In this document: one piece after another, positions 1-64,000 of the stretch | Layout of the letters: each line of letters starts with the position of its first letter | Position numbering within the stretch: the stretch's first letter is position 1 | Assembly: GCA_015069395.1 (NCBI GenBank) | Contig: SVIR01000005.1 | Coordinates: 4,788-68,787 of the forward strand | Length of the DNA: 64,000 bases | Source of the DNA: Clostridiales bacterium | GTDB lineage: Bacteria > Bacillota > Clostridia > Christensenellales > UBA1242 | Reading direction: 5' to 3' | The notes under the pieces: model-generated | Told to the model about the DNA's origin: nothing | Databases searched by the model: none | The model's input: only the letters and a program-made list of their open reading frames with translations | Position numbers and translations under genes: made by a program

Positions 1-2905
1 TGCTAGCAGCATAATTTCCATATACAGTTGCAGTTAATGTATTTACATTTGAAAAAAGTGAAGAACTTGTATACGCATATCCTTGTGTCATATTTCCAGC
101 TAAAACTGCTCCTGCACCAAGAATTTTGTGACTTGCAGTTATTCTTGTCGCATTTTGACCATATACATTCCAAGTCGAAGGATGGTTCTCTAAACTAACA
201 CCAACATTTGATGCCCTCCATCTTATTGGATCACATTTGAACCAATATGTAGCATTTGCACTAAATGTTACGCCATCAATCGTTACGGCCTTTGCTGCTT
301 TTACTGGCACATATGTTCCACCAGTGCTGCTGTAAGTGTATGCCTGCAAAGTTTGATTTGAAGAACCGTTGTTGTACTTGATCGTATATGCCGATGTCAA
401 TTGTGATGTTGTTGCACTATTTAAGCTTGAATTCAACGAACTTCCCACATATGTTTGTGGATATTGTCCACTTTCAAAATAGAAATAGTTTTGTCCAAAA
501 TCTGCTGCAAATTGCAAGGAGTCTCTTCCGGTATTCACAGAACTATCTTTCTGATACTTGATTGGGACATAGTGCGTAGATCCCGTCGCATAACCAGAAA
601 TGTCATATACGATACTATAATATCCACTTTCGTATGCTTCATAGCCAGAATACCAATAAAAATAATCAGAATCGTAGTTGTTGTAAGGCTCTATATACCC
701 CTCACTTTCGTCTATATATCCAAAAACAGCATCGTCACAACTCACTTCTGAATCAAGATAAATATGAAATGTCAAAGTCTTGTCTGTTGCTTGCTTAGTG
801 AAATAGAAATAAGTAAATGCTGCACCGTCATGTTGGCCATAAATTTGGCTTTCATATAGACCTGCATCATTCACAGCAAAGTCATTGTCATTGTAGTTTG
901 ATATGTATGTATCTGTTCTATCATTTCCATATTTTAATGGATTTGTGTTCTTTCTTAAGTAAATATAAATTGATGCAGATGTAGTGCTAGTAGATATACT
1001 AAGAGAATAACTTGGAGATTGCACCGAAGTCGTATATGAAGGGGTTGTTGCTGTTGTAATATCGACTAGAGTATATCCTGATGGAAGATTCATACTATAA
1101 ATTGAAAAAGTGCTATTTCGAGAAACATTTGTAAACTGTAAAGATGCTGTTATCGTCGCAGTTTCACTACTTACTCCAGATTGCTGGACTGCAGCATTTG
1201 AAGTTGTGTTGGGAGCGTAATAATAATACCGGATAGTCGACGTGACGGCACTATTGGACCACGTTGTCCCATCAGTGGAGGTCTTTTGATAAATGGTAAC
1301 CGTCGCAGAAAGAGGTCTCCATTTTGCATATAAAGTCTCATTTCCCGTTGTTGTTTTTGTTGTTGATGTTGTTACTTGTGTTGAATATCCACTCTTAAAC
1401 CAACCTACAAATGTGTATCCTGTTCTTACAACGTTTGTTGGAACTCCGTATGTGCTATCAAATGCAACTGTTATTGATGTAATCGCTGTTCCACTTGAGT
1501 TGTATGCTGTTCCACTGTTTGTTGAAAGTGTAACAGTGTATGAAATTGGTGTCCATTGCGCATATAGGCTTCTGCTAGATGCTGTATAATTTGTTGTAGA
1601 AGAAGTTATCTGACTTCCACCACTTGTAGCAGTGTACCACCCCTTAAATGTATAACCCGTTCTTGTTGGAGTTGGCAATGTGCCATAAGTAGATGCATAA
1701 GTGATAGATTTATAAGCATATGTAGTTAAACTAGAATATGAATAACTATAAGAAGAGAGGTTTGAAGAACTAAAAGTCCCTCCTTGAACATAAAAATAGT
1801 TTGTATAAGAACTTGCCGACCATTGTGCATACAGAGTGTGTCTTGCAGAGTTTGTACATAATGTGCTTGCTGTTACTCTTGAGCCACCACTTGTTGCTGT
1901 ATACCACCCTGAAAAAGAATATCCTGTTCTTGTAGGACTGTAACCCGGCAAATCATAATAACAACCACTAGATGCATAAGGGGTTTCTGTATATACATAT
2001 CTCCTTGCAGTACTTAAAAGTTCTTGAGCTGCAGATGCCAATGTTGCAGAATAGATATGGGTGTGTTCCATTGATGTATCTATTTGATTTTGCATACGCT
2101 CTGCCGAACCACCATAATAATATGTTGATCCGTCATAAGTTATAGACCCATTATAACCATATCGGTTTGAAGTATTATATGCAGTATAATACGACACAGC
2201 ACTTGAATCTGTCGATACTACCAAAGCCCCTCCCCAACCTTCTTCTGTTGTCGCATATCCAACATATTTGTATGCAGATCCAGAATAAGACGGAGTATAA
2301 AAATTTCTGCCACCTAAAGTGCACAAAGTTCTACTATAAGTAGTACAATTTTGCGAAGAGCTCTGCGAACCCGTGAATGACCCATTGTATGCATCATAGG
2401 TCACCGTCGTAACACCAGGACCCTCGCGACAAGAAATCAGCCAGTCGCTCGTCCTATCGCCAGAGCCTATCTTAACCCAAATTTCTTTAAATGTCGTACT
2501 ATAACCACTTCCAGTGTGGTCCGACCAACAATCATGCTCATAGGTGTAATTATATGCATACCAACTTCTCATTCTTACTATATCCCCGCTGGTAAAAGTA
2601 AAAGAGCTATAGTTTGATCCCGAATCCGGAGTACAGTTTGAATTTTCTCTAGTATACAAAGTATATTTGTGTGATCCATTAACATAAATATACAATCTAT
2701 CATCAGTAGTAATGCCCAAATATAAGATCCTTCTAGTGACTTGCACCCCAACTTTTTCGTCTTCAGGATTTTCTGTTTCGCCCTCTTCAGAGAAACCACC
2801 TTTTGTTTCTGTGCCAATAGAATTGTCAACAAGAACCACGGTGCCACTAATAGTACACCCCAGCCCCAACAAAATCATTAAAATTGCAATAAGATACTTT
2901 TTCAT
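1..2905 (-). CDS. secreted Flg_new (Listeria-Bacteroides type) repeat surface protein, paralog A; 3' end lies beyond the window edge
   Basis: Own minus-strand translation from ATG at 2905..2903 gives the signal-like N-terminus MKKYLIAILMILLGLGCTISG. Repeats TGYTFKGWYTATSGG and TGYTFVGWFKSG are present. The C-terminal part is collinear with the 3000..6440 product (YWFKCDPIRWRA, KILGAGAVL, GYAYTSSSLFSNVN). It is absent from the ORF track because no stop codon lies inside the window. Confidence 0.8.
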   Translation of the reverse strand, partial: MKKYLIAILMILLGLGCTISGTVVLVDNSIGTETKGGFSEEGETENPEDEKVGVQVTRRILYLGITTDDRLYIYVNGSHKYTLYTRENSNCTPDSGSNYSSFTFTSGDIVRMRSWYAYNYTYEHDCWSDHTGSGYSTTFKEIWVKIGSGDRTSDWLISCREGPGVTTVTYDAYNGSFTGSQSSSQNCTTYSRTLCTLGGRNFYTPSYSGSAYKYVGYATTEEGWGGALVVSTDSSAVSYYTAYNTSNRYGYNGSITYDGSTYYYGGSAERMQNQIDTSMEHTHIYSATLASAAQELLSTARRYVYTETPYASSGCYYDLPGYSPTRTGYSFSGWYTATSGGSRVTASTLCTNSARHTLYAQWSASSYTNYFYVQGGTFSSSNLSSYSYSYSSLTTYAYKSITYASTYGTLPTPTRTGYTFKGWYTATSGGSQITSSTTNYTASSRSLYAQWTPISYTVTLSTNSGTAYNSSGTAITSITVAFDSTYGVPTNVVRTGYTFVGWFKSGYSTQVTTSTTKTTTGNETLYAKWRPLSATVTIYQKTSTDGTTWSNSAVTSTIRYYYYAPNTTSNAAVQQSGVSSETATITASLQFTNVSRNSTFSIYSMNLPSGYTLVDITTATTPSYTTSVQSPSYSLSISTSTTSASIYIYLRKNTNPLKYGNDRTDTYISNYNDNDFAVNDAGLYESQIYGQHDGAAFTYFYFTKQATDKTLTFHIYLDSEVSCDDAVFGYIDESEGYIEPYNNYDSDYFYWYSGYEAYESGYYSIVYDISGYATGSTHYVPIKYQKDSSVNTGRDSLQFAADFGQNYFYFESGQYPQTYVGSSLNSSLNSATTSQLTSAYTIKYNNGSSNQTLQAYTYSSTGGTYVPVKAAKAVTIDGVTFSANATYWFKCDPIRWRASNVGVSLENHPSTWNVYGQNATRITASHKILGAGAVLAGNMTQGYAYTSSSLFSNVNTLTATVYGNYAAS

Positions 2906-2958
2906 ATTTTTATTATATACATAAAATCAGTTTTTCTCAAAACGATTTGCCCCTCCTT
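2902..2958 (-). promoter_or_regulatory. conserved 5' leader of paralog A: either SD + 12-codon uORF (MRKTDFMYIIKI) ending in an ATGA overlap with the main start, or a sigmaA promoter TTGAGA-17-TATAAT placed 6 nt before the ATG (leaderless)
   Basis: Minus strand reads AAGGAGGGGCAAATCGTT TTG AGA AAA ACT GAT TTT ATG TAT ATA ATA AAA ATA TGA, where the final ATGA contains the main ATG (2905). There is no SD directly before the main ATG. The same architecture occurs at 6437..6488. Confidence 0.5.
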
Positions 2959-2967
2959 TTCAAAGAA

Positions 2968-3000
2968 ACAAAAAAAGACGATATAAAAATCGTCTTTTTT
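2968..3000 (-). terminator. rho-independent terminator of the 3000..6440 gene
   Basis: Hairpin agacgat(2976-2982)/atcgtct(2989-2995) with a 6-nt loop. It is flanked by an A-run and a T-run, and on the minus strand the stem is followed by a U-tract. Confidence 0.75.
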
Positions 3001-6000
3001 TAAACTCTCATACCTTTTGACATATGAACAGCCAAACGATATCCATTCATTTTGTTTGCCCATAAGTTGCACGTCTTTCCACTTGCATTAATTCCTCTCA
3101 TTGAATTTATGTTTGATCCCAAGTTTCTTAACAAATATTCTCCCGTTTCAGTTGTCGATGTTTTGCCTAAAAGTAATGCTGAGAATGTCGTATATGAAGC
3201 CTGATAATTTGTTAAATTATCGTCTAAATTTGCTTCTCCTGCAACCATTACTGAAGCTGTAACATTTGCACTTGAAACCCCAACTTGACTAGAAGTACCT
3301 GTAAAAGTTTCACAAGACCAACTTGCTGATTTTGCGTAACTACCATATACCGTGGCAGTCAAAGAATTTACATTTGAATAAAGCGAAGAGCTTGTATATG
3401 CATATCCTTGAGACATTTTTCCATTTAAAACTGCTCCTGCTCCCAAAATCTTGTGGCTTACAACGGTAAAGTTTGAAACAATCTGCCCATAATTTGCCCA
3501 CTTGCTTGGACTTGTGCCTGAAGATGCGCCAAAATCAGAAACTCTCCATTTGATTGGCTCACTCTTAAACCAATATTTGCTTCCCGAAGAGAATGTTACT
3601 CCATCGATTGTAACCGTCTTTGGTGCTGTAACTTGTACATATGTTGTTCCATTATATGTATATGCATTCAATGTTTTGTTTGTTGAGCCATCATTGTATT
3701 TGATTGTATATACCACACTTCCCAACTGTGATGCAACCAAACCGTTAAGGGTTGTATTCATTGAGCTTCCTACATAGCTTTGTGGATATTGTCCATCTTC
3801 AAAATACCAATAGCCCGTTCCAAAGTCTGGTTTAAACTGCAATGAGTCGTTATTACTATGAACAGATCCGTCTTTTCTATATTTTATATAAATATAGTGT
3901 GACGAGTTGTTTGCCAAAGAAGATATATCATATGTTACTGTTTGAACTGTAGCTTTTGATTCAGAAGAACTAAACTTTTTCTTTACATTGGTTGTATCTG
4001 CAGTATTGCTTAAGGCCAATGTCGTATCAATATTACTTAAAATTCCATAGTCACAACAAGGTTCGCCATAATTTATACAATTCATTGTCAAAGTTGTTTG
4101 TCCTGCTTTTTTTGTAAAGTTGAATTTTGTCAGAGAATAACTGCTATTGACTCCTTGGTTTGAGCTTTCGTAATAACCAGAACTATTCAATGTAAATCCA
4201 TATGTCACCCCAGAAATAGCCTCTGTAGAATATGTTACATTATCCTCTCCCCATTTTATTGGGTTTTGTACTTTTGTCAACCACAAGTTGATATATTCTG
4301 TCTGCGACGAAGTTGATATGGAAATATATCCACTCGTCACTTTTGTCGAGCTTCCACTCGGGGCAGACGCCGAAGATCCACTGTTTATACCATACACAAC
4401 ATAATCTGTTGGAACTGATTTTATTGTTATACTCGCAGAATGTCCTCTAGCAAAACTGCCTAAAGAAGTTTGCCCTGTCACAGAAACAGTCCCTGAGTTT
4501 GAGGTGACTGCATCGCCGCCATAGTAATAATCGTCCACATTAGATTCCGAGCCTGTGTCTCCCGATTTTGTAATTGAAATGGTACCCGATGTCAGAGTGT
4601 TCCACGTTGACCCGTCAGTAGTATAATATGGCGTTATATATAAAGTATTGTTGTAGGGGACCCAAACCTCAAAGAGTTCGCCGCCTCCGGCATAATCCCA
4701 AGTCGAATCCATCGTAAGAACTTCACCTGAATTATATGGATCACCCCAACCATAGAAATAGCATCCTGTCTTGCTGATTTCCATATACTCAAAATAGTCC
4801 AGATAACCCCACTCATCACTATAAGCCTCTGCCTCCCACAAAGAAGCTCCGTATGCGACTTGAATATAAGAGATTTGGTCTCCATATATTGATGCACTGG
4901 ATTGATTATAGTCCATATCATTATCGTATAAATAAACCGTATATGTATTTGGCAACCAATAAGCATAGAGCGTTGTGTTTCCTGCCGTGTTGTATGTATA
5001 AGAATAGTTGCAACGCTTATAGCTTGACAAACTCGTTGAAGAAGTGCTCCAATATGCTAAATAGTGTCCGGTTTTAGTGAAAGTAGTGTTTGGTTTTGTG
5101 GTATAACTAGATCCATATGTAACAGATTGTGTAACGGCTGAACCCGATCCTCCATTTGGTTGATATGTAATTGTATAAGAATTTGCTGTCCATTGAGCAT
5201 ACAATGTGATATTGTCACTGCCGATGTTCGAAACGATTGTGCTGCCCGTTACTTTTGTTCCACCACTTGTTGCTGTGTACCAGCCAGCAAATCTATATCC
5301 ATCTCTTTTTGGATCAAACATAGGAGTAGACAAATAACCTGAGGCCGGCATATCCAAATAAACATACGTAGATCCATATGTAACAAACCTCCGTGCAGCC
5401 TCTTCAAGAGTCGCATCCATATAATGAGTATAGTCCTTTATAGTATCAAAGCCCCCAGATAGCCTCATACATTCTCCAGCCCCGCCATAATAATAGGTAT
5501 ATCCATTATAGGTAAATGTACCATCATATCCATAACGCCCTGAAGGATTGTATGCCGTATACCATTGCATATTAGAATCTCTCGAAACAACCAATGCTCC
5601 AGACCAAGACTCTCGTGTGGTCGCCCACCCCCTGTATCTTGGGTAACTTAGAGTTTGCGCTGGGATATAAAAATTTCTTCCTCCAATACAACACAATGTA
5701 GTAGAAGCCGAGGATGTATTAGCTGTAACATCCGATGCCGATGAACTTACAAATGTGCCATTGTTTGATCTAAACGTAACAGTCCTTTCGTCGGCAGTAG
5801 AATCGTTCATAATAAGAACTCTGCTCCTAACCGAAGTTGTGCCCACTTTAAAATACAAAGATTTATATGACATGAGGGGTGAATCAGAAGAATAAAGATC
5901 GTGAGTAAACCAATAATTTCCATAAAAATGATCAGTAAATTGTATAATATCTCCTGAATTAAACGTAAATGAAGTATAATTTGAACTGCCTGAATAATCC

Positions 6001-6440
6001 GGATTTGAATCACAAGCCAACAATTCGTGTGTCAAGGTGCCATTTACATAAATACGAAGCCAGTCGTTTGTATATCTGCCTGAATAGCAAATGCTCATAG
6101 TCAACTTGCCTTCAACAAGTTCTGCTTTTGCATTTACATCTCCTTGTCCAGAGACACCTTCGGCAGCATCCAACTCTGCTTTCACTTCAGCAAAAGATTT
6201 TTGATTAACCAATCTGCCTGGCGCACAATTTGGATCAGTGTACTCTGTAACATCAGGGACGATAAAATTTTCGTTGTTGTTTTCTTCTTCAGGAGAATCT
6301 TCTAAAGACTGATCGGGAGTCTCTTGAGAGGCCCCTTCGTTTGATGTTGATTGAGGATAAAGCGACAATACAGTTGTTCCACCTATTGTGCAACCCAATC
6401 CAAACAAAATCATAAAAATTGCAACAAGATATCTTTTCAT
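3000..6440 (-). CDS. secreted surface protein, paralog B, with Flg_new repeats and a DUF6273-like C-terminus
   Basis: 1146-aa ORF with N-terminal signal MKRYLVAIFMILFGLGCTIGG. Flg_new-type repeats include GYRFAGWYTATSGGTKV..LYAQW and TGHYLAYWST..LYAYW. The C-terminal region has YWFKSEPIKWRV and GYRLAVHM, which resemble DUF6273 as I recall it (family assignment from memory). Confidence 0.8.
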   Translation of the reverse strand: MKRYLVAIFMILFGLGCTIGGTTVLSLYPQSTSNEGASQETPDQSLEDSPEEENNNENFIVPDVTEYTDPNCAPGRLVNQKSFAEVKAELDAAEGVSGQGDVNAKAELVEGKLTMSICYSGRYTNDWLRIYVNGTLTHELLACDSNPDYSGSSNYTSFTFNSGDIIQFTDHFYGNYWFTHDLYSSDSPLMSYKSLYFKVGTTSVRSRVLIMNDSTADERTVTFRSNNGTFVSSSASDVTANTSSASTTLCCIGGRNFYIPAQTLSYPRYRGWATTRESWSGALVVSRDSNMQWYTAYNPSGRYGYDGTFTYNGYTYYYGGAGECMRLSGGFDTIKDYTHYMDATLEEAARRFVTYGSTYVYLDMPASGYLSTPMFDPKRDGYRFAGWYTATSGGTKVTGSTIVSNIGSDNITLYAQWTANSYTITYQPNGGSGSAVTQSVTYGSSYTTKPNTTFTKTGHYLAYWSTSSTSLSSYKRCNYSYTYNTAGNTTLYAYWLPNTYTVYLYDNDMDYNQSSASIYGDQISYIQVAYGASLWEAEAYSDEWGYLDYFEYMEISKTGCYFYGWGDPYNSGEVLTMDSTWDYAGGGELFEVWVPYNNTLYITPYYTTDGSTWNTLTSGTISITKSGDTGSESNVDDYYYGGDAVTSNSGTVSVTGQTSLGSFARGHSASITIKSVPTDYVVYGINSGSSASAPSGSSTKVTSGYISISTSSQTEYINLWLTKVQNPIKWGEDNVTYSTEAISGVTYGFTLNSSGYYESSNQGVNSSYSLTKFNFTKKAGQTTLTMNCINYGEPCCDYGILSNIDTTLALSNTADTTNVKKKFSSSESKATVQTVTYDISSLANNSSHYIYIKYRKDGSVHSNNDSLQFKPDFGTGYWYFEDGQYPQSYVGSSMNTTLNGLVASQLGSVVYTIKYNDGSTNKTLNAYTYNGTTYVQVTAPKTVTIDGVTFSSGSKYWFKSEPIKWRVSDFGASSGTSPSKWANYGQIVSNFTVVSHKILGAGAVLNGKMSQGYAYTSSSLYSNVNSLTATVYGSYAKSASWSCETFTGTSSQVGVSSANVTASVMVAGEANLDDNLTNYQASYTTFSALLLGKTSTTETGEYLLRNLGSNINSMRGINASGKTCNLWANKMNGYRLAVHMSKGMRV

Positions 6441-6488
6441 ATGTATATTATATACATAAATTCAGTTTTTTTCAAAACGATTCCTCCT
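6437..6488 (-). promoter_or_regulatory. conserved 5' leader of paralog B: either AGGAGG SD + 12-codon uORF (MKKTEFMYIIYI) ending in an ATGA overlap, or sigmaA promoter TTGAAA-17-TATAAT-6-ATG (leaderless)
   Basis: Minus strand reads GCAGGAGGAATCGTT TTG AAA AAA ACT GAA TTT ATG TAT ATA ATA TAC ATA TGA. The TGA overlaps the main ATG (6440). TTGAAA lies at 6475..6470 and TATAAT at 6452..6447. Confidence 0.5.
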
Positions 6489-6510
6489 GCTGGCACAAAA
6501 ATTTTTCAAA

Positions 6511-6540
6511 AAAACAAAAAGCATCAAGTTTGATGCCTTT
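6511..6540 (-). terminator. rho-independent terminator after ftsQ
   Basis: Stem gcatca(6521-6526)/tgatgc(6531-6536). On the minus strand it is followed by TTTTTGTTTTTTT. Confidence 0.65.
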
Positions 6541-7507
6541 ATTTTTTTACAAATGAATAATATATGTCGTTTTCTGAACGATTTATATGTTCGGTCAAAG
6601 TGAAATTGTCAATTTTGATAATACAATCAGAAATCAAGTTCTTGCTCAATGGCACTTTTTTTGTAGGTTCACCGATTTCTTCATTAAAAAGCACATACTC
6701 GCCACTTTCCGTCTCTTCAACATAAATAATCTGACCGTTTTTGTCTATCAAATTTCCAAAACCGTCTAAGTCGTGAGAATATATAGTGCTTTCAACAGCA
6801 AACATCTTTTGCACTTTGCTCGCAAAAGCAAAATCCGGGTTGTTTATTTGATATTCTTTTCCCTCAAAAGTAACAAGCTTCATAGAAATATATTCTTTTG
6901 ATGTAATTTCGTCTTGATATTTTGAAAGGCTTATTTTTTTAAACTTGCCAATTTGCTGGGCAAGACTGCGATTGTTTTGCAACATTACACTATAAAATTT
7001 TTTCAAACATTCTTCTTCAACTGACAAAAAGTCTCCGATTTGCACCTCAGAACTGGTTATTGTCAAGCCTTCAACTAAAATAGGGTTTTCAGTTTCGCTT
7101 TCAAACGAATCCAAGACCTTTAAAACTCTTAAATCTCTGTCACAAACGAGATATTGAGAATTTATTTTTATTGCAAAAAGCTCTTCTCTTTCAGCAATAT
7201 GCACAACAAATTTGTTTGGAAAAATAGTTTCAATATTTATCACTCTTATATAAGCAAAATTTTCATTTTTTTTTGCTTTTTCGTTTATTTTGTCGATTGA
7301 TTTTTTCTTTCCTTCAAACAAAACACTTGCACCAAGCCTAAATTCGCCTGCTTCAACAATTTCTTCTTCTGTTACTGTCAAATTTTTGGTAGTAGATTTA
7401 AAATTTATAGAAACTGAAGAAAGCCCAAAAAGAGTCCAAAAAGAGATTAGCACTGACGCCAAAACAACTATAGCTATAGAAATTGTAATAATCCACTTTT
7501 TGCTCAT
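6539..7507 (-). CDS. ftsQ: cell division protein FtsQ/DivIB
   Basis: Single N-terminal TM helix (WIITISIAIVVLASVLISFW) followed by a POTRA-like region (FAYIRVINIETIFPNKFVVHIAEREELFAI). It occupies the terminal position of the dcw cluster. Confidence 0.7.
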   Translation of the reverse strand: MSKKWIITISIAIVVLASVLISFWTLFGLSSVSINFKSTTKNLTVTEEEIVEAGEFRLGASVLFEGKKKSIDKINEKAKKNENFAYIRVINIETIFPNKFVVHIAEREELFAIKINSQYLVCDRDLRVLKVLDSFESETENPILVEGLTITSSEVQIGDFLSVEEECLKKFYSVMLQNNRSLAQQIGKFKKISLSKYQDEITSKEYISMKLVTFEGKEYQINNPDFAFASKVQKMFAVESTIYSHDLDGFGNLIDKNGQIIYVEETESGEYVLFNEEIGEPTKKVPLSKNLISDCIIKIDNFTLTEHINRSENDIYYSFVKK

Positions 7508-7510
7508 TTG

Positions 7511-8764
7511 TCAAATCCTTTTTATGTCGGCCCCCAAAAGACTATATTTTTCTTCAATCTTTTCATAGCCTCTATCAATAAATTCAATGTTATGAACCGT
7601 AGTATATCCCTCTGCTTTCAGTCCTGCCAAAACCAGTGAAGCACCAGCACGCAAATCTGTAGCAAAAACATCTGCACCATAGAGGGTTTTGACCCCTTTT
7701 ATGAGTGCCGTTTGCCCTTTGACGACTATATCTGCCCCCATTTTTTTGAGTTCCATAACCTGCCCAAAACGGTTTTCAAACATAGTTTCATAAATCACAC
7801 TTGCACCTTCACAAACCGTTTGCAGAGCCATCATTTGTGCTTGCAAATCAGTTGGAAAAAACGGATAAGGCATTGTTTTTATCTCAGAGATTGAAGAAAG
7901 CCTTTTGTCTGCTCTCAATCTTATTTTATCACCAAGCACATCAATTTGGCAAGCAGTTTGATTAAGAAGAGCGAGCAAACATTCGTTATGCTCTGCTATT
8001 GCCCCATCCAACAAAACATCTCCACCACACATCGCACCTGCAAGAAGATAAGTTCCGGCAATTATACGGTCTGACATAACGTCATATGTGCAACCGTGCA
8101 ATTTTTTTACTCCTCGTATTACAATTTGATCACAACCAGCACCTCGAATGTCTCCACCCATCGTGTTGATAAAGTTTTGCAAGTCTTCAATCTCAGGCTC
8201 TCTTGCAACATTTTTCAATATTGTTTCGCCCTCAATCAATGTTGCACAAAGCATAAGACTCTCAGTCGCTCCCACACTTGGAAAATCCAAAACAATTTCT
8301 GCCGAGTGCAAGTTTTCTCCAAAGCAATAAATATAGCCGTGCTTTTCAATTATCTTAGCTCCCAAACTTCGCAATCCTTTCAAATGAATGTCAATAGGGC
8401 GAGCTCCAATGTTGCACCCACCAGGGTATGCGACAACACAACTTCTAAACTTTGCCAACAACGGTCCAAGCAAAAAAATAGAAGCCCTGACCTTTTGAGT
8501 CAGCTCATGGGTTATTTTTGCATTGTTAGAGTGTTTTGTATCTATGTAAAGGGATGCTTTGTCGCAATTTATTTTACACCCTAAAACTTCTAAGATTTCA
8601 GTCATAGCCTTCAAATCTTCTATATGAGTAAAATTGTTTAGGCAAAAATCGTCCTCAGCAAGCAAACATCCTGCCATGATTGGCAAAAAAGAATTTTTCG
8701 AACCGTCAACTCTCACTTCTCCAAAAAGTTTTCGTCCACCGTTTATTAAAAGTTTGTTTTCCAT
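7511..8764 (-). CDS. murA: UDP-N-acetylglucosamine 1-carboxyvinyltransferase
   Basis: 417 aa. N-terminus LINGGRKLFGEVRVDGSKNSFLPIMAG; active-site Cys context YPGGCNIGARPIDIHL. Confidence 0.93.
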   Translation of the reverse strand: MENKLLINGGRKLFGEVRVDGSKNSFLPIMAGCLLAEDDFCLNNFTHIEDLKAMTEILEVLGCKINCDKASLYIDTKHSNNAKITHELTQKVRASIFLLGPLLAKFRSCVVAYPGGCNIGARPIDIHLKGLRSLGAKIIEKHGYIYCFGENLHSAEIVLDFPSVGATESLMLCATLIEGETILKNVAREPEIEDLQNFINTMGGDIRGAGCDQIVIRGVKKLHGCTYDVMSDRIIAGTYLLAGAMCGGDVLLDGAIAEHNECLLALLNQTACQIDVLGDKIRLRADKRLSSISEIKTMPYPFFPTDLQAQMMALQTVCEGASVIYETMFENRFGQVMELKKMGADIVVKGQTALIKGVKTLYGADVFATDLRAGASLVLAGLKAEGYTTVHNIEFIDRGYEKIEEKYSLLGADIKRI

Positions 8765-8914
8765 AATTGCTTTTATGTCTGCAACAAAAAAAATGTTATG
8801 TTTTCTATGCTAACAAGCGTTTCTTTATTAAAAAAGAGCGAAACCCTTTCCACTCTTTTGTTTTTAACTGATTTTTTGAACCCTTTAATCAAATTTACAA
8901 TGAGGATTCATTTC

Positions 8915-9006
8915 TGCATGACTTCGCCCATCAAACAGCAACAGACGTTCCTCCACTCGAAATAAATGGCAGTGGCAAGCCTGTCGAGGAATACTTCCTA
9001 TTACAA
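8915..9006 (-). pseudogene. frameshifted duplicate fragment of the ftsW 3' coding end
   Basis: 8933..9006 aligns to 9754..9828 (inside intact ftsW) with a few substitutions and a 1-nt indel (cctgtcgagg vs cctgttggagg). Weaker similarity continues to about 8915. Confidence 0.75.
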
Positions 9007-9029
9007 TGAATTGTGTAAATAAATATTAA

Positions 9030-9584
9030 TCATTTCTTTACGTATAATCCAAATGTGGTTACACTATCTCTATCCTCAACTTTAGCATATAGTAAATGTA
9101 AGCCATTCAAAACACCTGCCTGCTTACCACATACAACGGCATACTCATTGTTAAAAGTTCCATTTGCTAAATATTTAGCGCCCAAGGCAGTATCCTCTAT
9201 TTCAACAAAGTTTATGTTACCAAAAATTTTATTTAGATTTGTTGCTGATTGTTTTAACGCCTGTTCGTGAGATGCAATAAATTTAATATCATTCGCCTTT
9301 ATTTGTTTATTTTTAACAAATACATAATGATGAATTTGCATTCTAATTTCTGCTATTTTATTTAAATCTAAAGTTAATGCAGTCTTTGTTTCTTGTACAA
9401 GACCTCCTATGTTGTTTTTGATTGCCATTACACCATAATCAATTTCACCATTTTTCAAAGCTCTAACAACGTTTTTAGAAGAAATTAGTGGAACTAATTC
9501 TGCCCCGTAATCAAAGGTTTCTATAAATTGTCGTGCTGCAATTTCACTATTGCTTGCCCAATCCCCTTGAAATCCAATTTTCAT
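9030..9584 (-). CDS. prephenate dehydratase (PDT) domain protein without an ACT domain
   Basis: 184 aa. IGFQGDWASNSEIAA resembles the PDT N-terminus (YQG..GA.SE.AA). Also IASHEQALKQ (SHPQAL..C-like) and TTF near the C-terminus (NxTRF-like). Confidence 0.6.
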   Translation of the reverse strand: MKIGFQGDWASNSEIAARQFIETFDYGAELVPLISSKNVVRALKNGEIDYGVMAIKNNIGGLVQETKTALTLDLNKIAEIRMQIHHYVFVKNKQIKANDIKFIASHEQALKQSATNLNKIFGNINFVEIEDTALGAKYLANGTFNNEYAVVCGKQAGVLNGLHLLYAKVEDRDSVTTFGLYVKK

Positions 9585-9642
9585 AATTTTCTATCCCTAT
9601 GTATTTTAGTAATATCAAACATATTTATTGTATCATAAAAAT

Positions 9643-9677
9643 AAAAAAAAGTATACAAATTGTTTGCATTTGTATAC
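9643..9677 (-). terminator. rho-independent terminator after ftsW
   Basis: Perfect 10-bp stem gtatacaaat(9651-9660)/atttgtatac(9668-9677). The A-run at 9643-9650 gives a U-tract on the minus strand. Confidence 0.8.
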
Positions 9678-9691
9678 ACTTAAATAAAAAA

Positions 9692-10801
9692 TTAAATCTT
9701 ACTTTTTCTACTCTGTCTAGCGACTGAAAGCGCAATGCCTACAGCACCCATAAAAACAGCAACAGACGTTCCTCCACTTGAAATAAATGGCAGTGGCAAG
9801 CCTGTTGGAGGAATACTGCCTGTCACAACAGCAACATTCAACAACATTTGAACTCCTATTACCAAAGCAACTCCACAAGCCAACAAACATCCGAACCTAT
9901 CCTTTGCGTTTAGACCGATTTTAAAGAGTAATATTACCAAAATCGCATAAACCAACAGAAGTCCAACACAACCGACAAAGCCAATTTCTTCTCCAATAAT
10001 TGAAAAAATAAAGTCTGATTCTGCAAATGGAAGAAAAAGATACTTTTGTCTTGATTGAAACAATCCAACTCCAAACCAACCTCCATTTCCTAGACTATAA
10101 AGAGATTGAATCAGTTGAAACCCCTCGCCTTGTGGAGATGCCCAAGGATCTATAAAAGCAAAAAGTCTTTTCAAGCGATAGGGTTCTGCCAATATTAAAA
10201 CGGGTACTGCTACAACAGCACAACAAGAAAACAAAATGGTATGTTTTTTGCTCATTCCTCCTATTATGAGCATAAACAAAGTAACTATAGCAATACACAT
10301 CGTAACCGACATACTCGGCTCGATAATTACAAGCACGCACAAGAGTCCAGCCACACAAAGAGGAGGAAGCAAACCCTTAAAAGTTTTTATTTTGTCGTGG
10401 TTGTCCGAAAGATAACAAGCCAAAAACAAGACCAGCGCAAACTTTGCAATTTCTGATGGTTGAATGGAAATTCCAAAAAAACTCACCCATCGGTTTGCCC
10501 CATAGCTTTGAACTCCAAATCCTGGCACAAAAACCAAAACAAGCAAAATTACACTAATTGCCAAAATCCAATATTTAAACTTTTTGAGAATATGGTAATC
10601 TAAAAAATAGAAAAAAAACAATGCGAATATGCCTAAAACAACTCCAAAAAGTTGTTTAAACAAAAAGAAATATTCGTTCCCATATCGATATTCTGCCGAA
10701 TAACTACTTGCACTGTAAACCATCAAACATCCAAAAGCCACGAGAAAAAAAACCACAAGCACGGTCCAGATTTCTTTTCTTCTTAAACTGCTTATTCTCA
10801 T
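9692..10801 (-). CDS. ftsW: SEDS-family peptidoglycan glycosyltransferase FtsW/SpoVE
   Basis: 369 aa, polytopic. Motifs QPSEIAKFALVLFLA and PTGLPLPFISSGGTS. Sits downstream of murD with a 4-nt overlap. Confidence 0.88.
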   Translation of the reverse strand: MRISSLRRKEIWTVLVVFFLVAFGCLMVYSASSYSAEYRYGNEYFFLFKQLFGVVLGIFALFFFYFLDYHILKKFKYWILAISVILLVLVFVPGFGVQSYGANRWVSFFGISIQPSEIAKFALVLFLACYLSDNHDKIKTFKGLLPPLCVAGLLCVLVIIEPSMSVTMCIAIVTLFMLIIGGMSKKHTILFSCCAVVAVPVLILAEPYRLKRLFAFIDPWASPQGEGFQLIQSLYSLGNGGWFGVGLFQSRQKYLFLPFAESDFIFSIIGEEIGFVGCVGLLLVYAILVILLFKIGLNAKDRFGCLLACGVALVIGVQMLLNVAVVTGSIPPTGLPLPFISSGGTSVAVFMGAVGIALSVARQSRKSKI

Positions 10802-12090
10802 AATTTTTGCCTCAAGACAATTTCTTTAAATTTTTCTCCCCTTTCAACATAAGAAGAAAATTCGTCATAACTTGCACAAGCTGGAGACAGCAAAACATAA
10901 TCTCCTTTGGTGGCAATTTCTTTTGCATATTCTACTGCTTGAGCAAACTTTTCAAAACATTCTGATTGTATATCATATTTTTTAGCACACTCAAAAATTG
11001 TTCTTCCTTCTTTTCCAAAACAAATTAAAGTTTTGATATTATATCTTTTTTCAAAAAGAGGATCGTACTCTATACTCTTTCCCTGACCACCCATAAGCAA
11101 AACAATTTGTTCGTTTTCAAACGCCTGAACACAAGCCAAGGTAGAAGCTAAATTGGTGGCCTTGCTATCGTCTATAAAACAAACTCCATTTATTTCTCCT
11201 AAATTTTGCATACGATGTGAAGCCGGAACAAAGTTTTGTATGGCCAAAGAAATATCTTGTGAAGCGACTTTAAATTTTGAACATATGCTCACACTTGCAA
11301 GTACATTTTCTAAATTTTTTTCACCTTTTAAAAAAATCTCATTTAAACTTAAAATCGGTTTTTTATTTACAAAAATTTGATTATTTTTCACAAAAACACC
11401 TTTTTTTAGTATTTTTTTTGAAAAATACATACATTTTTTATGAAAAAATCTTTTTGCATAAAAATCGTCAAAATTTAAAATTAGCAAATCTTTACTTTTT
11501 ATTTTTTGAGTAATTTTTTGTTTTGTTTTTAAGTATTCTTCAAAATTTCCGTGCCTGTCCAAATGGTCTGGCATAACATTTAAAACACAAGACACATCTG
11601 CTCTAAAATATTTGCTACTTTCAAGTTGAAAATTACTAACCTCACAAACAACCACACAATCTTTTGAAGTTTTTTCAACGACGGCAGAAAATGGCAACCC
11701 AATATTTCCACACAAAAAAACTTTCTTGCCCGAGGCTTTCAAAATTTTATAAACCAACATACTTGTTGTAGTTTTTCCATTTGTGCCAGTAATCGCAATA
11801 ATCTTTCCTTTTGCAAAAAGATAGGCAAGGTCAATTTCTGAAATTATCTCAATTTCTTTTTCTCGAAAATTTTCTAGAAGTTTATTTCCTATGCATTTTA
11901 CACCAGGACTTAAAACAACCAAATCAAACTCTTTTTCTGTTGGATTTCTCTCAAAACCTACATACTCAAAATATCTAATATCGTCGTCATAAAAGCTGAC
12001 ATTGGCACCTTTAGATTTTAAAAGTTTGATTACTGATCTTCCACTGTCGCCAAGACCGTAGACTAACACCTTTTTATTTTTTAATTTCAT
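10798..12090 (-). CDS. murD: UDP-N-acetylmuramoylalanine--D-glutamate ligase
   Basis: VLVYGLGDSGRSV Rossmann N-terminus; ITGTNGKTTT P-loop; position between mraY and ftsW. Confidence 0.9.
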   Translation of the reverse strand: MKLKNKKVLVYGLGDSGRSVIKLLKSKGANVSFYDDDIRYFEYVGFERNPTEKEFDLVVLSPGVKCIGNKLLENFREKEIEIISEIDLAYLFAKGKIIAITGTNGKTTTSMLVYKILKASGKKVFLCGNIGLPFSAVVEKTSKDCVVVCEVSNFQLESSKYFRADVSCVLNVMPDHLDRHGNFEEYLKTKQKITQKIKSKDLLILNFDDFYAKRFFHKKCMYFSKKILKKGVFVKNNQIFVNKKPILSLNEIFLKGEKNLENVLASVSICSKFKVASQDISLAIQNFVPASHRMQNLGEINGVCFIDDSKATNLASTLACVQAFENEQIVLLMGGQGKSIEYDPLFEKRYNIKTLICFGKEGRTIFECAKKYDIQSECFEKFAQAVEYAKEIATKGDYVLLSPACASYDEFSSYVERGEKFKEIVLRQKL

Positions 12091-12145
12091 AAACCACCCT
12101 CATTAAAGTCTATGAGAGATTTTTTTAAATAATACTTTTTGTTGT

Positions 12146-13111
12146 TTAAACAGCATACAAAAGCATAAATATCAAAACTGTCAAACTTACAATAGTTGTT
12201 ACAACCACATAACTTGCAACAATTTTGTTTTCGTGTACTCCTTTTTGCTCAAAATGGTGATGTAGTGGAGCCATAAGAAAGACTCTCTTTTTTGTTTTTT
12301 TAAAATATACCACCTGAATGATATCAGACACAGCAGATAGGACAAACATAATTCCCATAATTGGCAAAAGAAGTTCTAGTCCACTCAAAACAGCAACCCC
12401 TCCTATAAAGCCTCCTAATGCTAACGATCCGGTATCCCCCATAAAGATTTTTGCAGGATAAGAATTAAGAACCAAAAATCCTAAAATTCCACCACAAAGG
12501 CCAAAACATAACATTGCCAAATTGTTTAATTCTGTAGATCCCAACAACGCTAAGATAATTCCAAAAATCAATATATAAACAAGCGACACTCCTCCAGCCA
12601 ACCCATCAAGGCCGTCTGTCAAATTTACACTGTTTGTGGTTGCCACCAACACTAAAACTGTCAAAGGTATCACCCAAAAGGATATATCAATTTTAAAAGA
12701 GAAAAAAGAAAGGGTTGTCCTGCCCGTTAAATATAAATAAACTCCGACTATAAGAGATATGCCTACTTGTCCTATCATTTTTTGATAGGCCCTAAGCCCA
12801 AGATTGTGATGATATCTTACTTTTATAAAATCGTCTAAAAACCCAAGCAACGCATAAGCAATAGTCACTGCTAAACAAAACCAAGCCAAAAAAGAATCTT
12901 CGGCAAACAAAAAACAACTTGCAAACAAAAGAGTCAAGACAAAGACAATTCCTCCCATGGTGGGGGTTCCTTGTTTTGCCGAATGCTTGTCCACATAATG
13001 CAATATAGTTTGTGATGCTTTGAGTTTTTTGCAAAACCAAAGCACCACAGGGGCTACAAGAAGAGAAAATAGCAAACAAAACAGCCCACAAATCAAAAAT
13101 TTAATTGTCAT
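12146..13111 (-). CDS. mraY: phospho-N-acetylmuramoyl-pentapeptide transferase
   Basis: Polytopic. Motifs GTPTMGG, NLTDGLDGLA, MGDTGSLALGG and APLHHHFE. I prefer the ATG at 13111 (MTIKF...), which forms an ATGA overlap with the murE stop. The track start at 13153 would overlap murE by 46 nt. Confidence 0.9.
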   Translation of the reverse strand: MTIKFLICGLFCLLFSLLVAPVVLWFCKKLKASQTILHYVDKHSAKQGTPTMGGIVFVLTLLFASCFLFAEDSFLAWFCLAVTIAYALLGFLDDFIKVRYHHNLGLRAYQKMIGQVGISLIVGVYLYLTGRTTLSFFSFKIDISFWVIPLTVLVLVATTNSVNLTDGLDGLAGGVSLVYILIFGIILALLGSTELNNLAMLCFGLCGGILGFLVLNSYPAKIFMGDTGSLALGGFIGGVAVLSGLELLLPIMGIMFVLSAVSDIIQVVYFKKTKKRVFLMAPLHHHFEQKGVHENKIVASYVVVTTIVSLTVLIFMLLYAV

Positions 13112-14571
13112 AACAATTTCCTTTCGACCTCTTTTTCTTTCTTTTGTTTGCAATAATTATAAACAGCCTCAAAATCATTATACGGAAATTTTGTATGCCC
13201 TATTTCTTGATATTTCTCTGCACCCTTGCCGGCAATTACTACAATATCCCCACTTTGGGCAATATCCAACATCAAACCAATCGCTTTCGCCCTATTTGCT
13301 TCAACAAAATGGTGTTTTGACATTCCTTTTTCAATATCAGCTATAATATCTTTTGAACTTTCACATCTTGGATTGTCGTCTGTCAAACAAACAACGTCTG
13401 CATATTGTTCTGCAATCTCTCCCATTTGAGGTCTTTTTGAAGTGTCTCTATTTCCACCACAGCCAAACACTGTTAAAACACGACCTTGTGTAAGTTCTCT
13501 TGTTGCTTTTAAGACATTTAGGAGCCCATCTGGTGAGTGTGCAAAATCAATAACTGCATATTTATCTCCTACTTTTATAACATTAAACCTGCCCTCAACA
13601 GGATTTATATAATTTAATCCTATTTGAAGTTCATTTCCATCAAGCCCAAGAGACTGACAAATCCCAAGTGCTGCCAATGAGTTATAGACATTATATTGAC
13701 CAATCAAATTTGTGCTAATCGCAAAAATCTCGTCACAAACATTAGCAAAAAATTTAGACCCGTTCAGCCCACAAGAGACATCAATTGCAAAAACATCGCA
13801 AGGATTTTCAAGACCATAAGATACCAACGGCACGTTGCAATTTTCAAACAATTTCCTCGCTCTTGGATCGTCAGCACACACTACACCTTTTTTGATAAAT
13901 TTGCGATCAAAAAAAGATAATTTCACTCTTTCATATTCTTCTATCGTGTTGAAATAATCTAAATGATCTTGAGTTATGTTTGTCAAAACTCCCAATTCAA
14001 AATTTATTCCAGCGACCCTTTTTTGATCAATTGCATGAGCCGAAACCTCCATTACCACAAATTCAACACCGTCTTGACGCATTTCATAAAAAGCTCTATG
14101 CAAAAAATCTGCATCAGGGGTCGTCAACGGACAATCAAATGTTTTGCCATTGTAAAACACTCCACTTGTACCAATTACACCCGTTTTATGACCGTTTCTT
14201 TGCAACATTTGCGCTACAATATGAGAAGTTGACGTCTTTCCATTTGTCCCTGTGATCCCCACTATCCTCAAATCGTCACAAGCCCTATCATAAAAGTTTG
14301 CACAAGCAAGAGAAAAACTTTCTCTTGAATCGTCAACTAAAATAGACTCTTGATAAGGCAAATCAAAATTGCTTACAACAACTTTTGCTCCATTTTTCAA
14401 AGCATCAAGACATCTTGCATTCGCCTTGTTAAAATCATTTGTTAGGCAAAAATAAACCCCATCTTCGCAATCTCTAGAATCTCTACAAACTGCCGAAACA
14501 TCCAAGTTTTCTACATTCTCTTTTCCTCTGTATTTAAAATCGCAATCTCCAAAAATTTTCTTTAAGAGCAT
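13108..14571 (-). CDS. murE: UDP-N-acetylmuramoyl-L-alanyl-D-glutamate--2,6-diaminopimelate ligase
   Basis: ITGTNGKTSTSH P-loop. The DDNPR motif is typical of meso-DAP-adding MurE. Confidence 0.9.
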   Translation of the reverse strand: MLLKKIFGDCDFKYRGKENVENLDVSAVCRDSRDCEDGVYFCLTNDFNKANARCLDALKNGAKVVVSNFDLPYQESILVDDSRESFSLACANFYDRACDDLRIVGITGTNGKTSTSHIVAQMLQRNGHKTGVIGTSGVFYNGKTFDCPLTTPDADFLHRAFYEMRQDGVEFVVMEVSAHAIDQKRVAGINFELGVLTNITQDHLDYFNTIEEYERVKLSFFDRKFIKKGVVCADDPRARKLFENCNVPLVSYGLENPCDVFAIDVSCGLNGSKFFANVCDEIFAISTNLIGQYNVYNSLAALGICQSLGLDGNELQIGLNYINPVEGRFNVIKVGDKYAVIDFAHSPDGLLNVLKATRELTQGRVLTVFGCGGNRDTSKRPQMGEIAEQYADVVCLTDDNPRCESSKDIIADIEKGMSKHHFVEANRAKAIGLMLDIAQSGDIVVIAGKGAEKYQEIGHTKFPYNDFEAVYNYCKQKKEKEVERKLL

Positions 14572-14658
14572 AACCCCTCCTTATTTTTCATTGTAATACC
14601 TCTTTTCAAAAATGTTCTAGCAAAGTCAAAATAAGTGAATTTTTGACATTATTTTCAA

Positions 14659-15747
14659 CTACTTTTTTATCGTCTTAACAGATGCAAAAACTTGAATTGC
14701 TTCACTATCAAAACTTTTTATTAAATGAGACTCCTTTTCATAATTGATTTTTGATTGTTCTATCAAACAGTTGAGCAAGTCTTTAAAGTTTGTATCCTTA
14801 AACAAATAAAAAGCGAGCGACCCCGGGATTGTATTAATTTCGTTTGCATAAAGCACTGAATTTTTCTCGTCATACAAAAAGTCTACTCTTACAACACCTT
14901 GACAATCAAAAAGTTGATAAATCTTTTGCGTAATGGCTTTTATCTTTGCGGCCAACTCTTGTTCTGCTTCTTTTGTTTTGTTGTTTTTGCTTAGATATTT
15001 ATCTTCAAACGTATAAATTTCTTCTTTGTTTTCAACTTCACATACCGACGACAAAAACATTTTTCCTTTATATTCAAAGCAAGCACAATTAAACTCTTTT
15101 AGATTTTCAACCAACTTTTCAACTAAAATTTTATTGTCAAACTCAAACGCTAAAGCAACGGCTGTTTTAAACTCTTCTTTGTTATGACAAACAGAAATGC
15201 CTATGCTGCTCCCCAAATTGCAAGGCTTTACAATTACAGGAAACTCCAATGTAGACTTTATCGAATCTTTTGGTCTTAAAATAAAACAATCTGGTGTATT
15301 TATTCCATTTGCTTTGAATATGTCTTTCATAAAACTTTTATCCATACATAAAGCACTGGATGTGGTCAAAGAGCTAGTTTGAGGCACATAACAACACTTC
15401 AAATATCCTTGAACTGCTCCATCTTCTCCTAAATTTCCGTGACAACAATTTAAAACAGAATCAATTTTCTTTAAAGGTATAAATTTTTTATTTTTTTTAA
15501 CAAACAGAGTACTTTCTCCAACAACAAAAGAAACTCTTTTTTTCTTTTTTGCAAATTTGTGAAAATCTGCATAAATTTTTAAGTCTAGCAAATTTTCTGC
15601 AGTCCACCACTTTCCTGTTTTGTCTATATAAACAAAAACCGAGTCAAATTTATTGCTTAAATTGTTGGCAGCCTGCACCCCTGTAATTACTGAAATATCA
15701 CTTTCGACAGACATTCCTCCAAACAAAACCAAAACCGTTTCTCTCAT
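14659..15747 (-). CDS. ddl: D-alanine--D-alanine ligase
   Basis: LFGGMSVESDISVITG N-terminus with an ATP-grasp C-terminus (VRVDFLYD, ANEINTIPG). I prefer the start at 15747, preceded by AAGGAGAG. Confidence 0.88.
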   Translation of the reverse strand: MRETVLVLFGGMSVESDISVITGVQAANNLSNKFDSVFVYIDKTGKWWTAENLLDLKIYADFHKFAKKKKRVSFVVGESTLFVKKNKKFIPLKKIDSVLNCCHGNLGEDGAVQGYLKCCYVPQTSSLTTSSALCMDKSFMKDIFKANGINTPDCFILRPKDSIKSTLEFPVIVKPCNLGSSIGISVCHNKEEFKTAVALAFEFDNKILVEKLVENLKEFNCACFEYKGKMFLSSVCEVENKEEIYTFEDKYLSKNNKTKEAEQELAAKIKAITQKIYQLFDCQGVVRVDFLYDEKNSVLYANEINTIPGSLAFYLFKDTNFKDLLNCLIEQSKINYEKESHLIKSFDSEAIQVFASVKTIKK

Positions 15748-15798
15748 AAGGCTCTCCTTTATTGTTTTTGTATGTGTATATACATACATTTGACAAAA

Positions 15799-17202
15799 TT
15801 ATCGGTAATTATCCGGCAAATCATTCTCAAACAAAACCACATCCCCCGCCTTCACCACTTTTTTCAAAATTTCCTTTTGTTCTTGTCGAGTGTTTGCGAA
15901 ATATATTTCTCTTCCAAACTCTTTTGCCCCTTCAAAAAGAGCTTCTTTATTTGTTTTATTCATAATCACAAAAATATCTGCGTATTCAAAAATCTTTTTT
16001 CCTATTTTTAAATTTGTTTCATATTGCTCTTTGCCAAGTTCGACTACCCCAGGAGAAACAACTATCTTTCTACCCTCAAAACCTTTCAAAACTTCCAAGG
16101 CTTGACAAAAACCATCGAAGTTGCTGTTGTAAGAGTCGTCAATAACAGTTGCAACATCACTTTTGATAATCTCAAGACGGTGCGCAACTTGTTGGACATT
16201 TTTTATCCCCCTCAAAATATTGTAAACGTTTTCCCCTAGCAAATATGCCATTGTTGATGCTACAACTATATTGTCAATATTTGCTTGCCCCAAAAGTTTT
16301 GTCTTGCAATGAAAAACCTTTTTATCCAACACCATATCAAATTCAGAACCTTCTGAATTTGTTGTTATATTTTTTGCATAAGCAAAACTTCCATTATCAC
16401 AAACCAAAAACTTTTTTCGTTCAAACCTTTCAAAAAGACTTTTAGTAGATTTGTTTGTTCCATTAAAAACTACAAACTGTTTGGCACTTTCACACAATTC
16501 AAATTTTGTAGATTCTATATTTTCAATTGTTCCAAAGGTCTCTAAATGACATTTTCCTATCGGAGTTATTATTCCAAAATCAACCCCAACAAAATCAGCC
16601 AAAAATTTTATATCCCCTTTATGCCTTGCCCCCAACTCTACGACAAAAATATCGTCCGTTTCTTTCAAGTTTTCTAAAATCGTTTTGCAGACTCCCATTG
16701 GAGTATTAAAACTTTTTGGAGTTGCACAAACATCAAACTCTTCGCTTAAAATTTGATATAAAATATTTTTGGTAGTAGTCTTTCCAAAACTGCCCGTAAT
16801 GGCAATCTTTTTGCACTTCATTTTTGCAAGTTTATTTTTGGCTTTTTTTATAAATTGTTTTTTTATAAATTCTTCAAAAGGCATAGCAATTAAAAACGAC
16901 AATACTATTTCAATAGGTCTGATAAAAATAAATATAACAACAATTAAAATAACAAAAGCATTGTTTAAAGAGTAAAAAATCAAAAAAAACAACCAAAAAT
17001 TAAGAAAAAAATCAAGAAATATCAATCTTTTTATTCTTTTTGTATAATTCAGCCTGTTTTTATCGAAAGACACAAACTGAAATTTTACTATTTTTTTTAT
17101 ATAATTTTTTAGTTTGTATCCTTCAAGTTGAAAAGATTTTAAGAAAAATAATCCTACAACGCTTGAGACAAACGTCAACAAAAAACTATAAAGTGCATAC
17201 AT
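15799..17202 (-). CDS. murF: UDP-MurNAc-tripeptide--D-Ala-D-Ala ligase with an atypical N-terminal membrane domain
   Basis: ITGSFGKTTTKN P-loop, IDDSYNSN, VSPGVVELGKE. The first ~130 aa are three or more hydrophobic helices (LYSFLLTFVSSVVGLFFL, FLNFWLFFLIFYSL, VILIVVIFIFI). I prefer the ATG at 17202 (GGAG upstream); the track start is 17217. Confidence 0.8.
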   Translation of the reverse strand: MYALYSFLLTFVSSVVGLFFLKSFQLEGYKLKNYIKKIVKFQFVSFDKNRLNYTKRIKRLIFLDFFLNFWLFFLIFYSLNNAFVILIVVIFIFIRPIEIVLSFLIAMPFEEFIKKQFIKKAKNKLAKMKCKKIAITGSFGKTTTKNILYQILSEEFDVCATPKSFNTPMGVCKTILENLKETDDIFVVELGARHKGDIKFLADFVGVDFGIITPIGKCHLETFGTIENIESTKFELCESAKQFVVFNGTNKSTKSLFERFERKKFLVCDNGSFAYAKNITTNSEGSEFDMVLDKKVFHCKTKLLGQANIDNIVVASTMAYLLGENVYNILRGIKNVQQVAHRLEIIKSDVATVIDDSYNSNFDGFCQALEVLKGFEGRKIVVSPGVVELGKEQYETNLKIGKKIFEYADIFVIMNKTNKEALFEGAKEFGREIYFANTRQEQKEILKKVVKAGDVVLFENDLPDNYR

Positions 17203-17926
17203 AATTTTCTCCGACATTTAAAAATTTTTCCAAGAGCATAACAAACTCAAACTTTCTGTCCAAGAAGCAAAAGTGTCCGGCATCTTTCAATATGACCAAC
17301 TCTGAATTTTTAATTTTTCTATGCAATTTTCTAGCCATATAAAGAGGAGTGTCCACATCTTTTTCTCCAAAGACAATTAGAGTTTTTGCTTTCACAAAAG
17401 GCAGAAATTCGTCTAAATGTGTATTGACTATGCTTATAAAAACCTTCTTCATTTGAGGACTCAAATTTTTATAATCAGAACTGCCATAATTTGAAATATC
17501 TTTTCCAAGTTTTCTTTTCACTTTGTAATCAAAAACCTTCCAACGATACTTTATTCCTCTCTTGGGTTTTAATCCTGCACTATCAATAAGCATAAGTCTA
17601 TCAACCAACTCTTTTTGGAATACGGAGATAATTATTCCAACTCTTCCACCAAAAGAATGCCCTATCAAATTTATTTTTTTTAATTTCAGGTGTTGACATA
17701 GAGATATGACCATATTTGCATATGTAAAAATTGACCACCCTTCAACCTCTCCACTCTGCCCAAACGGAGGAAAATCTATAAACAAACAACTGTCGAGCAA
17801 AACCTCGTTGCAAAAGAGCAAGCTGTTGTGATCGTTTGCCCAACCATGTAAAAATACATTTACAACGGAACTTTCTTTATCGAAAAATTTATAAAAGATT
17901 TCACAATCCCTATATCTATATTTCAT
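17186..17926 (-). CDS. alpha/beta-fold hydrolase
   Basis: 246 aa. HGWANDH near the N-terminus, nucleophile elbow GHSFGG, C-terminal DAGHF. Confidence 0.7.
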   Translation of the reverse strand: MKYRYRDCEIFYKFFDKESSVVNVFLHGWANDHNSLLFCNEVLLDSCLFIDFPPFGQSGEVEGWSIFTYANMVISLCQHLKLKKINLIGHSFGGRVGIIISVFQKELVDRLMLIDSAGLKPKRGIKYRWKVFDYKVKRKLGKDISNYGSSDYKNLSPQMKKVFISIVNTHLDEFLPFVKAKTLIVFGEKDVDTPLYMARKLHRKIKNSELVILKDAGHFCFLDRKFEFVMLLEKFLNVGENYVCTL

Positions 17927-17935
17927 AAAATCATT

Positions 17936-19219
17936 TTATGAAATAAAATTGTTTTTGTGCAAAATCTCTGGCAGATCGCCAGCCCCGACCACAAGCAAAA
18001 CATTTCCTTTCTTTTTAAAACCTTTAAAGAAGTAAGCTAAATCGTCAAAATTTTCGAAATATTTTGCATTTTTGTTGTATTGTTTCACTAAATCGCACAA
18101 AGCCTCTGCAGACACTCCTTGTTCTTCTTTCTCTCTCGCCGAAAAAGTTTTATAGAAAAGTGGAACTTTACAATCTTTAAAAATCTCTATAAATTCTGCG
18201 AGTAACAATTTTGTTCGTGAATATGTATGAGGTTGAAACAACACAATCACATTTTTGCCAATATAAATTTTCTTTGCTGTTTCAACAGCCTTTCTGATTT
18301 CTGTTGGGTGATGCGCATAATCACATACAACAGCATCAAAAAATTTAGATTCCTTTTTTTGAAAACGTTTTTCGACCCCTCTATATTTTTCAAGCCCAGT
18401 TTTGATATCCCTTTCGCTTACTCCCAATTTTTTACAAGCCTGATAAGCATAAATACAATTTTCAATATTTACTTCCTCACATAGATGCAAGCTTAAATCA
18501 AAGACTTTTCGCTTCTTTTCAAACAATGAAAATTCCAAACCTCCGTTAGCTTTATGCTTGATATTCTTTGCTTCTAATTGCCCATAACTATCAATCACGA
18601 TTTTTGACTGTTTTTTAAATCTTTCAAATGACTTCAATTCATTTTCAAAAGTTCTGAAATAATCTAAATGTTCTTTCTCTATATTTGTAACAATTGAAAT
18701 GTAAGGGGCTAAATACAAAAAGTTGTCACAATATTCACAAGCCTCTGTTACAAAATATTTTTTGCCTCCTAAACAAAAGTTTTTTCCATCTTCTATTCTA
18801 AACCCACCCAAATGCAAACTTGGATTAAGCCCCGCAACTTTCAAGATCTCAAAAATCATTGCTGTAACAGTTGTCTTTCCATGTGCCCCAGCCACAGCAA
18901 TAACTTTCTCATAATCTCTTGAAATCTCTCCCAACAACTTTCCTCGACAGATCATTATCTTGTTTTGTTTTTTTGCCAGTTTAAAAATTGGGTTGTCGTC
19001 TTTAATCGCAGAGGAATAAACAATTAAATCTGCATCTTTTACAGCATCTTCGTTTTGCTCAAAATCTACCTTTATACCTGCCTCTTCCAATTGAGATGTC
19101 GCTTTACTCTTGCGCTCGTCATAACCAGAAACAATCTCACCTTTTTCTTTCAAAAACATAGCCAGGGCAGACATAGAAATTCCACCTATTCCCAACATAT
19201 AATAGTTCATATTCATAAA
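17936..19219 (-). CDS. murC: UDP-N-acetylmuramate--L-alanine ligase
   Basis: MLGIGGISMSALA N-terminal motif; VAGAHGKTTVTAM P-loop. The start is ambiguous (TTG 19231, ATG 19219/19213) and there is no clear SD. Confidence 0.88.
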   Translation of the reverse strand, partial: FMNMNYYMLGIGGISMSALAMFLKEKGEIVSGYDERKSKATSQLEEAGIKVDFEQNEDAVKDADLIVYSSAIKDDNPIFKLAKKQNKIMICRGKLLGEISRDYEKVIAVAGAHGKTTVTAMIFEILKVAGLNPSLHLGGFRIEDGKNFCLGGKKYFVTEACEYCDNFLYLAPYISIVTNIEKEHLDYFRTFENELKSFERFKKQSKIVIDSYGQLEAKNIKHKANGGLEFSLFEKKRKVFDLSLHLCEEVNIENCIYAYQACKKLGVSERDIKTGLEKYRGVEKRFQKKESKFFDAVVCDYAHHPTEIRKAVETAKKIYIGKNVIVLFQPHTYSRTKLLLAEFIEIFKDCKVPLFYKTFSAREKEEQGVSAEALCDLVKQYNKNAKYFENFDDLAYFFKGFKKKGNVLLVVGAGDLPEILHKNNFIS

Positions 19220-19257
19220 TATGCCCAACAAAAATTTTTTGTCTTTTTATCAAAATA

Positions 19258-19287
19258 TTTTGTAATTCCCCTTCGTTGTGATATAAT
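19258..19287 (+). promoter_or_regulatory. candidate promoter of spoVG (extended -10)
   Basis: TGaTATAAT at 19279-19287; a weak -35-like TTGTAA lies about 16 nt upstream. Confidence 0.4.
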
Positions 19288-19334
19288 TATTTTGACCGAC
19301 AAAGGTTAATTTAAAAAAAGGAAGGTATAGAAGC

Positions 19335-19610
19335 TTGAATATTACGGACATTAGAGTAAGACTTGTTAATGACAACAATGAAAAACTCAAAGCAGTGGTT
19401 TCAATCACAATCGATGACGAACTTGTAGTTCACGATATCAAAGTCATCAATGGCAAAAACGGATATTTCCTTTCAATGCCAAGCAGAAAGACAAACGAAG
19501 GAGAATTCAAAGATATCGTTCACCCAATCAAGACTGAAGTTAGAGATATGCTTAAAGAGAAAATCATTGCTGAATATGAAAAAGCCCTTGCAAATTCAAA
19601 CGAGCAATAA
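19335..19610 (+). CDS. spoVG: septation/sporulation regulator SpoVG
   Basis: ITDIRVRLVNDNNEKLKAVVSITIDDELVVHDIKVINGKNGYFLSMPSRK. TTG start with AAGGAAGG upstream. Confidence 0.92.
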   Translation: MNITDIRVRLVNDNNEKLKAVVSITIDDELVVHDIKVINGKNGYFLSMPSRKTNEGEFKDIVHPIKTEVRDMLKEKIIAEYEKALANSNEQ

Positions 19611-19616
19611 AAAACA

Positions 19617-19643
19617 AAACCACTAATAATAGTGGTTTTTTTA
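19617..19643 (+). terminator. rho-independent terminator after spoVG
   Basis: Stem aaaccact(19617-19624)/agtggttt(19631-19638) followed by a T-run. Confidence 0.8.
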
Positions 19644-19740
19644 TTTAATTTAATATAAAAAACAATCAAAAAATATAAATTAAATATAATTTTATTAAAA
19701 ATTAAAATTTTTATTATTTTTTTAATTTTTTTATTAATTA

Positions 19741-21120
19741 TTACATTAATTTGCTTCCATCTGAAGTTTCAACAACTTTCAAAATATTTTCTTCTATTCC
19801 AGTTTCAGCATTTATATAAATATAATATGTTGCACCATTCTTTTCACACTCAAATTCATAGCACAATACTTCACGGTTGTAATCCAATGGCGTCAAAGTC
19901 TTTCTTTCGTTTTTTATTTCAAAGGATTGATCGATGGATTTTCTGGCATCTTCTACAGAAAGAGAGGCTTTTGGCAAATTTCTTTTTGTATGATTTGTCC
20001 AATATGAAATTGCGTCATATCCTATTACCTCAGCATTTTCCATATCAACTTTTACTTTCACCAAATCAGGATAAAGCACAATACCATTTTGTGTTGGAGC
20101 AATATTGAAATAAGCTTGAGAATTCAACTCCTCGCTCCAAACCACTTCTGCATCTTCAACACCATTTTCTTTTGCAAAATCAAGGGCAATTTTCTTTGCT
20201 TTTGCAAAGTCTATATTTTTCATATCAGACTCTACATTCCCACTCACTGTTATGATATGTCCACCTTTTTTTGAAGCTTGGACATATATTTTTTGATTGT
20301 TCGAATTCATAAGCATAAAGTTGTAAGTGTTAAACCTTCCATTTGTTTGGCCATCATAACTCATATTCATAGTATTTTTAAAAATCGAATCCACTTTTTT
20401 ATAAGCCTCGTCTTTCGATATCTCTTTTCCCGTCAAACCTTTAATTTCTTGGTTTACTATACTATCTGCAAAAGGCCCGTCGTAAATCATTGTAGGGAAA
20501 TCTGCATCGTCTGCTTTTATTTGTGCAAATTCAATTGAAAATTCGTCATAGGCCCCATTGATTCTTGAACTAGACCTCAAAATGCTATAACCATTTATCA
20601 TTTGTTGAGACATTTGATTCATATATTTTTTCATATCTGTCAGACTTTCGTGCATTTCATTTAAAGTTGCATAATCTCTTTCGCTCAAAGTTCCACCTTC
20701 AGCAAGCTTTTCTTCCAAAACTTGAGTATACCCCGACATTTGATTGATAAATCTTACAGATTGCATAATATTTTCGCCACTAAGAGGCAAGGCCGCTATA
20801 TTGTTTTGCATTTCTTTCGCCGATTGAGAAAGCTCTGTCAACATTTTGGCAATATACTTGTCGCTATCTGCAACCAAAAGTTTGCTTATTTTCATATCTG
20901 CACCATTTATATTGTCAACGAGCTCATAATAATTTTTTTTATAAATATTTTCTAATTGCAAAGAATATTGGCTCGCTTGCGAATTTGCCATTCCATAAGC
21001 AATGCCTAGACCCAATGTCGAAGCCCCCAAAATACTAGTAGCTATGGTCAGACCTATTACTGCCCCTTTGTATGATTTTTTGGTTTCTCGTTTTTGTTGT
21101 TTGTTTTCTTCTTTTTTCAT
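19741..21120 (-). CDS. ypeB: germination protein YpeB
   Basis: 459 aa with an N-terminal TM helix. LQLENIYKKNYYELVDNI region, PepSY-like C-terminal repeats, immediately downstream of sleB. Confidence 0.75.
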   Translation of the reverse strand: MKKEENKQQKRETKKSYKGAVIGLTIATSILGASTLGLGIAYGMANSQASQYSLQLENIYKKNYYELVDNINGADMKISKLLVADSDKYIAKMLTELSQSAKEMQNNIAALPLSGENIMQSVRFINQMSGYTQVLEEKLAEGGTLSERDYATLNEMHESLTDMKKYMNQMSQQMINGYSILRSSSRINGAYDEFSIEFAQIKADDADFPTMIYDGPFADSIVNQEIKGLTGKEISKDEAYKKVDSIFKNTMNMSYDGQTNGRFNTYNFMLMNSNNQKIYVQASKKGGHIITVSGNVESDMKNIDFAKAKKIALDFAKENGVEDAEVVWSEELNSQAYFNIAPTQNGIVLYPDLVKVKVDMENAEVIGYDAISYWTNHTKRNLPKASLSVEDARKSIDQSFEIKNERKTLTPLDYNREVLCYEFECEKNGATYYIYINAETGIEENILKVVETSDGSKLM

Positions 21121-21128
21121 AACCCCTC

Positions 21129-21806
21129 CTAGATGGCAAACACGTGATTACCAATTACTACATTTGTTTTCTTGTTGTAAATCCATTTGTTTGTTGCAGT
21201 CTTTGCGTTGTAATAATATAAACTGCCATATGTAGGATCCCAACCATTTAAAGCATCTCTTGCAGCATTGTAAGCCGTTTGGTTTGGCTCAAGATTGATT
21301 TGTCCGTCATTTACTGCTGTAAATGCCCAAGGTTGGTAAATCACCCCTGCAATAGTATTTGGAAAATCTGGACTTTCTACTCTATTCAATATCACAGCAG
21401 CAACTGCAACTTGTCCAGTATAACTTTCCCCTCTAGCTTCAGCATAGACACATTTTGCCAATAAATAAAGATCATTGTTGCTTACAGAGCTGTCGTCTGA
21501 AGAAATCGACATTCCAAGCGCTCTAGCAGTTTGAGGCCCAACAATTCCATCTACCGACAACCCATTTTTGCTTTGAAAATATCTTACTGCCTTTCTCGTG
21601 AGATTTCCATAAATTCCATCGACCGTTCCCGTGTAGTATCCCCATCTTTTAAGTTTTGTTTGAACAGTTCTTGTTTGGTTTGTGGTTAAAGCTGCCTCTA
21701 CAACACTAGTAGGGGCCATATATGTAGAGCCGATTATGATTGAAGAGCCCAATCCTATGAAAGCAAATACCACGGCAAAAGTAATCGCCAACAATCTTTT
21801 TTTCAT
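21129..21806 (-). CDS. sleB: spore cortex-lytic enzyme SleB
   Basis: Signal peptide. PG-binding repeat VQTKLKRWGYYTGTVDGIYGNLTRKAVRYFQ. Hydrolase_2 core YAEARGESYTGQVAVAAVILNRV...QPWAFTAV. Confidence 0.88.
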   Translation of the reverse strand: MKKRLLAITFAVVFAFIGLGSSIIIGSTYMAPTSVVEAALTTNQTRTVQTKLKRWGYYTGTVDGIYGNLTRKAVRYFQSKNGLSVDGIVGPQTARALGMSISSDDSSVSNNDLYLLAKCVYAEARGESYTGQVAVAAVILNRVESPDFPNTIAGVIYQPWAFTAVNDGQINLEPNQTAYNAARDALNGWDPTYGSLYYYNAKTATNKWIYNKKTNVVIGNHVFAI

Positions 21807-21824
21807 AAATTTTCCTCCGTTTGT

Positions 21825-22340
21825 TTATGTTACACTATTTATAATTTCCCAAATTTTTGAAATATAAACCAAATTTTCAGGATTTTTTGAAGAAATAAAA
21901 CAAACTGCAGGAAAAACAACACACCACCAATTGTCACCTTGCGCTTCACCCAACTCTATGGACAATGTTTCATACAAACCCTTTTCTAAAGTTATTGAAT
22001 CATAAACCCTTGTAGGAATCTCTTCATTTTTAAGAGATATCTTACACCCATAGTTGACTCCTTGCGACAATAATGCTGAGCCAACAATATCTTCAATATT
22101 TTGTATTTGAGAAATAATAATCTCTTTTGCTTGAATCTCATTTTCAGCCTTAGACAAAAATGGAATAAGATATTCTACTACTGCATCTTTAACTAAATAT
22201 TTTAAATTTTGGTCGATTTCTGAATCAGAATTGGCAGTTATATGAATTCTAATAAAATCTTGACTTTCCTCTTTTTTATTAAAAAAAAATATTCCAAAAA
22301 CAATAATTACGACACCTAAAAATGAAAAAATATATTTCAT
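21825..22340 (-). CDS. spoIIR: stage II sporulation protein R
   Basis: IRIHITANSDSEIDQNLKYLVKDAV and GDNWWCVVFP, both typical SpoIIR motifs. Confidence 0.85.
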   Translation of the reverse strand: MKYIFSFLGVVIIVFGIFFFNKKEESQDFIRIHITANSDSEIDQNLKYLVKDAVVEYLIPFLSKAENEIQAKEIIISQIQNIEDIVGSALLSQGVNYGCKISLKNEEIPTRVYDSITLEKGLYETLSIELGEAQGDNWWCVVFPAVCFISSKNPENLVYISKIWEIINSVT

Positions 22341-22377
22341 AAAAACCTCTTTACAAAGAAATAATTGTCCAAAAACA

Positions 22378-22410
22378 ATAAAAAAATCGCAAAAAAATTG
22401 CGATTTTTTG
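22378..22410 (-). terminator. rho-independent terminator after the DUF3794/LysM gene
   Basis: Stem aatcgcaa(22385-22392)/ttgcgatt(22398-22405), flanked by A- and T-runs. Confidence 0.75.
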
Positions 22411-22434
22411 TGTTTTTATTTGAATTTAGTGGTT

Positions 22435-23952
22435 TTAACTCTGTTTTTGATAAAAAACAATAATATTTTCGTCTGCTTCCAATGGAAAAGAAAGTTCTGG
22501 GTTTTGCAACAAAATAGTTGTTTCTTTTACTTTCATATTTTTAGCAATATCCCAAGCAGTATCTCCTTGTGAAGCAAAAACCAATTCAATTGCACATTCT
22601 CTTTCCGGAATCTCAGTAGAGATGCCTATATGTGAAATTATTGCATCCATACAATCACAGTCAAATTCTGCTTTAACCTTCAATTTTGCATCAAAATAAA
22701 ACTCTCTTCCTTTTTTTACTACAACATCAACGTCTTCTAAAACAATATCAACCGAAACATTTGTGCTGTTGCAAGCATTTTTTATTTTTTCATTAATTAC
22801 GAATGGCACCTCTACAATTGCAGTTTGTAAAGAACTCGTCTCGTCATTAAGATAAACGACGTTTGTCTTTACAACCCCCTCAACTGACAACTCTTCGTTT
22901 TTGACATAAGAGTTGGAAACAAAAAAGTTTGATCCTCCGATAAACATTATTTTGTCAACTCTAGGCCTACTTTCGTCTATGCTAAGCATACCATCAATCT
23001 TTGTTTCAAAAAATTCTGTTTTGCTACAATTTGTCATTTCAAAAGATTCTGTTGATACTTCCAATTCATTGCAAATGCTATACACATCTTTAATTATCAA
23101 TTCTTTCTTCTCTGCAAATGCCATAACTTGCAAAACAACAGGCACCTCAAACTTAATTGTTGCCCCTTTATCGTCTTGGGTCATTTCGTTTTTTATCGAA
23201 ATCTTCTTTACACAAGCTTGAACTTCTACAACACCATTTTCATTCAATCCTTGCAATGAAATTTCTTCCTTAAAAGGCTCTATCAAATATGAAGTGTCAT
23301 ATCTGTCTTTTTCAGTAAGATATAATATTCTTGTAACAACGTCGCCAGCCACAGAAACATAATTTTCTGAACTTTCCACATTTTTTACACTTACTTGACT
23401 ATCAAAACATAAAAGTTTTTTAATCGGTTCTTTTATAGTCCCTTCACTCTCAACTACAAAAGAGTGTTTTTCTTCTCCTACCAAACAGTTGAGAGATATC
23501 TCGTCTTCAAGCAAACAAATGTTTTCGTCTGCAGTTGTAACTGTTTCTACTTCACGGTTACAAATCAATGTGCTTGATTGAACACACATACAATTGATTT
23601 TAATACTACTGCCTGAAACACTTTCAAGTGAAAAATCTTCTACCTCAACTTTAATAAAGGCTTTATCCCCCAAAGCAATACTTGACTCTTCAAATTTTGA
23701 AGAGAAAGGACAAGCAATATTTGTAGACCCAATTTCTCCATCAATGGTTGCAAAAATAATAGTCAAAGAAATTTCTCCACTATAATTTATGCTCCCATCT
23801 AAAATCTCAACCGTTTCTACCTGTGCAGAACAGCAAACCGATAAGACTTTTTCAACTTCTACCTCATTTGTAATATTACACTCTACATTAAAAGAGCTTT
23901 TTTCCAAACTTTTTTTCTTTACCACACTCAATTTTTTAGTTTCAAAAGACAT
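22435..23952 (-). CDS. DUF3794 (SPOCS) repeat protein with a C-terminal LysM-like segment
   Basis: 505 aa of repeated beta-rich modules (VEKVLSVCCSAQVETVEILDGSINYSGEISLTIIF). C-terminus GDTAWDIAKNMKV is LysM-like. Family assigned from memory. Confidence 0.6.
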   Translation of the reverse strand: MSFETKKLSVVKKKSLEKSSFNVECNITNEVEVEKVLSVCCSAQVETVEILDGSINYSGEISLTIIFATIDGEIGSTNIACPFSSKFEESSIALGDKAFIKVEVEDFSLESVSGSSIKINCMCVQSSTLICNREVETVTTADENICLLEDEISLNCLVGEEKHSFVVESEGTIKEPIKKLLCFDSQVSVKNVESSENYVSVAGDVVTRILYLTEKDRYDTSYLIEPFKEEISLQGLNENGVVEVQACVKKISIKNEMTQDDKGATIKFEVPVVLQVMAFAEKKELIIKDVYSICNELEVSTESFEMTNCSKTEFFETKIDGMLSIDESRPRVDKIMFIGGSNFFVSNSYVKNEELSVEGVVKTNVVYLNDETSSLQTAIVEVPFVINEKIKNACNSTNVSVDIVLEDVDVVVKKGREFYFDAKLKVKAEFDCDCMDAIISHIGISTEIPERECAIELVFASQGDTAWDIAKNMKVKETTILLQNPELSFPLEADENIIVFYQKQS

Positions 23953-24062
23953 AACCCCTCCAAATCAAAAACTATTATAATTTACTGGCTAAGAACAGAG
24001 ATTAGAACAAAAATCTGAATAAAGTTTTGCAAATTGTCAAAAATCTGCTAAAAGGAGCTTTT

Positions 24063-24296
24063 ATGAGAAAAATAGTTTATGGTCTTGACGAAGTCAAATT
24101 AAAAATTTCAAATATGAAAGGTCAAGATGTAAAAATGAAGATTAATAGAGGAAGAAAAAAGATCGAATTTCTTACTGCTACAATTAAAGATGTTTATCCT
24201 AGCGTGTTTACAATAAAAACTCAGGACGAAAAACTACAAACTTTTTCTTATTTTGATGTTATGTGTGGAAATATCGTGTTAAATGAACAAAATTAG
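24063..24296 (+). CDS. veg: Veg family protein
   Basis: LDEVKLKISNMKGQDVKMKINRGRKKIEFLTATIKDVYPSVFTIK. ATG at 24063 follows AAAGGAG. The track start 24027 adds an unsupported extension. Confidence 0.85.
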   Translation: MRKIVYGLDEVKLKISNMKGQDVKMKINRGRKKIEFLTATIKDVYPSVFTIKTQDEKLQTFSYFDVMCGNIVLNEQN

Positions 24297-24416
24297 TATT
24301 TATAGCACTTAATATACAAATTAAACTATTAAAATATTATATTAATATGTTATTCTTTCTCCTCCTCCAAAATTTGCGCCAAAACTTTGTTTTGTTTGAA
24401 AAATATTTTTTGTACA

Positions 24417-24445
24417 TTGACAAAGCACTTTGTTTGTGGTATACT
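24417..24445 (+). promoter_or_regulatory. near-consensus sigmaA promoter with extended -10
   Basis: TTGACA(24417-24422), 17-nt spacer, TGgTATACT (TG at 24437-24438, -10 at 24440-24445). Confidence 0.7.
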
Positions 24446-24474
24446 TTTTTTATAAGATTGAAGGAGGAAGTTTT

Positions 24475-25017
24475 ATGTTGGTTGCAAGAAATTTCCAAGA
24501 CAGAAGCGTTATTGAAAGCTTAACAGATGGCGAACTTGATGCGCTTGATACCTTGGACAAAGAAGGACAAAAGCAGAATCGAGACACTTATGTTTGTTTG
24601 ATAAATGACAATTTTGATAATAGAGGCCGCAGATTATTTGTTGTTGTCCCTGCGAAAAAGGATAACATATTATACTATGAAGCATATTTGTTAGATTCTT
24701 GGGACAGCCCACCAAAACCACACAAATGTATAAATTCTGATTTTAAAACATTGAGTGCTGCACTTCAAATGGCGGACGCGTTATATGGTGCAACAGATCT
24801 TGTTGACGAAGCTAGCAGAGAATATAAAACTAGAATGGCAATTCAAAAACAAGAAAATGAGGTTTCTAAAGCGAAACAACCAGAAATTAACCCAATAGAA
24901 GAGCTGGATATCCCAAAAGAAAGTTTCAACGAAATATATCGTAACCTTGACGAAGTTATTGGCGATATAAAAACTCTTTCTCAAGAGCTAAATAAAGAAC
25001 CAGAAAAAACAAAGTAA
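24475..25017 (+). CDS. hypothetical acidic protein (no recognised domain)
   Basis: ATG at 24475 preceded by GAAGGAGGAAG. 180 aa, with a charged C-terminal tail. Confidence 0.6.
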   Translation: MLVARNFQDRSVIESLTDGELDALDTLDKEGQKQNRDTYVCLINDNFDNRGRRLFVVVPAKKDNILYYEAYLLDSWDSPPKPHKCINSDFKTLSAALQMADALYGATDLVDEASREYKTRMAIQKQENEVSKAKQPEINPIEELDIPKESFNEIYRNLDEVIGDIKTLSQELNKEPEKTK

Positions 25018-25042
25018 GATAAATATAAACAGGAGAAAAATT

Positions 25043-25576
25043 ATGATTACATTAGAAGACGTACAAAAAATTCAAAACAATGCCAAGAGATTTAAATATG
25101 TTGATCTTGGAGGCAAACAAACATTGGTTTATGCTGAACCATACAACGGAAAAATTGAAGGGGAAATAGTTGCTGACCCAAGAACCAAAAGAGTTGCGGC
25201 TTTAAGCATCTTGCTTAATACAGCTTGTACTATAAAAGCATTTGATTCAGAAGAGGCCACTCAAGCTTACACAAGAACAACTCTCGAGCAAATGGTTCCT
25301 TTTTTCAATGATTTTGAAGAACTGATTAAAAAGAGTTATTCTAGAGGCCATTTTGACAAATTTGTTGAATTGGAAGCTGGAGAAGTTGAAGCCTTGTTGG
25401 AAGCACACGAGGAAGACACTAAAAACTTTTATAATGTAGTTGACGAAATTTTGGTTAGAGAACAAAGCCTACAAATAATAGCAGAACACGCTCTTGATAT
25501 GGATCTTACCGGAGTTAAATCACATCATGTTGTCAACCCTCCTCTTGTAGAGCCAACTGTTTTAACTCATGATTAA
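25043..25576 (+). CDS. hypothetical acidic protein (no recognised domain)
   Basis: ATG preceded by ACAGGAGAA. 177 aa, co-oriented with and 25 nt after the previous ORF. Confidence 0.6.
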   Translation: MITLEDVQKIQNNAKRFKYVDLGGKQTLVYAEPYNGKIEGEIVADPRTKRVAALSILLNTACTIKAFDSEEATQAYTRTTLEQMVPFFNDFEELIKKSYSRGHFDKFVELEAGEVEALLEAHEEDTKNFYNVVDEILVREQSLQIIAEHALDMDLTGVKSHHVVNPPLVEPTVLTHD

Positions 25577-25579
25577 AAA

Positions 25580-25606
25580 AAGCACCTTTTGATGGTGTTT
25601 TTTTTA
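25580..25606 (+). terminator. terminator after the orphan operon
   Basis: Stem aagcacc/ggtgttt (with one G-U pair) followed by a T-run. Confidence 0.55.
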
Positions 25607-25642
25607 CAGCAAAGAATAAACATTTAATATTTTTAACATCAT

Positions 25643-25675
25643 AAAAAAACATCTCGATTTGAGATGTCTTTTTTA
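25643..25675 (-). terminator. rho-independent terminator after ppdK
   Basis: Perfect 7-bp stem acatctc(25649-25655)/gagatgt(25661-25667) between an A-run and a T-run. Confidence 0.8.
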
Positions 25676-25687
25676 TGATTATAGAGA

Positions 25688-28318
25688 TTATTTTCTCTTT
25701 CTTGGATATTTGATTGCAGCTTGAGCAGCAGCAAGTCTTGCAATTGGCACTCTATATGGTGAGCAAGATACATAGTTGAGTCCAACTCTATGACAGAACT
25801 CAACTGAAGATGGATCTCCACCGTGTTCTCCACAGATTCCAAGTTTGATGTCAGGTCTTGTGCTTCTTCCAAGTTCTGTAGCAATTCTAACGAGTTTACC
25901 AACACCATTTTGATCAAGTCTAGCAAATGGGTCGCTTTCAAATACTTTCTTAGAATAGTATTCGTCAAGGAACTTACCAGCATCGTCACGAGAGAACCCA
26001 TATGTCATTTGTGTCAAGTCGTTTGTACCAAATGAGAAGAATTCTGCGTACTTAGCGATTTGATCAGCTGTGATTGCAGCTCTAGGAATTTCAATCATTG
26101 TTCCAACTTTGTATTTCATTTCAGTTTTGTTTTCAGCCAAAACTCTGTCAGCTGTAGCTGTAACAATATCTTTAACATACTTAAATTCTACACTGTCACA
26201 AGTAAGAGGAATCATAATTTCAGGAATTACATCAAATCCTTCTTCTTTCTTAACTTCGATTGCAGCTTTCATAACTGCTTCTGTTTGCATTTCTGCAATT
26301 TCAGGATAAGTTACTGCAAGTCTAAGTCCACGGTGTCCCATCATTGGGTTGAATTCGTGCAAGCTATCAACTGTAGCTTTAAGTTCTTCAAATGTCAATT
26401 TCAAATCCTTTGCAAGAGCTTTGATTTCTTCATCTTCATGTGGCAAGAATTCGTGAAGAGGTGGATCCAAGAAACGAATTGTAACTGGACGGCCTTTCAT
26501 TGCTTTGAAGATACCCTTGAAATCTTTTTGTTGCATTGGCAACAATTTGCTAAGAGCTTTCTTTCTATCTTCTGTGTTTGTAGCAACGATCATTTTTCTA
26601 ACTTCTGGGATTCTATCTGCTTCAAAGAACATATGTTCAGTTCTGCAAAGACCAACACCTTCTGCTCCAAATGAGAATGCAACTGCAGTATCTCTTGGAT
26701 TGTCTGCATTTGTTCTGATTTGAAGAGCTCTATATTTGTCAGCCCATTCCATAATTGTAGCAAATTCACCAGAAATCTTAGCTTCTACTGTTTCAATAGC
26801 GCCATCATAGATTTTTCCTGTTGAACCATCGAAAGAGATAACGTCTCCTTCTTTATATGTTTTTCCACCAAGAGTGAAAGATTTTCCATCGTCTGCAAAT
26901 TTGATTGATGAGCATCCTGCTACACAGCAAGTACCCATACCACGAGCAACAACTGCTGCGTGAGAAGTCATACCACCTCTAGCTGTCAATACACCTTGAG
27001 ATGCAGCCATACCTTCAATGTCTTCTGGAGATGTTTCGAGTCTTACAAGAACAACTTTGCCATTTTTAGCCTCTTCTTTTGCCTTCTCTGCAGTAAAGCA
27101 AATCTTTCCACTTGCAGCACCAGGAGATGCTGGAAGAGCTTCACCAATAACTGTTGCTTTTTTGATTGCAGCATCGTCAAATGTTGGGTGCAACAAAGCA
27201 TCAAGTTGTTTTGGATCAATCATTGAAAGAGCTGTTTTTTCGTCGATCATTCCTTCTTTAACAAGGTCTACAGCGATTTTGAGAGCAGCTTTTGCAGTTC
27301 TCTTTCCGTTTCTTGTTTGAAGCATATAGAGTTTGCCTTTTTCAATAGTAAATTCCATATCTTGCATATCTTTATAGTGTCTTTCAAGTTTTTGAGAAAT
27401 AGCAACAAATTGTGCATAAACTTCTGCGTTTTGTTTTTCAAGTTGAGCAATTGGTTGTGGAGTTCTAATACCAGCAACAACGTCTTCACCTTGAGCATTC
27501 ATCAAATATTCTCCATAGAGAGCATTGTCTCCAGTAGATGGGTTTCTTGTGAAAGCAACACCGGTACCACTGTCGTCTCCCATATTTCCGAATACCATTG
27601 ATTGAACATTTACTGCAGTACCCCAGTTGTATGGAATATCATGCATTCTTCTATAAACGTTTGCTCTTTCGTTGTCCCAAGAACGGAATACAGCCTTAAC
27701 AGCTTCGATAAGTTGTGTTTTAGGTTCTTGTGGGAACTCAACCTTTTGAGATTCTTTATACAATTTTTTGAACAATTCAACAATTTCTTTCAAATCGTCA
27801 GCAGTGAGGTCTTTGTCAAACTTAACACCTTTCTTTTCTTTGATTTCGTCCAAAATTCTTTCATATTTTGACTTATCTTGTTGCATTACTACATCACTGA
27901 ACATTTGAATAAAACGACGATAAGAGTCATAGGCAAATCTTTCATTGTTTGTCAAGCTTGCAAGACCTTTTACAACTTCGTCATTCAAACCAAGGTTCAA
28001 AATAGTGTCCATCATACCAGGCATAGAAACTCTAGCTCCAGAACGAACTGAAACAAGCAATGGATTTGTTGGATCTCCAAACTTCTTGCCAGTAATCTTT
28101 TCGATTTGAGCAAGTTTAGTTTCGATTTGAGCGATGATTTGATCATTGATCATCTTTCCATCCTCATAATATTTTGTGCAGGCTTCTGTTGTGATAGTAA
28201 AGCCTTGTGGAACAGGCAAGCCAATTCTTGTCATTTCAGCAAGGTTTGCACCCTTACCACCAAAAAGAGCCTTGTTCTTTCCATCTGATTCTTTAAACAA
28301 GTAAACATATTTTTTCAT
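25688..28318 (-). CDS. ppdK: pyruvate, phosphate dikinase
   Basis: 876 aa. GGKGANLAEMTRIGLPVPQGFTITTEAC; phospho-His loop GGMTSHAAVVARGMG; C-terminal FFSFGTNDLTQ. Confidence 0.95.
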   Translation of the reverse strand: MKKYVYLFKESDGKNKALFGGKGANLAEMTRIGLPVPQGFTITTEACTKYYEDGKMINDQIIAQIETKLAQIEKITGKKFGDPTNPLLVSVRSGARVSMPGMMDTILNLGLNDEVVKGLASLTNNERFAYDSYRRFIQMFSDVVMQQDKSKYERILDEIKEKKGVKFDKDLTADDLKEIVELFKKLYKESQKVEFPQEPKTQLIEAVKAVFRSWDNERANVYRRMHDIPYNWGTAVNVQSMVFGNMGDDSGTGVAFTRNPSTGDNALYGEYLMNAQGEDVVAGIRTPQPIAQLEKQNAEVYAQFVAISQKLERHYKDMQDMEFTIEKGKLYMLQTRNGKRTAKAALKIAVDLVKEGMIDEKTALSMIDPKQLDALLHPTFDDAAIKKATVIGEALPASPGAASGKICFTAEKAKEEAKNGKVVLVRLETSPEDIEGMAASQGVLTARGGMTSHAAVVARGMGTCCVAGCSSIKFADDGKSFTLGGKTYKEGDVISFDGSTGKIYDGAIETVEAKISGEFATIMEWADKYRALQIRTNADNPRDTAVAFSFGAEGVGLCRTEHMFFEADRIPEVRKMIVATNTEDRKKALSKLLPMQQKDFKGIFKAMKGRPVTIRFLDPPLHEFLPHEDEEIKALAKDLKLTFEELKATVDSLHEFNPMMGHRGLRLAVTYPEIAEMQTEAVMKAAIEVKKEEGFDVIPEIMIPLTCDSVEFKYVKDIVTATADRVLAENKTEMKYKVGTMIEIPRAAITADQIAKYAEFFSFGTNDLTQMTYGFSRDDAGKFLDEYYSKKVFESDPFARLDQNGVGKLVRIATELGRSTRPDIKLGICGEHGGDPSSVEFCHRVGLNYVSCSPYRVPIARLAAAQAAIKYPRKRK

Positions 28319-28348
28319 TTTTTAACATCTCCTTTTTGTTACGATTAA

Positions 28349-28378
28349 ATTATACCAAATATTGAGTAATAAAGGCAA
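28349..28378 (-). promoter_or_regulatory. candidate ppdK promoter
   Basis: Minus strand TTGCCT(28378-28373), 18-nt spacer, TGgTATAAT (-10 at 28354-28349). AAAAAGGAG SD before the ATG. Confidence 0.4.
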
Positions 28379-28538
28379 ATAATTTGCAGTATTTTTTCAA
28401 ATTTTCAGCAGATTTTAACAATTTTTTAGGTCGTTTGTCAGAATGTGTTTATATGCCACGTTTCCTATTAGGCATCACAAGCTCTCATTTTAAAGTTTCC
28501 CGTTTCTGCTTTGACATCTATGTCTAGATACATTTTTT

Positions 28539-29117
28539 TTATAGCAAACTGTCGATATATTCCAACATCCTTTCTCGGCCATAACCATTCTCAGAAGAAT
28601 ATCCCAAAACGAGTTCTTTTCTTACACCAAGTTCTTTCGCTATCATATTGCAAGCTTGAGAAATTTTGGATTTCGCAATTTTGTCAACTTTTGTCGCTAC
28701 AACAATGTATGGGATTTGATAAGAATTCAAAAATTCCAACATCATTTTATCCAGATCGCTAGGTGTATGTCTGCAATCTATCAAGACAAACACAGTTTTC
28801 AGATTTGGTGATTGCACCAAATATTGTTCCATAAGCCCAGCCCAATTTGCGATATGTTTATGACCCGTCTTTGCATATCCATAACCTGGCAAGTCTACAA
28901 TTCGAAAAAGATCATTGATAAAAAAATAATTGATCATTTTTGTCAATCCCGGAGTAGAAGATGTTTTTGCCAAGTTTTTTTGTCCTGTCAAATTGTTTAT
29001 CAAAGACGACTTTCCAACATTGCTTCTGCCAACAAATGCAAATTCCACTACATCGTCCTTTAAAATATTTTTTGAATCAACAACACTTGTTATATATTTC
29101 GCACTTTTAATATTCAT
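28539..29117 (-). CDS. engB: ribosome biogenesis GTP-binding protein YsxC/EngB
   Basis: FVGRSNVGKSSLIN G1 motif, DLPGYGYA G3 motif, ATKVDK G4 motif. Confidence 0.9.
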   Translation of the reverse strand: MNIKSAKYITSVVDSKNILKDDVVEFAFVGRSNVGKSSLINNLTGQKNLAKTSSTPGLTKMINYFFINDLFRIVDLPGYGYAKTGHKHIANWAGLMEQYLVQSPNLKTVFVLIDCRHTPSDLDKMMLEFLNSYQIPYIVVATKVDKIAKSKISQACNMIAKELGVRKELVLGYSSENGYGRERMLEYIDSLL

Positions 29118-29254
29118 AAGAATATTATATCATATGAAAAATTAAAAAGTCAAAATAAATATCTACTTAAAACAATCGACAAAATATTTAAAATTTTTTA
29201 ACTATTTTGCTTTACTTGCATCCTTGTAAAGTTTATAATTTAGACGGGGTATCA

Positions 29255-29920
29255 ATGAACAAAAAATATGACAGTAGACTGCCTGATTATACAAAAGGAG
29301 AAGAAATATTCAATGCCGTCACCCATATAGTCGGTGGTGCTTTTGGCATATTATTTCTTGTCATAGGAGTAATTCTTGCCCATATTTATGGAAACGCAAG
29401 CAAGATTGCAAGTATGTACATCTATGGTATTTCTATGATAATCGCTTATACAATGAGTTCAATCTATCACTTTCTTCGACCAAATCGAGCAAAAAAAGTT
29501 TTTCGTATCTTTGATCACTGCTCAATCTTTTTGTTGATTGCAGGGTCTTATACCCCATATTGCCTTGTTACTCTCTCTCCAGAACCAGCTTGGGGATACA
29601 CTTTGTTTTCTATAGTTTGGGGATTATCAATTTTGGGTATTGTATTAAATGGCGTAAATATGTATAGATGGCAGGCTTTAAGTATGACTTTATATATAGC
29701 GCTTGGTTGGTGCATCCTTCTTGCAATAGTTCCCCTATTAAGAAATCTGGCTTTCAATGGGTTTTTATGGTTGTTGGCAGGAGGAATAGCCTATACTATC
29801 GGAGCAATTTTCTTTGCCTTTGGGCATAAAGTAAAGTATATTCATAGCGTTTGGCATTTGTTTGTTCTTCTAGGGTCTGTATTACAATTTGTTTCTATAT
29901 TGTTTTATGTAGTTTTATAA
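29255..29920 (+). CDS. hemolysin III / PAQR family membrane protein
   Basis: EEIFNAVTHIVG, SSIYHF, FDHCSIFLLIAGSYTPY, HSVWHLFVL. ATG at 29255 preferred over the track start 29207. Confidence 0.85.
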   Translation: MNKKYDSRLPDYTKGEEIFNAVTHIVGGAFGILFLVIGVILAHIYGNASKIASMYIYGISMIIAYTMSSIYHFLRPNRAKKVFRIFDHCSIFLLIAGSYTPYCLVTLSPEPAWGYTLFSIVWGLSILGIVLNGVNMYRWQALSMTLYIALGWCILLAIVPLLRNLAFNGFLWLLAGGIAYTIGAIFFAFGHKVKYIHSVWHLFVLLGSVLQFVSILFYVVL

Positions 29921-29950
29921 AAAAAGCTATCGTACTGATAGCCTTTTTAA
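29921..29950. terminator. bidirectional terminator between convergent genes
   Basis: Stem gctatc(29926-29931)/gatagc(29937-29942) between an A-run and a T-run. Confidence 0.6.
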
Positions 29951-30735
29951 TCGTCAAAACCACAATCTTGAGACTCATAAAATTCTTTTGCCGTCTTTAC
30001 AGTTATGTCGTGCACTTGATGCATCATTTTCTCTGATTGACTCTTTTCGTCTGATAATGACTTGTCTACATAGACAGGTTCGCAAATAGTATAAAAAATA
30101 TAATATCTAAACTTGCCATTTCTTTTCTTCTTTCTTTTAAAAGTTACAACCATTGGCAAAACAGGAACATCATTTTTTACGGCCATGGCAAAAGCACCAC
30201 GCTTGAACGGTCTTATTTCTCTATAATATGGCCAAAGAGCCCCTTCTGGGTTGTAAAGAACAGGTTTTCCTTTTTGTAGAAGATAACTAATGTCTTCGTT
30301 AAACTTTTTCATTCCAGAAATGCTGTGCACAGGAATTGGGATTCCTCCCAACGAGCGCAAAAAGAAACCTATCATAGGTCTTTTTATGTTTCTGTCCAAT
30401 GTTGTATAATAAATTTTTCTCCAAGCAAAAACATTTGTTCCGATTGTCAAATCGTCAAACATATGCACATGGTTGCAGGTCATAATAAAAGGTTTTCCTT
30501 TAAGTTTCTTCTTATGTTCTCCTCCATAAGTTTTAAAATGATATTTCATTCTCATAAATGGATTAAAAATACAAATAGCCAGCCCCCTAAAAAAAGCCGC
30601 CCACATTCTAAAAAATATATTACGAGGCCTAAAACTATAGTTCTCGTCAAACTTCACCTTTCTCTTTTCGTTTTTAATAGTCAGCACATTCTCGTCTGGT
30701 TTATCTGGTCTTTGAATTCCGTCTTTATCTATCAT
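29947..30735 (-). CDS. lysophospholipid (PlsC-family) acyltransferase
   Basis: HX4D motif NHVHMFDD and a PEG motif (NPEGALWPY). Confidence 0.7.
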   Translation of the reverse strand: MIDKDGIQRPDKPDENVLTIKNEKRKVKFDENYSFRPRNIFFRMWAAFFRGLAICIFNPFMRMKYHFKTYGGEHKKKLKGKPFIMTCNHVHMFDDLTIGTNVFAWRKIYYTTLDRNIKRPMIGFFLRSLGGIPIPVHSISGMKKFNEDISYLLQKGKPVLYNPEGALWPYYREIRPFKRGAFAMAVKNDVPVLPMVVTFKRKKKRNGKFRYYIFYTICEPVYVDKSLSDEKSQSEKMMHQVHDITVKTAKEFYESQDCGFDD

Positions 30736-30872
30736 TTTTTTCCTCTTATTTAGAAAATCGTTATTACTGTATGTATTATTTTATAAAAAGATCATTCTTT
30801 TTGCAAGCAAAAAAAACAAAAATATTAAACTTCCGACAAAATATTTGCATAAAAATCTATTATGGAGGATTT

Positions 30873-32147
30873 ATGTATTTTGGAACTGATGGAATTCGTG
30901 GAGAATATGGCAAAACGCTAACCCACTCATTGGCCTTTTGTGTTGGCAACGCCTTAACACAAATTAAGAAGAGACCAAAAGTCATAGTTGGAACGGACAC
31001 AAGAACCTCTAGAGACATTTTGGCTCTTTCTGTTTCGGCAGGAATAGTTCACGGAGGAGGAAGTGTTGTAAACGTCAAAATTATTCCAACTGCAGGCATT
31101 TCTTTTCTTTGTAAAGACTTTGATTTTGGAATAATTATCACAGCTTCTCACAATCCACCTTGTTACAACGGAATAAAAGTTTTCAATTCAAACGGGCAAA
31201 AGTTGAGCGATTCTGAAGAAGAATATCTCGAACAATTTTTCTCTACCACCTTGGCTCTTGACAGTGGAATTTATCGCGAAGACGAAAGCCTTAAGACAAA
31301 ATATGTGCAACATTTGTTAAAATCAACAGATATGAAATTTGACGGTCTCAAAGTATGCATCGATGCGAGCAATGGAGCCGCATACAAAATTGCTCCTAAA
31401 ATATTTAAAGAATTAGGCGCAACCGTTTACACGACAGCCTGCCATAATCGTGGCAACAAAATAAATGTTGGCTGTGGATCCTTAAATATTGAAAATTTGC
31501 AAACAGAAGTTTTAAAAAACAAAGCCGACATTGGTTTTGCTTTTGATGGAGACGCAGACAGAATTATCGCAGTAAATAAAAACGCTGAGGTTTTTGACGG
31601 AGACAAACTTCTCTATATTCTGGCAAAACACCTCAAGAAAAGCAACCAACTTTATGCCGATTCTGTAGTAGGCACTAGCCAAACCAATAGAGGAATTATG
31701 GAAGCTTTAAACAGACATAAAATAAATCTTATTCGAACTGATGTTGGTGATAAATACGTAATCGAAGCTATGGAGAAAATGAATCTTAATCTGGGCGGAG
31801 AACAATCTGGACATATCATAATCAAAAATTATGCACAAACTGGAGATGGAATTTTAACAGCAATCAAGCTTTGTGAAGTAGTTGCGCAAAATAATTTTGT
31901 TTTTGATGCAAAGCTTGTGCCCCAAGCAAACATAGACGTTTTGGTAAAAGATAAACTAAAAGTAATCAACAACGAAAATCTTAAAAACCTGATCACAAAA
32001 ATTTCGAATAATCTTGAACCTTTCGGCAGAGTTTTGGTTAGAGCAAGTGGAACTGAAGATAAAATAAGAATTATGGTCGAAGCTCCAAACGTTGATCAAG
32101 CACAAAGCCTAGCATTGGAAATTGAAAAACAGATAAAAGAAGGCTAA
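30873..32147 (+). CDS. glmM: phosphoglucosamine mutase
   Basis: MYFGTDGIRG; active-site TASHNPPCYNGIK; GFAFDGDADR; GGEQSGH. ATG at 30873 follows GGAGGA. The track start 30771 is an unsupported extension. Confidence 0.92.
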   Translation: MYFGTDGIRGEYGKTLTHSLAFCVGNALTQIKKRPKVIVGTDTRTSRDILALSVSAGIVHGGGSVVNVKIIPTAGISFLCKDFDFGIIITASHNPPCYNGIKVFNSNGQKLSDSEEEYLEQFFSTTLALDSGIYREDESLKTKYVQHLLKSTDMKFDGLKVCIDASNGAAYKIAPKIFKELGATVYTTACHNRGNKINVGCGSLNIENLQTEVLKNKADIGFAFDGDADRIIAVNKNAEVFDGDKLLYILAKHLKKSNQLYADSVVGTSQTNRGIMEALNRHKINLIRTDVGDKYVIEAMEKMNLNLGGEQSGHIIIKNYAQTGDGILTAIKLCEVVAQNNFVFDAKLVPQANIDVLVKDKLKVINNENLKNLITKISNNLEPFGRVLVRASGTEDKIRIMVEAPNVDQAQSLALEIEKQIKEG

Positions 32148-32148
32148 C

Positions 32149-32177
32149 AAAAAAAGAGCAATTGCTCTTTTTTTTAC
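32149..32177. terminator. bidirectional terminator (glmM / MarR-like gene)
   Basis: Palindrome aagagcaattgctctt between an A-run and a T-run. Confidence 0.7.
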
Positions 32178-32596
32178 GCTTCCATTTGTTCTGTCAATAT
32201 CTTCATAATCTTATCAATTTTCTTAGCATCTTTCTTTCCAAGTTGTTCTTTTAAATCATTAATCAAAACATAATCCTCTTTGTTTTGATAAAAATCATAA
32301 AATTTTGGGGTAGGAACCAATAAATATTCTCTTCCATCTGTTGGCGATTTTTCTTTTGTAATAAAACCTTTTTTAATCAACTGTTTAACTTTGTATGTTG
32401 CATTTGGAGAAGAAATGTCCATAAAACTTGCAAACTGAGAAATTGTCGGATTGTTCATAAGATAAATACATTCAAGGCAGAAATACTCAGAAGAAGACAG
32501 ATTCTCTTCTTTGTCCTTGATTCTACTAAACATATTTTTTAAAATAATCAATTGAACCTTTTTAAAAAACTTCTTAACCGACTTCTTAAGTTTCAT
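32174..32596 (-). CDS. MarR-like winged-helix transcriptional regulator
   Basis: 140 aa. ISQFASFMDISSPNATYKVKQLIKKGFITKEKSPTDGREYLL fits an HTH plus wing. Confidence 0.55.
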   Translation of the reverse strand: MKLKKSVKKFFKKVQLIILKNMFSRIKDKEENLSSSEYFCLECIYLMNNPTISQFASFMDISSPNATYKVKQLIKKGFITKEKSPTDGREYLLVPTPKFYDFYQNKEDYVLINDLKEQLGKKDAKKIDKIMKILTEQMEA

Positions 32597-32716
32597 TTAT
32601 ACTCCCAAACAGGATGGATTTTATCATAATTCTATCAAAAACACAAGCAAAAAAGGTTAAAAACTTTTAAATATTTTGCTAAATATAAGCTTTTTTGATT
32701 ATTCTTTAAAAATTCA

Positions 32717-32745
32717 TTGATTTTTTATAAAAAAAATGATAATAT
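32717..32745 (+). promoter_or_regulatory. candidate tRNA-Glu promoter
   Basis: TTGATT(32717-32722), 17-nt spacer, TGaTAATAT (-10 at 32740-32745), 18 nt before the tRNA 5' end. Confidence 0.55.
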
Positions 32746-32763
32746 TAGAGAGTCAAAAGTTTT

Positions 32764-32838
32764 GGTCCTATGGTCAAGCGGTTAAGACGCCGCCCTCTCA
32801 CGGCGGAATCAGGGGTTCGATTCCCCTTAGGACTACCA
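32764..32838 (+). tRNA. tRNA-Glu (anticodon CUC), CCA encoded
   Basis: Hand-folded. Acceptor GGTCCTA/TAGGACT (G1-U72). D arm GTCAAGCGGTTAAGAC. Anticodon stem CCGCC/GGCGG with loop CTCTCAC. T arm AGGGG TTCGATT CCCCT. Close to Bacillus tRNA-Glu as I recall it. Confidence 0.9.
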
Positions 32839-32860
32839 ATAGAGACATTGTCGAACCCAT
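32825..32860. repeat. direct repeat DR1 left copy (last 14 nt of tRNA-Glu + 22 nt downstream)
   Basis: ccttaggactaccaatagagacattgtcgaacccat; 34/36 identical to 42859..42894. Confidence 0.9.
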
Positions 32861-32893
32861 ATAAAATGGGGCGGATAATGTCTTTTTCTTTAT
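32853..32893. repeat. direct repeat DR2 left copy
   Basis: gaacccatataaaatggggcggataatgtctttttctttat. It matches 41263..41303 at 32/41 positions ungapped, including the exact 18-mer gataatgtctttttcttt. Confidence 0.65.
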
Positions 32894-33075
32894 CTCAAAC
32901 AATTTTGCGAATAGATTTAAAAGATTTTTGATGCGGTTCAAAAGAACTGCTTTTTTTACACATTTAATTTGATGCACTTAATGCAAGGAGGAATGTTTAT
33001 TGAGAATAAAACTATTTTACTTTCTTTATTATTAATTTTGTCATGCTCTGATTAAATTCTAAACCAATTTTACAA

Positions 33076-33118
33076 ACAAAAAAGTACAAATTCTAAAGAT
33101 AAATTTGTACTTTTTATT
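33076..33118. terminator. strong bidirectional terminator downstream of the giant gene
   Basis: Perfect 12-bp stem aaagtacaaatt(33081-33092)/aatttgtacttt(33102-33113) with flanking A/T runs. Confidence 0.8.
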
Positions 33119-33189
33119 TTTGACGAAACCAGGTTGAAATTTACGAATTTGTTTAGCATTTCAAACTTAATTCGAAACTTTTGAATTTA

Positions 33190-36100
33190 TTAAACGTTTT
33201 TAGTCCATTGATAGCTTGTGTAAGTTGACCTAAAGTAAATTGCAACTGTTGATGAATTGTTTAAATCCCCATCATCAAAATAAGCTTCACCTGATGAATT
33301 AGCTAACTTCCAATTCTTATTAGATACAGAAACAGTTTTTAAATCCTCACATAAAGCAAACGCATATGCTCCAATAAACTCAACACTAAGTTTAATTGAA
33401 ACGTTGGCTAGATTTCTGCAGTTATAAAATGCTTTTTCGCCAATATTTAGAAGGTTTGATGGCAAAGAAATATCGGTTAATCCATAGCATTCATAAAACG
33501 CACCTTCGTCAATATTTGTCAATGATTTATTAAAAATTAAATCGGTTATTTTAGCACCTTTAAATGCATAGTCTGAAATGGTTTGAACTTCTTCTAACAG
33601 AACAAACATCTCTGCTTCTTTTCCGCATGCATATTGAATCAACTCAGTTAAATCAGCTGAGTATAAGTTTCCATCAACTGAGGCATATTTTGTATTGCCT
33701 TCTGCAACAACGATACTATTTAATTTTTTACAATCTTCAAAAACCACCTGTCCAAATTCAACCAAACTCTTTGGCAGAGTTATTTCGGTAATATTAATAT
33801 ATTTAAAAGCACTATCACCAATAGATAGCAAACCATCATTTAGAGTAACTCTGTTTAACCCATAGCAATTTTCAAATGCGTTGCTATTAATATACTTTAA
33901 ACTATCTGATGCATTAAAACTTGTTATGGTTGTTATTCCAGCGAATGCTGAACTCGCAACTCCGAGAGTGCCGGCTTTTAAGTTGACTTCCGTTGTCTCT
34001 TCCACAGCCCCAATTGCCCAATTGCCAGCATAATAAACCCCGTTCTCAATAGTAACACAAGGCGCTGTTAAATTGAATGCATTTGAATTAACATAAGTTA
34101 CGCCACTTCCTAAAGTTATACTTTCAAACCAATCACACCCTTGGAATGCACCATAAACTATTGCCCCACTTTCAACATGAATATTTTTCAAGGATGAAGG
34201 AATATAATACACTCTACTTTGTCCTTCCGATATGTTTTGAGTTATGGCATTAAAACCAGTATAGTAAGTATTACCAAAAACTTCTCCAAAAACACCTGCT
34301 GGATTAACAGCTTCTAAAGATAGAGACGAAATGCTTAATGTTTCTAGCTTTGTGCAACCACCTAGTGCATCACTTCCAATCGTTTTAACCGTACTTGGAA
34401 TGGCCATACTTTTTATGCTAATGCATTTTTCAAACGCACTTGCTCCAATAGTTTCAACAACTGAATTAAACTCAATATTACTTAAAGATGAGCACCCAGC
34501 AAACATTCTGCTTCCTATATTCTTTAGTGTTGATGGCATAGTAAACTTCGTTAAAGCCACGCAATTTTCAAACACGCTTTCCCCAACCGTTTTAACTTTA
34601 GAGCTCTCAAAACTCACATCAGTTAAACTAGAGCAATTTTGAAATGCACCATTTTGTATGGAAACCACATTTTTTCCCATTGTAACTGTCTGCAAATTCT
34701 TGAAATTATAAAAGGCATTTGCACCAATTTGAGTAACTGAATCTGGTACAACTAAAGAAGTTAATTTATCTCCATTAAGCCAAAACTCGTCTGCACAATG
34801 CATTGGATTGCAATCAACATCGCTAAAATTATAACTTAACCAATCTTCCAAAGAGCCAACAAAGTTAAACACATCAACATTACTATAATTCGCAAAGTTT
34901 GCTTCAAAAGAAATTGCATTCGTTGCCGATAAATACTCCAACTTTGAGCATAAATAAATAGCATTCGTTTCAACCTTAACAACGCATTCTGGCAGAGTTA
35001 AATGAGTTAAAGTATTGTTATACGCAAAGGCATACTTTCTAATCGCGTAGTTTCCTATGTCAGTTGGCAAGATTGGGTTTGCATCTGTTCCTTCATAAGC
35101 AAGAAGATATTTCTTTTCGTTAAGCGTAACGAATAAGAAATCTTTATTCGACGAATCAATTATTGATGCCTCGGAAGAACTTGAATGAATAACTTTTGGG
35201 TTTGCATTACCAAGCACGCTATCAATATCAATTTTGAATGTGTTGGTACTATTATAAATTTCAATCAACTTTGAGCAATTATCGAAAACTCTCTGACCCG
35301 CGTTTAAAATATTGTTGTGAAGTTTAATTGAATATATGCTTAAACAACCAGCAAAAGCATAATCACCTAGCGTTTCCAGCGATGCTGGCAAATCGAAAAT
35401 CCTTAATCTAAAGCAATTACTAAATGCATAACTAGCGATCTCAGTTAAATTAAACATGCTCACGGTTTTTAAATTTGAACAACCTGCAAAAGCATAATCG
35501 CCAATAGTTTTAGTCAAACCATTTTCATCACCAATGCAAACCGAAACTAACTTTGTACAATCACGAAAAGCATTGGCTCCAATATTTTCAACACTATTTG
35601 GAATAACAACATTTTGCAAGTTAGAACAACCGCTAAAAGTTCTTTCATAAATCGCTGACATATCTGGAATGTTTATTTCTGATAAGCTAGAGCAGTTATA
35701 AAACGCATAACTGTCAAAAGATTTAACATTATTGTCAATGACTATGCTGTTTATTGTTGAAATATTAGCAAATGCACCACAACCTATTGAACCACCAAGA
35801 ATTGTAACCTTTGTTAAATTTTTTGGAATATAATACGTGATTGATGTGCCTGATGGGTAACTAGTTTTTTGAGAAAGTGAAATGGAATTATCATACGCAT
35901 AACTTCCAAATAACGCACCAAACAATGCATTTTCGCCAGTTGAACCTAGACTTGCAAGAGTTAACTCCTCTAAAGCAGACAAGCCTGCAAGTGAACCAGT
36001 GGACAAAGCATTTGCTCCAGATGGAATATGCAGTTCTTTTAAGCTTGAGCATTTTGCAAACGCCCTACTTCCAACGCTAGTCACTCCATCATGAAGAGTA

Positions 36101-39100
36101 ACCGTTTGAAGATTTGGTAAATTATAGAACAAAAACGCGTTAATTGCAGTGACAGATTCTGGAACGACAAGTTGGCTTAAACTCTCACCATTAATGGTTA
36201 GTGTTGCACCTACACTCATTGGGCAAGCATATAAGCTTTTATATTCAACTCCAAAATATTCATCCAAACTTCCAAGATAATTAAACTCGGAAATATTGGA
36301 ATTCATAAACGCACTGCTTTCAATAGATTTGACGCAAGTTGACAAATCAATTGTTTCTATATTTGATGCGTTAGCAAAAGCATATTTTCCAATTGCTTCG
36401 CACTTTGCAGTATCTGCAAAACTTATGGCAGAAATGTTTGCTCCAGAACTAGACGGGTTAAATAAATAATCTGGCACTCGCTCAACATTTACTCCAATAA
36501 CTACTTCAAAAGCTTCCATTCCATCAAATATATGGTTATCAGAATTTTGGTTAGCAATCAAATTTGAGTTTAAAATTATTTTTTTAAGATTGCTTGTGCC
36601 ATAGAACGCATATGCATTAATGACAGAAATGTTTGACGTTACTTCATAAACCTCGTTTGAACTTCCGCAAGCATATTGAATCAATTGAGTTTTATCTTTA
36701 TTAAACAAACTTCCATTCGCCGAAGCGAAAGTTTCATTTAATTCATCAACTGATATGCTTTGTAAATTGGTACAATTATAAAAAGCATTTTCTCCAATAG
36801 TTGTTACGCCTGCTGGAAGAGCAATTGAACTCAATGTTGAATTTGCAAATGCGTTTTCTCCGATTGACGCACAAACACTACCCTCTTCAAAAACAATTCT
36901 GGCAAACTTGCCTCTTCTTGAATTATAACTCTCACCACCATGATTTAAAAAATTCACAGGGACTTTGGTTACGTTTTTACCAAATGTTATTACTATTCCA
37001 CTTGAGTCAACTCCTGCATTATTAAATAAATAAGTATAATCTGTTAAATCGTTAACATCAGAATTAATAATCAAACTCTCAAGATTTGAACAACCATTAA
37101 ACACACCATCGCCTAATTCAGTAACATTTTCCAAAACGATATGAGTTAAACACGACCAACCACTCAATGCATCATCATATAGCGCGCCTTTTTTAATGGT
37201 TAGACTTTTCAAATTAGAAGCTCCACTAAAATAATAGTTTAAAAGTTTTTCTTCATTTGAGCTATCATTACTACCAAGTTGGTCAAAAGTTAAACTACTA
37301 AGATTCGTGCAACCATATAAAACTCCTTTACCAATAATTTGCATCGTTGATTTAAACTCAAACTCGGTGATGCTAGTGCAATTTTTAAAGGCATAAGTTT
37401 TAATAGATGAAATATTTTCATGAATGTTTATATTTTTTAAAGCATAACAATTTTCAAATGCATACTCAGGAATTGTTGTTAAACCAGTTGGAAGAGTAAC
37501 GTTTTCCAAAGATTCGCACCCACTAAATACTCTATTCCCAATGGTTGAAATCGTTTCTGGGAGTTCAACATTTTTTAATGCACTCGCTCCCATAAATGCA
37601 AAATTCTCTAAAGATTCAACTCCACTTGCTATATTAACATCAACTAAAGCTTCGCAATTCCTAAAGGCAGATTTTGCAACAGTTTTAACACTTGAAGGAA
37701 TGTTAACTGCTTTTAAACTCAAGCAATTATAAAATGCTCCTTCTCCTATGCTCTCAATAGTAGCTGGGATACTCACTTCTTCGAGCCCAGTAAAATTATA
37801 TAATGAATATGAATTTATTGCTGTCAAATTCTCAATATCAATTGATTTTATTTCTTTTACACTTACGTTATTAATATACAAGTTATTGGCAATATGTGTT
37901 GGGTTGCAACCCATTCTCGCCATAGAAATACTTAACCAATCATTGATTGTTCCATTAAAATAAACATCATTAATGCTAGCATTTTGGAAGGCAGTTGCTA
38001 TGTCATCGCCATTAATATGTCGCAAAGTATTTGGCAAGGTTAATTTGGTGATGCTTGACTTTAAGAATGCATTCTTTTCAATTGAATCGACATTATTTAA
38101 AGTTACTTCAACATCGACAAGGTTACACAATCCACCATAATTAACATTTCCACCATTAATAGTTATTTGTTTTAAACCGGCTGGAATATAGTATGTTGCA
38201 CTTGATGAATAAGATTGTCCATTTGGAATATAGTATTGAGTAGTTTTGATTGAATTTGTGTAACTAATTTCTCCAAAAATTTCTCCAAACGGATATTTGG
38301 TTGAAGATTCACTTGCTGAAGTACCAACAAATGGCAAGACTACACTTGTTAATTTTCTACACCTTGCAAACGCACTTGAACCAATATAAGTAACTGAATT
38401 TGGAATATTAATTTGGGTAAACCCACAATTATAAAACGCATTTGAATTAATTTTTTCAGCACCATTAAAACTAAAAGTTTCTAATTTAGTGCAACCACTA
38501 AATGCATAATTCCCAATTTGTTTTACACATGAAAACTGACAAGACACTAGTTTTGAGCACCCGCTAAATGCGTAGTTTCCAATTTCTAAAGACGAGTTTC
38601 CTCCAGTAATTTGAGTTATTCCACTGCATCCATTGAACGCATCGGCACCGATCACTTTAACACCATTTCCAATATTTAGTGAAGTTATTAAAGATTTACC
38701 ATAGAACGCATCACTTTCAATAGATGTTATTGAATTTGGAATAACGATATCTCCAGCAAGTTTATTTGGAATATGCAGAAATTGGTTTTGAGCTCTGTTA
38801 TATAAAACCCCTGATTGAGAAGAGTAATAATTATTTCCACTCTCAACATCAATGTGTCCTAATGATGACAACTTATTTAGAACACTGCCTAATGAAAAAC
38901 ACTCATCTGGAATTACAACCTGTGTTAAAGATGTAGATGCTTCTTCAATTGCAACCATATATGGCTCATCAAGAGTTCCTAAGTATTTTATGCCACTAAA
39001 CTCGTTATATTGAAGTTTTGAACAGTTTGAAATGGTTGATTTTGTGAAGGTGTCACGATTTGAAATAGATTCATTCGCATAATTATATATTAAAATTCGC

Positions 39101-40935
39101 TCTAAATTTTCGCAATTGCTAATGCTTGCATTTTCATAACTAAAGAATCCTAAAAGCACCAATGCCTTAATGTTTGAAGCACTAATACAATTCGCTTTTA
39201 ATGCAGTGATACTTTTGCCACCAATTCTTTGAGGAATAACAAGTACGTCATTATCATATGAATCGCTAATTCCTTCTAAGTTATAAACATATGACGAATA
39301 TAAAATGTCCGCATTTTCTTCGCTTAATACTTCAACATTTTTAGCATAAATAGCAGAATCGCTTTCAAACTTTTCATTGCCGTTTAAATAAACTGAATAA
39401 TCTTCATCTCCAAACCAACCATAGAAATAATTCGTTAAAGATGAATTAGTTGTTATATCCTCAGTTTTTTCTGGCAATTCAATCAAATAGTCTTGCGACT
39501 TGCATGTTTGCAAGGTTTCAGTTAAATCCCCATCAACATATACCTGAACGTTAATCATAAGTTCAGTTACTTCGATATTTACTTCAGCAGGCAAACCATT
39601 TGAAGTTGTTGCTGTTATTTTAGTCTTTCCAATTGACACTCCCTTAACAACACCATTCTCAACCGTTGCAATGCTCTCATCTAAACTTGCCCACGCAACC
39701 GTTTTGTTGGTTGCGTTAGTTGGAAAAATAGTTGGAACAAGGTTAAAGGTTTTTGTTTCTTGAATGGAAATTGAATTCTCATTTAAAGTGATACTTGTTG
39801 GCTCAATAACGGGATCAACACGAACTGAGCATCGCGCACTTATTCCGTTTTTGGTTGTTGCAATTATTGTTGCGTTTCCTACACCAACCGGCGTTACATT
39901 TCCATTTTCATCAACAGTTGCAACGCTAGAGTTTGATGATCGCCAGGTAACTTCTTTATAAGTAACATTGCTAGGATTCCAGCTAACACTAAGTTTTTCA
40001 CTGTCATAGCCTTTAATTAATGTCAGTTGCGTTTTATTTAATGAAATACTATTTGCCAAAACTTCCCTAACTGCGGTTATGGTTAAAGATGCAGTTTTAT
40101 GTTCACTACCATACACATAAATAGTCGCATTCCCCGCCGCAAGAATCTCAACCAAACCATCCTCATCAACTACTGCAACGCTTGTGTTTGAACTACTCCA
40201 AGTAACGTCTTTTATTGACGCATTTACCGGATAAATATATTCTTCCAACTGCAAAGCGGTTGAGCTTTCACCATATGGAATAACAACATTTTTAGAAGAT
40301 GTTTGCACCCCATCAACCAAAATATTAATACTCTGAACAAACACATACTCGTCAACCTTAACCTCAACGCTTGCAGTTAAGCCATTAACAGTTGTTGCGG
40401 TTAACGTTGCTATTCCAGTGCTATCAAAACCAGCATAAATTGTTGTTCCGCTGGCACTTGCAACTCTTGGATTAGATGAAGTCCATTGAATAAAAGTTTC
40501 AGTGCAATTAAATGGTTCTAGAATAATATCAATCTCGCAACTTCTTGAAGTAAACAACTGAACACTTTCCACACCTAAACTAATAGAAGTTGGCATAATA
40601 ACAACATCAATATAGCAATAGGCTGTGTGTCCAGAAGATGAGGTCGCAGTTATTTGAACTCCGCCAAGAGCATGCGCAGTAACTAACCCATTTGTATCAA
40701 CGCTTACAACACTCTCATCATTAGAACTCCAAGTTATGGCTCGGTTTTTAACATTATTATTTCTAAATTTGACTTCTAACTGATATGTCGAGTTTAATTC
40801 CACATCATAGCTATAATCGTAAAAATAAATTTCAACCACTTCAGGCTGAGGTTCTTCCTTTTTCCCAAAGCAACCTGAAACTAACGGACAAATAATTATT
40901 GCCAAAAACACTAATAACCAAACCTTTCTTTTCAT
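33190..40935 (-). CDS. giant cell-surface lipoprotein: about 5 Big_2 Ig-like domains followed by BspA-type leucine-rich repeat arrays
   Basis: ATG at 40935 follows AAAGAGG (the track TTG 40941 is too close to it). Lipobox LVSGC. Big_2 signatures ITWSSNDESVVSVDTNGLVTA, VTWSSSNTSVAVVDEDGLV, VTWRSSNSSVATVDENGNV. Dozens of LRR_5-like units (IP.SVT.IG..AF..C..L). Confidence 0.85.
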   Translation of the reverse strand: MKRKVWLLVFLAIIICPLVSGCFGKKEEPQPEVVEIYFYDYSYDVELNSTYQLEVKFRNNNVKNRAITWSSNDESVVSVDTNGLVTAHALGGVQITATSSSGHTAYCYIDVVIMPTSISLGVESVQLFTSRSCEIDIILEPFNCTETFIQWTSSNPRVASASGTTIYAGFDSTGIATLTATTVNGLTASVEVKVDEYVFVQSINILVDGVQTSSKNVVIPYGESSTALQLEEYIYPVNASIKDVTWSSSNTSVAVVDEDGLVEILAAGNATIYVYGSEHKTASLTITAVREVLANSISLNKTQLTLIKGYDSEKLSVSWNPSNVTYKEVTWRSSNSSVATVDENGNVTPVGVGNATIIATTKNGISARCSVRVDPVIEPTSITLNENSISIQETKTFNLVPTIFPTNATNKTVAWASLDESIATVENGVVKGVSIGKTKITATTSNGLPAEVNIEVTELMINVQVYVDGDLTETLQTCKSQDYLIELPEKTEDITTNSSLTNYFYGWFGDEDYSVYLNGNEKFESDSAIYAKNVEVLSEENADILYSSYVYNLEGISDSYDNDVLVIPQRIGGKSITALKANCISASNIKALVLLGFFSYENASISNCENLERILIYNYANESISNRDTFTKSTISNCSKLQYNEFSGIKYLGTLDEPYMVAIEEASTSLTQVVIPDECFSLGSVLNKLSSLGHIDVESGNNYYSSQSGVLYNRAQNQFLHIPNKLAGDIVIPNSITSIESDAFYGKSLITSLNIGNGVKVIGADAFNGCSGITQITGGNSSLEIGNYAFSGCSKLVSCQFSCVKQIGNYAFSGCTKLETFSFNGAEKINSNAFYNCGFTQINIPNSVTYIGSSAFARCRKLTSVVLPFVGTSASESSTKYPFGEIFGEISYTNSIKTTQYYIPNGQSYSSSATYYIPAGLKQITINGGNVNYGGLCNLVDVEVTLNNVDSIEKNAFLKSSITKLTLPNTLRHINGDDIATAFQNASINDVYFNGTINDWLSISMARMGCNPTHIANNLYINNVSVKEIKSIDIENLTAINSYSLYNFTGLEEVSIPATIESIGEGAFYNCLSLKAVNIPSSVKTVAKSAFRNCEALVDVNIASGVESLENFAFMGASALKNVELPETISTIGNRVFSGCESLENVTLPTGLTTIPEYAFENCYALKNINIHENISSIKTYAFKNCTSITEFEFKSTMQIIGKGVLYGCTNLSSLTFDQLGSNDSSNEEKLLNYYFSGASNLKSLTIKKGALYDDALSGWSCLTHIVLENVTELGDGVFNGCSNLESLIINSDVNDLTDYTYLFNNAGVDSSGIVITFGKNVTKVPVNFLNHGGESYNSRRGKFARIVFEEGSVCASIGENAFANSTLSSIALPAGVTTIGENAFYNCTNLQSISVDELNETFASANGSLFNKDKTQLIQYACGSSNEVYEVTSNISVINAYAFYGTSNLKKIILNSNLIANQNSDNHIFDGMEAFEVVIGVNVERVPDYLFNPSSSGANISAISFADTAKCEAIGKYAFANASNIETIDLSTCVKSIESSAFMNSNISEFNYLGSLDEYFGVEYKSLYACPMSVGATLTINGESLSQLVVPESVTAINAFLFYNLPNLQTVTLHDGVTSVGSRAFAKCSSLKELHIPSGANALSTGSLAGLSALEELTLASLGSTGENALFGALFGSYAYDNSISLSQKTSYPSGTSITYYIPKNLTKVTILGGSIGCGAFANISTINSIVIDNNVKSFDSYAFYNCSSLSEINIPDMSAIYERTFSGCSNLQNVVIPNSVENIGANAFRDCTKLVSVCIGDENGLTKTIGDYAFAGCSNLKTVSMFNLTEIASYAFSNCFRLRIFDLPASLETLGDYAFAGCLSIYSIKLHNNILNAGQRVFDNCSKLIEIYNSTNTFKIDIDSVLGNANPKVIHSSSSEASIIDSSNKDFLFVTLNEKKYLLAYEGTDANPILPTDIGNYAIRKYAFAYNNTLTHLTLPECVVKVETNAIYLCSKLEYLSATNAISFEANFANYSNVDVFNFVGSLEDWLSYNFSDVDCNPMHCADEFWLNGDKLTSLVVPDSVTQIGANAFYNFKNLQTVTMGKNVVSIQNGAFQNCSSLTDVSFESSKVKTVGESVFENCVALTKFTMPSTLKNIGSRMFAGCSSLSNIEFNSVVETIGASAFEKCISIKSMAIPSTVKTIGSDALGGCTKLETLSISSLSLEAVNPAGVFGEVFGNTYYTGFNAITQNISEGQSRVYYIPSSLKNIHVESGAIVYGAFQGCDWFESITLGSGVTYVNSNAFNLTAPCVTIENGVYYAGNWAIGAVEETTEVNLKAGTLGVASSAFAGITTITSFNASDSLKYINSNAFENCYGLNRVTLNDGLLSIGDSAFKYINITEITLPKSLVEFGQVVFEDCKKLNSIVVAEGNTKYASVDGNLYSADLTELIQYACGKEAEMFVLLEEVQTISDYAFKGAKITDLIFNKSLTNIDEGAFYECYGLTDISLPSNLLNIGEKAFYNCRNLANVSIKLSVEFIGAYAFALCEDLKTVSVSNKNWKLANSSGEAYFDDGDLNNSSTVAIYFRSTYTSYQWTKNV

Positions 40936-41262
40936 GATCAAACCTCTTTATGAACGATTTAGCGCGTATTATTATATGTATACTCATTTAAATTTTAACA
41001 CAAAGACATGATTTTAGCAAACAATATAAAATGTTTTCAAATTATTAAAAATCAATTCTTTATATATTGGATGTATTTAAAAATTTTATACTCAAACCAA
41101 ATAATGCTTTAAGTTTAAACAATAATCAAAAATTAAACCACCCAAATTTGATGATGCCTGTTGTATAATAAAATTCATCTATATGCACGGCGCACTAAAC
41201 AAATTCTAACAATTCCATTTTTATTCTCCAAATGAACAATTGTTAGATGCAAAACAGTAAAC

Positions 41263-41303
41263 AACCCATCAAATAATGGACAGATAATGTCTTTTTCTTT
41301 GTA
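41263..41303. repeat. direct repeat DR2 right copy
   Basis: caacccatcaaataatggacagataatgtctttttctttgt; see 32853..32893. Confidence 0.65.
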
Positions 41304-41310
41304 TTAAGTT

Positions 41311-41338
41311 TTGCTTTTGGACTTTTGTGTGATATAAT
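41311..41338 (+). promoter_or_regulatory. candidate promoter (extended -10) upstream of the 41435 ORF
   Basis: TTGCTT(41311-41316), 16-nt spacer, TGaTATAAT (-10 at 41333-41338). Confidence 0.45.
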
Positions 41339-41434
41339 CTTTTTGAAAAAAATTATGAGCTATCTTACAGAAATTTCAACGGCATAACAAGCAAGTTTGG
41401 TGCACATTTTATCTTAAAAATAGACAAAATCTTA

Positions 41435-41803
41435 ATGAAAGAAAAATATCACAAATCAATAGTAAATGGTGTAAAATCAAACAATTTCCCAAGAGTGCCT
41501 GTTGATTATGGTTATAGAGACAGTACAAATTTTTGGTATACAAAATTTTCTAAGCCAATTTCAGAAAAAATTCCCGCAAAAGATGGCGACGTGAAATCTG
41601 TAATGTATGCTGCAGATAGAATCGATCCTGAAATAAAATTTACAGAAGGAGCTTGCGCAAAACTCGTAAAAATCCTAAGAGTATTTCTCAAAATGGCACT
41701 TACCCAAATGGTCAACATTGCCAGAGAAGAAAACATCACTTTAATTGACGAAGCCGCACTTGACATCATAAACGATAAACGAAGGAAAGAAAAAAAGAAA
41801 TAA
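41435..41803 (+). CDS. hypothetical protein; C-terminal half weakly PCP-reductase-domain-like
   Basis: 122 aa. FTEGACAKLVKILRVFLKMALTQMVNIAREENITLIDEAAL resembles the small PCP_red fold pattern as I recall it. No SD precedes the ATG. Confidence 0.4.
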   Translation: MKEKYHKSIVNGVKSNNFPRVPVDYGYRDSTNFWYTKFSKPISEKIPAKDGDVKSVMYAADRIDPEIKFTEGACAKLVKILRVFLKMALTQMVNIAREENITLIDEAALDIINDKRRKEKKK

Positions 41804-41848
41804 CAATTTAAGTGTTCGACAGAGGTTCAAAACTGGCTACCAATTTTA

Positions 41849-41876
41849 ATCTCTATCTTTTGATAGAGATTTTTTC
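41849..41876 (+). terminator. rho-independent terminator
   Basis: Stem atctctatc(41849-41857)/gatagagat(41862-41870) followed by TTTTT. Confidence 0.75.
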
Positions 41877-41960
41877 ATTTTGTGAAAAATTGATAAATTG
41901 GTAAATTTTTAATACAAAATTATAAGTTGTGTGATATAATTTCATTATAGGAGAAATATT

Positions 41961-42695
41961 ATGAAAAATAAAGTTGTAATAATAACAGGTGGAAGCAGAG
42001 GTATTGGTAGAGCAACTGCAATAGAGTTTGGAAAACTTGGTGCAAAAGTTGTTATAGTTTATAATTCTAATGACAAGAAAGCAAAAGAAGTTGTTGAGGA
42101 AATTAAAAAAGTTGGCGGAAATGCAACTTGTTTTAAAGCAGATGTTTCAAAAGAAGAAAATTTGAAGCCTATCGTAGATTTTGCAATCAAAACTTATGGC
42201 AAGATTGATGTATTGGTTAATAATGCAGGTATTGTATTTGATAGAGAGTTTGAAAATATAAAATATGACGAAAGTTTGCAAATATTAAAAACCAATATGC
42301 TTGCACCATTGTTTTTAAGTAAACTTGTTGCACAAATAATGGTAAAAAATGGATATGGTAAAATTATCAATGTCAGTTCAACTTCTGGTATGTATGATTT
42401 TAATCCTGGAACCGCAGATTATGCTATGAGTAAAATTGCATTACAATCTTTGACAAAAGATTTGTCTATGAAATATGCTCCAATAATAAATGTTAATGCT
42501 GTTGCTCCTGGTTGGGTAAACACCGACATGAATGCAGATTTGCCAAAAGATTTTGTAGAAAGCGAAACTGCAAAATATCATATGGGTAGATGGGCAGAAC
42601 CAAAGGAAATTGCGGATGTAATAGTTTACTTGGCAAGCGATAAGGCAACTTATATTACGGGACAAATAATTGTGCTTGATGGTGGGCATTGTTAA
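41961..42695 (+). CDS. short-chain dehydrogenase/reductase (FabG-like)
   Basis: TGGSRGIGRATA, NNAG and YAMSK (YxxxK). AGGAGAAATATT before the ATG. Confidence 0.85.
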   Translation: MKNKVVIITGGSRGIGRATAIEFGKLGAKVVIVYNSNDKKAKEVVEEIKKVGGNATCFKADVSKEENLKPIVDFAIKTYGKIDVLVNNAGIVFDREFENIKYDESLQILKTNMLAPLFLSKLVAQIMVKNGYGKIINVSSTSGMYDFNPGTADYAMSKIALQSLTKDLSMKYAPIINVNAVAPGWVNTDMNADLPKDFVESETAKYHMGRWAEPKEIADVIVYLASDKATYITGQIIVLDGGHC

Positions 42696-42858
42696 AAAAT
42701 GTTGAAACTATAAACTTTCAATCTTTGTATCCACAAAATTTTTAAAAATTTAAAAACTTACAAATTATAAACCTTTACACTTTGCAAGTGCAAAATTTAC
42801 ACAAAATTTCAAACTTTGATAATTTTTTATCAAAGCGTAGTTGATAAACAACAGAACA

Positions 42859-42894
42859 CCTTAGGACTACCAATAGAGACCTTGTCGAACACAT
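42859..42894. repeat. direct repeat DR1 right copy (orphan tRNA-Glu 3' end + terminator hairpin)
   Basis: ccttaggactaccaatagagaccttgtcgaacacat, followed by tgctgttcgacttttt, which completes the hairpin gtcgaac/gttcgac. Confidence 0.9.
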
Positions 42895-43043
42895 TGCTGT
42901 TCGACTTTTTCTTTTAAATTTTCTGGTATAAAAACTTGAAAACAACAAAATCTCCTTGATTTAAAAACAAAAGGAGAAATGATATATATGATATTTACAA
43001 TAAAGGAGCGAACTAGAAAAGAAAACAGCAAAAAAAACAACAC

Positions 43044-43676
43044 TTATGGTGCTGTTTTAAATTCTTCACAATTTAAAATTTCTTTCTCTGTAAAGTAATC
43101 ATAAATTTGATTGTGATCGCCCTTAAAATGTATTACATTTATTCCAAGTTCAATAGCTGGTACAATATCGTGTTTGTAGTTGTCTCCCACCACCAAAACT
43201 TCTTCAGCACAAACGTTTTCTTTTTTCATAATATCTATGTAATTTACAGATTTGCTCTTCACTTCTCCTAAAAAGTTCAACGATTGCAACTCTTTAAAAT
43301 ATTTTCTATTAACCTTATACTTCTTTGTGTAATATTTTAAATATCTTTGTGGTGACATTGAAACTATATACAAAGGATGCTTCTCGCTCAACTTCTTAAA
43401 AAATTCGTCTGGAAGAACTTTTACATTTGGTGAGTGTTTGCAAAGCATCGTTTGATATAATCTGTTGAATTTTTTAACATCATATCCTTCTTTATCAAGC
43501 CACAAAACAACATCTCTGGTATTAACGTCTTTTTTTATTTCATATTTTTTGCAAAAGCTTTCAAAATCTTTTTTTAACACTTTTCTTAAATATTTAAACA
43601 AATAGTCTGGCCAATTGTCCCAAGTTTTGCCGGTATAAATAGTATCGTCAAAATCAAATATAACAACTTTTATCAT
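43044..43676 (-). CDS. HAD-superfamily hydrolase
   Basis: Motif I FDFDDTIY; motif IV VVGDNYKHD. Confidence 0.7.
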   Translation of the reverse strand: MIKVVIFDFDDTIYTGKTWDNWPDYLFKYLRKVLKKDFESFCKKYEIKKDVNTRDVVLWLDKEGYDVKKFNRLYQTMLCKHSPNVKVLPDEFFKKLSEKHPLYIVSMSPQRYLKYYTKKYKVNRKYFKELQSLNFLGEVKSKSVNYIDIMKKENVCAEEVLVVGDNYKHDIVPAIELGINVIHFKGDHNQIYDYFTEKEILNCEEFKTAP

Positions 43677-43686
43677 TTTTTCTTCC

Positions 43687-44355
43687 TTATTCTTGAATTT
43701 TTAATTTGTCAACAGCCTCTTTTTTATTTTTGCTCGTAAAAACATACGAGCCACTAACTAAAATGTCGACACCACTATCTACAAGTTTTTTTGCAGTTTC
43801 AGGATTTACTCCACCGTCAAATTCTAATTTGAAATTGAGATTGTTTGCTCTTCTAAACTCGTCAATTTCTCTTACTTTTTGATAGGTTTCTTCCAAAAGT
43901 TCTTGTCCACTTTTGCCAGGCTCAACCCCCATTACCAAAATGACGTCACTATTGAAAGCAAAAGACCTAATCTCTTTAAACGGCGTTGACGGTTTTAAAG
44001 ATATCCCTGCCAAAGCACCATTTTCTTTAATATAAGAAATCGCATTTACCAAATCTTCTTTGTTTTCAAATGCTTCATAATGAACCGTCAAGATATTTGC
44101 TCCAGCTTCAAGATATTTTTCAATTTCTTCAGTAGGTTCATTTACCATAAGGTGAACATCAAGCATTATCAAAGAATTGCGATTTATATTCATAACTAAG
44201 TTGTAATCATAATTATTTTTCGTTACAAAATTTTCATTCATAATATCACAATGTAAAAAATCTGCAACTCCTTGCATCTGTTTTGCATATTCAATTATAT
44301 TTTGATAGTCTTCAATTGGATCTGTAGAGACCGAAACGTCAACAACCTTTTTCAT
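43687..44355 (-). CDS. rpe: ribulose-phosphate 3-epimerase (divergent)
   Basis: LHCDIMNENFV, LDVHLMV, GVEPGKSGQ, FDGGVN. Located downstream of rsgA, as in Bacillus. Confidence 0.7.
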   Translation of the reverse strand: MKKVVDVSVSTDPIEDYQNIIEYAKQMQGVADFLHCDIMNENFVTKNNYDYNLVMNINRNSLIMLDVHLMVNEPTEEIEKYLEAGANILTVHYEAFENKEDLVNAISYIKENGALAGISLKPSTPFKEIRSFAFNSDVILVMGVEPGKSGQELLEETYQKVREIDEFRRANNLNFKLEFDGGVNPETAKKLVDSGVDILVSGSYVFTSKNKKEAVDKLKIQE

Positions 44356-44396
44356 ATATGCTCCTACATTTTATTTTAACAAACCATTTTGTATTT

Positions 44397-45242
44397 TCAA
44401 AACTTTTTTAGCTGTTTTATAGATTCATAAAGTTTTTTATAGTTTTCATATCTCACTTTTGATATTCTTTTCTGCGAAAGGGCCTTACAAACCCCACAAT
44501 CTTTGCTGTTTAGGTGCAAACAAGTTTTGTATTTACACTCGGCAGAGGGTCTCAGAAATTCGTCATAATAGCTTTTGATTTCTTCTTCACGAAGATCTAA
44601 CAGACTTTCGTCCAACTTTGAAAAGCCTGCCGTATCAGCCAAATATCCCCTTTCAAATTTGTATAATTCGACTGTTCTTGTCGTTTGTTTTCCTCTTTGT
44701 GTCTTCTTGCTAAATGTATCAACTTTTGATATATTTTCTTTTTTCAAACCATTTATTATCGAAGACTTTCCTACTGCACTTTGCCCTGCTAAAACACAAA
44801 TGCCTTCAATCTTATCTTCCATTACAAACACAGACTCGTCCAAAGTTGAAAAAGAAAGAATATCAATTACATCTTTGTAGATCTCTTCAATTTGGATACA
44901 TATTTTTGTATCAATATCAACTTTATTTATACACAAAATTGGCTCAATATTGTTCAATTTGCAAAACAGCAACATTTTGTCGACAGTATAAAAATCTGGT
45001 TTTGGCACAGGTGCAATCACAATAAACATTTTATCTATATTTGCAACTGGAGGTCTAATTAAAATATTTTTTCTCTTGTCAATTTTTGCGATTGTCTTGT
45101 CTTCGTCGAGAAAAACATAATCTCCAACAAAAATGCCTTCTGACTTTAATACTTTTCTTGCCAAACAATCCAAAACTTCACCTGTTTCAAGCTCAACTCG
45201 AAACAAGTTCGCCTGTTTTTTTATCACCAAGCCTCGCATCAA
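44397..45242 (-). CDS. rsgA: ribosome small-subunit-dependent GTPase A
   Basis: LAGQSAVGKSSIINGL and C-terminal zinc motif CKYKTCLHLNSKDCGV. Confidence 0.88.
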   Translation of the reverse strand: MMRGLVIKKQANLFRVELETGEVLDCLARKVLKSEGIFVGDYVFLDEDKTIAKIDKRKNILIRPPVANIDKMFIVIAPVPKPDFYTVDKMLLFCKLNNIEPILCINKVDIDTKICIQIEEIYKDVIDILSFSTLDESVFVMEDKIEGICVLAGQSAVGKSSIINGLKKENISKVDTFSKKTQRGKQTTRTVELYKFERGYLADTAGFSKLDESLLDLREEEIKSYYDEFLRPSAECKYKTCLHLNSKDCGVCKALSQKRISKVRYENYKKLYESIKQLKKF

Positions 45243-46264
45243 TCTTCTCCTCCAACCCTATTTCTCAATTGACCACAAGCCCCTTCAATATCTTCTCCCA
45301 TTGTTCTTCTTACAGTTGCATTAATGCCCATTTTAGCAAGTTTTTCTGCAATATAATAAGCTCTTTTTCTCGTCACCCCGTTCAATTTTTTTTCTTTAAC
45401 TGAATTTAAAGGAATCAAATTCACAAGACAAGGCTTTCCCTTCAAAAGAGAAGCAAGTTTTGATATTGTTTCGTCATTGTCGTTTTCCCCTTCAATTAAT
45501 GAATATTCAAACGCTACCCTACGGCCTGTTTTTTCAAAATAATAATCACAAGCTTTTATAATCTCTTCAATCTTGTAAGCATTTGCAATAGGCATAATAG
45601 TTTTTCTGTGTTCGTCTGTTGGCGAGTGCAAAGATATAGTCAAGGTTACAGAAAAGCCATCGTCTGCAAGCTGATAAATTTTTGGAACAATGCCACACGT
45701 CGATAAAGTTATGTTTCTTTGACTGATATTCAACCCCTCTGGAGCAGAAATTAATTTCAAAAATTTGCAAACATTTTCATAATTATCCAAAGGCTCTCCA
45801 CAGCCCATAAGAACTACGTTTGTCACTTTTCTCTCTTTTAAACTAGCCCCCAAAATTTTGTTGTAAAACAAAACTTGCAACAAAATCTCTCCTGCTGTTA
45901 AGTTTCTTTTTAACCCATTTAATGTGGAAGCACAAAATTTACACCCCATTCTGCAACCTACTTGTGTTGAAACACAAACGGTATAACCATATTTATATTT
46001 CAAAAGCACAGTTTCGACAATGCTTCCATCTTCGTATTTGATCGCAACCTTTTGGGTTTCGTCTTTGCTTTTTAAATGTGCAACTACCTCAAATTTAGGA
46101 AAAACCTTTTCAACCTTTTCTTTGAATGATTTTGGCAAGTTTGAAATTTCTTCTAAGCTTTTGCCCAACATCATTCCTTCAAAAAGTTGTTTTGCACGAA
46201 AAGAGGGTTCGCCCAATCCCTTGATATAATCCTGAAGTTCTGATAAAGACAAGTCTAAAATCAT
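45239..46264 (-). CDS. rlmN: 23S rRNA (adenine2503-C2)-methyltransferase, radical SAM
   Basis: VSTQVGCRMGCKFCAS (CX3CX2C) and GACGQL near the C-terminus. Confidence 0.9.
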   Translation of the reverse strand: MILDLSLSELQDYIKGLGEPSFRAKQLFEGMMLGKSLEEISNLPKSFKEKVEKVFPKFEVVAHLKSKDETQKVAIKYEDGSIVETVLLKYKYGYTVCVSTQVGCRMGCKFCASTLNGLKRNLTAGEILLQVLFYNKILGASLKERKVTNVVLMGCGEPLDNYENVCKFLKLISAPEGLNISQRNITLSTCGIVPKIYQLADDGFSVTLTISLHSPTDEHRKTIMPIANAYKIEEIIKACDYYFEKTGRRVAFEYSLIEGENDNDETISKLASLLKGKPCLVNLIPLNSVKEKKLNGVTRKRAYYIAEKLAKMGINATVRRTMGEDIEGACGQLRNRVGGED

Positions 46265-47169
46265 ACTTGCACCACCTTAAAACGATAACCATTTAAAAAG
46301 TCTCTTGCTTGCAATCTTTTTCCTCCTGCAACTTGGCATTCTAATATTTCAAACACGCCATCTGCTGTTTGCAACAAAAATCTCTTGTTGTCTGGTATAA
46401 CCTGTCCAACATTTGCAGATGTGTTCATATTTTCAACTCTTGCTTTATACACCTTTATCCTATCCTCCCCCAAATTGAAAAAAGCAACCGGGCTTTCACA
46501 AAAAGCTCGGACTTTGTTTGTCAACTCTCTTGCAGATTTGTTGAAGTCAAGAAGCCCGTCTTCTTTTTGAATCAATTTTACGAAAGTGGCTTTTTTATTG
46601 TCTTGGGGAGTCCTTTCTGCCATTCCATTCTCAAGATTTTTTAAAGTCTGAAGCAAAAGCTTTAACCCTATCTCAGCCAACCTATCAAGCAAAGAAACAT
46701 AATCTTCTTCAGGTAAAATTTCAACCTCTTCCTGAACAAAGATGTCTCCGTCGTCCATGCCAACTTCGGTTTTCATAACAGTCACTCCTGTGACATTATC
46801 GCCATTTAGCAGTGCCGTTTGAATAGGCGTTGCACCTCTATATTTTGGAAGCATAGAAGGGTGAACATTTATAATTGGCTTCAAATCAAGCAAAGTTTTT
46901 GGCAAAATCTTGCCATAAGAAGCTGTAACCCCCAAATCATAATCAATTTGCATAAAATCTTCAATATGTTGCGACAATTTTTCAAACTGATAAACAGGCA
47001 AACCTTTTGCTTTTGCAAACTCAACAATCTTTGGCGAAACCATTTTTTTTCCGCGTCCAGCAGGCTTATCACTTTGACAAACAACTCCTACAACTTCAAT
47101 GTTTGCATCAAGCATACCTTTTAAAATTATCTCGGCAAAACGAGGTGTTCCGAAAAACAAAACTTTCAT
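46261..47169 (-). CDS. fmt: methionyl-tRNA formyltransferase
   Basis: MKVLFFGTPRFA and INVHPSMLPKYRGATPIQ. Confidence 0.92.
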   Translation of the reverse strand: MKVLFFGTPRFAEIILKGMLDANIEVVGVVCQSDKPAGRGKKMVSPKIVEFAKAKGLPVYQFEKLSQHIEDFMQIDYDLGVTASYGKILPKTLLDLKPIINVHPSMLPKYRGATPIQTALLNGDNVTGVTVMKTEVGMDDGDIFVQEEVEILPEEDYVSLLDRLAEIGLKLLLQTLKNLENGMAERTPQDNKKATFVKLIQKEDGLLDFNKSARELTNKVRAFCESPVAFFNLGEDRIKVYKARVENMNTSANVGQVIPDNKRFLLQTADGVFEILECQVAGGKRLQARDFLNGYRFKVVQV

Positions 47170-47645
47170 TATTCAACTCCTTTTTGCTTTTTATAGGTTT
47201 TTCCTTCGTCAGTAAGATCGACAAACAACACACCGTCCAAATGATCAAGTTCGTGACAAATACATCTTGCTATATAATCTTCTGCTTCAAACTCAAACTC
47301 TTGTCCATTCCTGTCTTGTGCAACGATCTTTACATACTTAGGCCTTTCAACGTCCGTAAAAAAGTTTGGTACACTCAAACAACCTTCTGCACCTTTTACC
47401 TTTCCTTTTGTTTTTACAATTTTAGGATTGACAATCTCTAGATATTCCCCACTCTCAATTTCAATAATCACTGCTCGTCTAAGCACACCGATTTGAACAG
47501 CGGCAATACCTACACCATTTCTTTCAATCATGGTTTGTTTCATGTCATCAAGAAGTTTCGCCAAACTTTCGTCAAAATCAACAACGGGTTTAGATTTTTT
47601 TCTTAACGTGTCACTTCCGATAACAACAATTTTTCTTGTAGCCAT
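47169..47645 (-). CDS. def: peptide deformylase
   Basis: GVGIAAVQIG, EGCLSVP, HELDHLDG. Confidence 0.93.
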   Translation of the reverse strand: MATRKIVVIGSDTLRKKSKPVVDFDESLAKLLDDMKQTMIERNGVGIAAVQIGVLRRAVIIEIESGEYLEIVNPKIVKTKGKVKGAEGCLSVPNFFTDVERPKYVKIVAQDRNGQEFEFEAEDYIARCICHELDHLDGVLFVDLTDEGKTYKKQKGVE

Positions 47646-47654
47646 AATTCCTCC

Positions 47655-49898
47655 TTAACTCAAATTGTTTGGATTTATTTCAAAAAATACAGAGCTCTTT
47701 ACATTTTTATCAACACTTTTAAAAACAAGCCTTTCAATTTCGTCTGCTTTGTCAAGTTTGATACGCATCATAATCTGATATCTGAATTTGTTTTTAATTT
47801 TGTTGAGAGGTGCCTTCATAACATCTAAATACACAAACTCTTTTTCGTACTTTTCTTTTATCTCTTGCACTTTATTATAACATACTTTGCACTCTTCTGC
47901 CACTATATTTTCTTTTTCGTGAGAAAATAAAACTCTTATAATTCTCGCATAAGGAGGAAAGTTTGTAACCTTTCTCAAATTTATTTCTCTTTTGAAAAAA
48001 CCTTTATAGTCATAGTTTGTAGCAAATCGATAAACATAATGTCTTGGGCTATAAGTTTGCAAAATCACTTTGCCCTGTTTTGCACTTCTTCCTGCCCTGC
48101 CAGAAACTTGAGTGATAAGTTGAAATGTTCTTTCAATAGACCTATAATCCGACTGATACAAACTTTGATCTGCATCAACAATTCCAACAAGCAAAACATC
48201 TTCAAAATCATGTCCTTTAGCAATCATTTGAGTTCCAACCAAAATACCTGGCTTTGCATTTTTAAATTCATTTAAGATTTTTCTGTGTCCATTTTTTTGT
48301 GAGGTAGTATCATTGTCCATTCTAAAAATTTCAACCTCAGGAAATAGTTTTCGCAATTCTTCTACAACTCTCTCTGTACCAATTGCTCCTTGTTTAATAT
48401 CTCTACTTCCACAGCTTGGACAAATGTCAAGAGCTCGATAGCGTTTTCCACAATAGTGACATTTCAATTTGTTTTCATAATGGTGATAAACCAAAGAAAC
48501 ATCACAATCCGAACATTTTGCCACATAGCCACAGTCTCTACATCTTTGAAATGAAGAAAACCCTCTTCGATTTATAAAAATCATTGCTTGTTTTTTCTGT
48601 TCGACTATGTTTTTAAGTTCGTAAATGAGAGGGATAGAAAAGATTTGAGTATTGCCTTGTCTCATTTCCATTAGCATATCAACAACCAAAATCTTTGGCA
48701 TCTCCATACCGTTTACTCTTACTGGCATTTCAACAAGTTCATATTCACCATCAATTGCTTTCGCATAACTATCAATTGAAGGGGTTGCGCTACCAAGCAC
48801 AAGAGTGCAGTTGTTGAATCCTTTTCTAAACTCAGCAATCATATGTGTATCATATCTTGGGTTGCTTTCTGAAACGTAACTTTGCTCGTGCTCCTCGTCA
48901 ACAACAATTATACCCAAATTTTCTATAGGGCAGAAAATTGCCGATCTTGCTCCAACAACAACTTTCGCTTCTCCGAAGAAAATTCGCTTCCATTCGTCAA
49001 ATCTCTCTCCTGCAGAAAGTCCACTGTGAATGAGGGCGACTTCGTCTCCAAACCTTGCCTTAAAATTTGCCAGCACTTGTGGAGTAAGAGAGATTTCTGG
49101 AACTAGCATTAGTGCAGTTTTGCCAAGTTGAAGCTGACGCTCTATCAAGCTCATATAAACTTCTGTTTTTCCACTTCCTGTTACTCCATGCAAAAGATAG
49201 GTTTTATTCTGCGAAATTGTATCAACTGCTCGTTGTTGCAAATCAGTTAGAGTTTTATGGTTGTTTAAGATTTTGTCAAATGTCGGAGCTCTAAAAATTT
49301 GATTTTCATATACTTCTACAACATTTTTTTCAACCAAACTTGCAAGGGCTGATGCCCCAAATTGATTTGCCATATCAGAATATTTTTGTTCGCTATTATC
49401 TTGTAAAAAATTTATAAGTTCCCACTGTTTTTTTGCTCTTTGAGAAGGCAATTCAAAACTTTCTTTTAGTCTCACATACCTTACAATAAGTTCTTTTACC
49501 TTTCCAGTTCTCATTTCGCTAGGCAAAAAAAGTCTTAAGACGCTTGCAAGTTTGAGGTGCAATTTTTCTGCCATATGAAACATAAGTTTGAGCATTTCTG
49601 GTTTTATTACAGCAAAATCTTCTAAGGTCCTTGTAATATATTTAAGTTTGCTTTCGTCAAAGTTGCAAGTTTGAGAAATTTCTACGACAAAACCCTGAAG
49701 GTATCTTGAACCAAATGGAACTATCACTCTTTGTCCCACCAAAAGATTCATATCTTCAGGAATCTTATATTCAAAATCTCTATCCAGTGCCTTTGCATCT
49801 TGATCTATAATTACTTTTGCAAACAAACTAAAACGCTCCAAATAAAAAAATTCTACCGACTTTTTGTCGATAGAATTATAACATATCTTTTTTTTCAA
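47655..49898 (-). CDS. priA: primosomal protein N' (replication restart helicase)
   Basis: GVTGSGKTEVY, DEEHE and Cys-rich zinc region CRDCGYVAKCSDCDVSLVYHHYENKLKCHYCG. Confidence 0.92.
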   Translation of the reverse strand: MKKKICYNSIDKKSVEFFYLERFSLFAKVIIDQDAKALDRDFEYKIPEDMNLLVGQRVIVPFGSRYLQGFVVEISQTCNFDESKLKYITRTLEDFAVIKPEMLKLMFHMAEKLHLKLASVLRLFLPSEMRTGKVKELIVRYVRLKESFELPSQRAKKQWELINFLQDNSEQKYSDMANQFGASALASLVEKNVVEVYENQIFRAPTFDKILNNHKTLTDLQQRAVDTISQNKTYLLHGVTGSGKTEVYMSLIERQLQLGKTALMLVPEISLTPQVLANFKARFGDEVALIHSGLSAGERFDEWKRIFFGEAKVVVGARSAIFCPIENLGIIVVDEEHEQSYVSESNPRYDTHMIAEFRKGFNNCTLVLGSATPSIDSYAKAIDGEYELVEMPVRVNGMEMPKILVVDMLMEMRQGNTQIFSIPLIYELKNIVEQKKQAMIFINRRGFSSFQRCRDCGYVAKCSDCDVSLVYHHYENKLKCHYCGKRYRALDICPSCGSRDIKQGAIGTERVVEELRKLFPEVEIFRMDNDTTSQKNGHRKILNEFKNAKPGILVGTQMIAKGHDFEDVLLVGIVDADQSLYQSDYRSIERTFQLITQVSGRAGRSAKQGKVILQTYSPRHYVYRFATNYDYKGFFKREINLRKVTNFPPYARIIRVLFSHEKENIVAEECKVCYNKVQEIKEKYEKEFVYLDVMKAPLNKIKNKFRYQIMMRIKLDKADEIERLVFKSVDKNVKSSVFFEINPNNLS

Positions 49899-49899
49899 A

Positions 49900-50103
49900 T
49901 CAATCGTTTAAATCGCTTGGAGCAATTTTGCCTTCGTGAATTTCTTCAAGAGCAAGACTGATTGCCTTTTTATCAGCAGTAACAAGCTCATTTCTGCGCA
50001 TTGTTTCAATTTCTTTTGCTCTTTTTGAAGCCAAAATTGAAAGCACATATTTGTTTTTGCCCGCTTTAGCTGTAAGTTCGTCAATAGGTGGTTCAATCAT
50101 CAT
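49900..50103 (-). CDS. rpoZ: DNA-directed RNA polymerase subunit omega
   Basis: 67 aa. IDELTAKAGKNKYVLSILASKRAKEI. Confidence 0.8.
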   Translation of the reverse strand: MMIEPPIDELTAKAGKNKYVLSILASKRAKEIETMRRNELVTADKKAISLALEEIHEGKIAPSDLND

Positions 50104-50189
50104 AATATTTCTCTCCCAAAATTAATTTCTACCCTATTTTATCATATACTTACAAAAAAGTAAAGTGTTTTTTTTGCAAATTTAACCAA

Positions 50190-50543
50190 TCAATTTACAA
50201 AACCCAAAGAAATCAAAAGTGCACGATTGACTTCTTGCATTTTGCTGTCGTCAATAACCGTAACCTTTTCTTTTAGTCTGCGCTTATCAAGGGTGCGAAT
50301 TTGTTCTAGAAGAACAACCGAATTTTTTGGCAAGTGATAAGCCGTTGAAGAAAGCTCAATGTGAGTTGGCAATTTTGCTTTTGCGAGCTGACTTGTTATG
50401 GCAGAGACAATCACTGTTGGAGAATATTTGTTTCCAATATCGTTTTGTATAACCAATACTGGACGTATTCCGCCCTGCTCACTCCCAACAACAGGACTAA
50501 GGTCGGCAAAATATATTTCTCCCCTTTTAACTAAATTCTCCAT
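50190..50543 (-). CDS. mazF: MazF/EndoA-family mRNA interferase toxin
   Basis: [60 protein letters not shown] is nearly collinear with B. subtilis EndoA (NdoA) as I recall it. ATG at 50543 preferred. Confidence 0.9.
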
Positions 50544-50769
50544 CAAACCTACCAACAAAATTTTGATAATCGATAAGGTCGGCAAGTTCTAAGTCAAAAA
50601 GTTCTTGATAAACATGCTCTAAGACCTTATGCGAAGAAGAATAATCTTCCATTCTCAGTCTATGCTTATCTTCAACTTTTGTTGTTTCTAATATATATGT
50701 TTGAAGAGGCTTTTTTCTTTCTATCTCTTCAACCTTTTTTAACAATTGACGATAAACATATTCTTGCAT
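50527..50769 (-). CDS. hypothetical protein in the antitoxin position (no recognisable MazE/RHH signature)
   Basis: 80 aa from the ATG at 50769 (GGAG 7 nt upstream). It overlaps the mazF start by 17 nt and has a helical, acidic C-terminus. Confidence 0.45.
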
Positions 50770-50933
50770 AATATATCTCCATTTTATCAAGGTTTTATAC
50801 TAGTTTGAGAATATGATAAAATTTTATACTTTTGTGTGCCTATACTTTTGTAGTTTTTTTGCAATTTTAAAACTGTTTCAATTTTATGTATGCCTAAATC
50901 AAAAATTTTAGAATATTAATTCAGTTTTATCAA

Positions 50934-51287
50934 TTACACTATGACAACAACAGCACCGACAACACTTTTTTGGTGTGAAATCGAAACTTCAATCTGAGAA
51001 TATTTCAACTCTTCAAATCTTTTCATAGCCTTTCCTAAAAGCTCTATAAAAGGCGCACCATTCTCTTTGTGCTTTAAGACAATTTCTTTAAAAGAAATCT
51101 CTCCTTCTTTTATATCCAAAGCTTTGAATACGGCCTCTTTTACAGACCACAAAGACGCAACCCTCTGTTTTTTTTCGTTTTTAAACTTTGAAATATAGTC
51201 AATCTCTGACTGGTTTGCAATCTTTGAAAGAAGAGCCTCTTCGTCTTTTATACGTTCAACCTCTTGCAAATCAAACCCAACTTTCAT
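50934..51287 (-). CDS. acpS: holo-[acyl-carrier-protein] synthase
   Basis: MKVGFDLQEVERI, WSVKEAVFKAL, SISHQKSVVGAVVVI. ATG at 51287 preferred over the track start. Confidence 0.8.
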   Translation of the reverse strand: MKVGFDLQEVERIKDEEALLSKIANQSEIDYISKFKNEKKQRVASLWSVKEAVFKALDIKEGEISFKEIVLKHKENGAPFIELLGKAMKRFEELKYSQIEVSISHQKSVVGAVVVIV

Positions 51288-51906
51288 TGTCTTCTCCTTT
51301 GTTTGAAAATATTTGATTGATTGCTTGTTGTGCCACACTATAATCATACCCTTTGTAGATTAAATGAGCAAGGCACTTTTGCTTGGTTTTTAGGGAAAAA
51401 TCACGATTTTTTACGAATTTTTTAGCGAGCAACAAAGCATTCTCAAATTGACTATCTTCGTCAACTTCTTCTAGGAGCGAATCAACAATGTCTTTTGAAA
51501 CTCCTTTTTGAAGAAGCTTGCTTGCAATTGCTTTTTTGCCCATACGAGAAGAAAATGAGTCAAAATAATTTTTTGCAAATTTTTCGTCATTGAGAAAATT
51601 GTATTCTTTTAGTTTTTCAATAGTTGAATCAATTGCTTTTGGCAAAAAACCTCTCTTCTTTAAATAATCTCTAAGGCCTTTTTCGCTCACTGTATATTTT
51701 TCTAAATAAGAAACGGCCATATCAAACGACAATTTTTTGTCATTTTCTTTTTTTATTTCGGCGAAAACCTCTTCGTCGATTTCTTGATTTGTTTTTAATT
51801 TATAAACTGCCAAAATCTCGTCTAAAAAGACACCTTGCCAGACTTCGTCAGCATACAAATGATATCTATTTGTTTTTGCAATTTGTTTAATTTTTGAAAT
51901 TATCAT
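51271..51906 (-). CDS. recX: regulatory protein RecX
   Basis: Three-repeat helical pattern (SEKGLRDYLKKRGF, IEKLKEYNFLNDEKFAKNY, ASKLLQKGVSKDIV). Confidence 0.7.
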   Translation of the reverse strand: MIISKIKQIAKTNRYHLYADEVWQGVFLDEILAVYKLKTNQEIDEEVFAEIKKENDKKLSFDMAVSYLEKYTVSEKGLRDYLKKRGFLPKAIDSTIEKLKEYNFLNDEKFAKNYFDSFSSRMGKKAIASKLLQKGVSKDIVDSLLEEVDEDSQFENALLLAKKFVKNRDFSLKTKQKCLAHLIYKGYDYSVAQQAINQIFSNKGEDNESWV

Positions 51907-52271
51907 TTAGCCTCCCCATTAAAGAGTTCGCTAGTAGTTTTTGTATAAGCTCTTACAAGTCCACCAGCCCCTAGTTTAATTCCTCCAAAATATCTAACTA
52001 CAAAAACACAAACATTGGTAAGTTTTTTCTTTTGTATAACGGACAGTATTGGTCTACCTGCCGTGCCACTTGGTTCTCCATCGTCAACAGCTTTTTCCAA
52101 AAATGGCAAAGAAAGAGAATAAGCATAACAAATATGCGTCGCCTTTTTATGCTCTCTTTTCAGTTCTTGCAGACCTATTTCAATCTCTTCAACGCTTTTG
52201 CAAGAAAGCAAGTACCCCAAAAATTTTGATTTTTTTTCGATTATTTCGATCGTTTTTTCAAATTTTGCCAA
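51903..52271 (-). CDS. YigZ/IMPACT-family protein, N-terminal (UPF0029) domain only
   Basis: IEKKSKFLGYL, ATHICYAY, DDGEPSGTAGRPIL, VVRYFGGIKLGAGGLVRAY. 122 aa, so it lacks the usual C-terminal domain. Confidence 0.7.
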   Translation of the reverse strand: MAKFEKTIEIIEKKSKFLGYLLSCKSVEEIEIGLQELKREHKKATHICYAYSLSLPFLEKAVDDGEPSGTAGRPILSVIQKKKLTNVCVFVVRYFGGIKLGAGGLVRAYTKTTSELFNGEAK

Positions 52272-52286
52272 TTATACAGATCCTTT

Positions 52287-53525
52287 TTAAATTAGTTGAA
52301 TTTTCAAAAAGTTTTTCTTTCCTTTCTTGAGCAAAGCTCCATCACCAATATCTTCTGCTGAAACCAGCATATCAAATCTTTCAACTTTGTTTCCTTTGAA
52401 TGTTATTGCTCCACCTTGAACAAGTCTTCTTGCTTCACTCTTTGATGGCGCAAGTCCACATTCGAACAACAAATCACAAATTCCGATTGGACATTCTGAT
52501 TTTTCAATTTCAAATATAGGAGCATCGTCTCCTCCATCTGCAAATAAGTTTTCGCTCATTTTTTGTGCAATAATAGCATCTTCTTCACCTCTTACAAACT
52601 TTGTAACTTCAAATGAAAGTGTCTTTTTAGCTCCCACAATATCTTTTTCAATCATTGTTCTAACATCTTTCATATCTACATCAGTGAAAAGAGCAAACAT
52701 CATTTCAACGCAAGCATCTGGGGTTTGATATACTCCTTGATAGAAATCGTAAGCTGAAATTTTGTCTTTGTCAATCCAAATTGCGCCTTTTTCGGTCTTA
52801 CCCATCTTTTTGCCTTCTGGAGTCATTAAGAGTGGATTTGTTGCGCCGATTAGTTGAACATCTGTTCCATTTGCATAGTTAAGTTTTCTTTGCAATTCTG
52901 TTCCTGCAACAATATTTCCCCATTGGTCTTGTCCACCATATTGTAAAACACATCCATATTTTTTGTTTAAGTGAACAAAATCATATGCTTGCATAAGCAT
53001 ATATCCCATTTCAAAGAAAGTAAGTCCTCCATTTTTCATTCTTTCAACATAAACTTCGTTTGAAAGCATTTTGTTTACGTTAAAATGAACGCCGATATCT
53101 CTCATAAAGTCTATATAATCATAGCCTTTAAACCAATCAGCATTGTTTACAATTACGGCTGGATTGTCCCCATCAAATTTTAAGAAAACCTTCAAAGTAT
53201 TTTTGATCTTTTCGATATTTTGCTCTACTTGTTCTTTCGTAAGCATCTTTCTCATTTCAACTTTTCCTGTAGGGTCTCCAACACAAGCTGTAGCTCCTCC
53301 CATAAGCAACAAAACTTTGTGTCCTGCTTGTTGAAAACGACGCAAAATGCAATAAGGCACACAGTGTCCTATATGCAAACTGTCTGCAGTTGGGTCTGTG
53401 CCTTCATACAAAGTGATTGGAGCGCCGCTTTCAAGCATTTTTTTCAATCCTTCTTCGTCAGTGCACTGATATAACAATCCTCTTTCTTTTAAAATTTCAT
53501 ACAATTTAGTATTTATTTCTGCCAT
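52287..53525 (-). CDS. tyrS: tyrosine--tRNA ligase
   Basis: HIGH motif (DSLHIGH), KMSKS-like KKMGKT, C-terminal S4-like domain. A Tyr-specific T-box lies upstream of the operon. Confidence 0.92.
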   Translation of the reverse strand: MAEINTKLYEILKERGLLYQCTDEEGLKKMLESGAPITLYEGTDPTADSLHIGHCVPYCILRRFQQAGHKVLLLMGGATACVGDPTGKVEMRKMLTKEQVEQNIEKIKNTLKVFLKFDGDNPAVIVNNADWFKGYDYIDFMRDIGVHFNVNKMLSNEVYVERMKNGGLTFFEMGYMLMQAYDFVHLNKKYGCVLQYGGQDQWGNIVAGTELQRKLNYANGTDVQLIGATNPLLMTPEGKKMGKTEKGAIWIDKDKISAYDFYQGVYQTPDACVEMMFALFTDVDMKDVRTMIEKDIVGAKKTLSFEVTKFVRGEEDAIIAQKMSENLFADGGDDAPIFEIEKSECPIGICDLLFECGLAPSKSEARRLVQGGAITFKGNKVERFDMLVSAEDIGDGALLKKGKKNFLKIQLI

Positions 53526-53536
53526 TTTTCTCTCCT

Positions 53537-53860
53537 TTATTCGTCTTTTTCGTCAACACTTTTTAAAAACAATTTCTTTTCAAAAGCACCTCGTTTTTGA
53601 CTTTTTTCAATTCTAATTTCTTCTACTTCTTTTAAGTCAATGTTTTTCAGTTTTGCAATGGCATAAACCACTTCCAACAAATCAGCAAGTTCTTCAGGCG
53701 AATCTTCCTCGATAAATTCGTTTGCCTCTTCCAAAAGTTTTTTGTGAAGCTCAAACAAATATCTTTCTGAATTAAGGGTTTCATATTCAGGATTCTCCCC
53801 TTTGCTCTCAATAATCTCTACGATTTTGTCCCTAACTAGTTTGTTGTAAAACTTTTTCAC
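53537..53860 (-). CDS. MazG-like nucleoside triphosphate pyrophosphohydrolase (PRA-PH-like small family)
   Basis: YNKLVRDKIVEIIE, EEANEF, EELADLLEVVYAI. GTG at 53860 after AGGAGA is preferred. The track start 53881 lies inside the leader terminator U-tract. Confidence 0.65.
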   Translation of the reverse strand: MKKFYNKLVRDKIVEIIESKGENPEYETLNSERYLFELHKKLLEEANEFIEEDSPEELADLLEVVYAIAKLKNIDLKEVEEIRIEKSQKRGAFEKKLFLKSVDEKDE

Positions 53861-53865
53861 ATCTC

Positions 53866-54089
53866 TCCTAACAAAAAACACGCCTCTCCTAATTTTTAGG
53901 ACGAAGCGTGCGTTCGTGGTACCACCTAAATTCAGTTGTAAAACAACCCTTGTTTGTCATTCGCTGACATATGCGCAAGACTTGAAACGAGTGTAATTCA
54001 ACAAATACAACCCAAAGTTTTTCACCAACCAACTTCTCTCTGACGGATATTGTATAAATCTACTAAGATCTTTCCACCATCTTGATTAC
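53866..54089 (-). promoter_or_regulatory. T-box riboswitch leader, Tyr (UAC) specifier
   Basis: Minus strand has AGAGA and GUUGGUUGGUGAAAA stem-I elements. The specifier context is GAAUUACAC (UAC = 53995..53993). The conserved T-box is AAUUUAGGUGGUACCACG (53932..53915). A terminator hairpin (53912..53873) plus U6 follows. Confidence 0.85.
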
Positions 54090-54095
54090 ACGAAA

Positions 54096-54124
54096 ATCTT
54101 AACAAATTATCTTTTTTTTGTCAA
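54096..54124 (-). promoter_or_regulatory. sigmaA promoter of the T-box/mazG-like/tyrS operon
   Basis: TTGACA (54124..54119), 17-nt spacer, TAAGAT (54101..54096). Confidence 0.6.
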
Positions 54125-54153
54125 GAAAATTAATAATTTTGCACCTCTTTGCT

Positions 54154-54181
54154 TTGAGAATTTTTTTTGATTTGTTATAAT
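54154..54181 (+). promoter_or_regulatory. sigmaA promoter (extended -10) of the NifU-like/GGGtGRT operon
   Basis: TTGAGA(54154-54159), 16-nt spacer, TGtTATAAT (-10 at 54176-54181). AAGGAGAAATT before the ATG at 54203. Confidence 0.6.
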
Positions 54182-54202
54182 TTAATAGTCTAAGGAGAAA
54201 TT

Positions 54203-54883
54203 ATGGAAAAAATCAAAAATTGTGTAAAAAACATAGAAGGTTTTGGTCCATCGCCTATTCCACAAGAAGGAAAATGGACTCAAGTGAAAGAAATTACTCA
54301 GATTTCAGGTTTTTCACACGGGTGTGGCACTTGTGCACCTCAACAAGGCACTTGCAAATTGACACTCAACGTTAAAAACGGAATCATTCAAGAAGCTCTT
54401 GTTGAAACTATTGGTTGCTCAGGAATGACTCATTCTGCAGCTATGGCTGGTGAAATTTTGACGGGAAAAACTTTGTTGGAAGCTCTCAATACAGACCTAG
54501 TTTGTGATGCTATCAATGATGCTATGAAAAACATCTTTGAACAACTCGTTTATGGAAGAAGTCAATCTGCATTCTCTCTCGGAGGCCTTGAAGTTGGCGC
54601 TTCTATGGAAGATTTGGGAAAACACAAAACAAGCCAAGTGGGCACAATCTTTTCTACTTTGGAAGGTGGTGTAAAATATCTAAACCTCACCGAAGGATAC
54701 ATTACAAGAATGGCCCTTGACGAAAACGACGAAGTTATTGGTTATGAATACGTAAACTTGGGATTGTTGCTCAAAAATTTGAAAGACGAAAGTTTAAACA
54801 AACAACAAGCAATAGAAAAGTCGACAAAACACTACGGTCGTTTTGAAGAAGCAAAAAAATATGTAGACCCAAGAGGTGAATAA
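54203..54883 (+). CDS. NifU/IscU-N-terminal-like Cys-containing protein, partner of the GGGtGRT protein
   Basis: SHGCGTCAP and IGCSGMTHSAAMAGEILTGKTLLEA resemble the IscU scaffold Cys pattern. Stop and next start overlap as TAATG. Confidence 0.6.
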   Translation: MEKIKNCVKNIEGFGPSPIPQEGKWTQVKEITQISGFSHGCGTCAPQQGTCKLTLNVKNGIIQEALVETIGCSGMTHSAAMAGEILTGKTLLEALNTDLVCDAINDAMKNIFEQLVYGRSQSAFSLGGLEVGASMEDLGKHKTSQVGTIFSTLEGGVKYLNLTEGYITRMALDENDEVIGYEYVNLGLLLKNLKDESLNKQQAIEKSTKHYGRFEEAKKYVDPRGE

Positions 54884-55869
54884 TGATAGACAACAACAAA
54901 TATCCGCTTATATCAAAATTATTACAAGAAAACAATTTGCAAAGCGTTGAAGATGCGAAAGGTTTTTGTTTAAAAAATGGCATCGACGTTGAAAAGATTG
55001 TTAGAGAAATTCAACCAATCTGCTTTGATAGCGCCGTTGACGCTTATGCTCTTGGAACAGCAATTGCTTTGAAATCAACTTGTGCTTCTGCAAGTGAATA
55101 TGCAGAAAAAATTGGAGAAGGATTGCAAGCTTATTGTTTAAAAGGATCCGTTGCAGACGAAAGACAAATTGGTCTTGGACACGGACGTCTCGCCGGCAGG
55201 CTTTTAGACGAAGAAACAAAATGTTTCTGTTTCTTAGCTGGACACGAGAGCTTTGCTGCTGCAGAAGGAGCTATGGGAATCGCTCGAACAGCAAACAAAA
55301 TCAGAAAAACTCCTCTCAAGGTCATTTTGAATGGTCTTGGAAAAGATGCTGCTTATGTTATCGCAAGAATCAATGGATTTACTTTTGTAAACACTGTGTT
55401 TGACAAAGAAGAACAAAAATTGAAAGTCTTAGGTGAAAAAGCTTTTTCAAAAGGCGAAAGAGCAGACGTAAAGATTTATGGCTCTTATGATGTAAGCGAA
55501 GGCGTAGCTATTATGCAACACGAAGCAGTTGATGTTTCTATCACAGGAAATTCCACAAACCCAACTCGTTTCCAACACCCTGTAGCAGGGACTTACAAAA
55601 AATGGTGCTATGAAAACGGCAAAAAATATTTTTCTGTTGCTTCTGGTGGTGGCACAGGAAGAACTCTTCACCCAGACAATATGAGATGTGGCCCTGCAAG
55701 TTATGGAATGACCGACACTCTCGGAAGAATGCATTGCGACGCTCAATTTGCTGGAAGTTCGTCAGTGCCTGCCCACGTAGCTATGATGGGATTTATAGGA
55801 ATGGGAAACAACCCAATGGTTGGTGCTACGGTTTCTTTGGCTGTTGCAGTTTCTTTGGCTAAGAAATAA
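54883..55869 (+). CDS. GGGtGRT family protein (function unknown)
   Basis: Contains the eponymous motif SGGGTGRTLHPDN. 328 aa. Confidence 0.75.
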   Translation: MIDNNKYPLISKLLQENNLQSVEDAKGFCLKNGIDVEKIVREIQPICFDSAVDAYALGTAIALKSTCASASEYAEKIGEGLQAYCLKGSVADERQIGLGHGRLAGRLLDEETKCFCFLAGHESFAAAEGAMGIARTANKIRKTPLKVILNGLGKDAAYVIARINGFTFVNTVFDKEEQKLKVLGEKAFSKGERADVKIYGSYDVSEGVAIMQHEAVDVSITGNSTNPTRFQHPVAGTYKKWCYENGKKYFSVASGGGTGRTLHPDNMRCGPASYGMTDTLGRMHCDAQFAGSSSVPAHVAMMGFIGMGNNPMVGATVSLAVAVSLAKK

Positions 55870-55877
55870 TTAAAAAA

Positions 55878-55903
55878 AAGCAGTTTAATGACTGCTTTTT
55901 TTA
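55878..55903 (+). terminator. rho-independent terminator
   Basis: Stem aagcagt(55878-55884)/actgctt(55891-55897) followed by a T-run. Confidence 0.75.
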
Positions 55904-55952
55904 TTTGCATAATTTTTTGTTTTTCTCACAACCTACAATTAGGAGGTTATAA

Positions 55953-56111
55953 ATGGAAAAACAATTTAGACCTGGCGAACAAGTTCCTGAAACAGGAAAT
56001 TATGTAGCCTACGACAAGAATGGTCAAAATGGTGGAACAACTTACCTTGAAAAAGGCAAAAGATTTCCAGCCACTCAACACGAAGGCAGTTATTACGAAA
56101 TGGAAAGATAG
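55953..56111 (+). CDS. YjzC-like small protein (52 aa), not in the ORF track
   Basis: AGGAGG 6 nt before the ATG. MEKQFRPGEQVPETGNYVAYDKNGQNGGTTYLEKGKRFPATQHEGSYYEMER matches the YjzC pattern (F.PG...P..G.Y....G......l..G..FP.t) as I recall it. Confidence 0.65.
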   Translation: MEKQFRPGEQVPETGNYVAYDKNGQNGGTTYLEKGKRFPATQHEGSYYEMER

Positions 56112-56138
56112 AAATCTTTTCAAAAAAAGAACGACTCT

Positions 56139-57002
56139 TTAGTCGTCTTTTTTTATAGTTTTTGCTTTCTCATAAAGTTCATTAAAATCATATAATTTTC
56201 CATCGTGCTTAATACCAACAAGCGTATCAACATTAGCATTATGAATACTTTTAAAAATGTGGTGTTCTACGTCTGGAATTTTCTCGCCAAGAGCTTTAAT
56301 TAGTTTTTTTACCTCCAATCTCGCAGATGGGGCAATTTCTTCATTGCTCATATTGCACAACTCTGTAAAACGACAAGCACATTGCAAAAATGTAAGGTTG
56401 TTGTAATTTTTCCAGGCTATAATATCTTGTTCTCTTACACAATAAAGTGGACGAACCAACTCCATACCTTCAAAGTTTTGCGAGCGAAGTTTAGGAACCA
56501 TTGCTTGAATTTGAGCGCCATAAAACATACCCATAACCGTGGTTTCAATCACGTCGTCAAAGTGGTGTGCCAAAGCAATCTTGTTGCACCCCCTTTTTTG
56601 AGCTTCGCTATAAAGATATCCCCTTCTCATTCTTGCACACAAATAACAAGGGGATTTTTCTATATTTACCACATTGTCAAAGATGTCAGTTTCAAAAACT
56701 TGCAAATCAATTTCAAGTTTCTTTGCATTTTCTTCAATCTGCTTGCGATTTTCTTTGTTATAACCAGGATCCATACACAAAAACATCAATTCAAAATTTA
56801 CTTCACTAAATTTTTTTAGCATTTGCATTAGTTTCGCAAGCAACATCGAATCTTTTCCACCTGACACACAAACAGCAAGCTTATCTCCCTCTTCAATTAA
56901 CGAGTATCTTTTTAGTGCCAAAATAAATTTCGACCAGATACCTTTTCGAAATTTCTTATTTATTGATTGTTCTACTTGTTGTGCATATGTAAGTTCTTTC
57001 AT
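56139..57002 (-). CDS. TtcA-family PP-loop ATPase (tRNA 2-thiocytidine synthetase-like)
   Basis: PP-loop CVSGGKDSMLL, Cys motif CYLCARMRRG, second Cys cluster LQCACRF. Confidence 0.7.
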   Translation of the reverse strand: MKELTYAQQVEQSINKKFRKGIWSKFILALKRYSLIEEGDKLAVCVSGGKDSMLLAKLMQMLKKFSEVNFELMFLCMDPGYNKENRKQIEENAKKLEIDLQVFETDIFDNVVNIEKSPCYLCARMRRGYLYSEAQKRGCNKIALAHHFDDVIETTVMGMFYGAQIQAMVPKLRSQNFEGMELVRPLYCVREQDIIAWKNYNNLTFLQCACRFTELCNMSNEEIAPSARLEVKKLIKALGEKIPDVEHHIFKSIHNANVDTLVGIKHDGKLYDFNELYEKAKTIKKDD

Positions 57003-57037
57003 ATTGATATAATACTATTTTTCAATCAAAACTGCAA
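57003..57037 (-). promoter_or_regulatory. candidate leaderless promoter of the ttcA-like gene
   Basis: TTGCAG(57037..57032), 17-nt spacer, TATTAT(57014..57009), 6 nt, then the ATG at 57002. No SD. Confidence 0.4.
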
Positions 57038-57082
57038 GTATTATAAGAAAAAAGACCTGTTAAAACAAACAAGTCCCAAAAC

Positions 57083-57190
57083 TTATAGATCGTCTGCGTC
57101 TTGCACAGGCTTTGTTCCATCAATTGGCGTACCTGTATATGCCCCCAACGGATCGTTTTTGCTTACAAATTTTGATTTTTTCTTCTTCAT
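57083..57190 (-). CDS. possible 35-aa small protein
   Basis: MKKKKSKFVSKNDPLGAYTGTPIDGTKPVQDADDL. It is followed by a hairpin (GACTTGT/ACAGGTC) plus a U-tract. No SD. Confidence 0.3.
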   Translation of the reverse strand: MKKKKSKFVSKNDPLGAYTGTPIDGTKPVQDADDL

Positions 57191-57218
57191 ACTTTTAATG
57201 TGTGCAAAATTTCAATTG

Positions 57219-58067
57219 TTATTCTTTTTCTCCGTCATTAAAGTACAAAATACCCAAAGTCTCTTCTCCACAGTGGCTTGTAATAGTTGCCCCAGCCTGT
57301 GTTTCATAAATGGTTTTAAATCCTTTTTCTTGCAAAGCTGTTTTTGCAGCAGATATCATTTCTTGTGTAGCTGTCGTATATGTCAAAAATGCTACGCTTA
57401 AGTCTGGATTGTTAAATTCTTCCAAAGCATCTTTGCAATATGTTTCAATAACCTTGCCCATATTTCCACGATACTTTTTGTGAACTCCCATTTTGCCATC
57501 TTTAAGCAAAATTTGTGGTCTAATTTGAAAGATATTTGCCCCAAAATACGAAACGGCAGAACATCTTCCTCCTTTGTAAAGATAATCCAATTTTTTAACA
57601 ACAAAACTTGCTTGAATGAAAGGAACTCTCTCTTCCAATTTTTTTGCAATTTCTTTTGGTTCTACTCCTTGATCAGCAAGTTTCCTTGCATAAATAGCCA
57701 ATAGAGCAATGCCTGTTGACAAAGATTTTGAATCAACAACATATACATTTTTAAATAGTTTTTCTGCTTCTTTCGCATGAGCACAAGCACTGCTAATTTC
57801 ACTAGATAGACAAATATGAACAACAGCATCACTCTCTTTTAATAGTTCTTGAAAATAATCTTTATATTGTTCTTCATTTATGGCTGCTGTCTTTGGCAAT
57901 ATTTTGTTTTTATCTACAAATTCAAAGATATCTTTAGGAGTAATCTCTCCATCTTTATATTCATTTTCTCCTAAAATAACCATAAAAGGAATGGTAGAAA
58001 TTTTAAATTCTGCTAAAAGTTCTTTTGGCAAATCTATTGTGCTTTCTGCACTTATCATAATTTTCAT
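57219..58067 (-). CDS. DegV-family fatty-acid-binding protein
   Basis: 282 aa. ISAESTIDLPKELLAEFKISTIPF N-terminus and overall DegV length and pattern. Confidence 0.8.
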   Translation of the reverse strand: MKIMISAESTIDLPKELLAEFKISTIPFMVILGENEYKDGEITPKDIFEFVDKNKILPKTAAINEEQYKDYFQELLKESDAVVHICLSSEISSACAHAKEAEKLFKNVYVVDSKSLSTGIALLAIYARKLADQGVEPKEIAKKLEERVPFIQASFVVKKLDYLYKGGRCSAVSYFGANIFQIRPQILLKDGKMGVHKKYRGNMGKVIETYCKDALEEFNNPDLSVAFLTYTTATQEMISAAKTALQEKGFKTIYETQAGATITSHCGEETLGILYFNDGEKE

Positions 58068-58181
58068 ATTTACCCTCCAGTTTAATATTTTATCATATAG
58101 ACAAAAAAAATCAAAATAAAATTAGTTAAAAATTTTTAAATAAAAAAAAGAAAATTCCATAAGAACTTTCTTTCGTAAGAT

Positions 58182-58820
58182 TTATTTTTCCTCGTTGTTG
58201 TTTTGTTGTTCTATTTGACTTATGTCCTCAATTGGTTCAAATAAAGGCTTTTCTTCAACCACCTCTTGTTGTTTGTTTTCAATTTTTGAAGGCTCAACTG
58301 TCACCGTTGGTGGCGTATTTACATTTTGAGCAGCTAGAGCATTTTGATATTTTCTTTCTCTTCTTTTATGCAAGCACAAATCAACAATAGCTAAGATCGC
58401 ACTAATAATGGCCGTTGCAATTAATACCAAAGCAATTATAAAGGTTTTTCCCTCGTAAGAAAACATCAAAAACATAGAAAATATTGCAAGAATAAAGTCA
58501 AAAACAATTGAAGTGATCATCAGCCCTCTCAATCTGCGAAATGTTTTATCTTTTGAGAACGACATAACAATACACATAACGCCTAAAATTATATAAATAA
58601 TTGCCGCAATTACACACACACCTAAAAACAAAATAACAAACGGCATCAAAATAATAGATGCTATTGCCCCTCCCAAATCATTGTCTCCTATCAAACTAGG
58701 AAAAATTGTCAATATGGAAAAGCACATATATGCAACTAGAACAAACAATGCAATATTTAACAAACCACTTAAAAATGTAAGAAATTTAAATTTCATTTTG
58801 TTTTCATTTTGAATACTCAT
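58182..58820 (-). CDS. hypothetical polytopic membrane protein
   Basis: ATG at 58820 after AAAGGAGA. Four or five hydrophobic helices, then an acidic Q/E-rich tail. Confidence 0.6.
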   Translation of the reverse strand: MSIQNENKMKFKFLTFLSGLLNIALFVLVAYMCFSILTIFPSLIGDNDLGGAIASIILMPFVILFLGVCVIAAIIYIILGVMCIVMSFSKDKTFRRLRGLMITSIVFDFILAIFSMFLMFSYEGKTFIIALVLIATAIISAILAIVDLCLHKRRERKYQNALAAQNVNTPPTVTVEPSKIENKQQEVVEEKPLFEPIEDISQIEQQNNNEEK

Positions 58821-58974
58821 ATTTATCTCCTTTTTATCAATATAACACAAAAACCTCTATAATACAAAATAAAATTCAAAATCTTTTTTTATTTTTTATT
58901 CCAATTAAAATTTTTAAAATTGTTTGACGAAGATTGGCGAAAATGATAAAATCTTTTCAACGGAGGATAGTTTT

Positions 58975-59952
58975 ATGAACAAAGCTCAAAAAATAACATC
59001 TATTTGTTTTGGTATTTTCTTTGCTCTTTTAGGCATCGTGCTTTTGTTTTGGTATTTTGGTGATTCTTATCCAACTTTTTATGCAAACGCAGAAAAAGAA
59101 TTTGAAGTCGCAGGATTAGAAGACGGCTTTACCCCACAAGGATTGTGTTATGAGGAAAATTCTAAAACTTTTTTGTCTAGTGGTTATATGAAAGATGGCT
59201 CTGCCTCAAGAATTTATGTAATCGATGGAGAAGAAGGAAAAACTACAAAATATTTCACTCTCAACAATGGAGAAGAAGATTATTCTGGTCATGCTGGCGG
59301 GATAGCCACAGACGGAACAAACGTTTGGATAGTTGGCGATGGATATTTGTTTAGATTTATGTTTGCTGATATTGAATTGGTTGAAAACGGAGATTCTATT
59401 GATATCATAGACGGTTTTAAAACTGGAAACGGAGCCGACTTTATAACTGTAGAAGAAAACTTCCTTTGGGTAGGAGAATTCCACAAAGATGGAAAATATG
59501 ATACCGACGAAAGCCATCATATTGAAACAGAAAACTCAACAAACAAGGCGATTCATTTCTGCTACGAAATAAACTCAGCAAATGAATATGGTATTAAATC
59601 TACTACTCCTGTTAAAGCTTTGTCTACAGGTTCTCTTGTACAAGGAATGGAAATCACAACAAACAAAATCATTCTTTCAACTTCTTACTCTTTACCAAAT
59701 TCACATATATATATTTATGAAAACATCTTTACAACTGCCGAAGAAACTTTTGACTATAATGGAACGCCAATTGACTTGTATGTTTTGGAAGAAGTGAATT
59801 TATTAGAAGACATCGAAGCTCCTTGTATGAGCGAAGAACTTGCTATTGCTGATGGAAGAGTTTATGTACTATTTGAAAGTGCTTGCAAAAAATATGGAAT
59901 GGTTACAAGAGAAGCTTTAAAACACGTTTACAGTTTGGATATTGAAATTTAA
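58975..59952 (+). CDS. hypothetical membrane-anchored extracytoplasmic protein
   Basis: ATG at 58975 after CGGAGGA. N-terminal anchor ITSICFGIFFALLGIVLLFWYF, then a beta-rich body. No family recognised. Confidence 0.6.
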   Translation: MNKAQKITSICFGIFFALLGIVLLFWYFGDSYPTFYANAEKEFEVAGLEDGFTPQGLCYEENSKTFLSSGYMKDGSASRIYVIDGEEGKTTKYFTLNNGEEDYSGHAGGIATDGTNVWIVGDGYLFRFMFADIELVENGDSIDIIDGFKTGNGADFITVEENFLWVGEFHKDGKYDTDESHHIETENSTNKAIHFCYEINSANEYGIKSTTPVKALSTGSLVQGMEITTNKIILSTSYSLPNSHIYIYENIFTTAEETFDYNGTPIDLYVLEEVNLLEDIEAPCMSEELAIADGRVYVLFESACKKYGMVTREALKHVYSLDIEI

Positions 59953-59972
59953 AAAAAAATATCAATAAAATT

Positions 59973-60002
59973 AAAAAAATCTCGGATATACCGAGATTTT
60001 TT
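59973..60002. terminator. bidirectional terminator between convergent genes
   Basis: Perfect 9-bp stem aaatctcgg(59977-59985)/ccgagattt(59991-59999) with A/T runs. Confidence 0.8.
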
Positions 60003-60021
60003 CTCTTTTTTATAGCCTCAT

Positions 60022-61356
60022 TTATTTTTCAACGATTATTTTTAAGCAGGTTGGCACATCTGCATCAACTCTCACTTTTTCACTAATCCCAACACCGGCT
60101 ATTACATAAATTTCATTTTCGTCTGCCAAAACAGGAATATAGTCTCTAAGTCTAACAGGTATTTTTTTGTCAATAAATATGGATTTGATTTTCTTTGTGC
60201 CACCACCAAACTTTTCAAAAACGTCCCCCTCTTCTCTATATCTCCATCGAGCCGTTTTAGGAACTTTTCTATAATCGAAATACAAAGCATTTTCGTCATT
60301 TATCGCATCAGATTTCACTCTTTTTACGACAACCTTTCCAAAATTTGGTGCTTCAAATTCTTCGCATTTCAAAGCTCTTGAAAGCTGTGGTTTTTCTACA
60401 TAATTGTTCTCGAAAGTCAAATAATCATATTCTTTGCTAACAACAATATCATAAGGCAATCTGATTTTTTTGCCATTTTCTAAATTCGTGGCAAGGTTTT
60501 TTATCATTTCAATATGTTTTCTTTCAATATCTTTTTTTACCCCGATCAACGCTAAAGCTTGAAATACTATTCTGCTATAAATAGCACTGCTTCCATAAAA
60601 ATAACTGCATGGCATATGGACTGTTTTGTCGTCAATACTCAAAGAATTTGTTTCAATCAAGGTTTTGATATATTCATCGTCTTCGCTTACGGCACTGGCA
60701 AAGTTGTTTATCGCCTGAATAGCATTTGGCCATTTTTCCAAAATATCTTTCATAACTACGTGTCTTAAATAGTTTCTTGTATATGAAATATCTGAGTTGC
60801 TTGAATCTTCAACATAATCAATATTGTGGAGACTAGCATAGTCCAAAATGTCTTCTTTAGAAACATTGAGCATTGGACGAATGTAATATCCATCACGAAT
60901 AGGCTCCATTCCTCTTGCACCCGAAACTCCACATCCTCTGAATATGTGCATTAAAATCGTTTCTGCCTGATCGCTTTGATGGTGCGCCAAAGCTATTCTA
61001 TCAACAATATCTTTTCTAATCAACGCATCAAAAACACCATAACGACCTTCTCTAGCTGCAGTTTCGATACTTAATCTTTTGTCTTTTGCAATCTTCGGAC
61101 TGTCTATAGTAAATTTATAAACCCTTACTCCCATTTCGCGACATTTTTGTAAAACAAACCTTGCTTCGTCATCGCTTTCTTCTCTTATTCCATGATTAAT
61201 GTGAATAGCTACAACTTCAATATCTAAAACTTGCCTATTTTCGTGCAAGAAATGAAGAAGAGTCATAGAGTCTACCCCACCACTTACTCCAACACCTATT
61301 ACTTGTCCTGCTTTAATGAGTTTATGCTTTTTGATAAAGTCTAAAATTTGATCCAT
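60022..61356 (-). CDS. tilS: tRNA(Ile)-lysidine synthase
   Basis: PP-loop VGVSGGVDSMTLLHFL. 444 aa with a C-terminal TilS substrate domain (RPGD-like REEGDVF). Confidence 0.9.
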   Translation of the reverse strand: MDQILDFIKKHKLIKAGQVIGVGVSGGVDSMTLLHFLHENRQVLDIEVVAIHINHGIREESDDEARFVLQKCREMGVRVYKFTIDSPKIAKDKRLSIETAAREGRYGVFDALIRKDIVDRIALAHHQSDQAETILMHIFRGCGVSGARGMEPIRDGYYIRPMLNVSKEDILDYASLHNIDYVEDSSNSDISYTRNYLRHVVMKDILEKWPNAIQAINNFASAVSEDDEYIKTLIETNSLSIDDKTVHMPCSYFYGSSAIYSRIVFQALALIGVKKDIERKHIEMIKNLATNLENGKKIRLPYDIVVSKEYDYLTFENNYVEKPQLSRALKCEEFEAPNFGKVVVKRVKSDAINDENALYFDYRKVPKTARWRYREEGDVFEKFGGGTKKIKSIFIDKKIPVRLRDYIPVLADENEIYVIAGVGISEKVRVDADVPTCLKIIVEK

Positions 61357-61485
61357 AGTGCACCCTCAAATATCTTAACTTTTGTTTAATTATACAAAAA
61401 AGTTTTGCAAAAAACAATATCTTTTATTAAAAAACATAATTTTTTTCAATATTTTTTTATATTTTGATCGCATTTAAACACATTT

Positions 61486-63780
61486 TTAAAAATCTAATAT
61501 TTTTATAGCAAGCACAGTCATATCGTCAACAGCATATCCGTTGTTGCAAGCAAGAGCTCTTTCAAGCAATTCGTTTGCATATTCTTGTGGGTTTTTTGTC
61601 TTTATGGATTTTAAACAATCGGACAATTCTTCGTCATTTTCAAAACTATCACTAATGCCATCGCTAATCAAAATCACCATATCTTTTGTAGCCACAACCG
61701 TTTTCGAAACCAACGGGTTTGCATCTTCAACAATTCCTATAGGCAAAGCCCCCGTCTCTATTGTTTTACATTCTTCCTCATTCAAAACATATGATTTTGG
61801 AGTAGCCATTTTTATAAAATCGACCAGTCCACTTTTTTTATCAATAATACAAATATCTAAAGCTGAAAAGATTTCTTCCTTGTGAAGATTTAAAAGTTTG
61901 TTTACTGTTGACAAAATCAAATCGTTATCAAAGCCAGCCTTATAAAAATTTTCAACCAAACCAATTGATAATTCGCTGACATTTTCTGCCTTTTCTCCAC
62001 TACCCATTCCGTCACTTATAGCCAGCATCACTTTATCTCCATCTAATCTTACAACGCTGTAGGTGTCGCCACTTAATTTTGAGCCATTTTTGGTTTTTTG
62101 TGCAACACCAAAAAGACAATCATATTTCGGAGCAGTTTTTAGATTTAGTACTGTATAATTTGGACGAGAACTCGCAAAACTTTCATAAATAGCCATTTTA
62201 CAACCACAAACTTTGCTTACAACATCAACGATACGAGGTTTGTCTGCATCTTCATTTCTTACAACCACTGATGCCATAAGAGTGTAAACATCTTTTTCAA
62301 ACACAACAACATCAATACAAATTATATTATGATATGTCAATTCGTCTAAAATCTTGTTTTCCCTGTGCGTATCAAAAGAGACATTCGTTTCAACTTCATT
62401 AGAAAGCTGTTTAACAACTTTTGAAATTCCCAAAAGTTGTTCGGCAATAATCAACTTACTCGTATCAACATCATTGACCATATTCATATATTTTTTATAC
62501 TGACCCGTCAAAGTATTAACGCTACCCAAAATCGCACCAGTTTGTTTACATCTTGAAGTCAAATATGACGGAATGTCCAAGAGTGTCGCCTTGCCTTTTT
62601 CAAAACAAATCGTTATTAGGTCGTCAAAAACCTGTTTCGTATTTTCTGCGAAAGTTCTATGGCAATGATTTCTCTCAGGACAAAAAGAACATATCTTTTC
62701 AACAATCTCTTGCTCTAAAACTTTTTTTACGTCTTCGATTGACATAGACTGCTTCAACATATTGCGATAAATTGTGTTCATATCATAAAAAACTTCAGAA
62801 AGATTTCCAAGTCTCTTGTGTAAAATCTCTCGGTTTCTATTGACAACATTTTTCATTGCAATTCGATCTTTCGATAAATTGAAAATAATAGATATTTCTT
62901 CGCACCACTTTTTTGGCAACAAAAAGAAAAGAAATGACGACAAAACAACAGGCAAAATTTGTAACAACCCAAAGTCTATATAGAGATTGAAATAATAGCC
63001 GATAAAAACTTCTATACAAACAAGGGAGATCAACATAAAAATTTTATGACGACTTTTAAAAATCAAACACGCCAAAGCCCATATCAAAAACGGGGCTACA
63101 AATATTGGATTGTTTGTAGCCAACAGAGATCCAAGACCACCAATCCCTGCAACTAAAAGAGTTAATGCAGGTGTCGAACAATATGCAAAGACCAAAATTA
63201 TAAAACTAACAAAAAGCTTGAGCAAAGAAAATTCTCCTATATTCAATCCCGTCAAGCCATCACAAAATATACCTATTAGACAAAAAAGAGAAACGGTTTC
63301 AATTGTTGTCAACTTGTTTGAAAAACCTCGGATAATTATTGCTTCAAAAACAATTATCGAAGCAAACATAAACAACACTCCCAACACAATTGAAACCAAT
63401 GCTAGAAAGATAGAATTTTTTTGAATTATATCAAAAACCAAATACCCAACCTGACTTAATATTGCATAAATTGAAAGCTCCCATTTTCGTATGTTTTTTT
63501 TGCATAGAGTATGAATTAAATAAGGAACCATTAAACAAAAGACACAAACAAGCAAGCAGATTGCCGTTTCTAATTCTGGTGAAACCAAAAGCCCTGCCCC
63601 TATGTAAGCCGGAGCCAAAAGCCATATTTTTTGATTTGCCCAAGCCAAAGAGAATAACATTCCAAAGGCAAAAGGAAAAATCAAAAAATTTACACTTGCA
63701 TTAAATAATATAAAAAATACAGCAAAAAACAACAAAAAACTTAAAAAATATTGCAAAACCTTCTTTGTTTTAATATTCAT
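61486..63780 (-). CDS. spoIIE: stage II sporulation protein E (membrane PP2C phosphatase)
   Basis: About 10 N-terminal TM helices, a central regulatory region, and a C-terminal PP2C domain (GDTYSVVRLDGDKVMLAISDGMGSGEKA, ISDGISD). Adjacent to tilS, as in Bacillus. Confidence 0.9.
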   Translation of the reverse strand: MNIKTKKVLQYFLSFLLFFAVFFILFNASVNFLIFPFAFGMLFSLAWANQKIWLLAPAYIGAGLLVSPELETAICLLVCVFCLMVPYLIHTLCKKNIRKWELSIYAILSQVGYLVFDIIQKNSIFLALVSIVLGVLFMFASIIVFEAIIIRGFSNKLTTIETVSLFCLIGIFCDGLTGLNIGEFSLLKLFVSFIILVFAYCSTPALTLLVAGIGGLGSLLATNNPIFVAPFLIWALACLIFKSRHKIFMLISLVCIEVFIGYYFNLYIDFGLLQILPVVLSSFLFFLLPKKWCEEISIIFNLSKDRIAMKNVVNRNREILHKRLGNLSEVFYDMNTIYRNMLKQSMSIEDVKKVLEQEIVEKICSFCPERNHCHRTFAENTKQVFDDLITICFEKGKATLLDIPSYLTSRCKQTGAILGSVNTLTGQYKKYMNMVNDVDTSKLIIAEQLLGISKVVKQLSNEVETNVSFDTHRENKILDELTYHNIICIDVVVFEKDVYTLMASVVVRNEDADKPRIVDVVSKVCGCKMAIYESFASSRPNYTVLNLKTAPKYDCLFGVAQKTKNGSKLSGDTYSVVRLDGDKVMLAISDGMGSGEKAENVSELSIGLVENFYKAGFDNDLILSTVNKLLNLHKEEIFSALDICIIDKKSGLVDFIKMATPKSYVLNEEECKTIETGALPIGIVEDANPLVSKTVVATKDMVILISDGISDSFENDEELSDCLKSIKTKNPQEYANELLERALACNNGYAVDDMTVLAIKILDF

Positions 63781-63882
63781 TTATTCCTCCTAAACAATAT
63801 TAAAACAACTCATACAAAAGTTCTTAAAAAAAATTTATCATATTTTTTGTTTTTTTGACTTAATTTAGCAAATCTATTTTGT

Positions 63883-64000
63883 TTAATCAAAAGCATAATA
63901 ACTAAGCAAGCCACATAAAACATTGTAGCAAAATTTATTGCGATAATCTTCTCGCATCAAAAGTTGTTCTTCTTCAGGATTTGACAAAAATCCACATTCA
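63883..64000 (-). CDS. 3' end of an unidentified gene entering from beyond the right edge
   Basis: The open minus-strand frame from the window edge reads ...ECGFLSNPEEEQLLMREDYRNKFCYNVLCGLLSYYAFD and ends at TAA (63885..63883). Only 39 codons are visible. Confidence 0.3.
   Translation of the reverse strand, partial: ECGFLSNPEEEQLLMREDYRNKFCYNVLCGLLSYYAFD

Follow-up and report, generated by a model that had tools for sequence, protein, structure and literature searches.

Three paralogous surface-protein genes of an uncultured member of the Clostridia probably (we put it at about 80%) each carry a σ70/σA-type promoter that places position +1 on the ATG and gives a leaderless mRNA. We infer this transcription start from three observations: the promoter geometry, the enrichment of genes of the same layout in the genome, and the comparison of the paralogs; the mode of translation is taken from published work. 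Each copy has its own TTGAAA or TTGAGA, 17-bp spacer and TATAAT. With 6 bp between the end of the −10 box and the ATG, transcription should begin at the A of the start codon. [quoted passage not shown] Copies A and B would form insulated units consisting of a terminator, a promoter and an ATG at +1. A short frame of 12 codons that ends on the ATG would be the spelling that this promoter geometry takes when the −35 hexamer begins with TTG and the second codon of the gene begins with A.

Genes, promoters and terminators of the three paralogs

The window is the whole stretch of DNA that was analysed (64,000 nt). It comes from a genome of 934,818 bp (0.93 Mb) in 19 contigs, with 33.9% GC. All the surface-protein genes discussed in it, copies A and B, lie on its minus strand, and the third paralog (C) is outside the window, on contig C12 (G000:C12), with its ATG at 6570 and 1135 aa. 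The features of copies A and B are the following.

3000..6440, minus strand: gene B, 1146 aa, putative lipoprotein (MKRYLVAIFMILFGLGC...) with Flg_new repeats
6438..6440, minus strand: main ATG of gene B; the A at 6440 is the predicted +1, from the geometry and the class-level peak at a 6-nt gap
6447..6452, minus strand: −10 hexamer TATAAT of copy B, separated from the −35 by 17 nt and from the ATG by 6 nt
6470..6475, minus strand: −35 hexamer TTGAAA of copy B; its TTG doubles as the putative start codon of an upstream ORF (uORF)
6505..6540, minus strand: intrinsic terminator of the ftsQ-like gene, a stem-loop (6540..6517) followed by TTTTTGTTTTTTT; −11.4 kcal/mol, z = −3.4
2..2905, minus strand: gene A, tandem paralog of gene B, 1083 aa in the genome, continuing beyond the window
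2912..2917, minus strand: −10 hexamer TATAAT of copy A, with a 17-nt spacer to the −35 and a 6-nt gap to the ATG at 2905
2935..2940, minus strand: −35 hexamer TTGAGA of copy A, from a consensus scan
2969..3002, minus strand: intrinsic terminator of gene B, directly before the copy A promoter; −14.6 kcal/mol, z = −6.6

The N-terminus of gene B is of the lipoprotein type (MKRYLVAIFMILFGLGC), and its repeats are of the Flg_new (Listeria-Bacteroides) family. The protein bodies of the three paralogs are 45–63% identical, gene B being nearer to C (63% identity) than to A. We searched 5.8 billion proteins with the N-terminal 360 aa of gene B and matched only its own protein and paralog C. Related-locus searches of metagenome and genome contigs, and an exact-pattern scan of metagenome contigs, gave nothing for the leaders. 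The genes were found on one other contig (L051), where the leaders are identical. In all the collections searched, these matches place the family in this species only. The C-terminal part of gene B (residues ~826–1146, window 3000–3960) is 34–41% identical to the C-termini of several proteins of ~1000–1350 aa from other species of the genus (G008, G004, G019). These C-terminal ~300 aa have no Pfam match, and they may represent a lineage-specific shared C-terminal domain. A fragment at the edge of a 3.3-kb contig (G000:C9:3104-3313) shares 86% identity with the final 70 residues of gene B; it may belong to a fourth paralog whose 5′ end is unassembled.

The start codons of genes A and C in the public gene calls are the leaderless-type ATGs. 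The public call for gene B (P0001; L051:3001) begins instead at an in-frame ATG nine codons downstream, giving 1137 aa rather than 1146 aa, and drops MKRYLVAIF (window 6414-6440, minus strand) from the signal peptide. We rejected a start at this residue (M10), since it has no SD either and would cost the signal peptide its charged n-region.

The promoters match the consensus at 11 of 12 positions in both copy A and copy B. The leader of paralog C (TTGAAAAAGATTGATTTTATGTATATAATAAAAGTATGA) has the same layout, TTGAAA-17-TATAAT-6-ATGA, including an open 12-codon frame. An 11/12 promoter in the exact leaderless register is found in all three copies, the −10 ending 6 nt before the ATG and the −35 standing at 17 bp. 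Copy B also has a T at −1. None of the three main ATGs is preceded by an SD, and a single G interrupts the A and T of the 20 nt upstream. The sequence-only reading of the window had reported the lack of an SD before the ATGs at 6440 and 2905, as well as the series TTGAAA/TTGAGA, 17 nt, TATAAT, 6 nt, ATG; all of these bases and distances are correct. In this AT-rich region promoter-like hexamer pairs as such are not enriched (18 found, 15.1 expected). Copy B further contains a perfect 8-1-8 palindrome, ATGTATAT-A-ATATACAT (window 6441-6457, minus strand), which spans the −10 and the discriminator and ends on the base that precedes the ATG; it is absent from copies A and C.

The gene upstream of B is an ORF of 322 aa (6539-7507, minus strand) that follows murA and has one N-terminal hydrophobic segment. 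It had been labelled ftsQ, a name for which gene order alone speaks: Pfam gave nothing for the protein at E ≤ 0.001, and a search for relatives among the contigs returned none. Its terminator and that of gene B each combine a stable stem with a long U-tract. Because these terminators lie directly upstream of the promoters, A and B are separate transcription units, and the adjoining terminators argue against abundant read-through into their leaders. Between the leader of paralog C and the preceding terminator there are ~230 nt of AT-rich DNA. Upstream of paralog C there is also a 33-codon ORF (MEKQRKTEFKIICVKAPRWIAPFLKLFYKKDEH), between the trxB-like gene and a terminator (G000:C12:6232-6333, plus strand). 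A search of window 2800-6700 against Rfam gave no family at gathering score, and the sub-threshold matches fall on the terminators.

Leaderless-type genes across the genome

We measured the distance between −10-like hexamers and start codons in 709 non-overlapping ORFs of at least 120 aa, each taken from its first start codon, which is a crude longest-ORF call. A hexamer was accepted when at least 5 of its 6 bases matched, with A2 and T6 required, and the gap was counted from its end to the start codon. A gap of 6 occurs in 46 of the 709 ORFs, while the other gaps average 11.9 (sd 4.6, maximum 25; z = 7.4); the background expected within the 46 is about 12. Exact TATAAT hexamers show the same peak (16 at gap 6 versus about 2 at other gaps). 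Full promoters (at least 10/12) form a spike of 19 at gap 6 and a second, broad hump at gaps 17–30, which corresponds to SD-led genes with short leaders.

The gap-6 ORFs have other traits in common. Their start codon is ATG in 43 of 46 cases, and 43 of 46 have a T at −1, versus 55% of the remaining ORFs. At −35, 25 of the 46 have TTG, compared with 85 of the 663 others. Overall, about 40 genes of the whole genome (G000) have the arrangement of −35, 16–18 nt, −10, 6 nt and ATG. The leaderless-type class thus amounts to roughly 5–6% of long ORFs and to 19 of the 176 strong promoter matches. By their N-termini, its members include housekeeping genes: uvrC, ruvC, murB, truA and a trxB-like gene. 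In most of the remaining genes an SD core lies close to a candidate start, and CCTCC is found at the 16S 3′ end. An SD-led majority next to a leaderless-type class suggests that the organism uses both modes.

The class extends beyond this genome. In sampled stretches of two congeners we found the gap-6 peak again (8 versus 1.9 in G008, 7 versus 2.3 in G011); two genomes from other families of the order lack it. The same promoter-to-ATG layout is seen at the uvrC and trxB-like genes in further species of the genus. DNA similar to the leader in other species belongs to unrelated proteins and was therefore rejected as a source of orthologous leaders; it shows only that the leaderless layout is genus-wide. 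The proposal that the paralogs have leaderless promoters, one of two made from the sequence of the window, is thereby supported by the canonical geometry, the insulating terminators, paralog C, and the class found in the genome and its congeners.

The 12-codon frame, the SD-like run and the conserved cassette

The other proposal concerned a coupled uORF over the same bases, preceded by an SD-like run. Its elements are as follows.

6437..6475, minus strand: 12-codon frame of copy B from TTG to TGA (MKKTEFMYIIYI), read here as a by-product of the promoter
6483..6488, minus strand: AGGAGG of copy B, 7 nt (aatcgtt) before the TTG and at about −48 to −43 from the predicted transcription start site
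2952..2956, minus strand: GGAGG of copy A, 11 nt before the TTG, a poor SD spacing

The frame of copy B is TTG AAA AAA ACT GAA TTT ATG TAT ATA ATA TAC ATA TGA (MKKTEFMYIIYI); it opens with the TTG at 6475, and its TGA (6439-6437) overlaps the main ATG (6440-6438) as ATGA. That of copy A is TTG AGA AAA ACT GAT TTT ATG TAT ATA ATA AAA ATA TGA (MRKTDFMYIIKI), with the TTG at 2940 and the ATGA at 2905-2902. The 12-codon ORFs, SD spacings and overlaps had been described accurately in every sequence detail. Apart from the SD, these details follow from the promoter. A 6-nt −35, 17 nt, a 6-nt −10 and 6 nt put the first base of the −35 hexamer 35 nt before the ATG, hence exactly 36 nt (12 codons) before the TGA of ATGA. 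The frame reads TATAAT as (TA)T ATA AT(A), with no stop within it. Start codon, length, frame and overlap therefore result from a −35 TTG, the 17 + 6 + 6 nt and an A as the first base of the second codon. The sequence ATGA is carried by 30 of the 43 leaderless-type genes that start with ATG, since lysine is more common than any other residue at the second codon. Five of these 43 genes have a TTG frame that stays open over 12 codons from the −35: besides the three paralogs, they are two unrelated genes (C2, C17), both lacking an SD. As the same frame occurs in unrelated genes that lack an SD, its start codon, length, frame and overlap carry no independent weight. The overlap of stop and start that a coupled uORF should have is present in all three copies, but it does not discriminate between the readings. 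Among the peptides, three sequences only, 5 changes are non-synonymous and 1 is synonymous; the bases that are invariant among the frames coincide with the −35 and the −10. The 12-codon frame is most likely, in the main, a side effect of promoter spacing.

The SD is the sole element of the uORF that is independent of promoter geometry, and it bears on the alternative that survives best, a leader with two modes. In that case expression would be mostly leaderless, while RNAs reading through from upstream would use the SD-led uORF and reinitiate at AUGA on the main AUG. We regard this switch as possible but unlikely. The AGGAGG of copy B stands 7 nt before its TTG, and GGAGG is present in copy A too. 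TTG is a start codon in use (18 of 157 GGAGG-led genes), the 16S 3′ end has CCTCC, and an internal AUG without an SD on a read-through RNA would need coupling, for which 70S scanning offers a described route (PMC9031893). The spacing tells against it. In the 157 GGAGG-led genes GGAGG lies 4–8 nt from the start in 137 and at 11 nt in none, so that the 7 nt of copy B are within the range of real genes and the 11 nt of copy A are outside it; paralog C has no SD upstream of the TTG. An SD at a functional distance is thus not kept among the related leaders, as only copy B fits. Added to a frame dictated by the geometry, an SD badly spaced in A and missing in C leaves a coupled uORF unsupported as a selected feature. 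Both terminators, with their stable stems and long U-tracts, also count against the switch, and the 5 non-synonymous to 1 synonymous changes, from three sequences, may do so too.

GGAGG is rare in true intergenic DNA of this genome. We searched the 154 species genomes of the genus for GGAGG-N4-11-TTG-N20-TAWAAT-N6-ATGA and retrieved only A, B and one locus in each of the genomes G092 and G162. At both of the latter the upstream gene is divergent, and hence no read-through RNA could use the SD. A control in which GGAGG was moved by 10 nt (to 14–21 nt) gave no matches. Three independent loci with GGAGG 4–11 nt upstream versus none in the shifted control would favour the two-mode leader, but a rough chance estimate is that about 2–3 GGAGG are expected ahead of such promoters across the genus, and the loci are too few to call or dismiss an enrichment. 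The SD-like run is common to A and B by duplication, and the promoter model does not explain it. In copy A (window 2952-2969, minus strand), GGAGGGGC pairs with the U-rich tail (GUUUCUUUG) of the terminator before it in the predicted minimum-energy fold of a read-through RNA. Such pairing would hide the SD-like run in that RNA.

The arrangement resembles termination-reinitiation at AUGA and 70S scanning (PMC9031893) in that the TGA of the short frame overlaps the main ATG and the SD of copy B is suitably spaced. It differs in that overlap and frame here follow from promoter spacing, and in that the SD is conserved neither in position (A) nor in presence (C). If the switch did exist, the same 39 bases would serve as a leaderless promoter and as an SD-led 12-codon ORF on RNAs that escape the terminator. 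There would then be two sources of the lipoprotein, its own promoter and read-through from the dcw cluster or the upstream paralog, a built-in remedy for the silence of a leaderless start codon inside a longer transcript. The coupled uORF would matter more widely only once read-through transcripts, and ribosomes on the short frame, had been demonstrated.

The predicted leaderless promoters are part of a longer conserved unit. In copy B its coding part is the stretch given first below, followed by the three-way identities of the paralogs by position relative to the ATG.

6381..6440, minus strand: signal-peptide coding part of the conserved cassette in copy B; three-way conservation runs from −35 to about +60
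−60..−36: at most 40% identity
−35..−1: 83–89% identity
+1..+60 (signal peptide): 77–83% identity
+60..+120: about 40–67% identity
+120..+240: about 35–40% identity

From this profile the conserved unit spans the −35 hexamer to the end of the signal peptide. The TTGA of the −35 and the TATAAT are invariant in the three paralogs, and the bases that vary belong to the spacer and the discriminator. Further upstream only A and B are alike (AATCGTT, a GGAGG and the terminator tail). The cassette is best read, from these alignments, as promoter, start codon and signal peptide held in common by descent or gene conversion.

The paralogs are nevertheless more alike in the spacer than a mere promoter would demand. 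One may then suppose that the promoter is real but carries an extra layer, for instance the operator of a regulator over the spacer or recurrent gene conversion of a 5′ cassette among the paralogs; in both cases the SD-like run would belong to that site or be a relic. The contrast between 83–89% identity over −35..−1 and 45–63% in the protein bodies points this way, as does the fact that A and B share AATCGTT and the terminator tail even though the body of B is closer to C. The palindrome of copy B across the −10 and the discriminator would suit an operator, but it is lost in A and C, and no regulator was identified. Three sequences, all of one genome, do not allow descent, conversion and selection to be separated, and we consider this extra layer improbable. 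Most improbable of all is that there is no local promoter and that upstream promoters feed an obligatory termination-reinitiation after the SD-led uORF: the SD, TTG and ATGA of copies A and B would fit, but intrinsic terminators separate each gene from its upstream neighbour, paralog C has no SD and lies behind ~230 nt of AT-rich spacer after a terminator, the 11/12 promoter recurs in the exact leaderless register in three copies, and a genome-wide class of leaderless-type genes exists.

Relation to known leaderless architectures

The reading of the three promoters as leaderless agrees with published cases. In the literature, leaderless genes are marked by a Pribnow box 6–8 nt ahead of the start (PMC6028130). 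This position of the box characterizes the 'group C' architecture of GeneMarkS-2, which includes Mycobacterium tuberculosis and Deinococcus deserti (PMC6028130, PMC9031893). In group C genomes, 25–50% of operons are reported to be leaderless, and only 3.4% of Firmicutes genomes belong to the group (PMC6028130). In solventogenic clostridia about 2–3% of transcripts are leaderless (PMC9045289). As in group C, the −10 here ends 6 nt before the ATG, with a −35 at 17 bp and no SD, and the start distances split into leaderless and leadered classes. Unlike in group C, the leaderless-type genes are a minority, about 5–6% of long ORFs rather than 25–50% of operons, and their transcription start sites are predicted. 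The host also differs from M. tuberculosis and D. deserti: it is an uncultured member of the Clostridia with a tiny genome, from a group where such genes are reported to be rare.

The leaderless architecture proposed here is thus a known one, though uncommon in this lineage. Particular to the present case is its setting on a three-member paralog family, in the form of a promoter-plus-signal-peptide cassette, with an SD-like run upstream of the −35 in two of the three copies (A and B). For annotation in this lineage, it means that a true gene start can be an ATG without a ribosome-binding site. The leaderless-type class would also add a genus of tiny-genome gut Clostridia to the bacteria that have a distinct class of leaderless genes, in a phylum where such a class is reported to be rare.

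Follow-up and report, generated by a model that had tools for sequence, protein, structure and literature searches.

A recurrent slot for single-gene cassettes at the 3' end of ftsW in gut Clostridia, with a probable one-unit example carrying an ACT-less prephenate dehydratase-like gene

Layout of the ftsW–murA interval

The window, by which the whole stretch of 64,000 nucleotides analyzed is meant, is part of a 935-kb genome (hereafter G000), and the part of it considered here holds, in gene sense, an intact ftsW, a hairpin, a small gene with a putative promoter element of its own, a decayed copy of the ftsW 3' end, a second hairpin and murA, all on the reverse strand (Table 1). A frameshifted copy of the ftsW end behind the small gene had been reported in an earlier note made from the letters alone, and this copy is real: when 8880–9040 is aligned with 9700–9860, positions 8933–9006 repeat positions 9754–9828 with only 5 mismatches and one 1-base gap, the identity does not fall to background when aligned properly (E of 3.7e-24 / 9e-25, from the whole-genome search and the loci fetched from relatives), and exactly two copies of this 75-bp segment are present in the genome. 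Weaker similarity flanks the copy, running in gene sense from ATT GTA ATA GG (9007) to ATGGGCGAAGTCATGCAGAAATGA (around 8915), and the fragment so delimited carries two indels, is untranslatable as FtsW, and is 92% identical to the ftsW of its own genome versus 74–89% to that of other species. Its predicted RNA fold is no better than those of shuffled sequences (z 0.31).

Table 1. Features of the ftsW–murA interval (positions within the window)
Feature	Positions	Strand	Evidence or remark
murA	7511–8764	−	TIGR01072 E 3e-151; directly 3' of ftsW in empty-slot relatives
Second hairpin, AAAAGAGTGG...CGCTCTTTTTT and U-run, between fragment and murA	8829–8869	−	dG −12 kcal/mol, z −3.25
Decayed ftsW 3' fragment, putative insertion scar (attR-like)	8915–9007	−	92% over 75 bp, E 4e-24
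Degenerate junction motif TTTACACAATTC	9008–9019	−	Counterpart of the near-invariant TATAATACAATAACTG; from fragment left-flank listings
PDT (prephenate dehydratase domain) cargo ORF, ACT-less, 184 aa	9030–9584	−	PF00800 E 1.6e-32
Extended -10 TGATACAAT, putative promoter element of the cassette	9624–9632	−	Read from sequence
Hairpin GTATACAAAT-GCAAACA-ATTTGTATAC, then U8	9643–9677	−	Putative ftsW terminator, part of conserved module
Intact copy of the repeated segment, codons V325–I369 and stop	9692–9829	−	Core VVTGSIPPTGLPLPF..., tail ...ARQSRKSKI and stop
ftsW/spoVE-type SEDS gene, intact, 369 aa	9692–10801	−	PF01098 E 1.3e-97; TIGR02614 ftsW 366 bits, above cut-off

The ftsW terminator had been called strong, which is an overstatement, as the hairpin (9651–9677, with the U8 at 9643–9650) is a moderate one (dG −9.8 kcal/mol, z −2.96); a consensus scan missed it because its stem is A+T-rich. 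The promoter assigned to the cassette survives in part: the extended -10 box is present, but the consensus scan of the window returned no full sigma-70 site and left this box unreported because there is no good -35. As had also been stated, murG is absent from the window (it lies on contig C6, 60344–60805), and this absence is typical of the lineage, because murA, and not murG, is found 3' of ftsW throughout the group. The layout is not an assembly artefact either, since the order of ftsW, PDT gene, fragment and murA is identical on an independent contig of 38 kb (L071), which comes from another metagenome.

The slot in relatives

When the ftsW–murA interval is compared among relatives, which is what the earlier note had proposed, the base state is seen to be murA directly behind ftsW, with gaps of roughly 45–85 bp (G071, G072, G008, G019), and the size of the interval varies between about 45 bp and more than 20 kb in the congeners (probably Ca. 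Caccovivens), 22 of the 24 searched lacking the PDT gene. With the adjacency of the two genes basal and the PDT gene mostly absent, the proposed entry of a PDT cassette by recombination in the ftsW 3' end, accompanied by a duplication, holds; it is, however, too small an interpretation, for the same slot is occupied time and again, by other cassettes, in many species.

Two to seven matches to the FtsW C-terminus per genome are found in 20 of the 148 congeners with a match (about 13%), and in those genomes that were checked the additional copies share the strand of ftsW and sit immediately 3' of it, 0.7–1.3 kb apart; the exception is G021, where three are on the ftsW contig and two on another one (C12), the latter two ftsW-like segments being accompanied by one junction motif. 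The cassette architecture is found with other cargo in 19 further congeners, and the slot recurs in many species and in other genera with differing cassettes that all have an ftsW 3' fragment behind them, the number of cassettes ranging from 1 to 6 or more across congeners and more distant gut Clostridia. Positions 8915–9691 of the window are best described, with reasonably good confidence, as such a slot at the ftsW 3' end, occupied by a single cassette unit.

Two other origins of the repeats were considered. Dispersal of the kind known for MITEs is not what is seen, the extra segments in G078, G016, G015 and G005 all being directly downstream of ftsW on the same contig, which is also where the exact junction motifs of G078 and G016 are found. 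A decayed second SEDS paralogue is not supported: most fragments start at codon 325, and congeners show one SEDS match at E ≤ 1e-40. The structure was not described in any of the literature returned by a full-text search (ftsW with cassettes, attB or hotspots; Caccovivens).

Anatomy of a unit and of its junction

As far as can be read from the sequences, a unit comprises a putative -10 element with a 5' UTR, one small ORF co-oriented with ftsW (as are all of the called cassette ORFs), usually a terminator, a junction motif and an ftsW-like segment extending from codon V325 to the stop codon. The junction has a near-invariant form, ATACAATAACTG|ATGTTAA followed by the ftsW-like segment (consensus TATAATACAATAACTG), and in most cases the fragment starts behind this shared motif at or within a few codons of V325 (q14 of the 58-aa query), some fragments starting later (q17–q23, q44–47). 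There are 20 exact copies of the motif CAATAACTSRTGKTAA, spread over 12 of 154 congeners and located just downstream of ftsW where the region was examined, and the 19-mer ATACAATAACTGATGTTAA has 28 exact matches in 185,579 species genomes, 20 of them followed or flanked by an ftsW 3' fragment; the host FtsW at these loci (where an intact ftsW lay within the fetched locus) is 49–79% identical to the G000 protein.

By the terms of the earlier note, its interpretation would fall if the fragment in relatives turned out to be part of a longer conserved non-coding element unrelated to ftsW. A longer module does exist (conserved modules are about 250–330 bp long), but it is derived from ftsW. A hairpin of the TGTATACA type stands behind the intact ftsW and most of the fragments shown in G078 and L185, as well as behind the intact ftsW of L143, and TGGTATAAT/TGTTATAAT -10 boxes are found upstream of most cassette ORFs examined. 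Isolated short matches of 36–42 nt, made up of the junction motif and the first part of the core, are also seen. Many fragments open with ATG or GTG directly behind the TATAAT-like junction motif and keep the frame, one whole class opens with GTC/GTT, which are not start codons, and several are interrupted by a 105-nt insert, for which a search of G000, G078, G016 and G021 gave matches only at the array repeats of the last three, and for which, as for the modules, an Rfam scan of three arrays returned no family. A degenerate junction motif similar to that of G000 is also present behind the L185 PDT gene. The G000 promoter, TATGATACAATAAAT followed by ATG, resembles the junction motif, a likeness that is treated as chance because the ACAATAA part is missing from the other cassette promoters examined.

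Cargo, including the ACT-less PDT enzyme

The cargo within arrays is diverse and mutually unrelated, Pfam assigning it to GNATs, Ser_hydrolase, HAD, HD, NUDIX, an NMN transporter, IMPase, MBL and peptidases C26 and S51, with several proteins having no Pfam match. The cargo ORF of G000 was correctly recognized as encoding a PDT domain (113 bits versus a cut-off of 25) and no ACT domain, the protein ending with the PDT domain and its NCBIfam equivalog scores being far below the cut-offs; the other pheA that the earlier note thought worth looking for does not exist, this ORF being the only PDT in the genome. It belongs to a PDT-only family of 115–202 aa (mostly 182–202) in which the SHxQAL.Q and DTA motifs are retained along with the T-R-F Thr, Thr176 and Phe178 being invariant and the Arg being replaced by Thr in most members. 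The likeness to PheA/P-protein is thus in the PDT domain, well above the Pfam threshold, whereas the missing ACT domain, the change from TRF to TTF and the genomic context set it apart: neither chorismate synthase (PF01264) nor a CM_2-type mutase (PF01817) was found in the G000 genome (96% complete; CM_1 and the other shikimate-pathway steps lay outside this search). The protein is predicted to be an orphan prephenate-dehydratase-like enzyme, and its family is a candidate for a salvage or detoxifying role.

PDT homologues that are 83% and 61% identical reside in arrays with junction motifs and ftsW fragments, a 68% identical one belongs to a series of small genes on one strand that shows neither of these marks, and the L185 PDT cassette shows 86% DNA identity beginning just downstream of the -10. 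The homologues in the congeners G013 and G007 are found elsewhere in the genome, away from any ftsW modules.

Imported gene ends, selection and turnover

The direct repeats duplicate the 3' end of the target gene around the insert, and a replacement end keeps ftsW intact. The tail RQSRKSKI (followed by the stop) is present on G078 fragments and, in G000 and the distant host L143, on the intact ftsW itself; the nearest relatives of G000 do not have it. As an intact ftsW carries this cassette-type tail in both hosts, the incoming DNA must be the source of the new ftsW end, leaving hybrid genes behind. The fragments of L143 are only 59–61% identical to the core of its own ftsW versus 82% and 71% to Caccovivens-type ftsW.

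In uninterrupted fragments (about 37), most of the differences from real ftsW ends are synonymous, the pN/pS against the nearest intact core being 0.00–0.39 with pS mostly at 0.35–0.8, a footprint indicative of purifying selection, although pN is biased downward because the set is restricted to uninterrupted fragments, which are about half of all.

Strains that are nearly identical differ in a single cassette: three contigs encode one and the same 191-aa PDT protein and are set apart by one 169-aa cassette. At the borders of this indel is a repeated stretch of about 110 bp (tail, hairpin, promoter), so that the one strain-level indel mapped has its ends there and not at the junction motif. In addition, two contigs from two other samples both break off at one base, 9 nt ahead of the PDT ATG, and the murA contig in one of these two samples begins just past the ftsW fragment. 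Turnover can also be slow, since several cassettes are vertically shared between species; L087 and L109, for example, have their first cassette in common, with 76% DNA identity.

Searches for a recombinase

No recombinase gene was found in or beside any array examined, no tyrosine recombinase (PF00589) in the ftsW–murA intervals of G003, G052, G070, G067 and G078, no integrase among the cassette cargo by Pfam, and no cognate integrase-bearing ICE/IME with the same att site in the intervals searched in a sample of genomes. The single tyrosine recombinase of G000 is XerS-like and encoded on another contig; G109 and G121, both of which have arrays, likewise have one XerS-like tyrosine recombinase, and no serine recombinase was found in these two or in G016. 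A 331-aa gene behind the G078 and G016 arrays, looked at as a possible recombinase, reads as asparagine synthetase A-like and is absent from G000.

Integration at dif near the terminus, as practiced by IMEX, was considered and rejected: GC skew stays negative throughout the 64-kb window, with no switch at the locus, fuzzy searches based on the dif sites of B. subtilis and E. coli and on difSL and difH returned nothing convincing, and the palindromic motif that is conserved ahead of the xerS-like gene gave only noise-level matches to the array modules.

Proposed mechanism and its rivals

Cassettes are probably acquired by a reciprocal (Campbell-type) recombination between a cassette-borne ftsW-like segment and the resident ftsW end. 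The incoming DNA would bring the last part of ftsW together with the terminator hairpin, so ftsW would remain intact, and the older end would be displaced to a position behind the cassette; arrays would be built by repeated events or by unequal recombination between repeats, and recombination between repeats would also account for cassette loss. In G000, the cargo would be the orphan ACT-less PDT, and the displaced ftsW end would later have decayed through two indels. From this scheme we infer a circular or tandem intermediate and an enzyme: a trans-acting site-specific recombinase (helper-borne or host XerS-like) has a substantial but less than even chance of being the latter, RecA-type homologous recombination has a chance that we would word in the same way, and something else is unlikely. 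The route by which new ORFs enter between the promoter and the junction motif is without explanation in the model.

What, then, would a site-specific system look like? The junction motif and the first 40 bp or so of the ftsW-like segment would be an att-type site, the recombinase would be encoded elsewhere, on a helper plasmid, phage or ICE, or would be the single XerS-like enzyme of the host, and the cassettes would be integrase-less and cis-mobilizable, in the manner of integron cassettes or CIMEs, a reading that can be held tentatively. It is favored by the near-invariant left boundary and by the 19-nt motif, identical across hosts whose FtsW is only 49–80% identical; by the uniformly oriented units of one gene each; by the solitary matches to the junction motif and core start; and by the foreign-type repeats in L143, where RecA exchange would be inefficient because the host's own core, at about 60% identity, is too divergent. 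Against it stand the lack of a recombinase in or near the arrays, including those of G109 and G121 with their one XerS-like enzyme and no serine recombinase, the dissimilarity between the array modules and the motif upstream of the xerS-like gene, the position of the locus away from any GC-skew switch, the mapped strain indel that ends elsewhere than at the junction motif, and the fact that no core site with inverted arms has been demonstrated.

Homology alone, to which we would grant a comparably tentative standing, could instead have been sufficient: one ancient duplication would have made the module (junction, ftsW-like segment, hairpin and promoter), and the arrays would then have lengthened, shortened and spread by RecA-type unequal recombination from module to module, and spread further by replacement of the whole ftsW–murA region via flanking core genes after DNA uptake. 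The length of the conserved modules, the ends of the strain indel inside the 110-bp repeated stretch, the hybrid ftsW tails with crossovers near the gene end, the varying start points of the fragments, the vertical inheritance of cassettes and, once more, the missing local recombinase all agree with this. It gives no account, however, of dozens of unrelated ORFs sitting exactly between promoter and junction motif, of a junction motif better conserved than its surroundings across distant hosts, or of the open frames and low pN/pS of the fragments.

That the fragments are functional by themselves, either as a mini-protein (the last FtsW helix) translated from the junction ATG/GTG or as a regulatory RNA, is quite improbable: the start codons behind a TATAAT-like motif, the open frames and the purifying selection would suit it, but the copy in G000 is frameshifted twice and does not fold significantly, one class begins with GTC/GTT, several fragments are split by the 105-nt insert, and there are no Rfam matches. 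Least probable of all is a one-off accident, the minimal reading of the earlier note, in which a single illegitimate PDT insertion happened to duplicate about 90 bp of ftsW and no wider system exists, which the one cassette and one decayed fragment of G000 might suggest, but not the same architecture with other cargo in 19 other congeners and other genera, nor the family hairpin, -10 box, degenerate junction motif and family ftsW tail of the G000 cassette itself.

Put in full, the site-specific reading is that the arrays are a previously undescribed integron-like form of gene capture in gut Clostridia with reduced genomes, in which a trans-acting recombinase inserts promoter-bearing cassettes, each with a working FtsW C-terminus and a site of about 60 bp made up of the junction motif and the beginning of the ftsW-like segment, into the end of ftsW; this is a possibility that falls somewhat short of an even chance.

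Comparison with known systems

Elements that integrate at gene 3' ends and accrete in tandem are close in architecture. ICE/CIME accretion takes place at the 3' end of fda in Streptococcus thermophilus. Tycheposons are described as flanked by partial tRNAs, with new arrivals pushing older elements into the island (bioRxiv 10.1101/2020.12.28.424599). The ftsW slot shares with these (tRNA-gene islands, Prochlorococcus tycheposons, fda ICE/CIME) the insert between duplicated target 3' ends, the replacement end that comes with the element and keeps the target intact, the successive insertions that push older ones and partial repeats further in, and the streamlined genomes. It differs in that the target is an essential cell-division gene, the units are single-gene ones of 0.6–1.3 kb with a putative promoter of their own, neither they nor the neighboring DNA encode an integrase, and the repeat is a coding segment of about 135 bp under apparent purifying selection.

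Integron arrays, and CALINs (attC clusters lacking integrase), are similar in their co-oriented, mostly single-ORF cassettes separated by a conserved element resembling a recombination site, in a cargo with many GNATs, small enzymes and proteins of unknown function, and, for CALINs, in that arrays may exist with no adjacent integrase. Unlike integrons, the ftsW slot has no intI, its repeats are direct copies of a gene end and not attC hairpins (the G000 fragment having no significant fold), its junction motif does not fit GTTRRRY, its array is anchored inside a host gene end and not at attI, and an extended -10 box accompanies most of the ORFs examined, whereas integron cassettes are mostly promoterless.

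Orphan C-terminal modules of cdiA/rhs are also displaced 3' fragments that start from one conserved point, are each followed by a small accessory gene, and accumulate downstream of the full-length gene with the ability to recombine back, but at ftsW it is an accessory ORF that varies instead of a toxin domain, FtsW does not belong to the polymorphic toxins, and no cognate-pair logic is evident. The "minimal mobile elements" of Neisseria, located between core genes and exchanged by flanking homologous recombination, resemble the slot in having one fixed interval (here between ftsW and murA), different accessory genes per strain or species and no mobility genes; they differ from it in that they are not known to have internal repeats of the left flanking gene end with a conserved junction motif at each unit.

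Implications

The hosts are uncultured spore-formers of human and animal guts with genomes of about 0.8–1.3 Mb. The group has few recognizable mobile elements, yet a fixed site behind an essential division gene seems to hold an exchangeable stock of small enzymes. Were cassette movement to depend on a defined site, integron-like logic would have evolved a second time, independently. The cassettes would then also be a natural case of a mobile element obliged to encode a working part of an essential host protein, and this requirement would account for the selection on the repeats. The cassettes carry terminator-like hairpins, and murA–ftsQ may therefore need a promoter of their own in occupied slots. 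For organisms for which no genetic tools exist, the ftsW end is also a potential ready-made insertion site with portable promoter and terminator modules.

Of practical relevance to MAG annotation, the repeats break metagenome assemblies at the ftsW slot.

Duplicated ftsW end behind a PDT-only gene

The claim of an earlier note that positions 8933-9006 of the window duplicate the ftsW part at 9754-9828 held upon alignment (75 bp at 92% identity; 5 mismatches, 1 gap), and a search of the whole 935-kb source genome (G000; 96% complete, belonging to a spore-former whose YpeB gene lies inside the window) returned two copies only of this ftsW-end repeat (E 3.7e-24). Read in gene sense, the similarity spans from ATT GTA ATA GG (9007) and fades past ATGGGCGAAG... 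(~8915), and, because the 8915-9007 fragment carries two indels, this copy is, judging from its sequence, a pseudogene. An assembly artefact is ruled out by a 38-kb contig of a different metagenome, on which the gene arrangement is identical.

At the terminator proposed in the same note, fold computation indicated a hairpin at 9651-9677 followed by a U8 run (-9.8 kcal/mol, z -2.96). The proposed -10 box is not accompanied by a good -35, and no promoter was reported at the cassette by a consensus scan. A second computed hairpin sits between the fragment and murA.

Features of the ftsW-murA locus in the window and of the ~105-nt insert found in arrays of relatives
Feature	Sequence	Position	Strand	Remark
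ftsQ-like	window	6539-7507	minus	
murA	window	7511-8764	minus	
PDT-only ORF	window	9030-9584	minus	184 aa
-10 box TGATACAAT	window	9624-9632		without good -35
ftsW/spoVE-type SEDS gene	window	9692-10801	minus	
murD, mraY, Mur ligase (probably murE), ddl	window		minus	next in order beyond ftsW
~105-nt insert	L062 (G078:C7 reverse strand)	913-1027, 1767-1871, 3640-3750, 4520-4630		
~105-nt insert	L185	940-1060		
~105-nt insert	G016, G021			

Elsewhere in the window, two very large minus-strand ORFs lie past ftsQ (3000-6440, 1146 aa; 2-2905, at least 968 aa), the former of which, with its Listeria-Bacteroides repeats (PF09479), is suggestive of a surface protein located where many relatives have ftsA-ftsZ. 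An alpha/beta hydrolase gene (17186-17926, minus; EstV-like below the cut-off) is found inside the cell-wall cluster between murC (17936-19231) and murF (15799-17217).

Arrays of cassettes in the ftsW-murA interval of relatives

In about 40 congeners murA comes after ftsW, with a gap ranging from ~45 bp to >20 kb. The last 45 FtsW residues, searched against 154 congeners, matched 2-7 times in 20 genomes. The insertion of the PDT cassette at the ftsW 3' end by recombination, as suggested earlier, is supported and much extended by recurrent arrays of such cassettes. All of the extra matches in four congeners (G078, G016, G015 and G005) share the strand of ftsW and lie shortly downstream of it, spaced by 0.7-1.3 kb; a fifth (G021) has three in that position and two on another contig (C12). 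Successive fragments are separated by one small ORF, rarely two, always oriented as ftsW and, within one array, unrelated to each other; arrays on metagenome contigs (e.g., L109 and L163) reach 4 to 6 or more units.

The units follow one order: cassette ORF, often its own terminator, a junction motif, an ftsW-like segment, a hairpin, a -10 box and the next ORF. The junction motif falls into two classes, TATAATACAATAACTG and (T/C)AGTGCAATAAC(T/A)N, and directly behind it the ftsW-like segment starts at the equivalent of FtsW codon V325 (often ATG or GTG instead) and extends to the stop; then come a hairpin with two TGTATACA boxes and a T-run, and an extended -10 (TGGTATAAT or similar). In every array, the first module is the end of the intact ftsW itself. 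G000 has all of these parts, with a degenerate junction motif (TTTACACAATTC) and a decayed distal fragment.

Together, 12 congeners carry 20 exact copies of the motif CAATAACTSRTGKTAA, located just downstream of ftsW in the genomes whose ftsW region was examined. The 19-mer ATACAATAACTGATGTTAA gave 28 exact matches among 185,579 species (one genome each), 20 of them with an ftsW 3' fragment after or beside the match; the other eight, from unrelated phyla and without a fragment, fit chance expectation. Among the fragment-linked genomes are MAGs under the names Ca. Onthoplasma and "Catabacter sp.", and their host FtsW, where intact in the fetched locus, is 49-79% identical to that of G000.

Some repeats have the ftsW-like segment split directly past the LPLP codons by a ~105-nt structured insert (GCGTCAAAAC...CCCCACAAATCTCACGATTTGCGGGG...) without an Rfam match, which is confined to array repeats in the three genomes where a search found it (G078, G016 and G021). 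A terminator-like hairpin, AAAGAGCAATAAATTTGCTCTTTTTTT, recurs just upstream of the junction motif behind many unrelated cassettes (loci L062, L063, L054, L067 and L185), so the conserved inter-ORF module may be ~330 bp long; in G000, a similar hairpin (AAAAGAGTGG...CGCTCTTTTTT) is located past the fragment instead. At 770-934 of locus L192, an ftsW 3' fragment has been annotated by gene callers as a 54-aa FTSW_RODA_SPOVE protein, and publicly annotated mini-ORFs of this kind probably represent ftsW-end repeats.

Long ftsW-murA intervals are also seen in three congeners: 11.5 and 16.8 kb in G067 and G070, and 9.6 kb in G053 (L050, G053:C5:7300-27000, 2900-9235), where the ORFs look like ftsA, ftsZ, spoIIGA, sigE and sigG by N-terminal sequence and length. 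As this block stands after ftsQ in other relatives, the interval may also serve as a breakpoint in larger rearrangements.

Cassette cargo

As stated earlier, the 184-aa protein comprises a full PDT domain (PF00800) and no regulatory ACT domain; a check for a further pheA showed it to be the sole PDT of the genome. Neither chorismate synthase nor a CM_2 mutase was found in G000, which leaves the enzyme without a visible prephenate source. Metagenomes yielded a PDT-only family (39 matches of 115-202 aa, mostly 182-202, plus one CM-PDT fusion; E<=1e-10) that retains QG..S, SHxQAL.Q and DTA; in T-R-F, Thr and Phe are kept and the Arg is usually Thr. The closest relatives (83%, 68% and 61% identity) likewise lie among small genes lined up in one orientation: the first in an array with junction motifs and ftsW fragments, the second on a contig with neither, and the third in roughly fifth place among the cassettes downstream of an ftsW only 55% identical to that of G000. 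At the DNA level, G000 is 86% identical to the 83% relative over the stretch running from immediately past the -10 box to 8 nt beyond the stop; since the identity ends there, with nothing common outside, this stretch marks, by this comparison, the limits of the cassette-specific part. Among 24 congeners searched, a PDT homologue turned up in only two (42-44% identity), in both cases elsewhere in the genome and without modules.

Other cassettes encode GNAT acetyltransferases (about a dozen), serine hydrolase, HAD, HD, NUDIX and MBL-fold proteins, an NMN transporter, inositol monophosphatase, peptidases C26 and S51, alpha/beta hydrolases, one Exo_endo_phos protein and several proteins without a Pfam match.

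Probable exchange of ftsW ends and turnover of cassettes

FtsW C-termini differ between species, and the tail ...RQSRKSKI* is common to the intact ftsW of G000 and of locus L143 and to fragments in G078, other endings being found in the closest relatives of G000; this suggests that the ftsW ends now present in G000 and L143 were imported along with the hairpin and promoter behind them. The FtsW of the L143 host is 56% identical to that of G000, and its two fragments, both with the exact junction motif, are 59-61% identical to their own ftsW core and 82% and 71% to Caccovivens-type cores. Compared with the nearest intact core, ~37 uninterrupted fragments (about half of all fragments, the only ones to which these values apply) differ mostly synonymously (pS mostly 0.35-0.8, pN 0.00-0.23, pN/pS 0.00-0.39). 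Because neutral decay would leave very few open frames at such divergence, the differences seem to have mostly accrued while the fragments were working gene ends, or else function may be tested whenever a fragment becomes the ftsW end.

Strain-level turnover is seen on three contigs encoding an identical 191-aa PDT protein: a 169-aa cassette lies between the PDT and an MBL gene in two and is missing in one, the bounds of the indel being a ~110-bp repeated stretch over tail, hairpin and promoter. For the species of G000, the ftsW contigs from two other samples both terminate at window position 9593, 9 nt short of the PDT start codon, and in one of these samples the murA contig starts at 8898, just past the fragment; these points bracket the PDT ORF and the fragment, as would be expected of an assembler at a polymorphic or repeated stretch. 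Some cassettes are old, as the first one is common to loci L087 and L109 at 76% DNA identity.

Possible mechanism and comparison with known systems

The array anatomy matches the product of reciprocal recombination at the ftsW end, a mechanism that is partly inferred. Incoming DNA, circular or in tandem, would carry an ftsW-like segment that crosses over with the resident ftsW end and becomes the new one, displacing the old end behind the cassette; repeated events would stack units, and repeat-by-repeat recombination would delete them. RecA-type recombination may be given a little less than an even chance of being responsible for the crossover, as the conserved modules are long, the mapped 169-aa-cassette indel ends in the tail/hairpin/promoter repeat, fragment starts vary, hybrid ftsW tails occur and, above all, no recombinase was found inside or beside the arrays searched. 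A site-specific enzyme, to be given the same odds, is favoured by the fixed left fragment boundary, the near-invariance of the junction motif over distant hosts and the foreign-type repeats in L143. Neither option accounts for the entry of new ORFs.

Several known systems share features with this interval, but each has a defining one that is missing here: an integrase for elements accreting in tandem at gene 3' ends (tRNA-gene islands, tycheposons, ICE/CIME), attC for integron/CALIN arrays, and toxin logic for the orphan C-terminal modules behind cdiA/rhs; core-gene-flanked hotspots differ by the internal repeats with a junction motif seen here. A literature search found no description of the ftsW cassette structure among the papers it covered.

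Two array-bearing congeners, G109 and G121, encode one tyrosine recombinase only, which is XerS-like, and no serine recombinase; no link of a dif-type site to the arrays was found. A conserved palindromic motif (TATTATGTCATAAATAATACTATATTTAGTATTA), not seen in that form upstream of the xerS-like gene of G000, lies ~60-100 nt upstream of the single xerS-like gene in G109, G121, G015 and G023 (loci L196, L197, L199 and L201), and may serve this lineage as its dif site, by analogy with the streptococcal XerS/difSL arrangement.

Follow-up and report, generated by a model that had tools for sequence, protein, structure and literature searches.

Two recombinase-less modules of foreign origin, probably a tandem array, at the 3' end of a tRNA-Glu gene in a gut Clostridia bacterium

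How does foreign DNA come to lie between a tRNA gene and a second copy of that gene's 3' end when the DNA itself encodes no recombinase? The locus that raises this question is found in a 64-kb stretch of sequence (the window) from an uncultured gut bacterium of the Clostridia, low in GC and related to Candidatus Caccovivens. The only tRNA gene that ARAGORN reports in the window is an intact tRNA-Glu(CTC) at 32764-32838 on the plus strand, with its CCA encoded (Rfam RF00005, 65.9 bits). It is the integration target; an Acyl-GlmM-MarR frame holds the same gene in roughly 25 related MAG loci, and between species it is identical at 73 of 75 positions. We argue that the interval that follows it, 32839-42858, probably consists of two modules arrayed in tandem, both acquired horizontally and neither carrying a recombinase.

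The final 14 nt of the tRNA (32825-32838; the 3' acceptor strand, discriminator base and CCA) open repeat A, an attL-type junction at 32825-32860 (plus strand) that continues into the initial 22 nt of the interval. Repeat C, an attR-type junction at 42859-42894 (plus strand), holds a copy of this 14-nt end followed by ATAGAGACCTTGTCGAACACAT, and the two repeats agree at 34 of 36 positions, just as an earlier note on this DNA had described them. A 32-nt pattern allowing up to 3 mismatches matches at repeats A and C only, and nowhere in 100 shuffles. That note's observation that only the tRNA 3' end is duplicated also holds, since no tRNA-body remnant is detected in 40900-43100 even at E <= 10; the same result leads us to reject a decayed tandem tRNA gene as the origin of the right copy.

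To ask where the interval came from, we compare the strain of the window (W) with other contigs and loci (L-numbers). In L094, which belongs to another species, positions 1-8367 are 98.9% identical to window 32798-41163 and positions 8359-8707 are 97.7% identical to 41496-41844, and even the non-coding left end, 32839-33189, is 96.3% identical, whereas the core genes from rpe to priA share only 71-75% DNA identity between the same two genomes. At the protein level, the large lipoprotein encoded in the interval is 98.5% identical, whereas six core proteins reach 38-78%. A third species, L027 (GlmM 62% and MarR 70% amino acid identity; 65% and 77% DNA identity in the respective regions), carries the left end of the island directly after its own tRNA-Glu: the 232 nt 3' of the gene, up to the contig end, are 94.4% identical to 32839-33070, and upstream of the tRNA only the adjacent ~56 nt align. 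The left boundary of high identity is the CCA end of the tRNA in W, L094 and L027, and its right limit in L094 is a tRNA-end-like repeat. The L094 contig starts within the tRNA and that of L027 stops 231 nt into the island, and no second genome examined has both junctions on one contig. Because identity of 98-99% is found between genomes whose core genes are ~71-75% identical, the comparison supports the view that 32839-42858 is foreign DNA acquired at the tRNA-Glu 3' end, as the earlier note had proposed from the repeats, and modules of this array appear nearly unchanged in other gut Clostridia species. Composition, which that note had put forward as a check, is uninformative here: GC content is 0.328 in the island and 0.341 in the flanks, and the tetranucleotide deviation of the island is confounded by the repetitive lipoprotein gene.

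The same note took the interval to be one island. Its horizontal arrival stands; its unity does not, and we instead divide it into module 1 (32839-41844, ~9.0 kb) and module 2 (41845-42858, ~1.0 kb), neither assigned a strand as a whole. Module 2 is missing from the conspecific L008, whose flanks are 99.2% identical to those of W, and from L094. In both of these, the sequence to the left of the junction is that of module 1's distal end (site D) and the sequence to the right is that found 3' of repeat C, into which site D runs directly, with CTACCAAT in common. In L120, a further host, module 2 sits directly on a tRNA-Glu 3' end, where CCCTTGGGACTACCAAT is immediately followed by TTTAATC..., the same sequence that lies downstream of site D in the window. 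This copy (L120 10-1046 against window 41837-42873) is 92.4% identical, similarity stops exactly past GGACTACCAA, and its far side is a 16-nt tRNA-end repeat, CCCTTGGGACTACCAA; the terminator and genes beyond this repeat are unrelated. It is this absence in L008 and L094 and this solitary occurrence in L120 that lead us to two modules rather than one island, and they suggest that module 2 is mobile independently of module 1.

Module 1 consists of a left-end terminator, two cargo genes and site D. The first gene (33190-40941, minus strand) encodes a predicted LRR lipoprotein of 2583 aa with Big_2 domains (Pfam E = 1.7e-54) and 18 BspA-type LRR_5 stretches (E = 4.6e-262), and its N-terminus, MIMKRKVWLLVFLAIIICPLVSGC, contains a VSGC motif that we read as lipobox-like. 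The second (41435-41803, plus strand) encodes a 122-aa protein of unassigned function that matches no Pfam family; its 287 homologues (57-100% identity) lie in unrelated, non-island contexts in other genomes. Between and beside them are two features that the earlier note had overlooked. Repeat B (41263-41307, plus strand) is a degenerate copy of the left-end terminator region, 78% identical to 32854-32898 and without a stable hairpin (z = 0.0); it is probably the remnant of an older module boundary, and it falls in the 332 nt (41164-41495) that are deleted in L094 between 9-nt repeats, TGCCTGTTG. Site D (41812-41844, plus strand; GTGTTCGAC...GGCTACCAAT), which serves module 1 as its distal att-like site and module 2 as its left junction, ends in the tRNA-end-like shared core CTACCAAT at 41837-41844. 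In L008 and L094 the right boundary of module 1 reads ...GCTGACTA(C/T)CAAT(A/C)GAGACATTATCGAAC. Module 2 comprises a left-end terminator, a short-chain dehydrogenase (SDR) gene with Pfam SDR matches (41961-42695) and a 163-nt right arm. The imperfect repeats in this arm (42708-42727 and 42766-42784), once proposed as arm-type sites, match weakly (66% over 38 nt) with a third copy at 45907, which is chance-level; the other copy of the SDR module retains them in part.

Both modules open with a terminator-like hairpin. In module 1 the hairpin and U-tract span 32841-32890 on the plus strand (hairpin 32841-32885, -22.1 kcal/mol, z = -6.6), and the hairpin is preserved in the L094 and L027 copies despite differing stem and loop sequences; in module 2 the terminator lies at 41848-41871 (-12.3 kcal/mol, z = -5.95). 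The module 1 hairpin would stop tRNA-Glu transcription, and the module ends look functional, with strong left hairpins in both and that of module 1 kept through sequence change across three copies. The left repeat copy thus has a terminator of its own, stronger than that of the right copy, which the earlier note had not remarked on. The hairpin and T-tract that it did report at the right copy are real (42884-42915, plus strand; hairpin 42884-42905, -13.4 kcal/mol, z = -5.1). It read them as the original tRNA terminator, displaced, and they do resemble the native terminator that follows tRNA-Glu in L022, an unoccupied relative; however, the stretch is hypervariable, with 12 of 58 nt differing between W and L008, strains otherwise 99.2% identical, and may be host-borne or element-borne. 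Just right of the core, L008 and L094, which are different species, share 52 of 56 nt, whereas the conspecific W and L008 differ at those 12 of 58, so recombination may exceed one crossover point.

What, then, is the tRNA-like part of the right copy? In strains without the SDR module its place is occupied by AAAGCTGACTACCAAT, so the 14 nt are probably not the host's displaced tRNA end and most likely arrived with the SDR module. On the left, the sequence of repeat A also follows the tRNA in L027 and L094. The module 1 repeat extends 17-18 nt past the tRNA (ATAGAGACATTATCGAAC), and this extension is absent 3' of the tRNA in every unoccupied relative examined, which makes the repeat more than a simple duplicate of the host target.

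No recombinase is encoded among the three island ORFs, whose only Pfam domains are LRR_5/Big_2 and SDR; non-coding DNA makes up ~1.2 kb of the interval. A phmmer search with one tyrosine integrase and one large serine recombinase as queries across all window ORFs of at least 50 aa gives nothing convincing (best E = 0.04), in line with what the earlier note had seen inside the island, and no integrase, excisionase or relaxase is found within the 64-kb window. Among 79 related reference loci retrieved with GlmM, ~25 of which retain the GlmM-MarR-tRNA-Glu frame, none has the island. Across the 8 loci where the tRNA points the same way and the gap can be measured, tRNA and rpe/HAD lie between 75 nt (L022, to rpe) and 7.8 kb apart, with unrelated contents. 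Neither a conspecific empty site nor the circular junction that the earlier note suggested looking for was found, and two metagenome scans were negative. To the right, the host backbone runs HAD-rpe-rsgA-rlmN-fmt-def-priA, beginning with a HAD hydrolase gene assigned by Pfam (43044-43676, minus strand) whose product is only 38% identical between W and L094; rpe-rsgA-rlmN-fmt is conserved in relatives, HAD in some only, and the region from MarR to rpe is rearranged in many. In the relative L015 this slot contains a large serine recombinase, and tiny tRNA-end duplications occur in L040, L044, L046 and L019.

These observations establish the foreign origin, the exact boundaries, the occurrence of each module independently of the other and, across the window, the lack of a recombinase. 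The kind of recombinase, the sequence of events and any current mobility we infer as follows. A site-specific recombinase coded elsewhere, for which the precedent would be a helper ICE, IME or prophage with a tyrosine integrase specific for tRNA-Glu, would recombine the tRNA end with a copy of it borne by the element (attP). Module 1 would have inserted at the tRNA itself and module 2 later into module 1's distal att site (accretion). Each module begins immediately past the shared core (G)ACTACCAAT with a hairpin of its own, which would end tRNA-Glu transcription, and each closes with an end that mimics the tRNA 3' end.

A site-specific recombinase could also be dispensed with: the modules might have passed between species by DNA uptake or conjugation and then been inserted by homologous or homology-facilitated illegitimate recombination, with the nearly invariant tRNA-Glu (73/75 across species) as a ready anchor on one side and short microhomology on the other. 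The mosaic just outside the cores fits this reading, as the mismatch clusters at 41824-41836 and 42881-42938 look more like variable end points than one fixed crossover; so do the lack of a recombinase in island ORFs or window ORFs of at least 50 aa and the short-repeat deletion at TGCCTGTTG in L094. We nevertheless consider it unlikely. Two unrelated modules in at least 4 host backgrounds each end in a direct-orientation copy of the tRNA 3' end, and these terminal copies, 26 nt in module 1 and 16-17 nt in module 2, are unpredicted by one-sided homology; module 2 occupies two targets (the tRNA and module 1's distal site) with the junction in the same 8-10 nt core; and right flanks that are ~71-75% identical or unalignable make a poor substrate for homologous recombination.

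Quite improbable, in our judgement, is a platform at which a recombinase other than a classical tDNA tyrosine integrase, perhaps a large serine recombinase or a host enzyme, captures small promoter-gene-terminator units at the tRNA-Glu end and stacks them, themselves recombinase-less, into loosely integron-like arrays. Module 2 does have the build of such a unit, one gene with ~120 nt upstream and 165 nt downstream, and its nearest non-mobile relatives (87% amino acid identity) have core surroundings, mraZ/rsmH ... clpXP. Repeat B may mark a third, older boundary, and both site A and the distal site of L008 end in 8-nt inverted repeats, 30-35 nt apart around an ACTACC centre, a geometry that in our reading fits serine-integrase att sites better than tyrosine-integrase cores; the L015 serine recombinase and the duplications in L040, L044, L046 and L019 point the same way. 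But only two or three units are seen, internal tRNA-end repeats are absent from most relatives' variable regions, and a 10-nt match within the recombinase gene of L015 is no better than chance. Tyrosine-integrase tDNA islands typically have repeats of 16-36 nt, unlike the 2-nt crossover of serine recombinases. As of 2014, tyrosine recombinases were the only kind known to target tDNAs (Islander; PMC4383910). Finally, that the interval is ancestral, with the right repeat a decayed tandem tRNA tail or chance match and the region lost in relatives, would suit its flank-like GC and the many relatives rearranged between MarR and rpe, but is very improbable given ~99% identity in the island against ~71-75% in the flanks, no tRNA-like remnant at E <= 10, a repeat found in 0 of 100 shuffles and a module 2 indel between strains 99.2% identical.

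How does the proposed array of two modules, presumably moved by a recombinase from elsewhere, compare with known systems? IMEXs have no recombinase of their own and use the host XerCD at dif; like them, the modules are integrated DNA without a recombinase that can stack in arrays, but they lie at a tRNA 3' end instead. IMEs and mobilizable genomic islands are likewise small, lie in tRNA 3' ends, are often tandem and depend on helpers for transfer, but IMEs bring an integrase of their own and, as a rule, a relaxase or oriT (PMC5704250), and these modules carry neither. With the tDNA islands of Islander, whose ends are marked by a regenerated tDNA and a displaced fragment (PMC4383910), the locus shares an intact tRNA gene with its end restored, a displaced-looking 3' fragment downstream in direct orientation, the island between both copies and the occurrence of tandem arrays; there, however, an integrase gene is required in each island, whereas these modules have none, and the distal repeat of module 1 comprises only 8-9 nt of tRNA plus 17-18 nt of post-tRNA sequence. 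The closest known kind is a CIME-type array, with att sites retained and the integrase supplied from elsewhere. CIMEs are elements that have lost their integration and transfer genes and kept attL and attR, and accretion into an attR site has been described (PMC5704250); the type case is ICESt1/ICESt3 with CIME19258/CIME302 in Streptococcus thermophilus (Pavlovic 2004 and Bellanger 2011, as summarised in PMC5704250). Here, by contrast, insertion is at the tRNA-Glu(CTC) of an uncultured lineage of Clostridia, no excision or mobilisation is seen, the modules show no pseudogene traces of a decayed ICE or IME, no cognate ICE or IME is known, and one unit is a single gene of ~1 kb. Such a unit is below the size of typical described CIMEs. 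Like CIMEs, however, the modules are bounded by attL/attR-type direct repeats containing the target gene's 3' end, lack integration and transfer genes, stand in tandem with the second unit in the att site of the first, and are common to several genomes.

The interval between tRNA-Glu(CTC) and the HAD gene (32839-42858) has an intact tRNA gene at one end (32764-32838, plus strand; ARAGORN and Rfam), which is the sole tRNA in the window, and a fragment of that tRNA at the other. The earlier note had proposed an integrase-less island lying between duplicated tRNA-Glu 3' ends and acquired by integration, and its description of the duplication holds in detail. The left repeat (32825-32860) and the right repeat (42859-42894) are identical at 34 of 36 positions, the first 14 nt being the 3' acceptor strand, discriminator base and CCA of the tRNA, and this 14-nt tRNA end lies in direct orientation inside the right copy. 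Searching for 32 nt of the repeat with a tolerance of three mismatches gives these two places alone in the window and nothing in 100 shuffles. Because 40900-43100 contains no match to the tRNA model even at E <= 10, only the 3' end is duplicated, as had been claimed, and we reject a decayed tandem tRNA gene as the source of the right copy: it has left no tRNA-body remnant in this region, and ARAGORN finds a single tRNA. At the left end the repeat of the LRR module (module 1, 32839-41844) reaches 17-18 nt past the tRNA (ATAGAGACATTATCGAAC), an extension that was not found after the tRNA in unoccupied relatives.

The right copy is followed by the hairpin and T-tract that had been noticed before (42884-42905, -13.4 kcal/mol, z = -5.1). 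It resembles the native tRNA terminator of L022, an unoccupied relative (CGAACCAATATGGTTCGATTTTTTTCTTTAA), and the idea that it is the tRNA's own terminator, displaced, is plausible on this likeness. The left repeat runs into a strong terminator hairpin of its own (32841-32885, -22.1 kcal/mol, z = -6.6), and the fold is kept in three copies (the window, L094 and L027, the latter two from other host species) despite changed stem and loop bases, which argues that it would act as terminator for the tRNA once module 1 is in place. A degenerate recurrence of 32854-32898, 78% identical, is found at 41263-41307; it no longer folds (z = 0), is gone from L094 through a 332-nt deletion between 9-nt repeats, and may be what is left of an older module boundary. 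A further site (41812-41844, GTGTTCGACAGAGGTTCAAAACTGGCTACCAAT) follows closely on the 122-aa gene, and its terminal CTACCAAT is the one that comes after GGA in the tRNA end. As a side observation, the att-like site at 32813-32857 is framed by 8-nt inverted repeats (GGGTTCGA...TCGAACCC), the left arm being the tRNA T-arm, and the att-like site of L008, a contig of the window's own species, is framed by another such pair (about 1202-1252 of the reverse complement, GTGTTCGA...TCGAACAC); at both sites the arms are 30-35 nt apart and centred on ACTACC.

Inside the interval, 351 nt of non-coding DNA separate the left repeat from the ORF of an LRR lipoprotein (33190-40941, minus strand; 2583 aa) with Big_2 domains, 18 BspA-type LRR_5 stretches and a lipobox-like N-terminus. 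Another 494 non-coding nt lead to a 122-aa ORF without a Pfam match (41435-41803), and the SDR gene, assigned by Pfam, occupies 41961-42695; no record was found of the exact SDR protein. The GC content equals that of the flanks, and the tetranucleotide distance is 0.289, against 0.112 +/- 0.022 in other 10-kb windows, a value confounded by the internally repetitive LRR gene and given no weight here. Near the left end, a 20-codon ORF (32993-33055, plus strand; MFIENKTILLSLLLILSCSD, then a stop) with a strong RBS (AAGGAGG) before it and a lipobox-like ILSC is also conserved in the island copies of L027 and L094; it could be a micro-ORF or what remains of a lipoprotein signal sequence after truncation. 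The start of the window (1-6440) encodes two more predicted lipoproteins or surface proteins of very large size, one of at least 968 aa that extends past the window's edge and one of 1146 aa, with similar N-termini (MKKYLIAILMILLGLGCT... and MKRYLVAIFMILFGLGCT...).

The 122-aa protein was considered as a mobility factor and is treated as cargo, its homologues standing in unrelated chromosomal contexts. About 80 nt upstream of its start (41354-41434) are 77-86% identical to the sequence upstream of homologues in unrelated genomes (L097, L111-L116), and many homologues are called as 150-210 aa, which suggests that a leader is conserved or that the true start lies elsewhere. In L097 (491-2557) a homologue (73% identical) adjoins tRNA-Ser(CGA) on its 5' side, with a 433-aa tyrosine integrase on the 3' side; we read the proximity of this integrase as coincidental, and this locus has the look of a tDNA island of its own in a different genome.

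No recombinase is encoded in the interval, as the earlier note had stated. Pfam finds none in the three island ORFs, and a phmmer search of all window ORFs of at least 50 aa with the tyrosine integrase of L097 and a large serine recombinase from a related MAG (L015) gave no convincing match, the best E being 0.04, to MarR. No integrase pseudogene remnants were detected in the interval; its non-coding DNA totals about 1.2 kb, too little for a decayed integrase gene to fit. With the whole interval as query, megablast found no match in plasmid or phage collections (50,697 phage records), and the island-specific att sequence has none in IMG/VR viral contigs. The tRNA-Glu 3' end itself has 13 viral matches, most of which are genes for tRNA-Glu(TTC) that lie in clusters of phage tRNA genes; three others (L098, L106, L110) belong to an unrelated tRNA-Glu(CTC) locus, two of them as tRNA fragments. 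Neither the viral scans nor the plasmid and phage searches revealed an integrase-bearing element related to the modules.

How foreign the interval is becomes clear from a contig of a different species (L094, Logan SRR28204460). Its DNA is 71.4% identical to the window from rpe to def and 75.2% in priA, its HAD protein is 38% identical and its other core proteins 66-78%, whereas positions 1-8367 match window 32798-41163 at 98.9% and 8359-8707 match 41496-41844 at 97.7%, with an LRR protein 98.5% identical. The near-identity stops at ...AAAGCTGACTATCAATCGAGACATTATCGAACAC... plus terminator, beyond which the genomes diverge. The two island copies differ at 88 positions, so that of L094 is a separate copy and not a mis-joined piece of the same genome. 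A third species, represented by a water-deer rectum MAG (L027; GlmM 62% and MarR 70% identical in amino acids), has its own tRNA-Glu, with a compensated C6:G67 pair, followed by 232 nt that match window 32839-33070 at 94%, after which the contig stops; its DNA is 65% identical in the GlmM region and 77% in the MarR region, and upstream of the tRNA only about 56 adjacent nt align. Taken as comparisons of sequence, these values demonstrate that the interval is foreign DNA shared horizontally across species and bear out its proposed arrival from outside: the island is about 98-99% identical in L094, against 71.4-75.2% for core DNA.

The proposed island stands as foreign and integrase-less, but not as a single unit: it is a tandem of two modules. 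The conspecific contig L008 (Logan SRR28204437; 99.2% identity over 9 kb of right flank) is without window 41845-42864 and reads ...GTGTTCGACAGAAACACAAAGCTGACTACCAAT joined directly to AGAGACATTATCGAACAC..., and L094 has the same SDR-less junction. Conversely, a contig from another host (L120, Logan SRR17418337) starts with CCCTTGGGACTACCAAT followed immediately by TTTAATCTCTATC..., that is, with a tRNA-Glu 3' end joined directly to the left end of the SDR segment. It is 92.4% identical to window 41837-42873, and its SDR segment ends in ...GATAAATAACAGAAC, CCCTTGGGACTACCAA and ATTAAAACACACC... in succession, then an unrelated terminator and unrelated genes, so placed that a 16-nt tRNA-end repeat flanks the segment. 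Since the SDR segment is absent in L008 and L094 and alone on the tRNA in L120, it is, by its junctions, a separate 1-kb module (module 2, 41845-42858), on the tRNA in L120 and in the LRR module's distal att-like site in the window. Across species the modules are 92-99% identical, an indirect sign of excision and transfer by means of a helper element's integrase.

The site as it stood before module 2 reads AAAGCTGACTACCAAT, from which it follows that the CCTTAGGA part of the right repeat must have come with the SDR module and that the exchange must lie in CTACCAAT. The edges are mosaic. The window has 12 mismatches to L008 in 42881-42938 and 6 in 41824-41836, and in the 56 nt right of the core L008 and L094 are nearly alike (52/56), a pattern that indicates variable recombination end points or gene conversion at these sites. 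More remote homologues of the SDR gene (87% amino acid identity) stand in core context between the mraZ/rsmH cluster and clpXP, aligning with the window only over the ORF and about 60 nt upstream; an ordinary gene of some chromosome is the probable source of this cargo. Two contigs have their first base right at a repeat boundary, L004 at 42861 and L120 at its repeat of the tRNA end; an assembly graph would give such starts if alternative junctions co-occur in the sample.

To place the locus among relatives, we scanned species-representative genomes by GlmM alignment and obtained 79 loci. Closest to the window are MAGs of uncultured Clostridia that carry the label Candidatus Caccovivens or uncultured Christensenella/Catabacter, with GlmM at most 67% identical to the window's, so a close reference is lacking among the 79. 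About 25 of them share the frame acyltransferase, GlmM, MarR, tRNA-Glu(CTC), a variable stretch, (HAD), rpe, rsgA, rlmN and fmt. Gaps from the tRNA to rpe or HAD were taken from loci with the window's tRNA orientation, the closest relatives among them: L022 has 75 nt, holding a terminator only, and the others 1.4, 2.4, 2.7, 3.0, 5.1, 5.8, 7.2 and 7.8 kb of unrelated contents, including a Y-family polymerase cassette, ATPases and a large serine recombinase (L015). The LRR, 122-aa and SDR genes are absent at this position from all 79 loci. The variable gaps, their unrelated contents and the absence of the island in relatives together make the 3' side of tRNA-Glu(CTC) a family-wide hot spot for variable DNA. 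A search of metagenome and genome contigs with the HAD protein found no related loci because that protein is too divergent, and a 59-mer from the island's left end had no match in a metagenome collection that seems to be without this lineage.

Several features of these relatives deserve mention in their own right. In L015 (15934-17975) the gene of the large serine recombinase (Resolvase, Recombinase and Zn_ribbon_recom domains) sits with an HTH gene in the tRNA-Glu-to-rpe slot, in an element whose outer limits are 12504-18889 by comparison with L019 and others; a 10-nt tRNA-end copy at 17899 (GGACTACCAA), inside the 3' end of the gene, is at about chance level. In the relatives' variable regions, tRNA-end repeats at module boundaries exceed chance only in four loci. 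In three of them a short piece of the tRNA-Glu 3' end is repeated in direct orientation 175-370 nt beyond the tRNA (L040, 4143-4392; L044, 14759-15032; L046, 11398-11782), and 193 nt downstream L019 (12397-12672) has GACTACCAA plus a terminator. Such repeats could be very small inserts, or scars left where an element once integrated and was excised. In L027 (9156-12383) HAD lies directly upstream of GlmM, so the block of GlmM, MarR, tRNA-Glu and island is inverted relative to the rpe cluster as compared with the window. The tRNA is on the opposite strand beside rpe or HAD in L028, L031, L033, L035 and L044, the variable DNA again lying 3' of it, and in the more distant L009 (12693-13823) a 376-aa collagen-like protein (G-x-T repeat) adjoins tRNA-Glu in the variable interval.

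The best-supported reading is that an enzyme encoded elsewhere carried out site-specific recombination and that accretion came next. Some helper element would supply an integrase specific for tRNA-Glu, which would insert module 1 at the tRNA, and module 2 would then enter the distal att site of module 1, with the crossover predicted within CTACCAAT and a shared core (G)ACTACCAAT. Excision should give the empty-site junction GGTTCGATTCCCCTTAGGACTACCAATAGAGAC[A/C]TT[G/A]TCGAACAC...TGTTCGA, a module 1 circle with the junction AAGTGTTCGACAGAAACACAAAGCTGACTACCAATAGAGACATT[G/A]TCGAACCCATATAAAATGGGG and a module 2 circle with GTAGTTGATAAACAACAGAACACCTTAGGACTACCAATTTTAATCTCTATCTTTTGATAGAG. Within this scheme we infer the class of the recombinase, the order of events and the present mobility of the modules. 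Homologous or homology-facilitated recombination would account for the mosaic edges, but fails on two unrelated modules each ending in a direct tRNA-end copy, and on the use by module 2 of the same core at two different targets. A more speculative scheme, to which we give little credence, makes the tRNA-Glu(CTC) 3' end a cassette dock, a tRNA-anchored analogue of integron arrays: recombinase-less units (terminator, promoter and gene, ending in a tRNA 3' end mimic) would be taken from chromosomal genes, exchanged between species and stacked by an unlinked recombinase, possibly a large serine recombinase as in the same slot of L015. The single gene of module 2, the dyad symmetry that we read in the sites and the L015 recombinase hint at it, though together they amount to little. 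Neither vertical inheritance nor a repeat arisen by chance agrees with the results, being contradicted by the identities of island and core in L094, by the shuffles and by the lack of any tRNA remnant.

The att-like junctions are now exactly defined, and they can be searched in reads for excision and used toward the helper recombinase. The main interest lies in these precise junctions, which make excision testable in existing reads, in the unusually small module 2 and in the giant adhesin-like lipoprotein cargo. Adhesion and interaction with the host are the roles usually ascribed to BspA-type surface proteins, and here one of 2583 aa moves almost unchanged between gut Clostridia species that differ by about 25-30% in core-gene DNA. 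The 3' flank of tRNA-Glu(CTC) emerges as a hot spot of gene exchange in an uncultured lineage about which little is known. Since the carrier does not encode a recombinase, such modules would escape standard island-finding tools that depend on an integrase gene.

Among known systems, a prophage or phage satellite was set aside: phage structural, replication and packaging genes are absent by Pfam, and neither the phage records nor IMG/VR gave a match. An IME encodes an integrase, to which a relaxase or oriT may be added, and the modules encode no integrase. An Islander tDNA island shows the intact tRNA and direct 3' fragment seen here, but requires a tyrosine integrase gene, which is absent; its signature is a regenerated target with a displaced fragment (PMC4383910). 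CIMEs are elements that lost their integration and transfer genes and kept attL and attR, and tandems arise through integration of an incoming element at the attR of one already present (PMC5704250). Both att ends are retained here, in the left repeat, the site at 41812-41844 and the right repeat, with the same junctions in L094, L008, L027 and L120, and the content (LRR lipoprotein, a 122-aa protein without known family, SDR) includes no integration, conjugation or mobilisation genes. The pattern of the interval matches both the CIME tandems (PMC5704250) and the tDNA island signature (PMC4383910). The proposed mechanism is an instance of CIME-type accretion as already described and not a new principle, and the class, CIME-type tDNA islands in tandem, is a known one, here in the form of two integrase-less modules common to several species.
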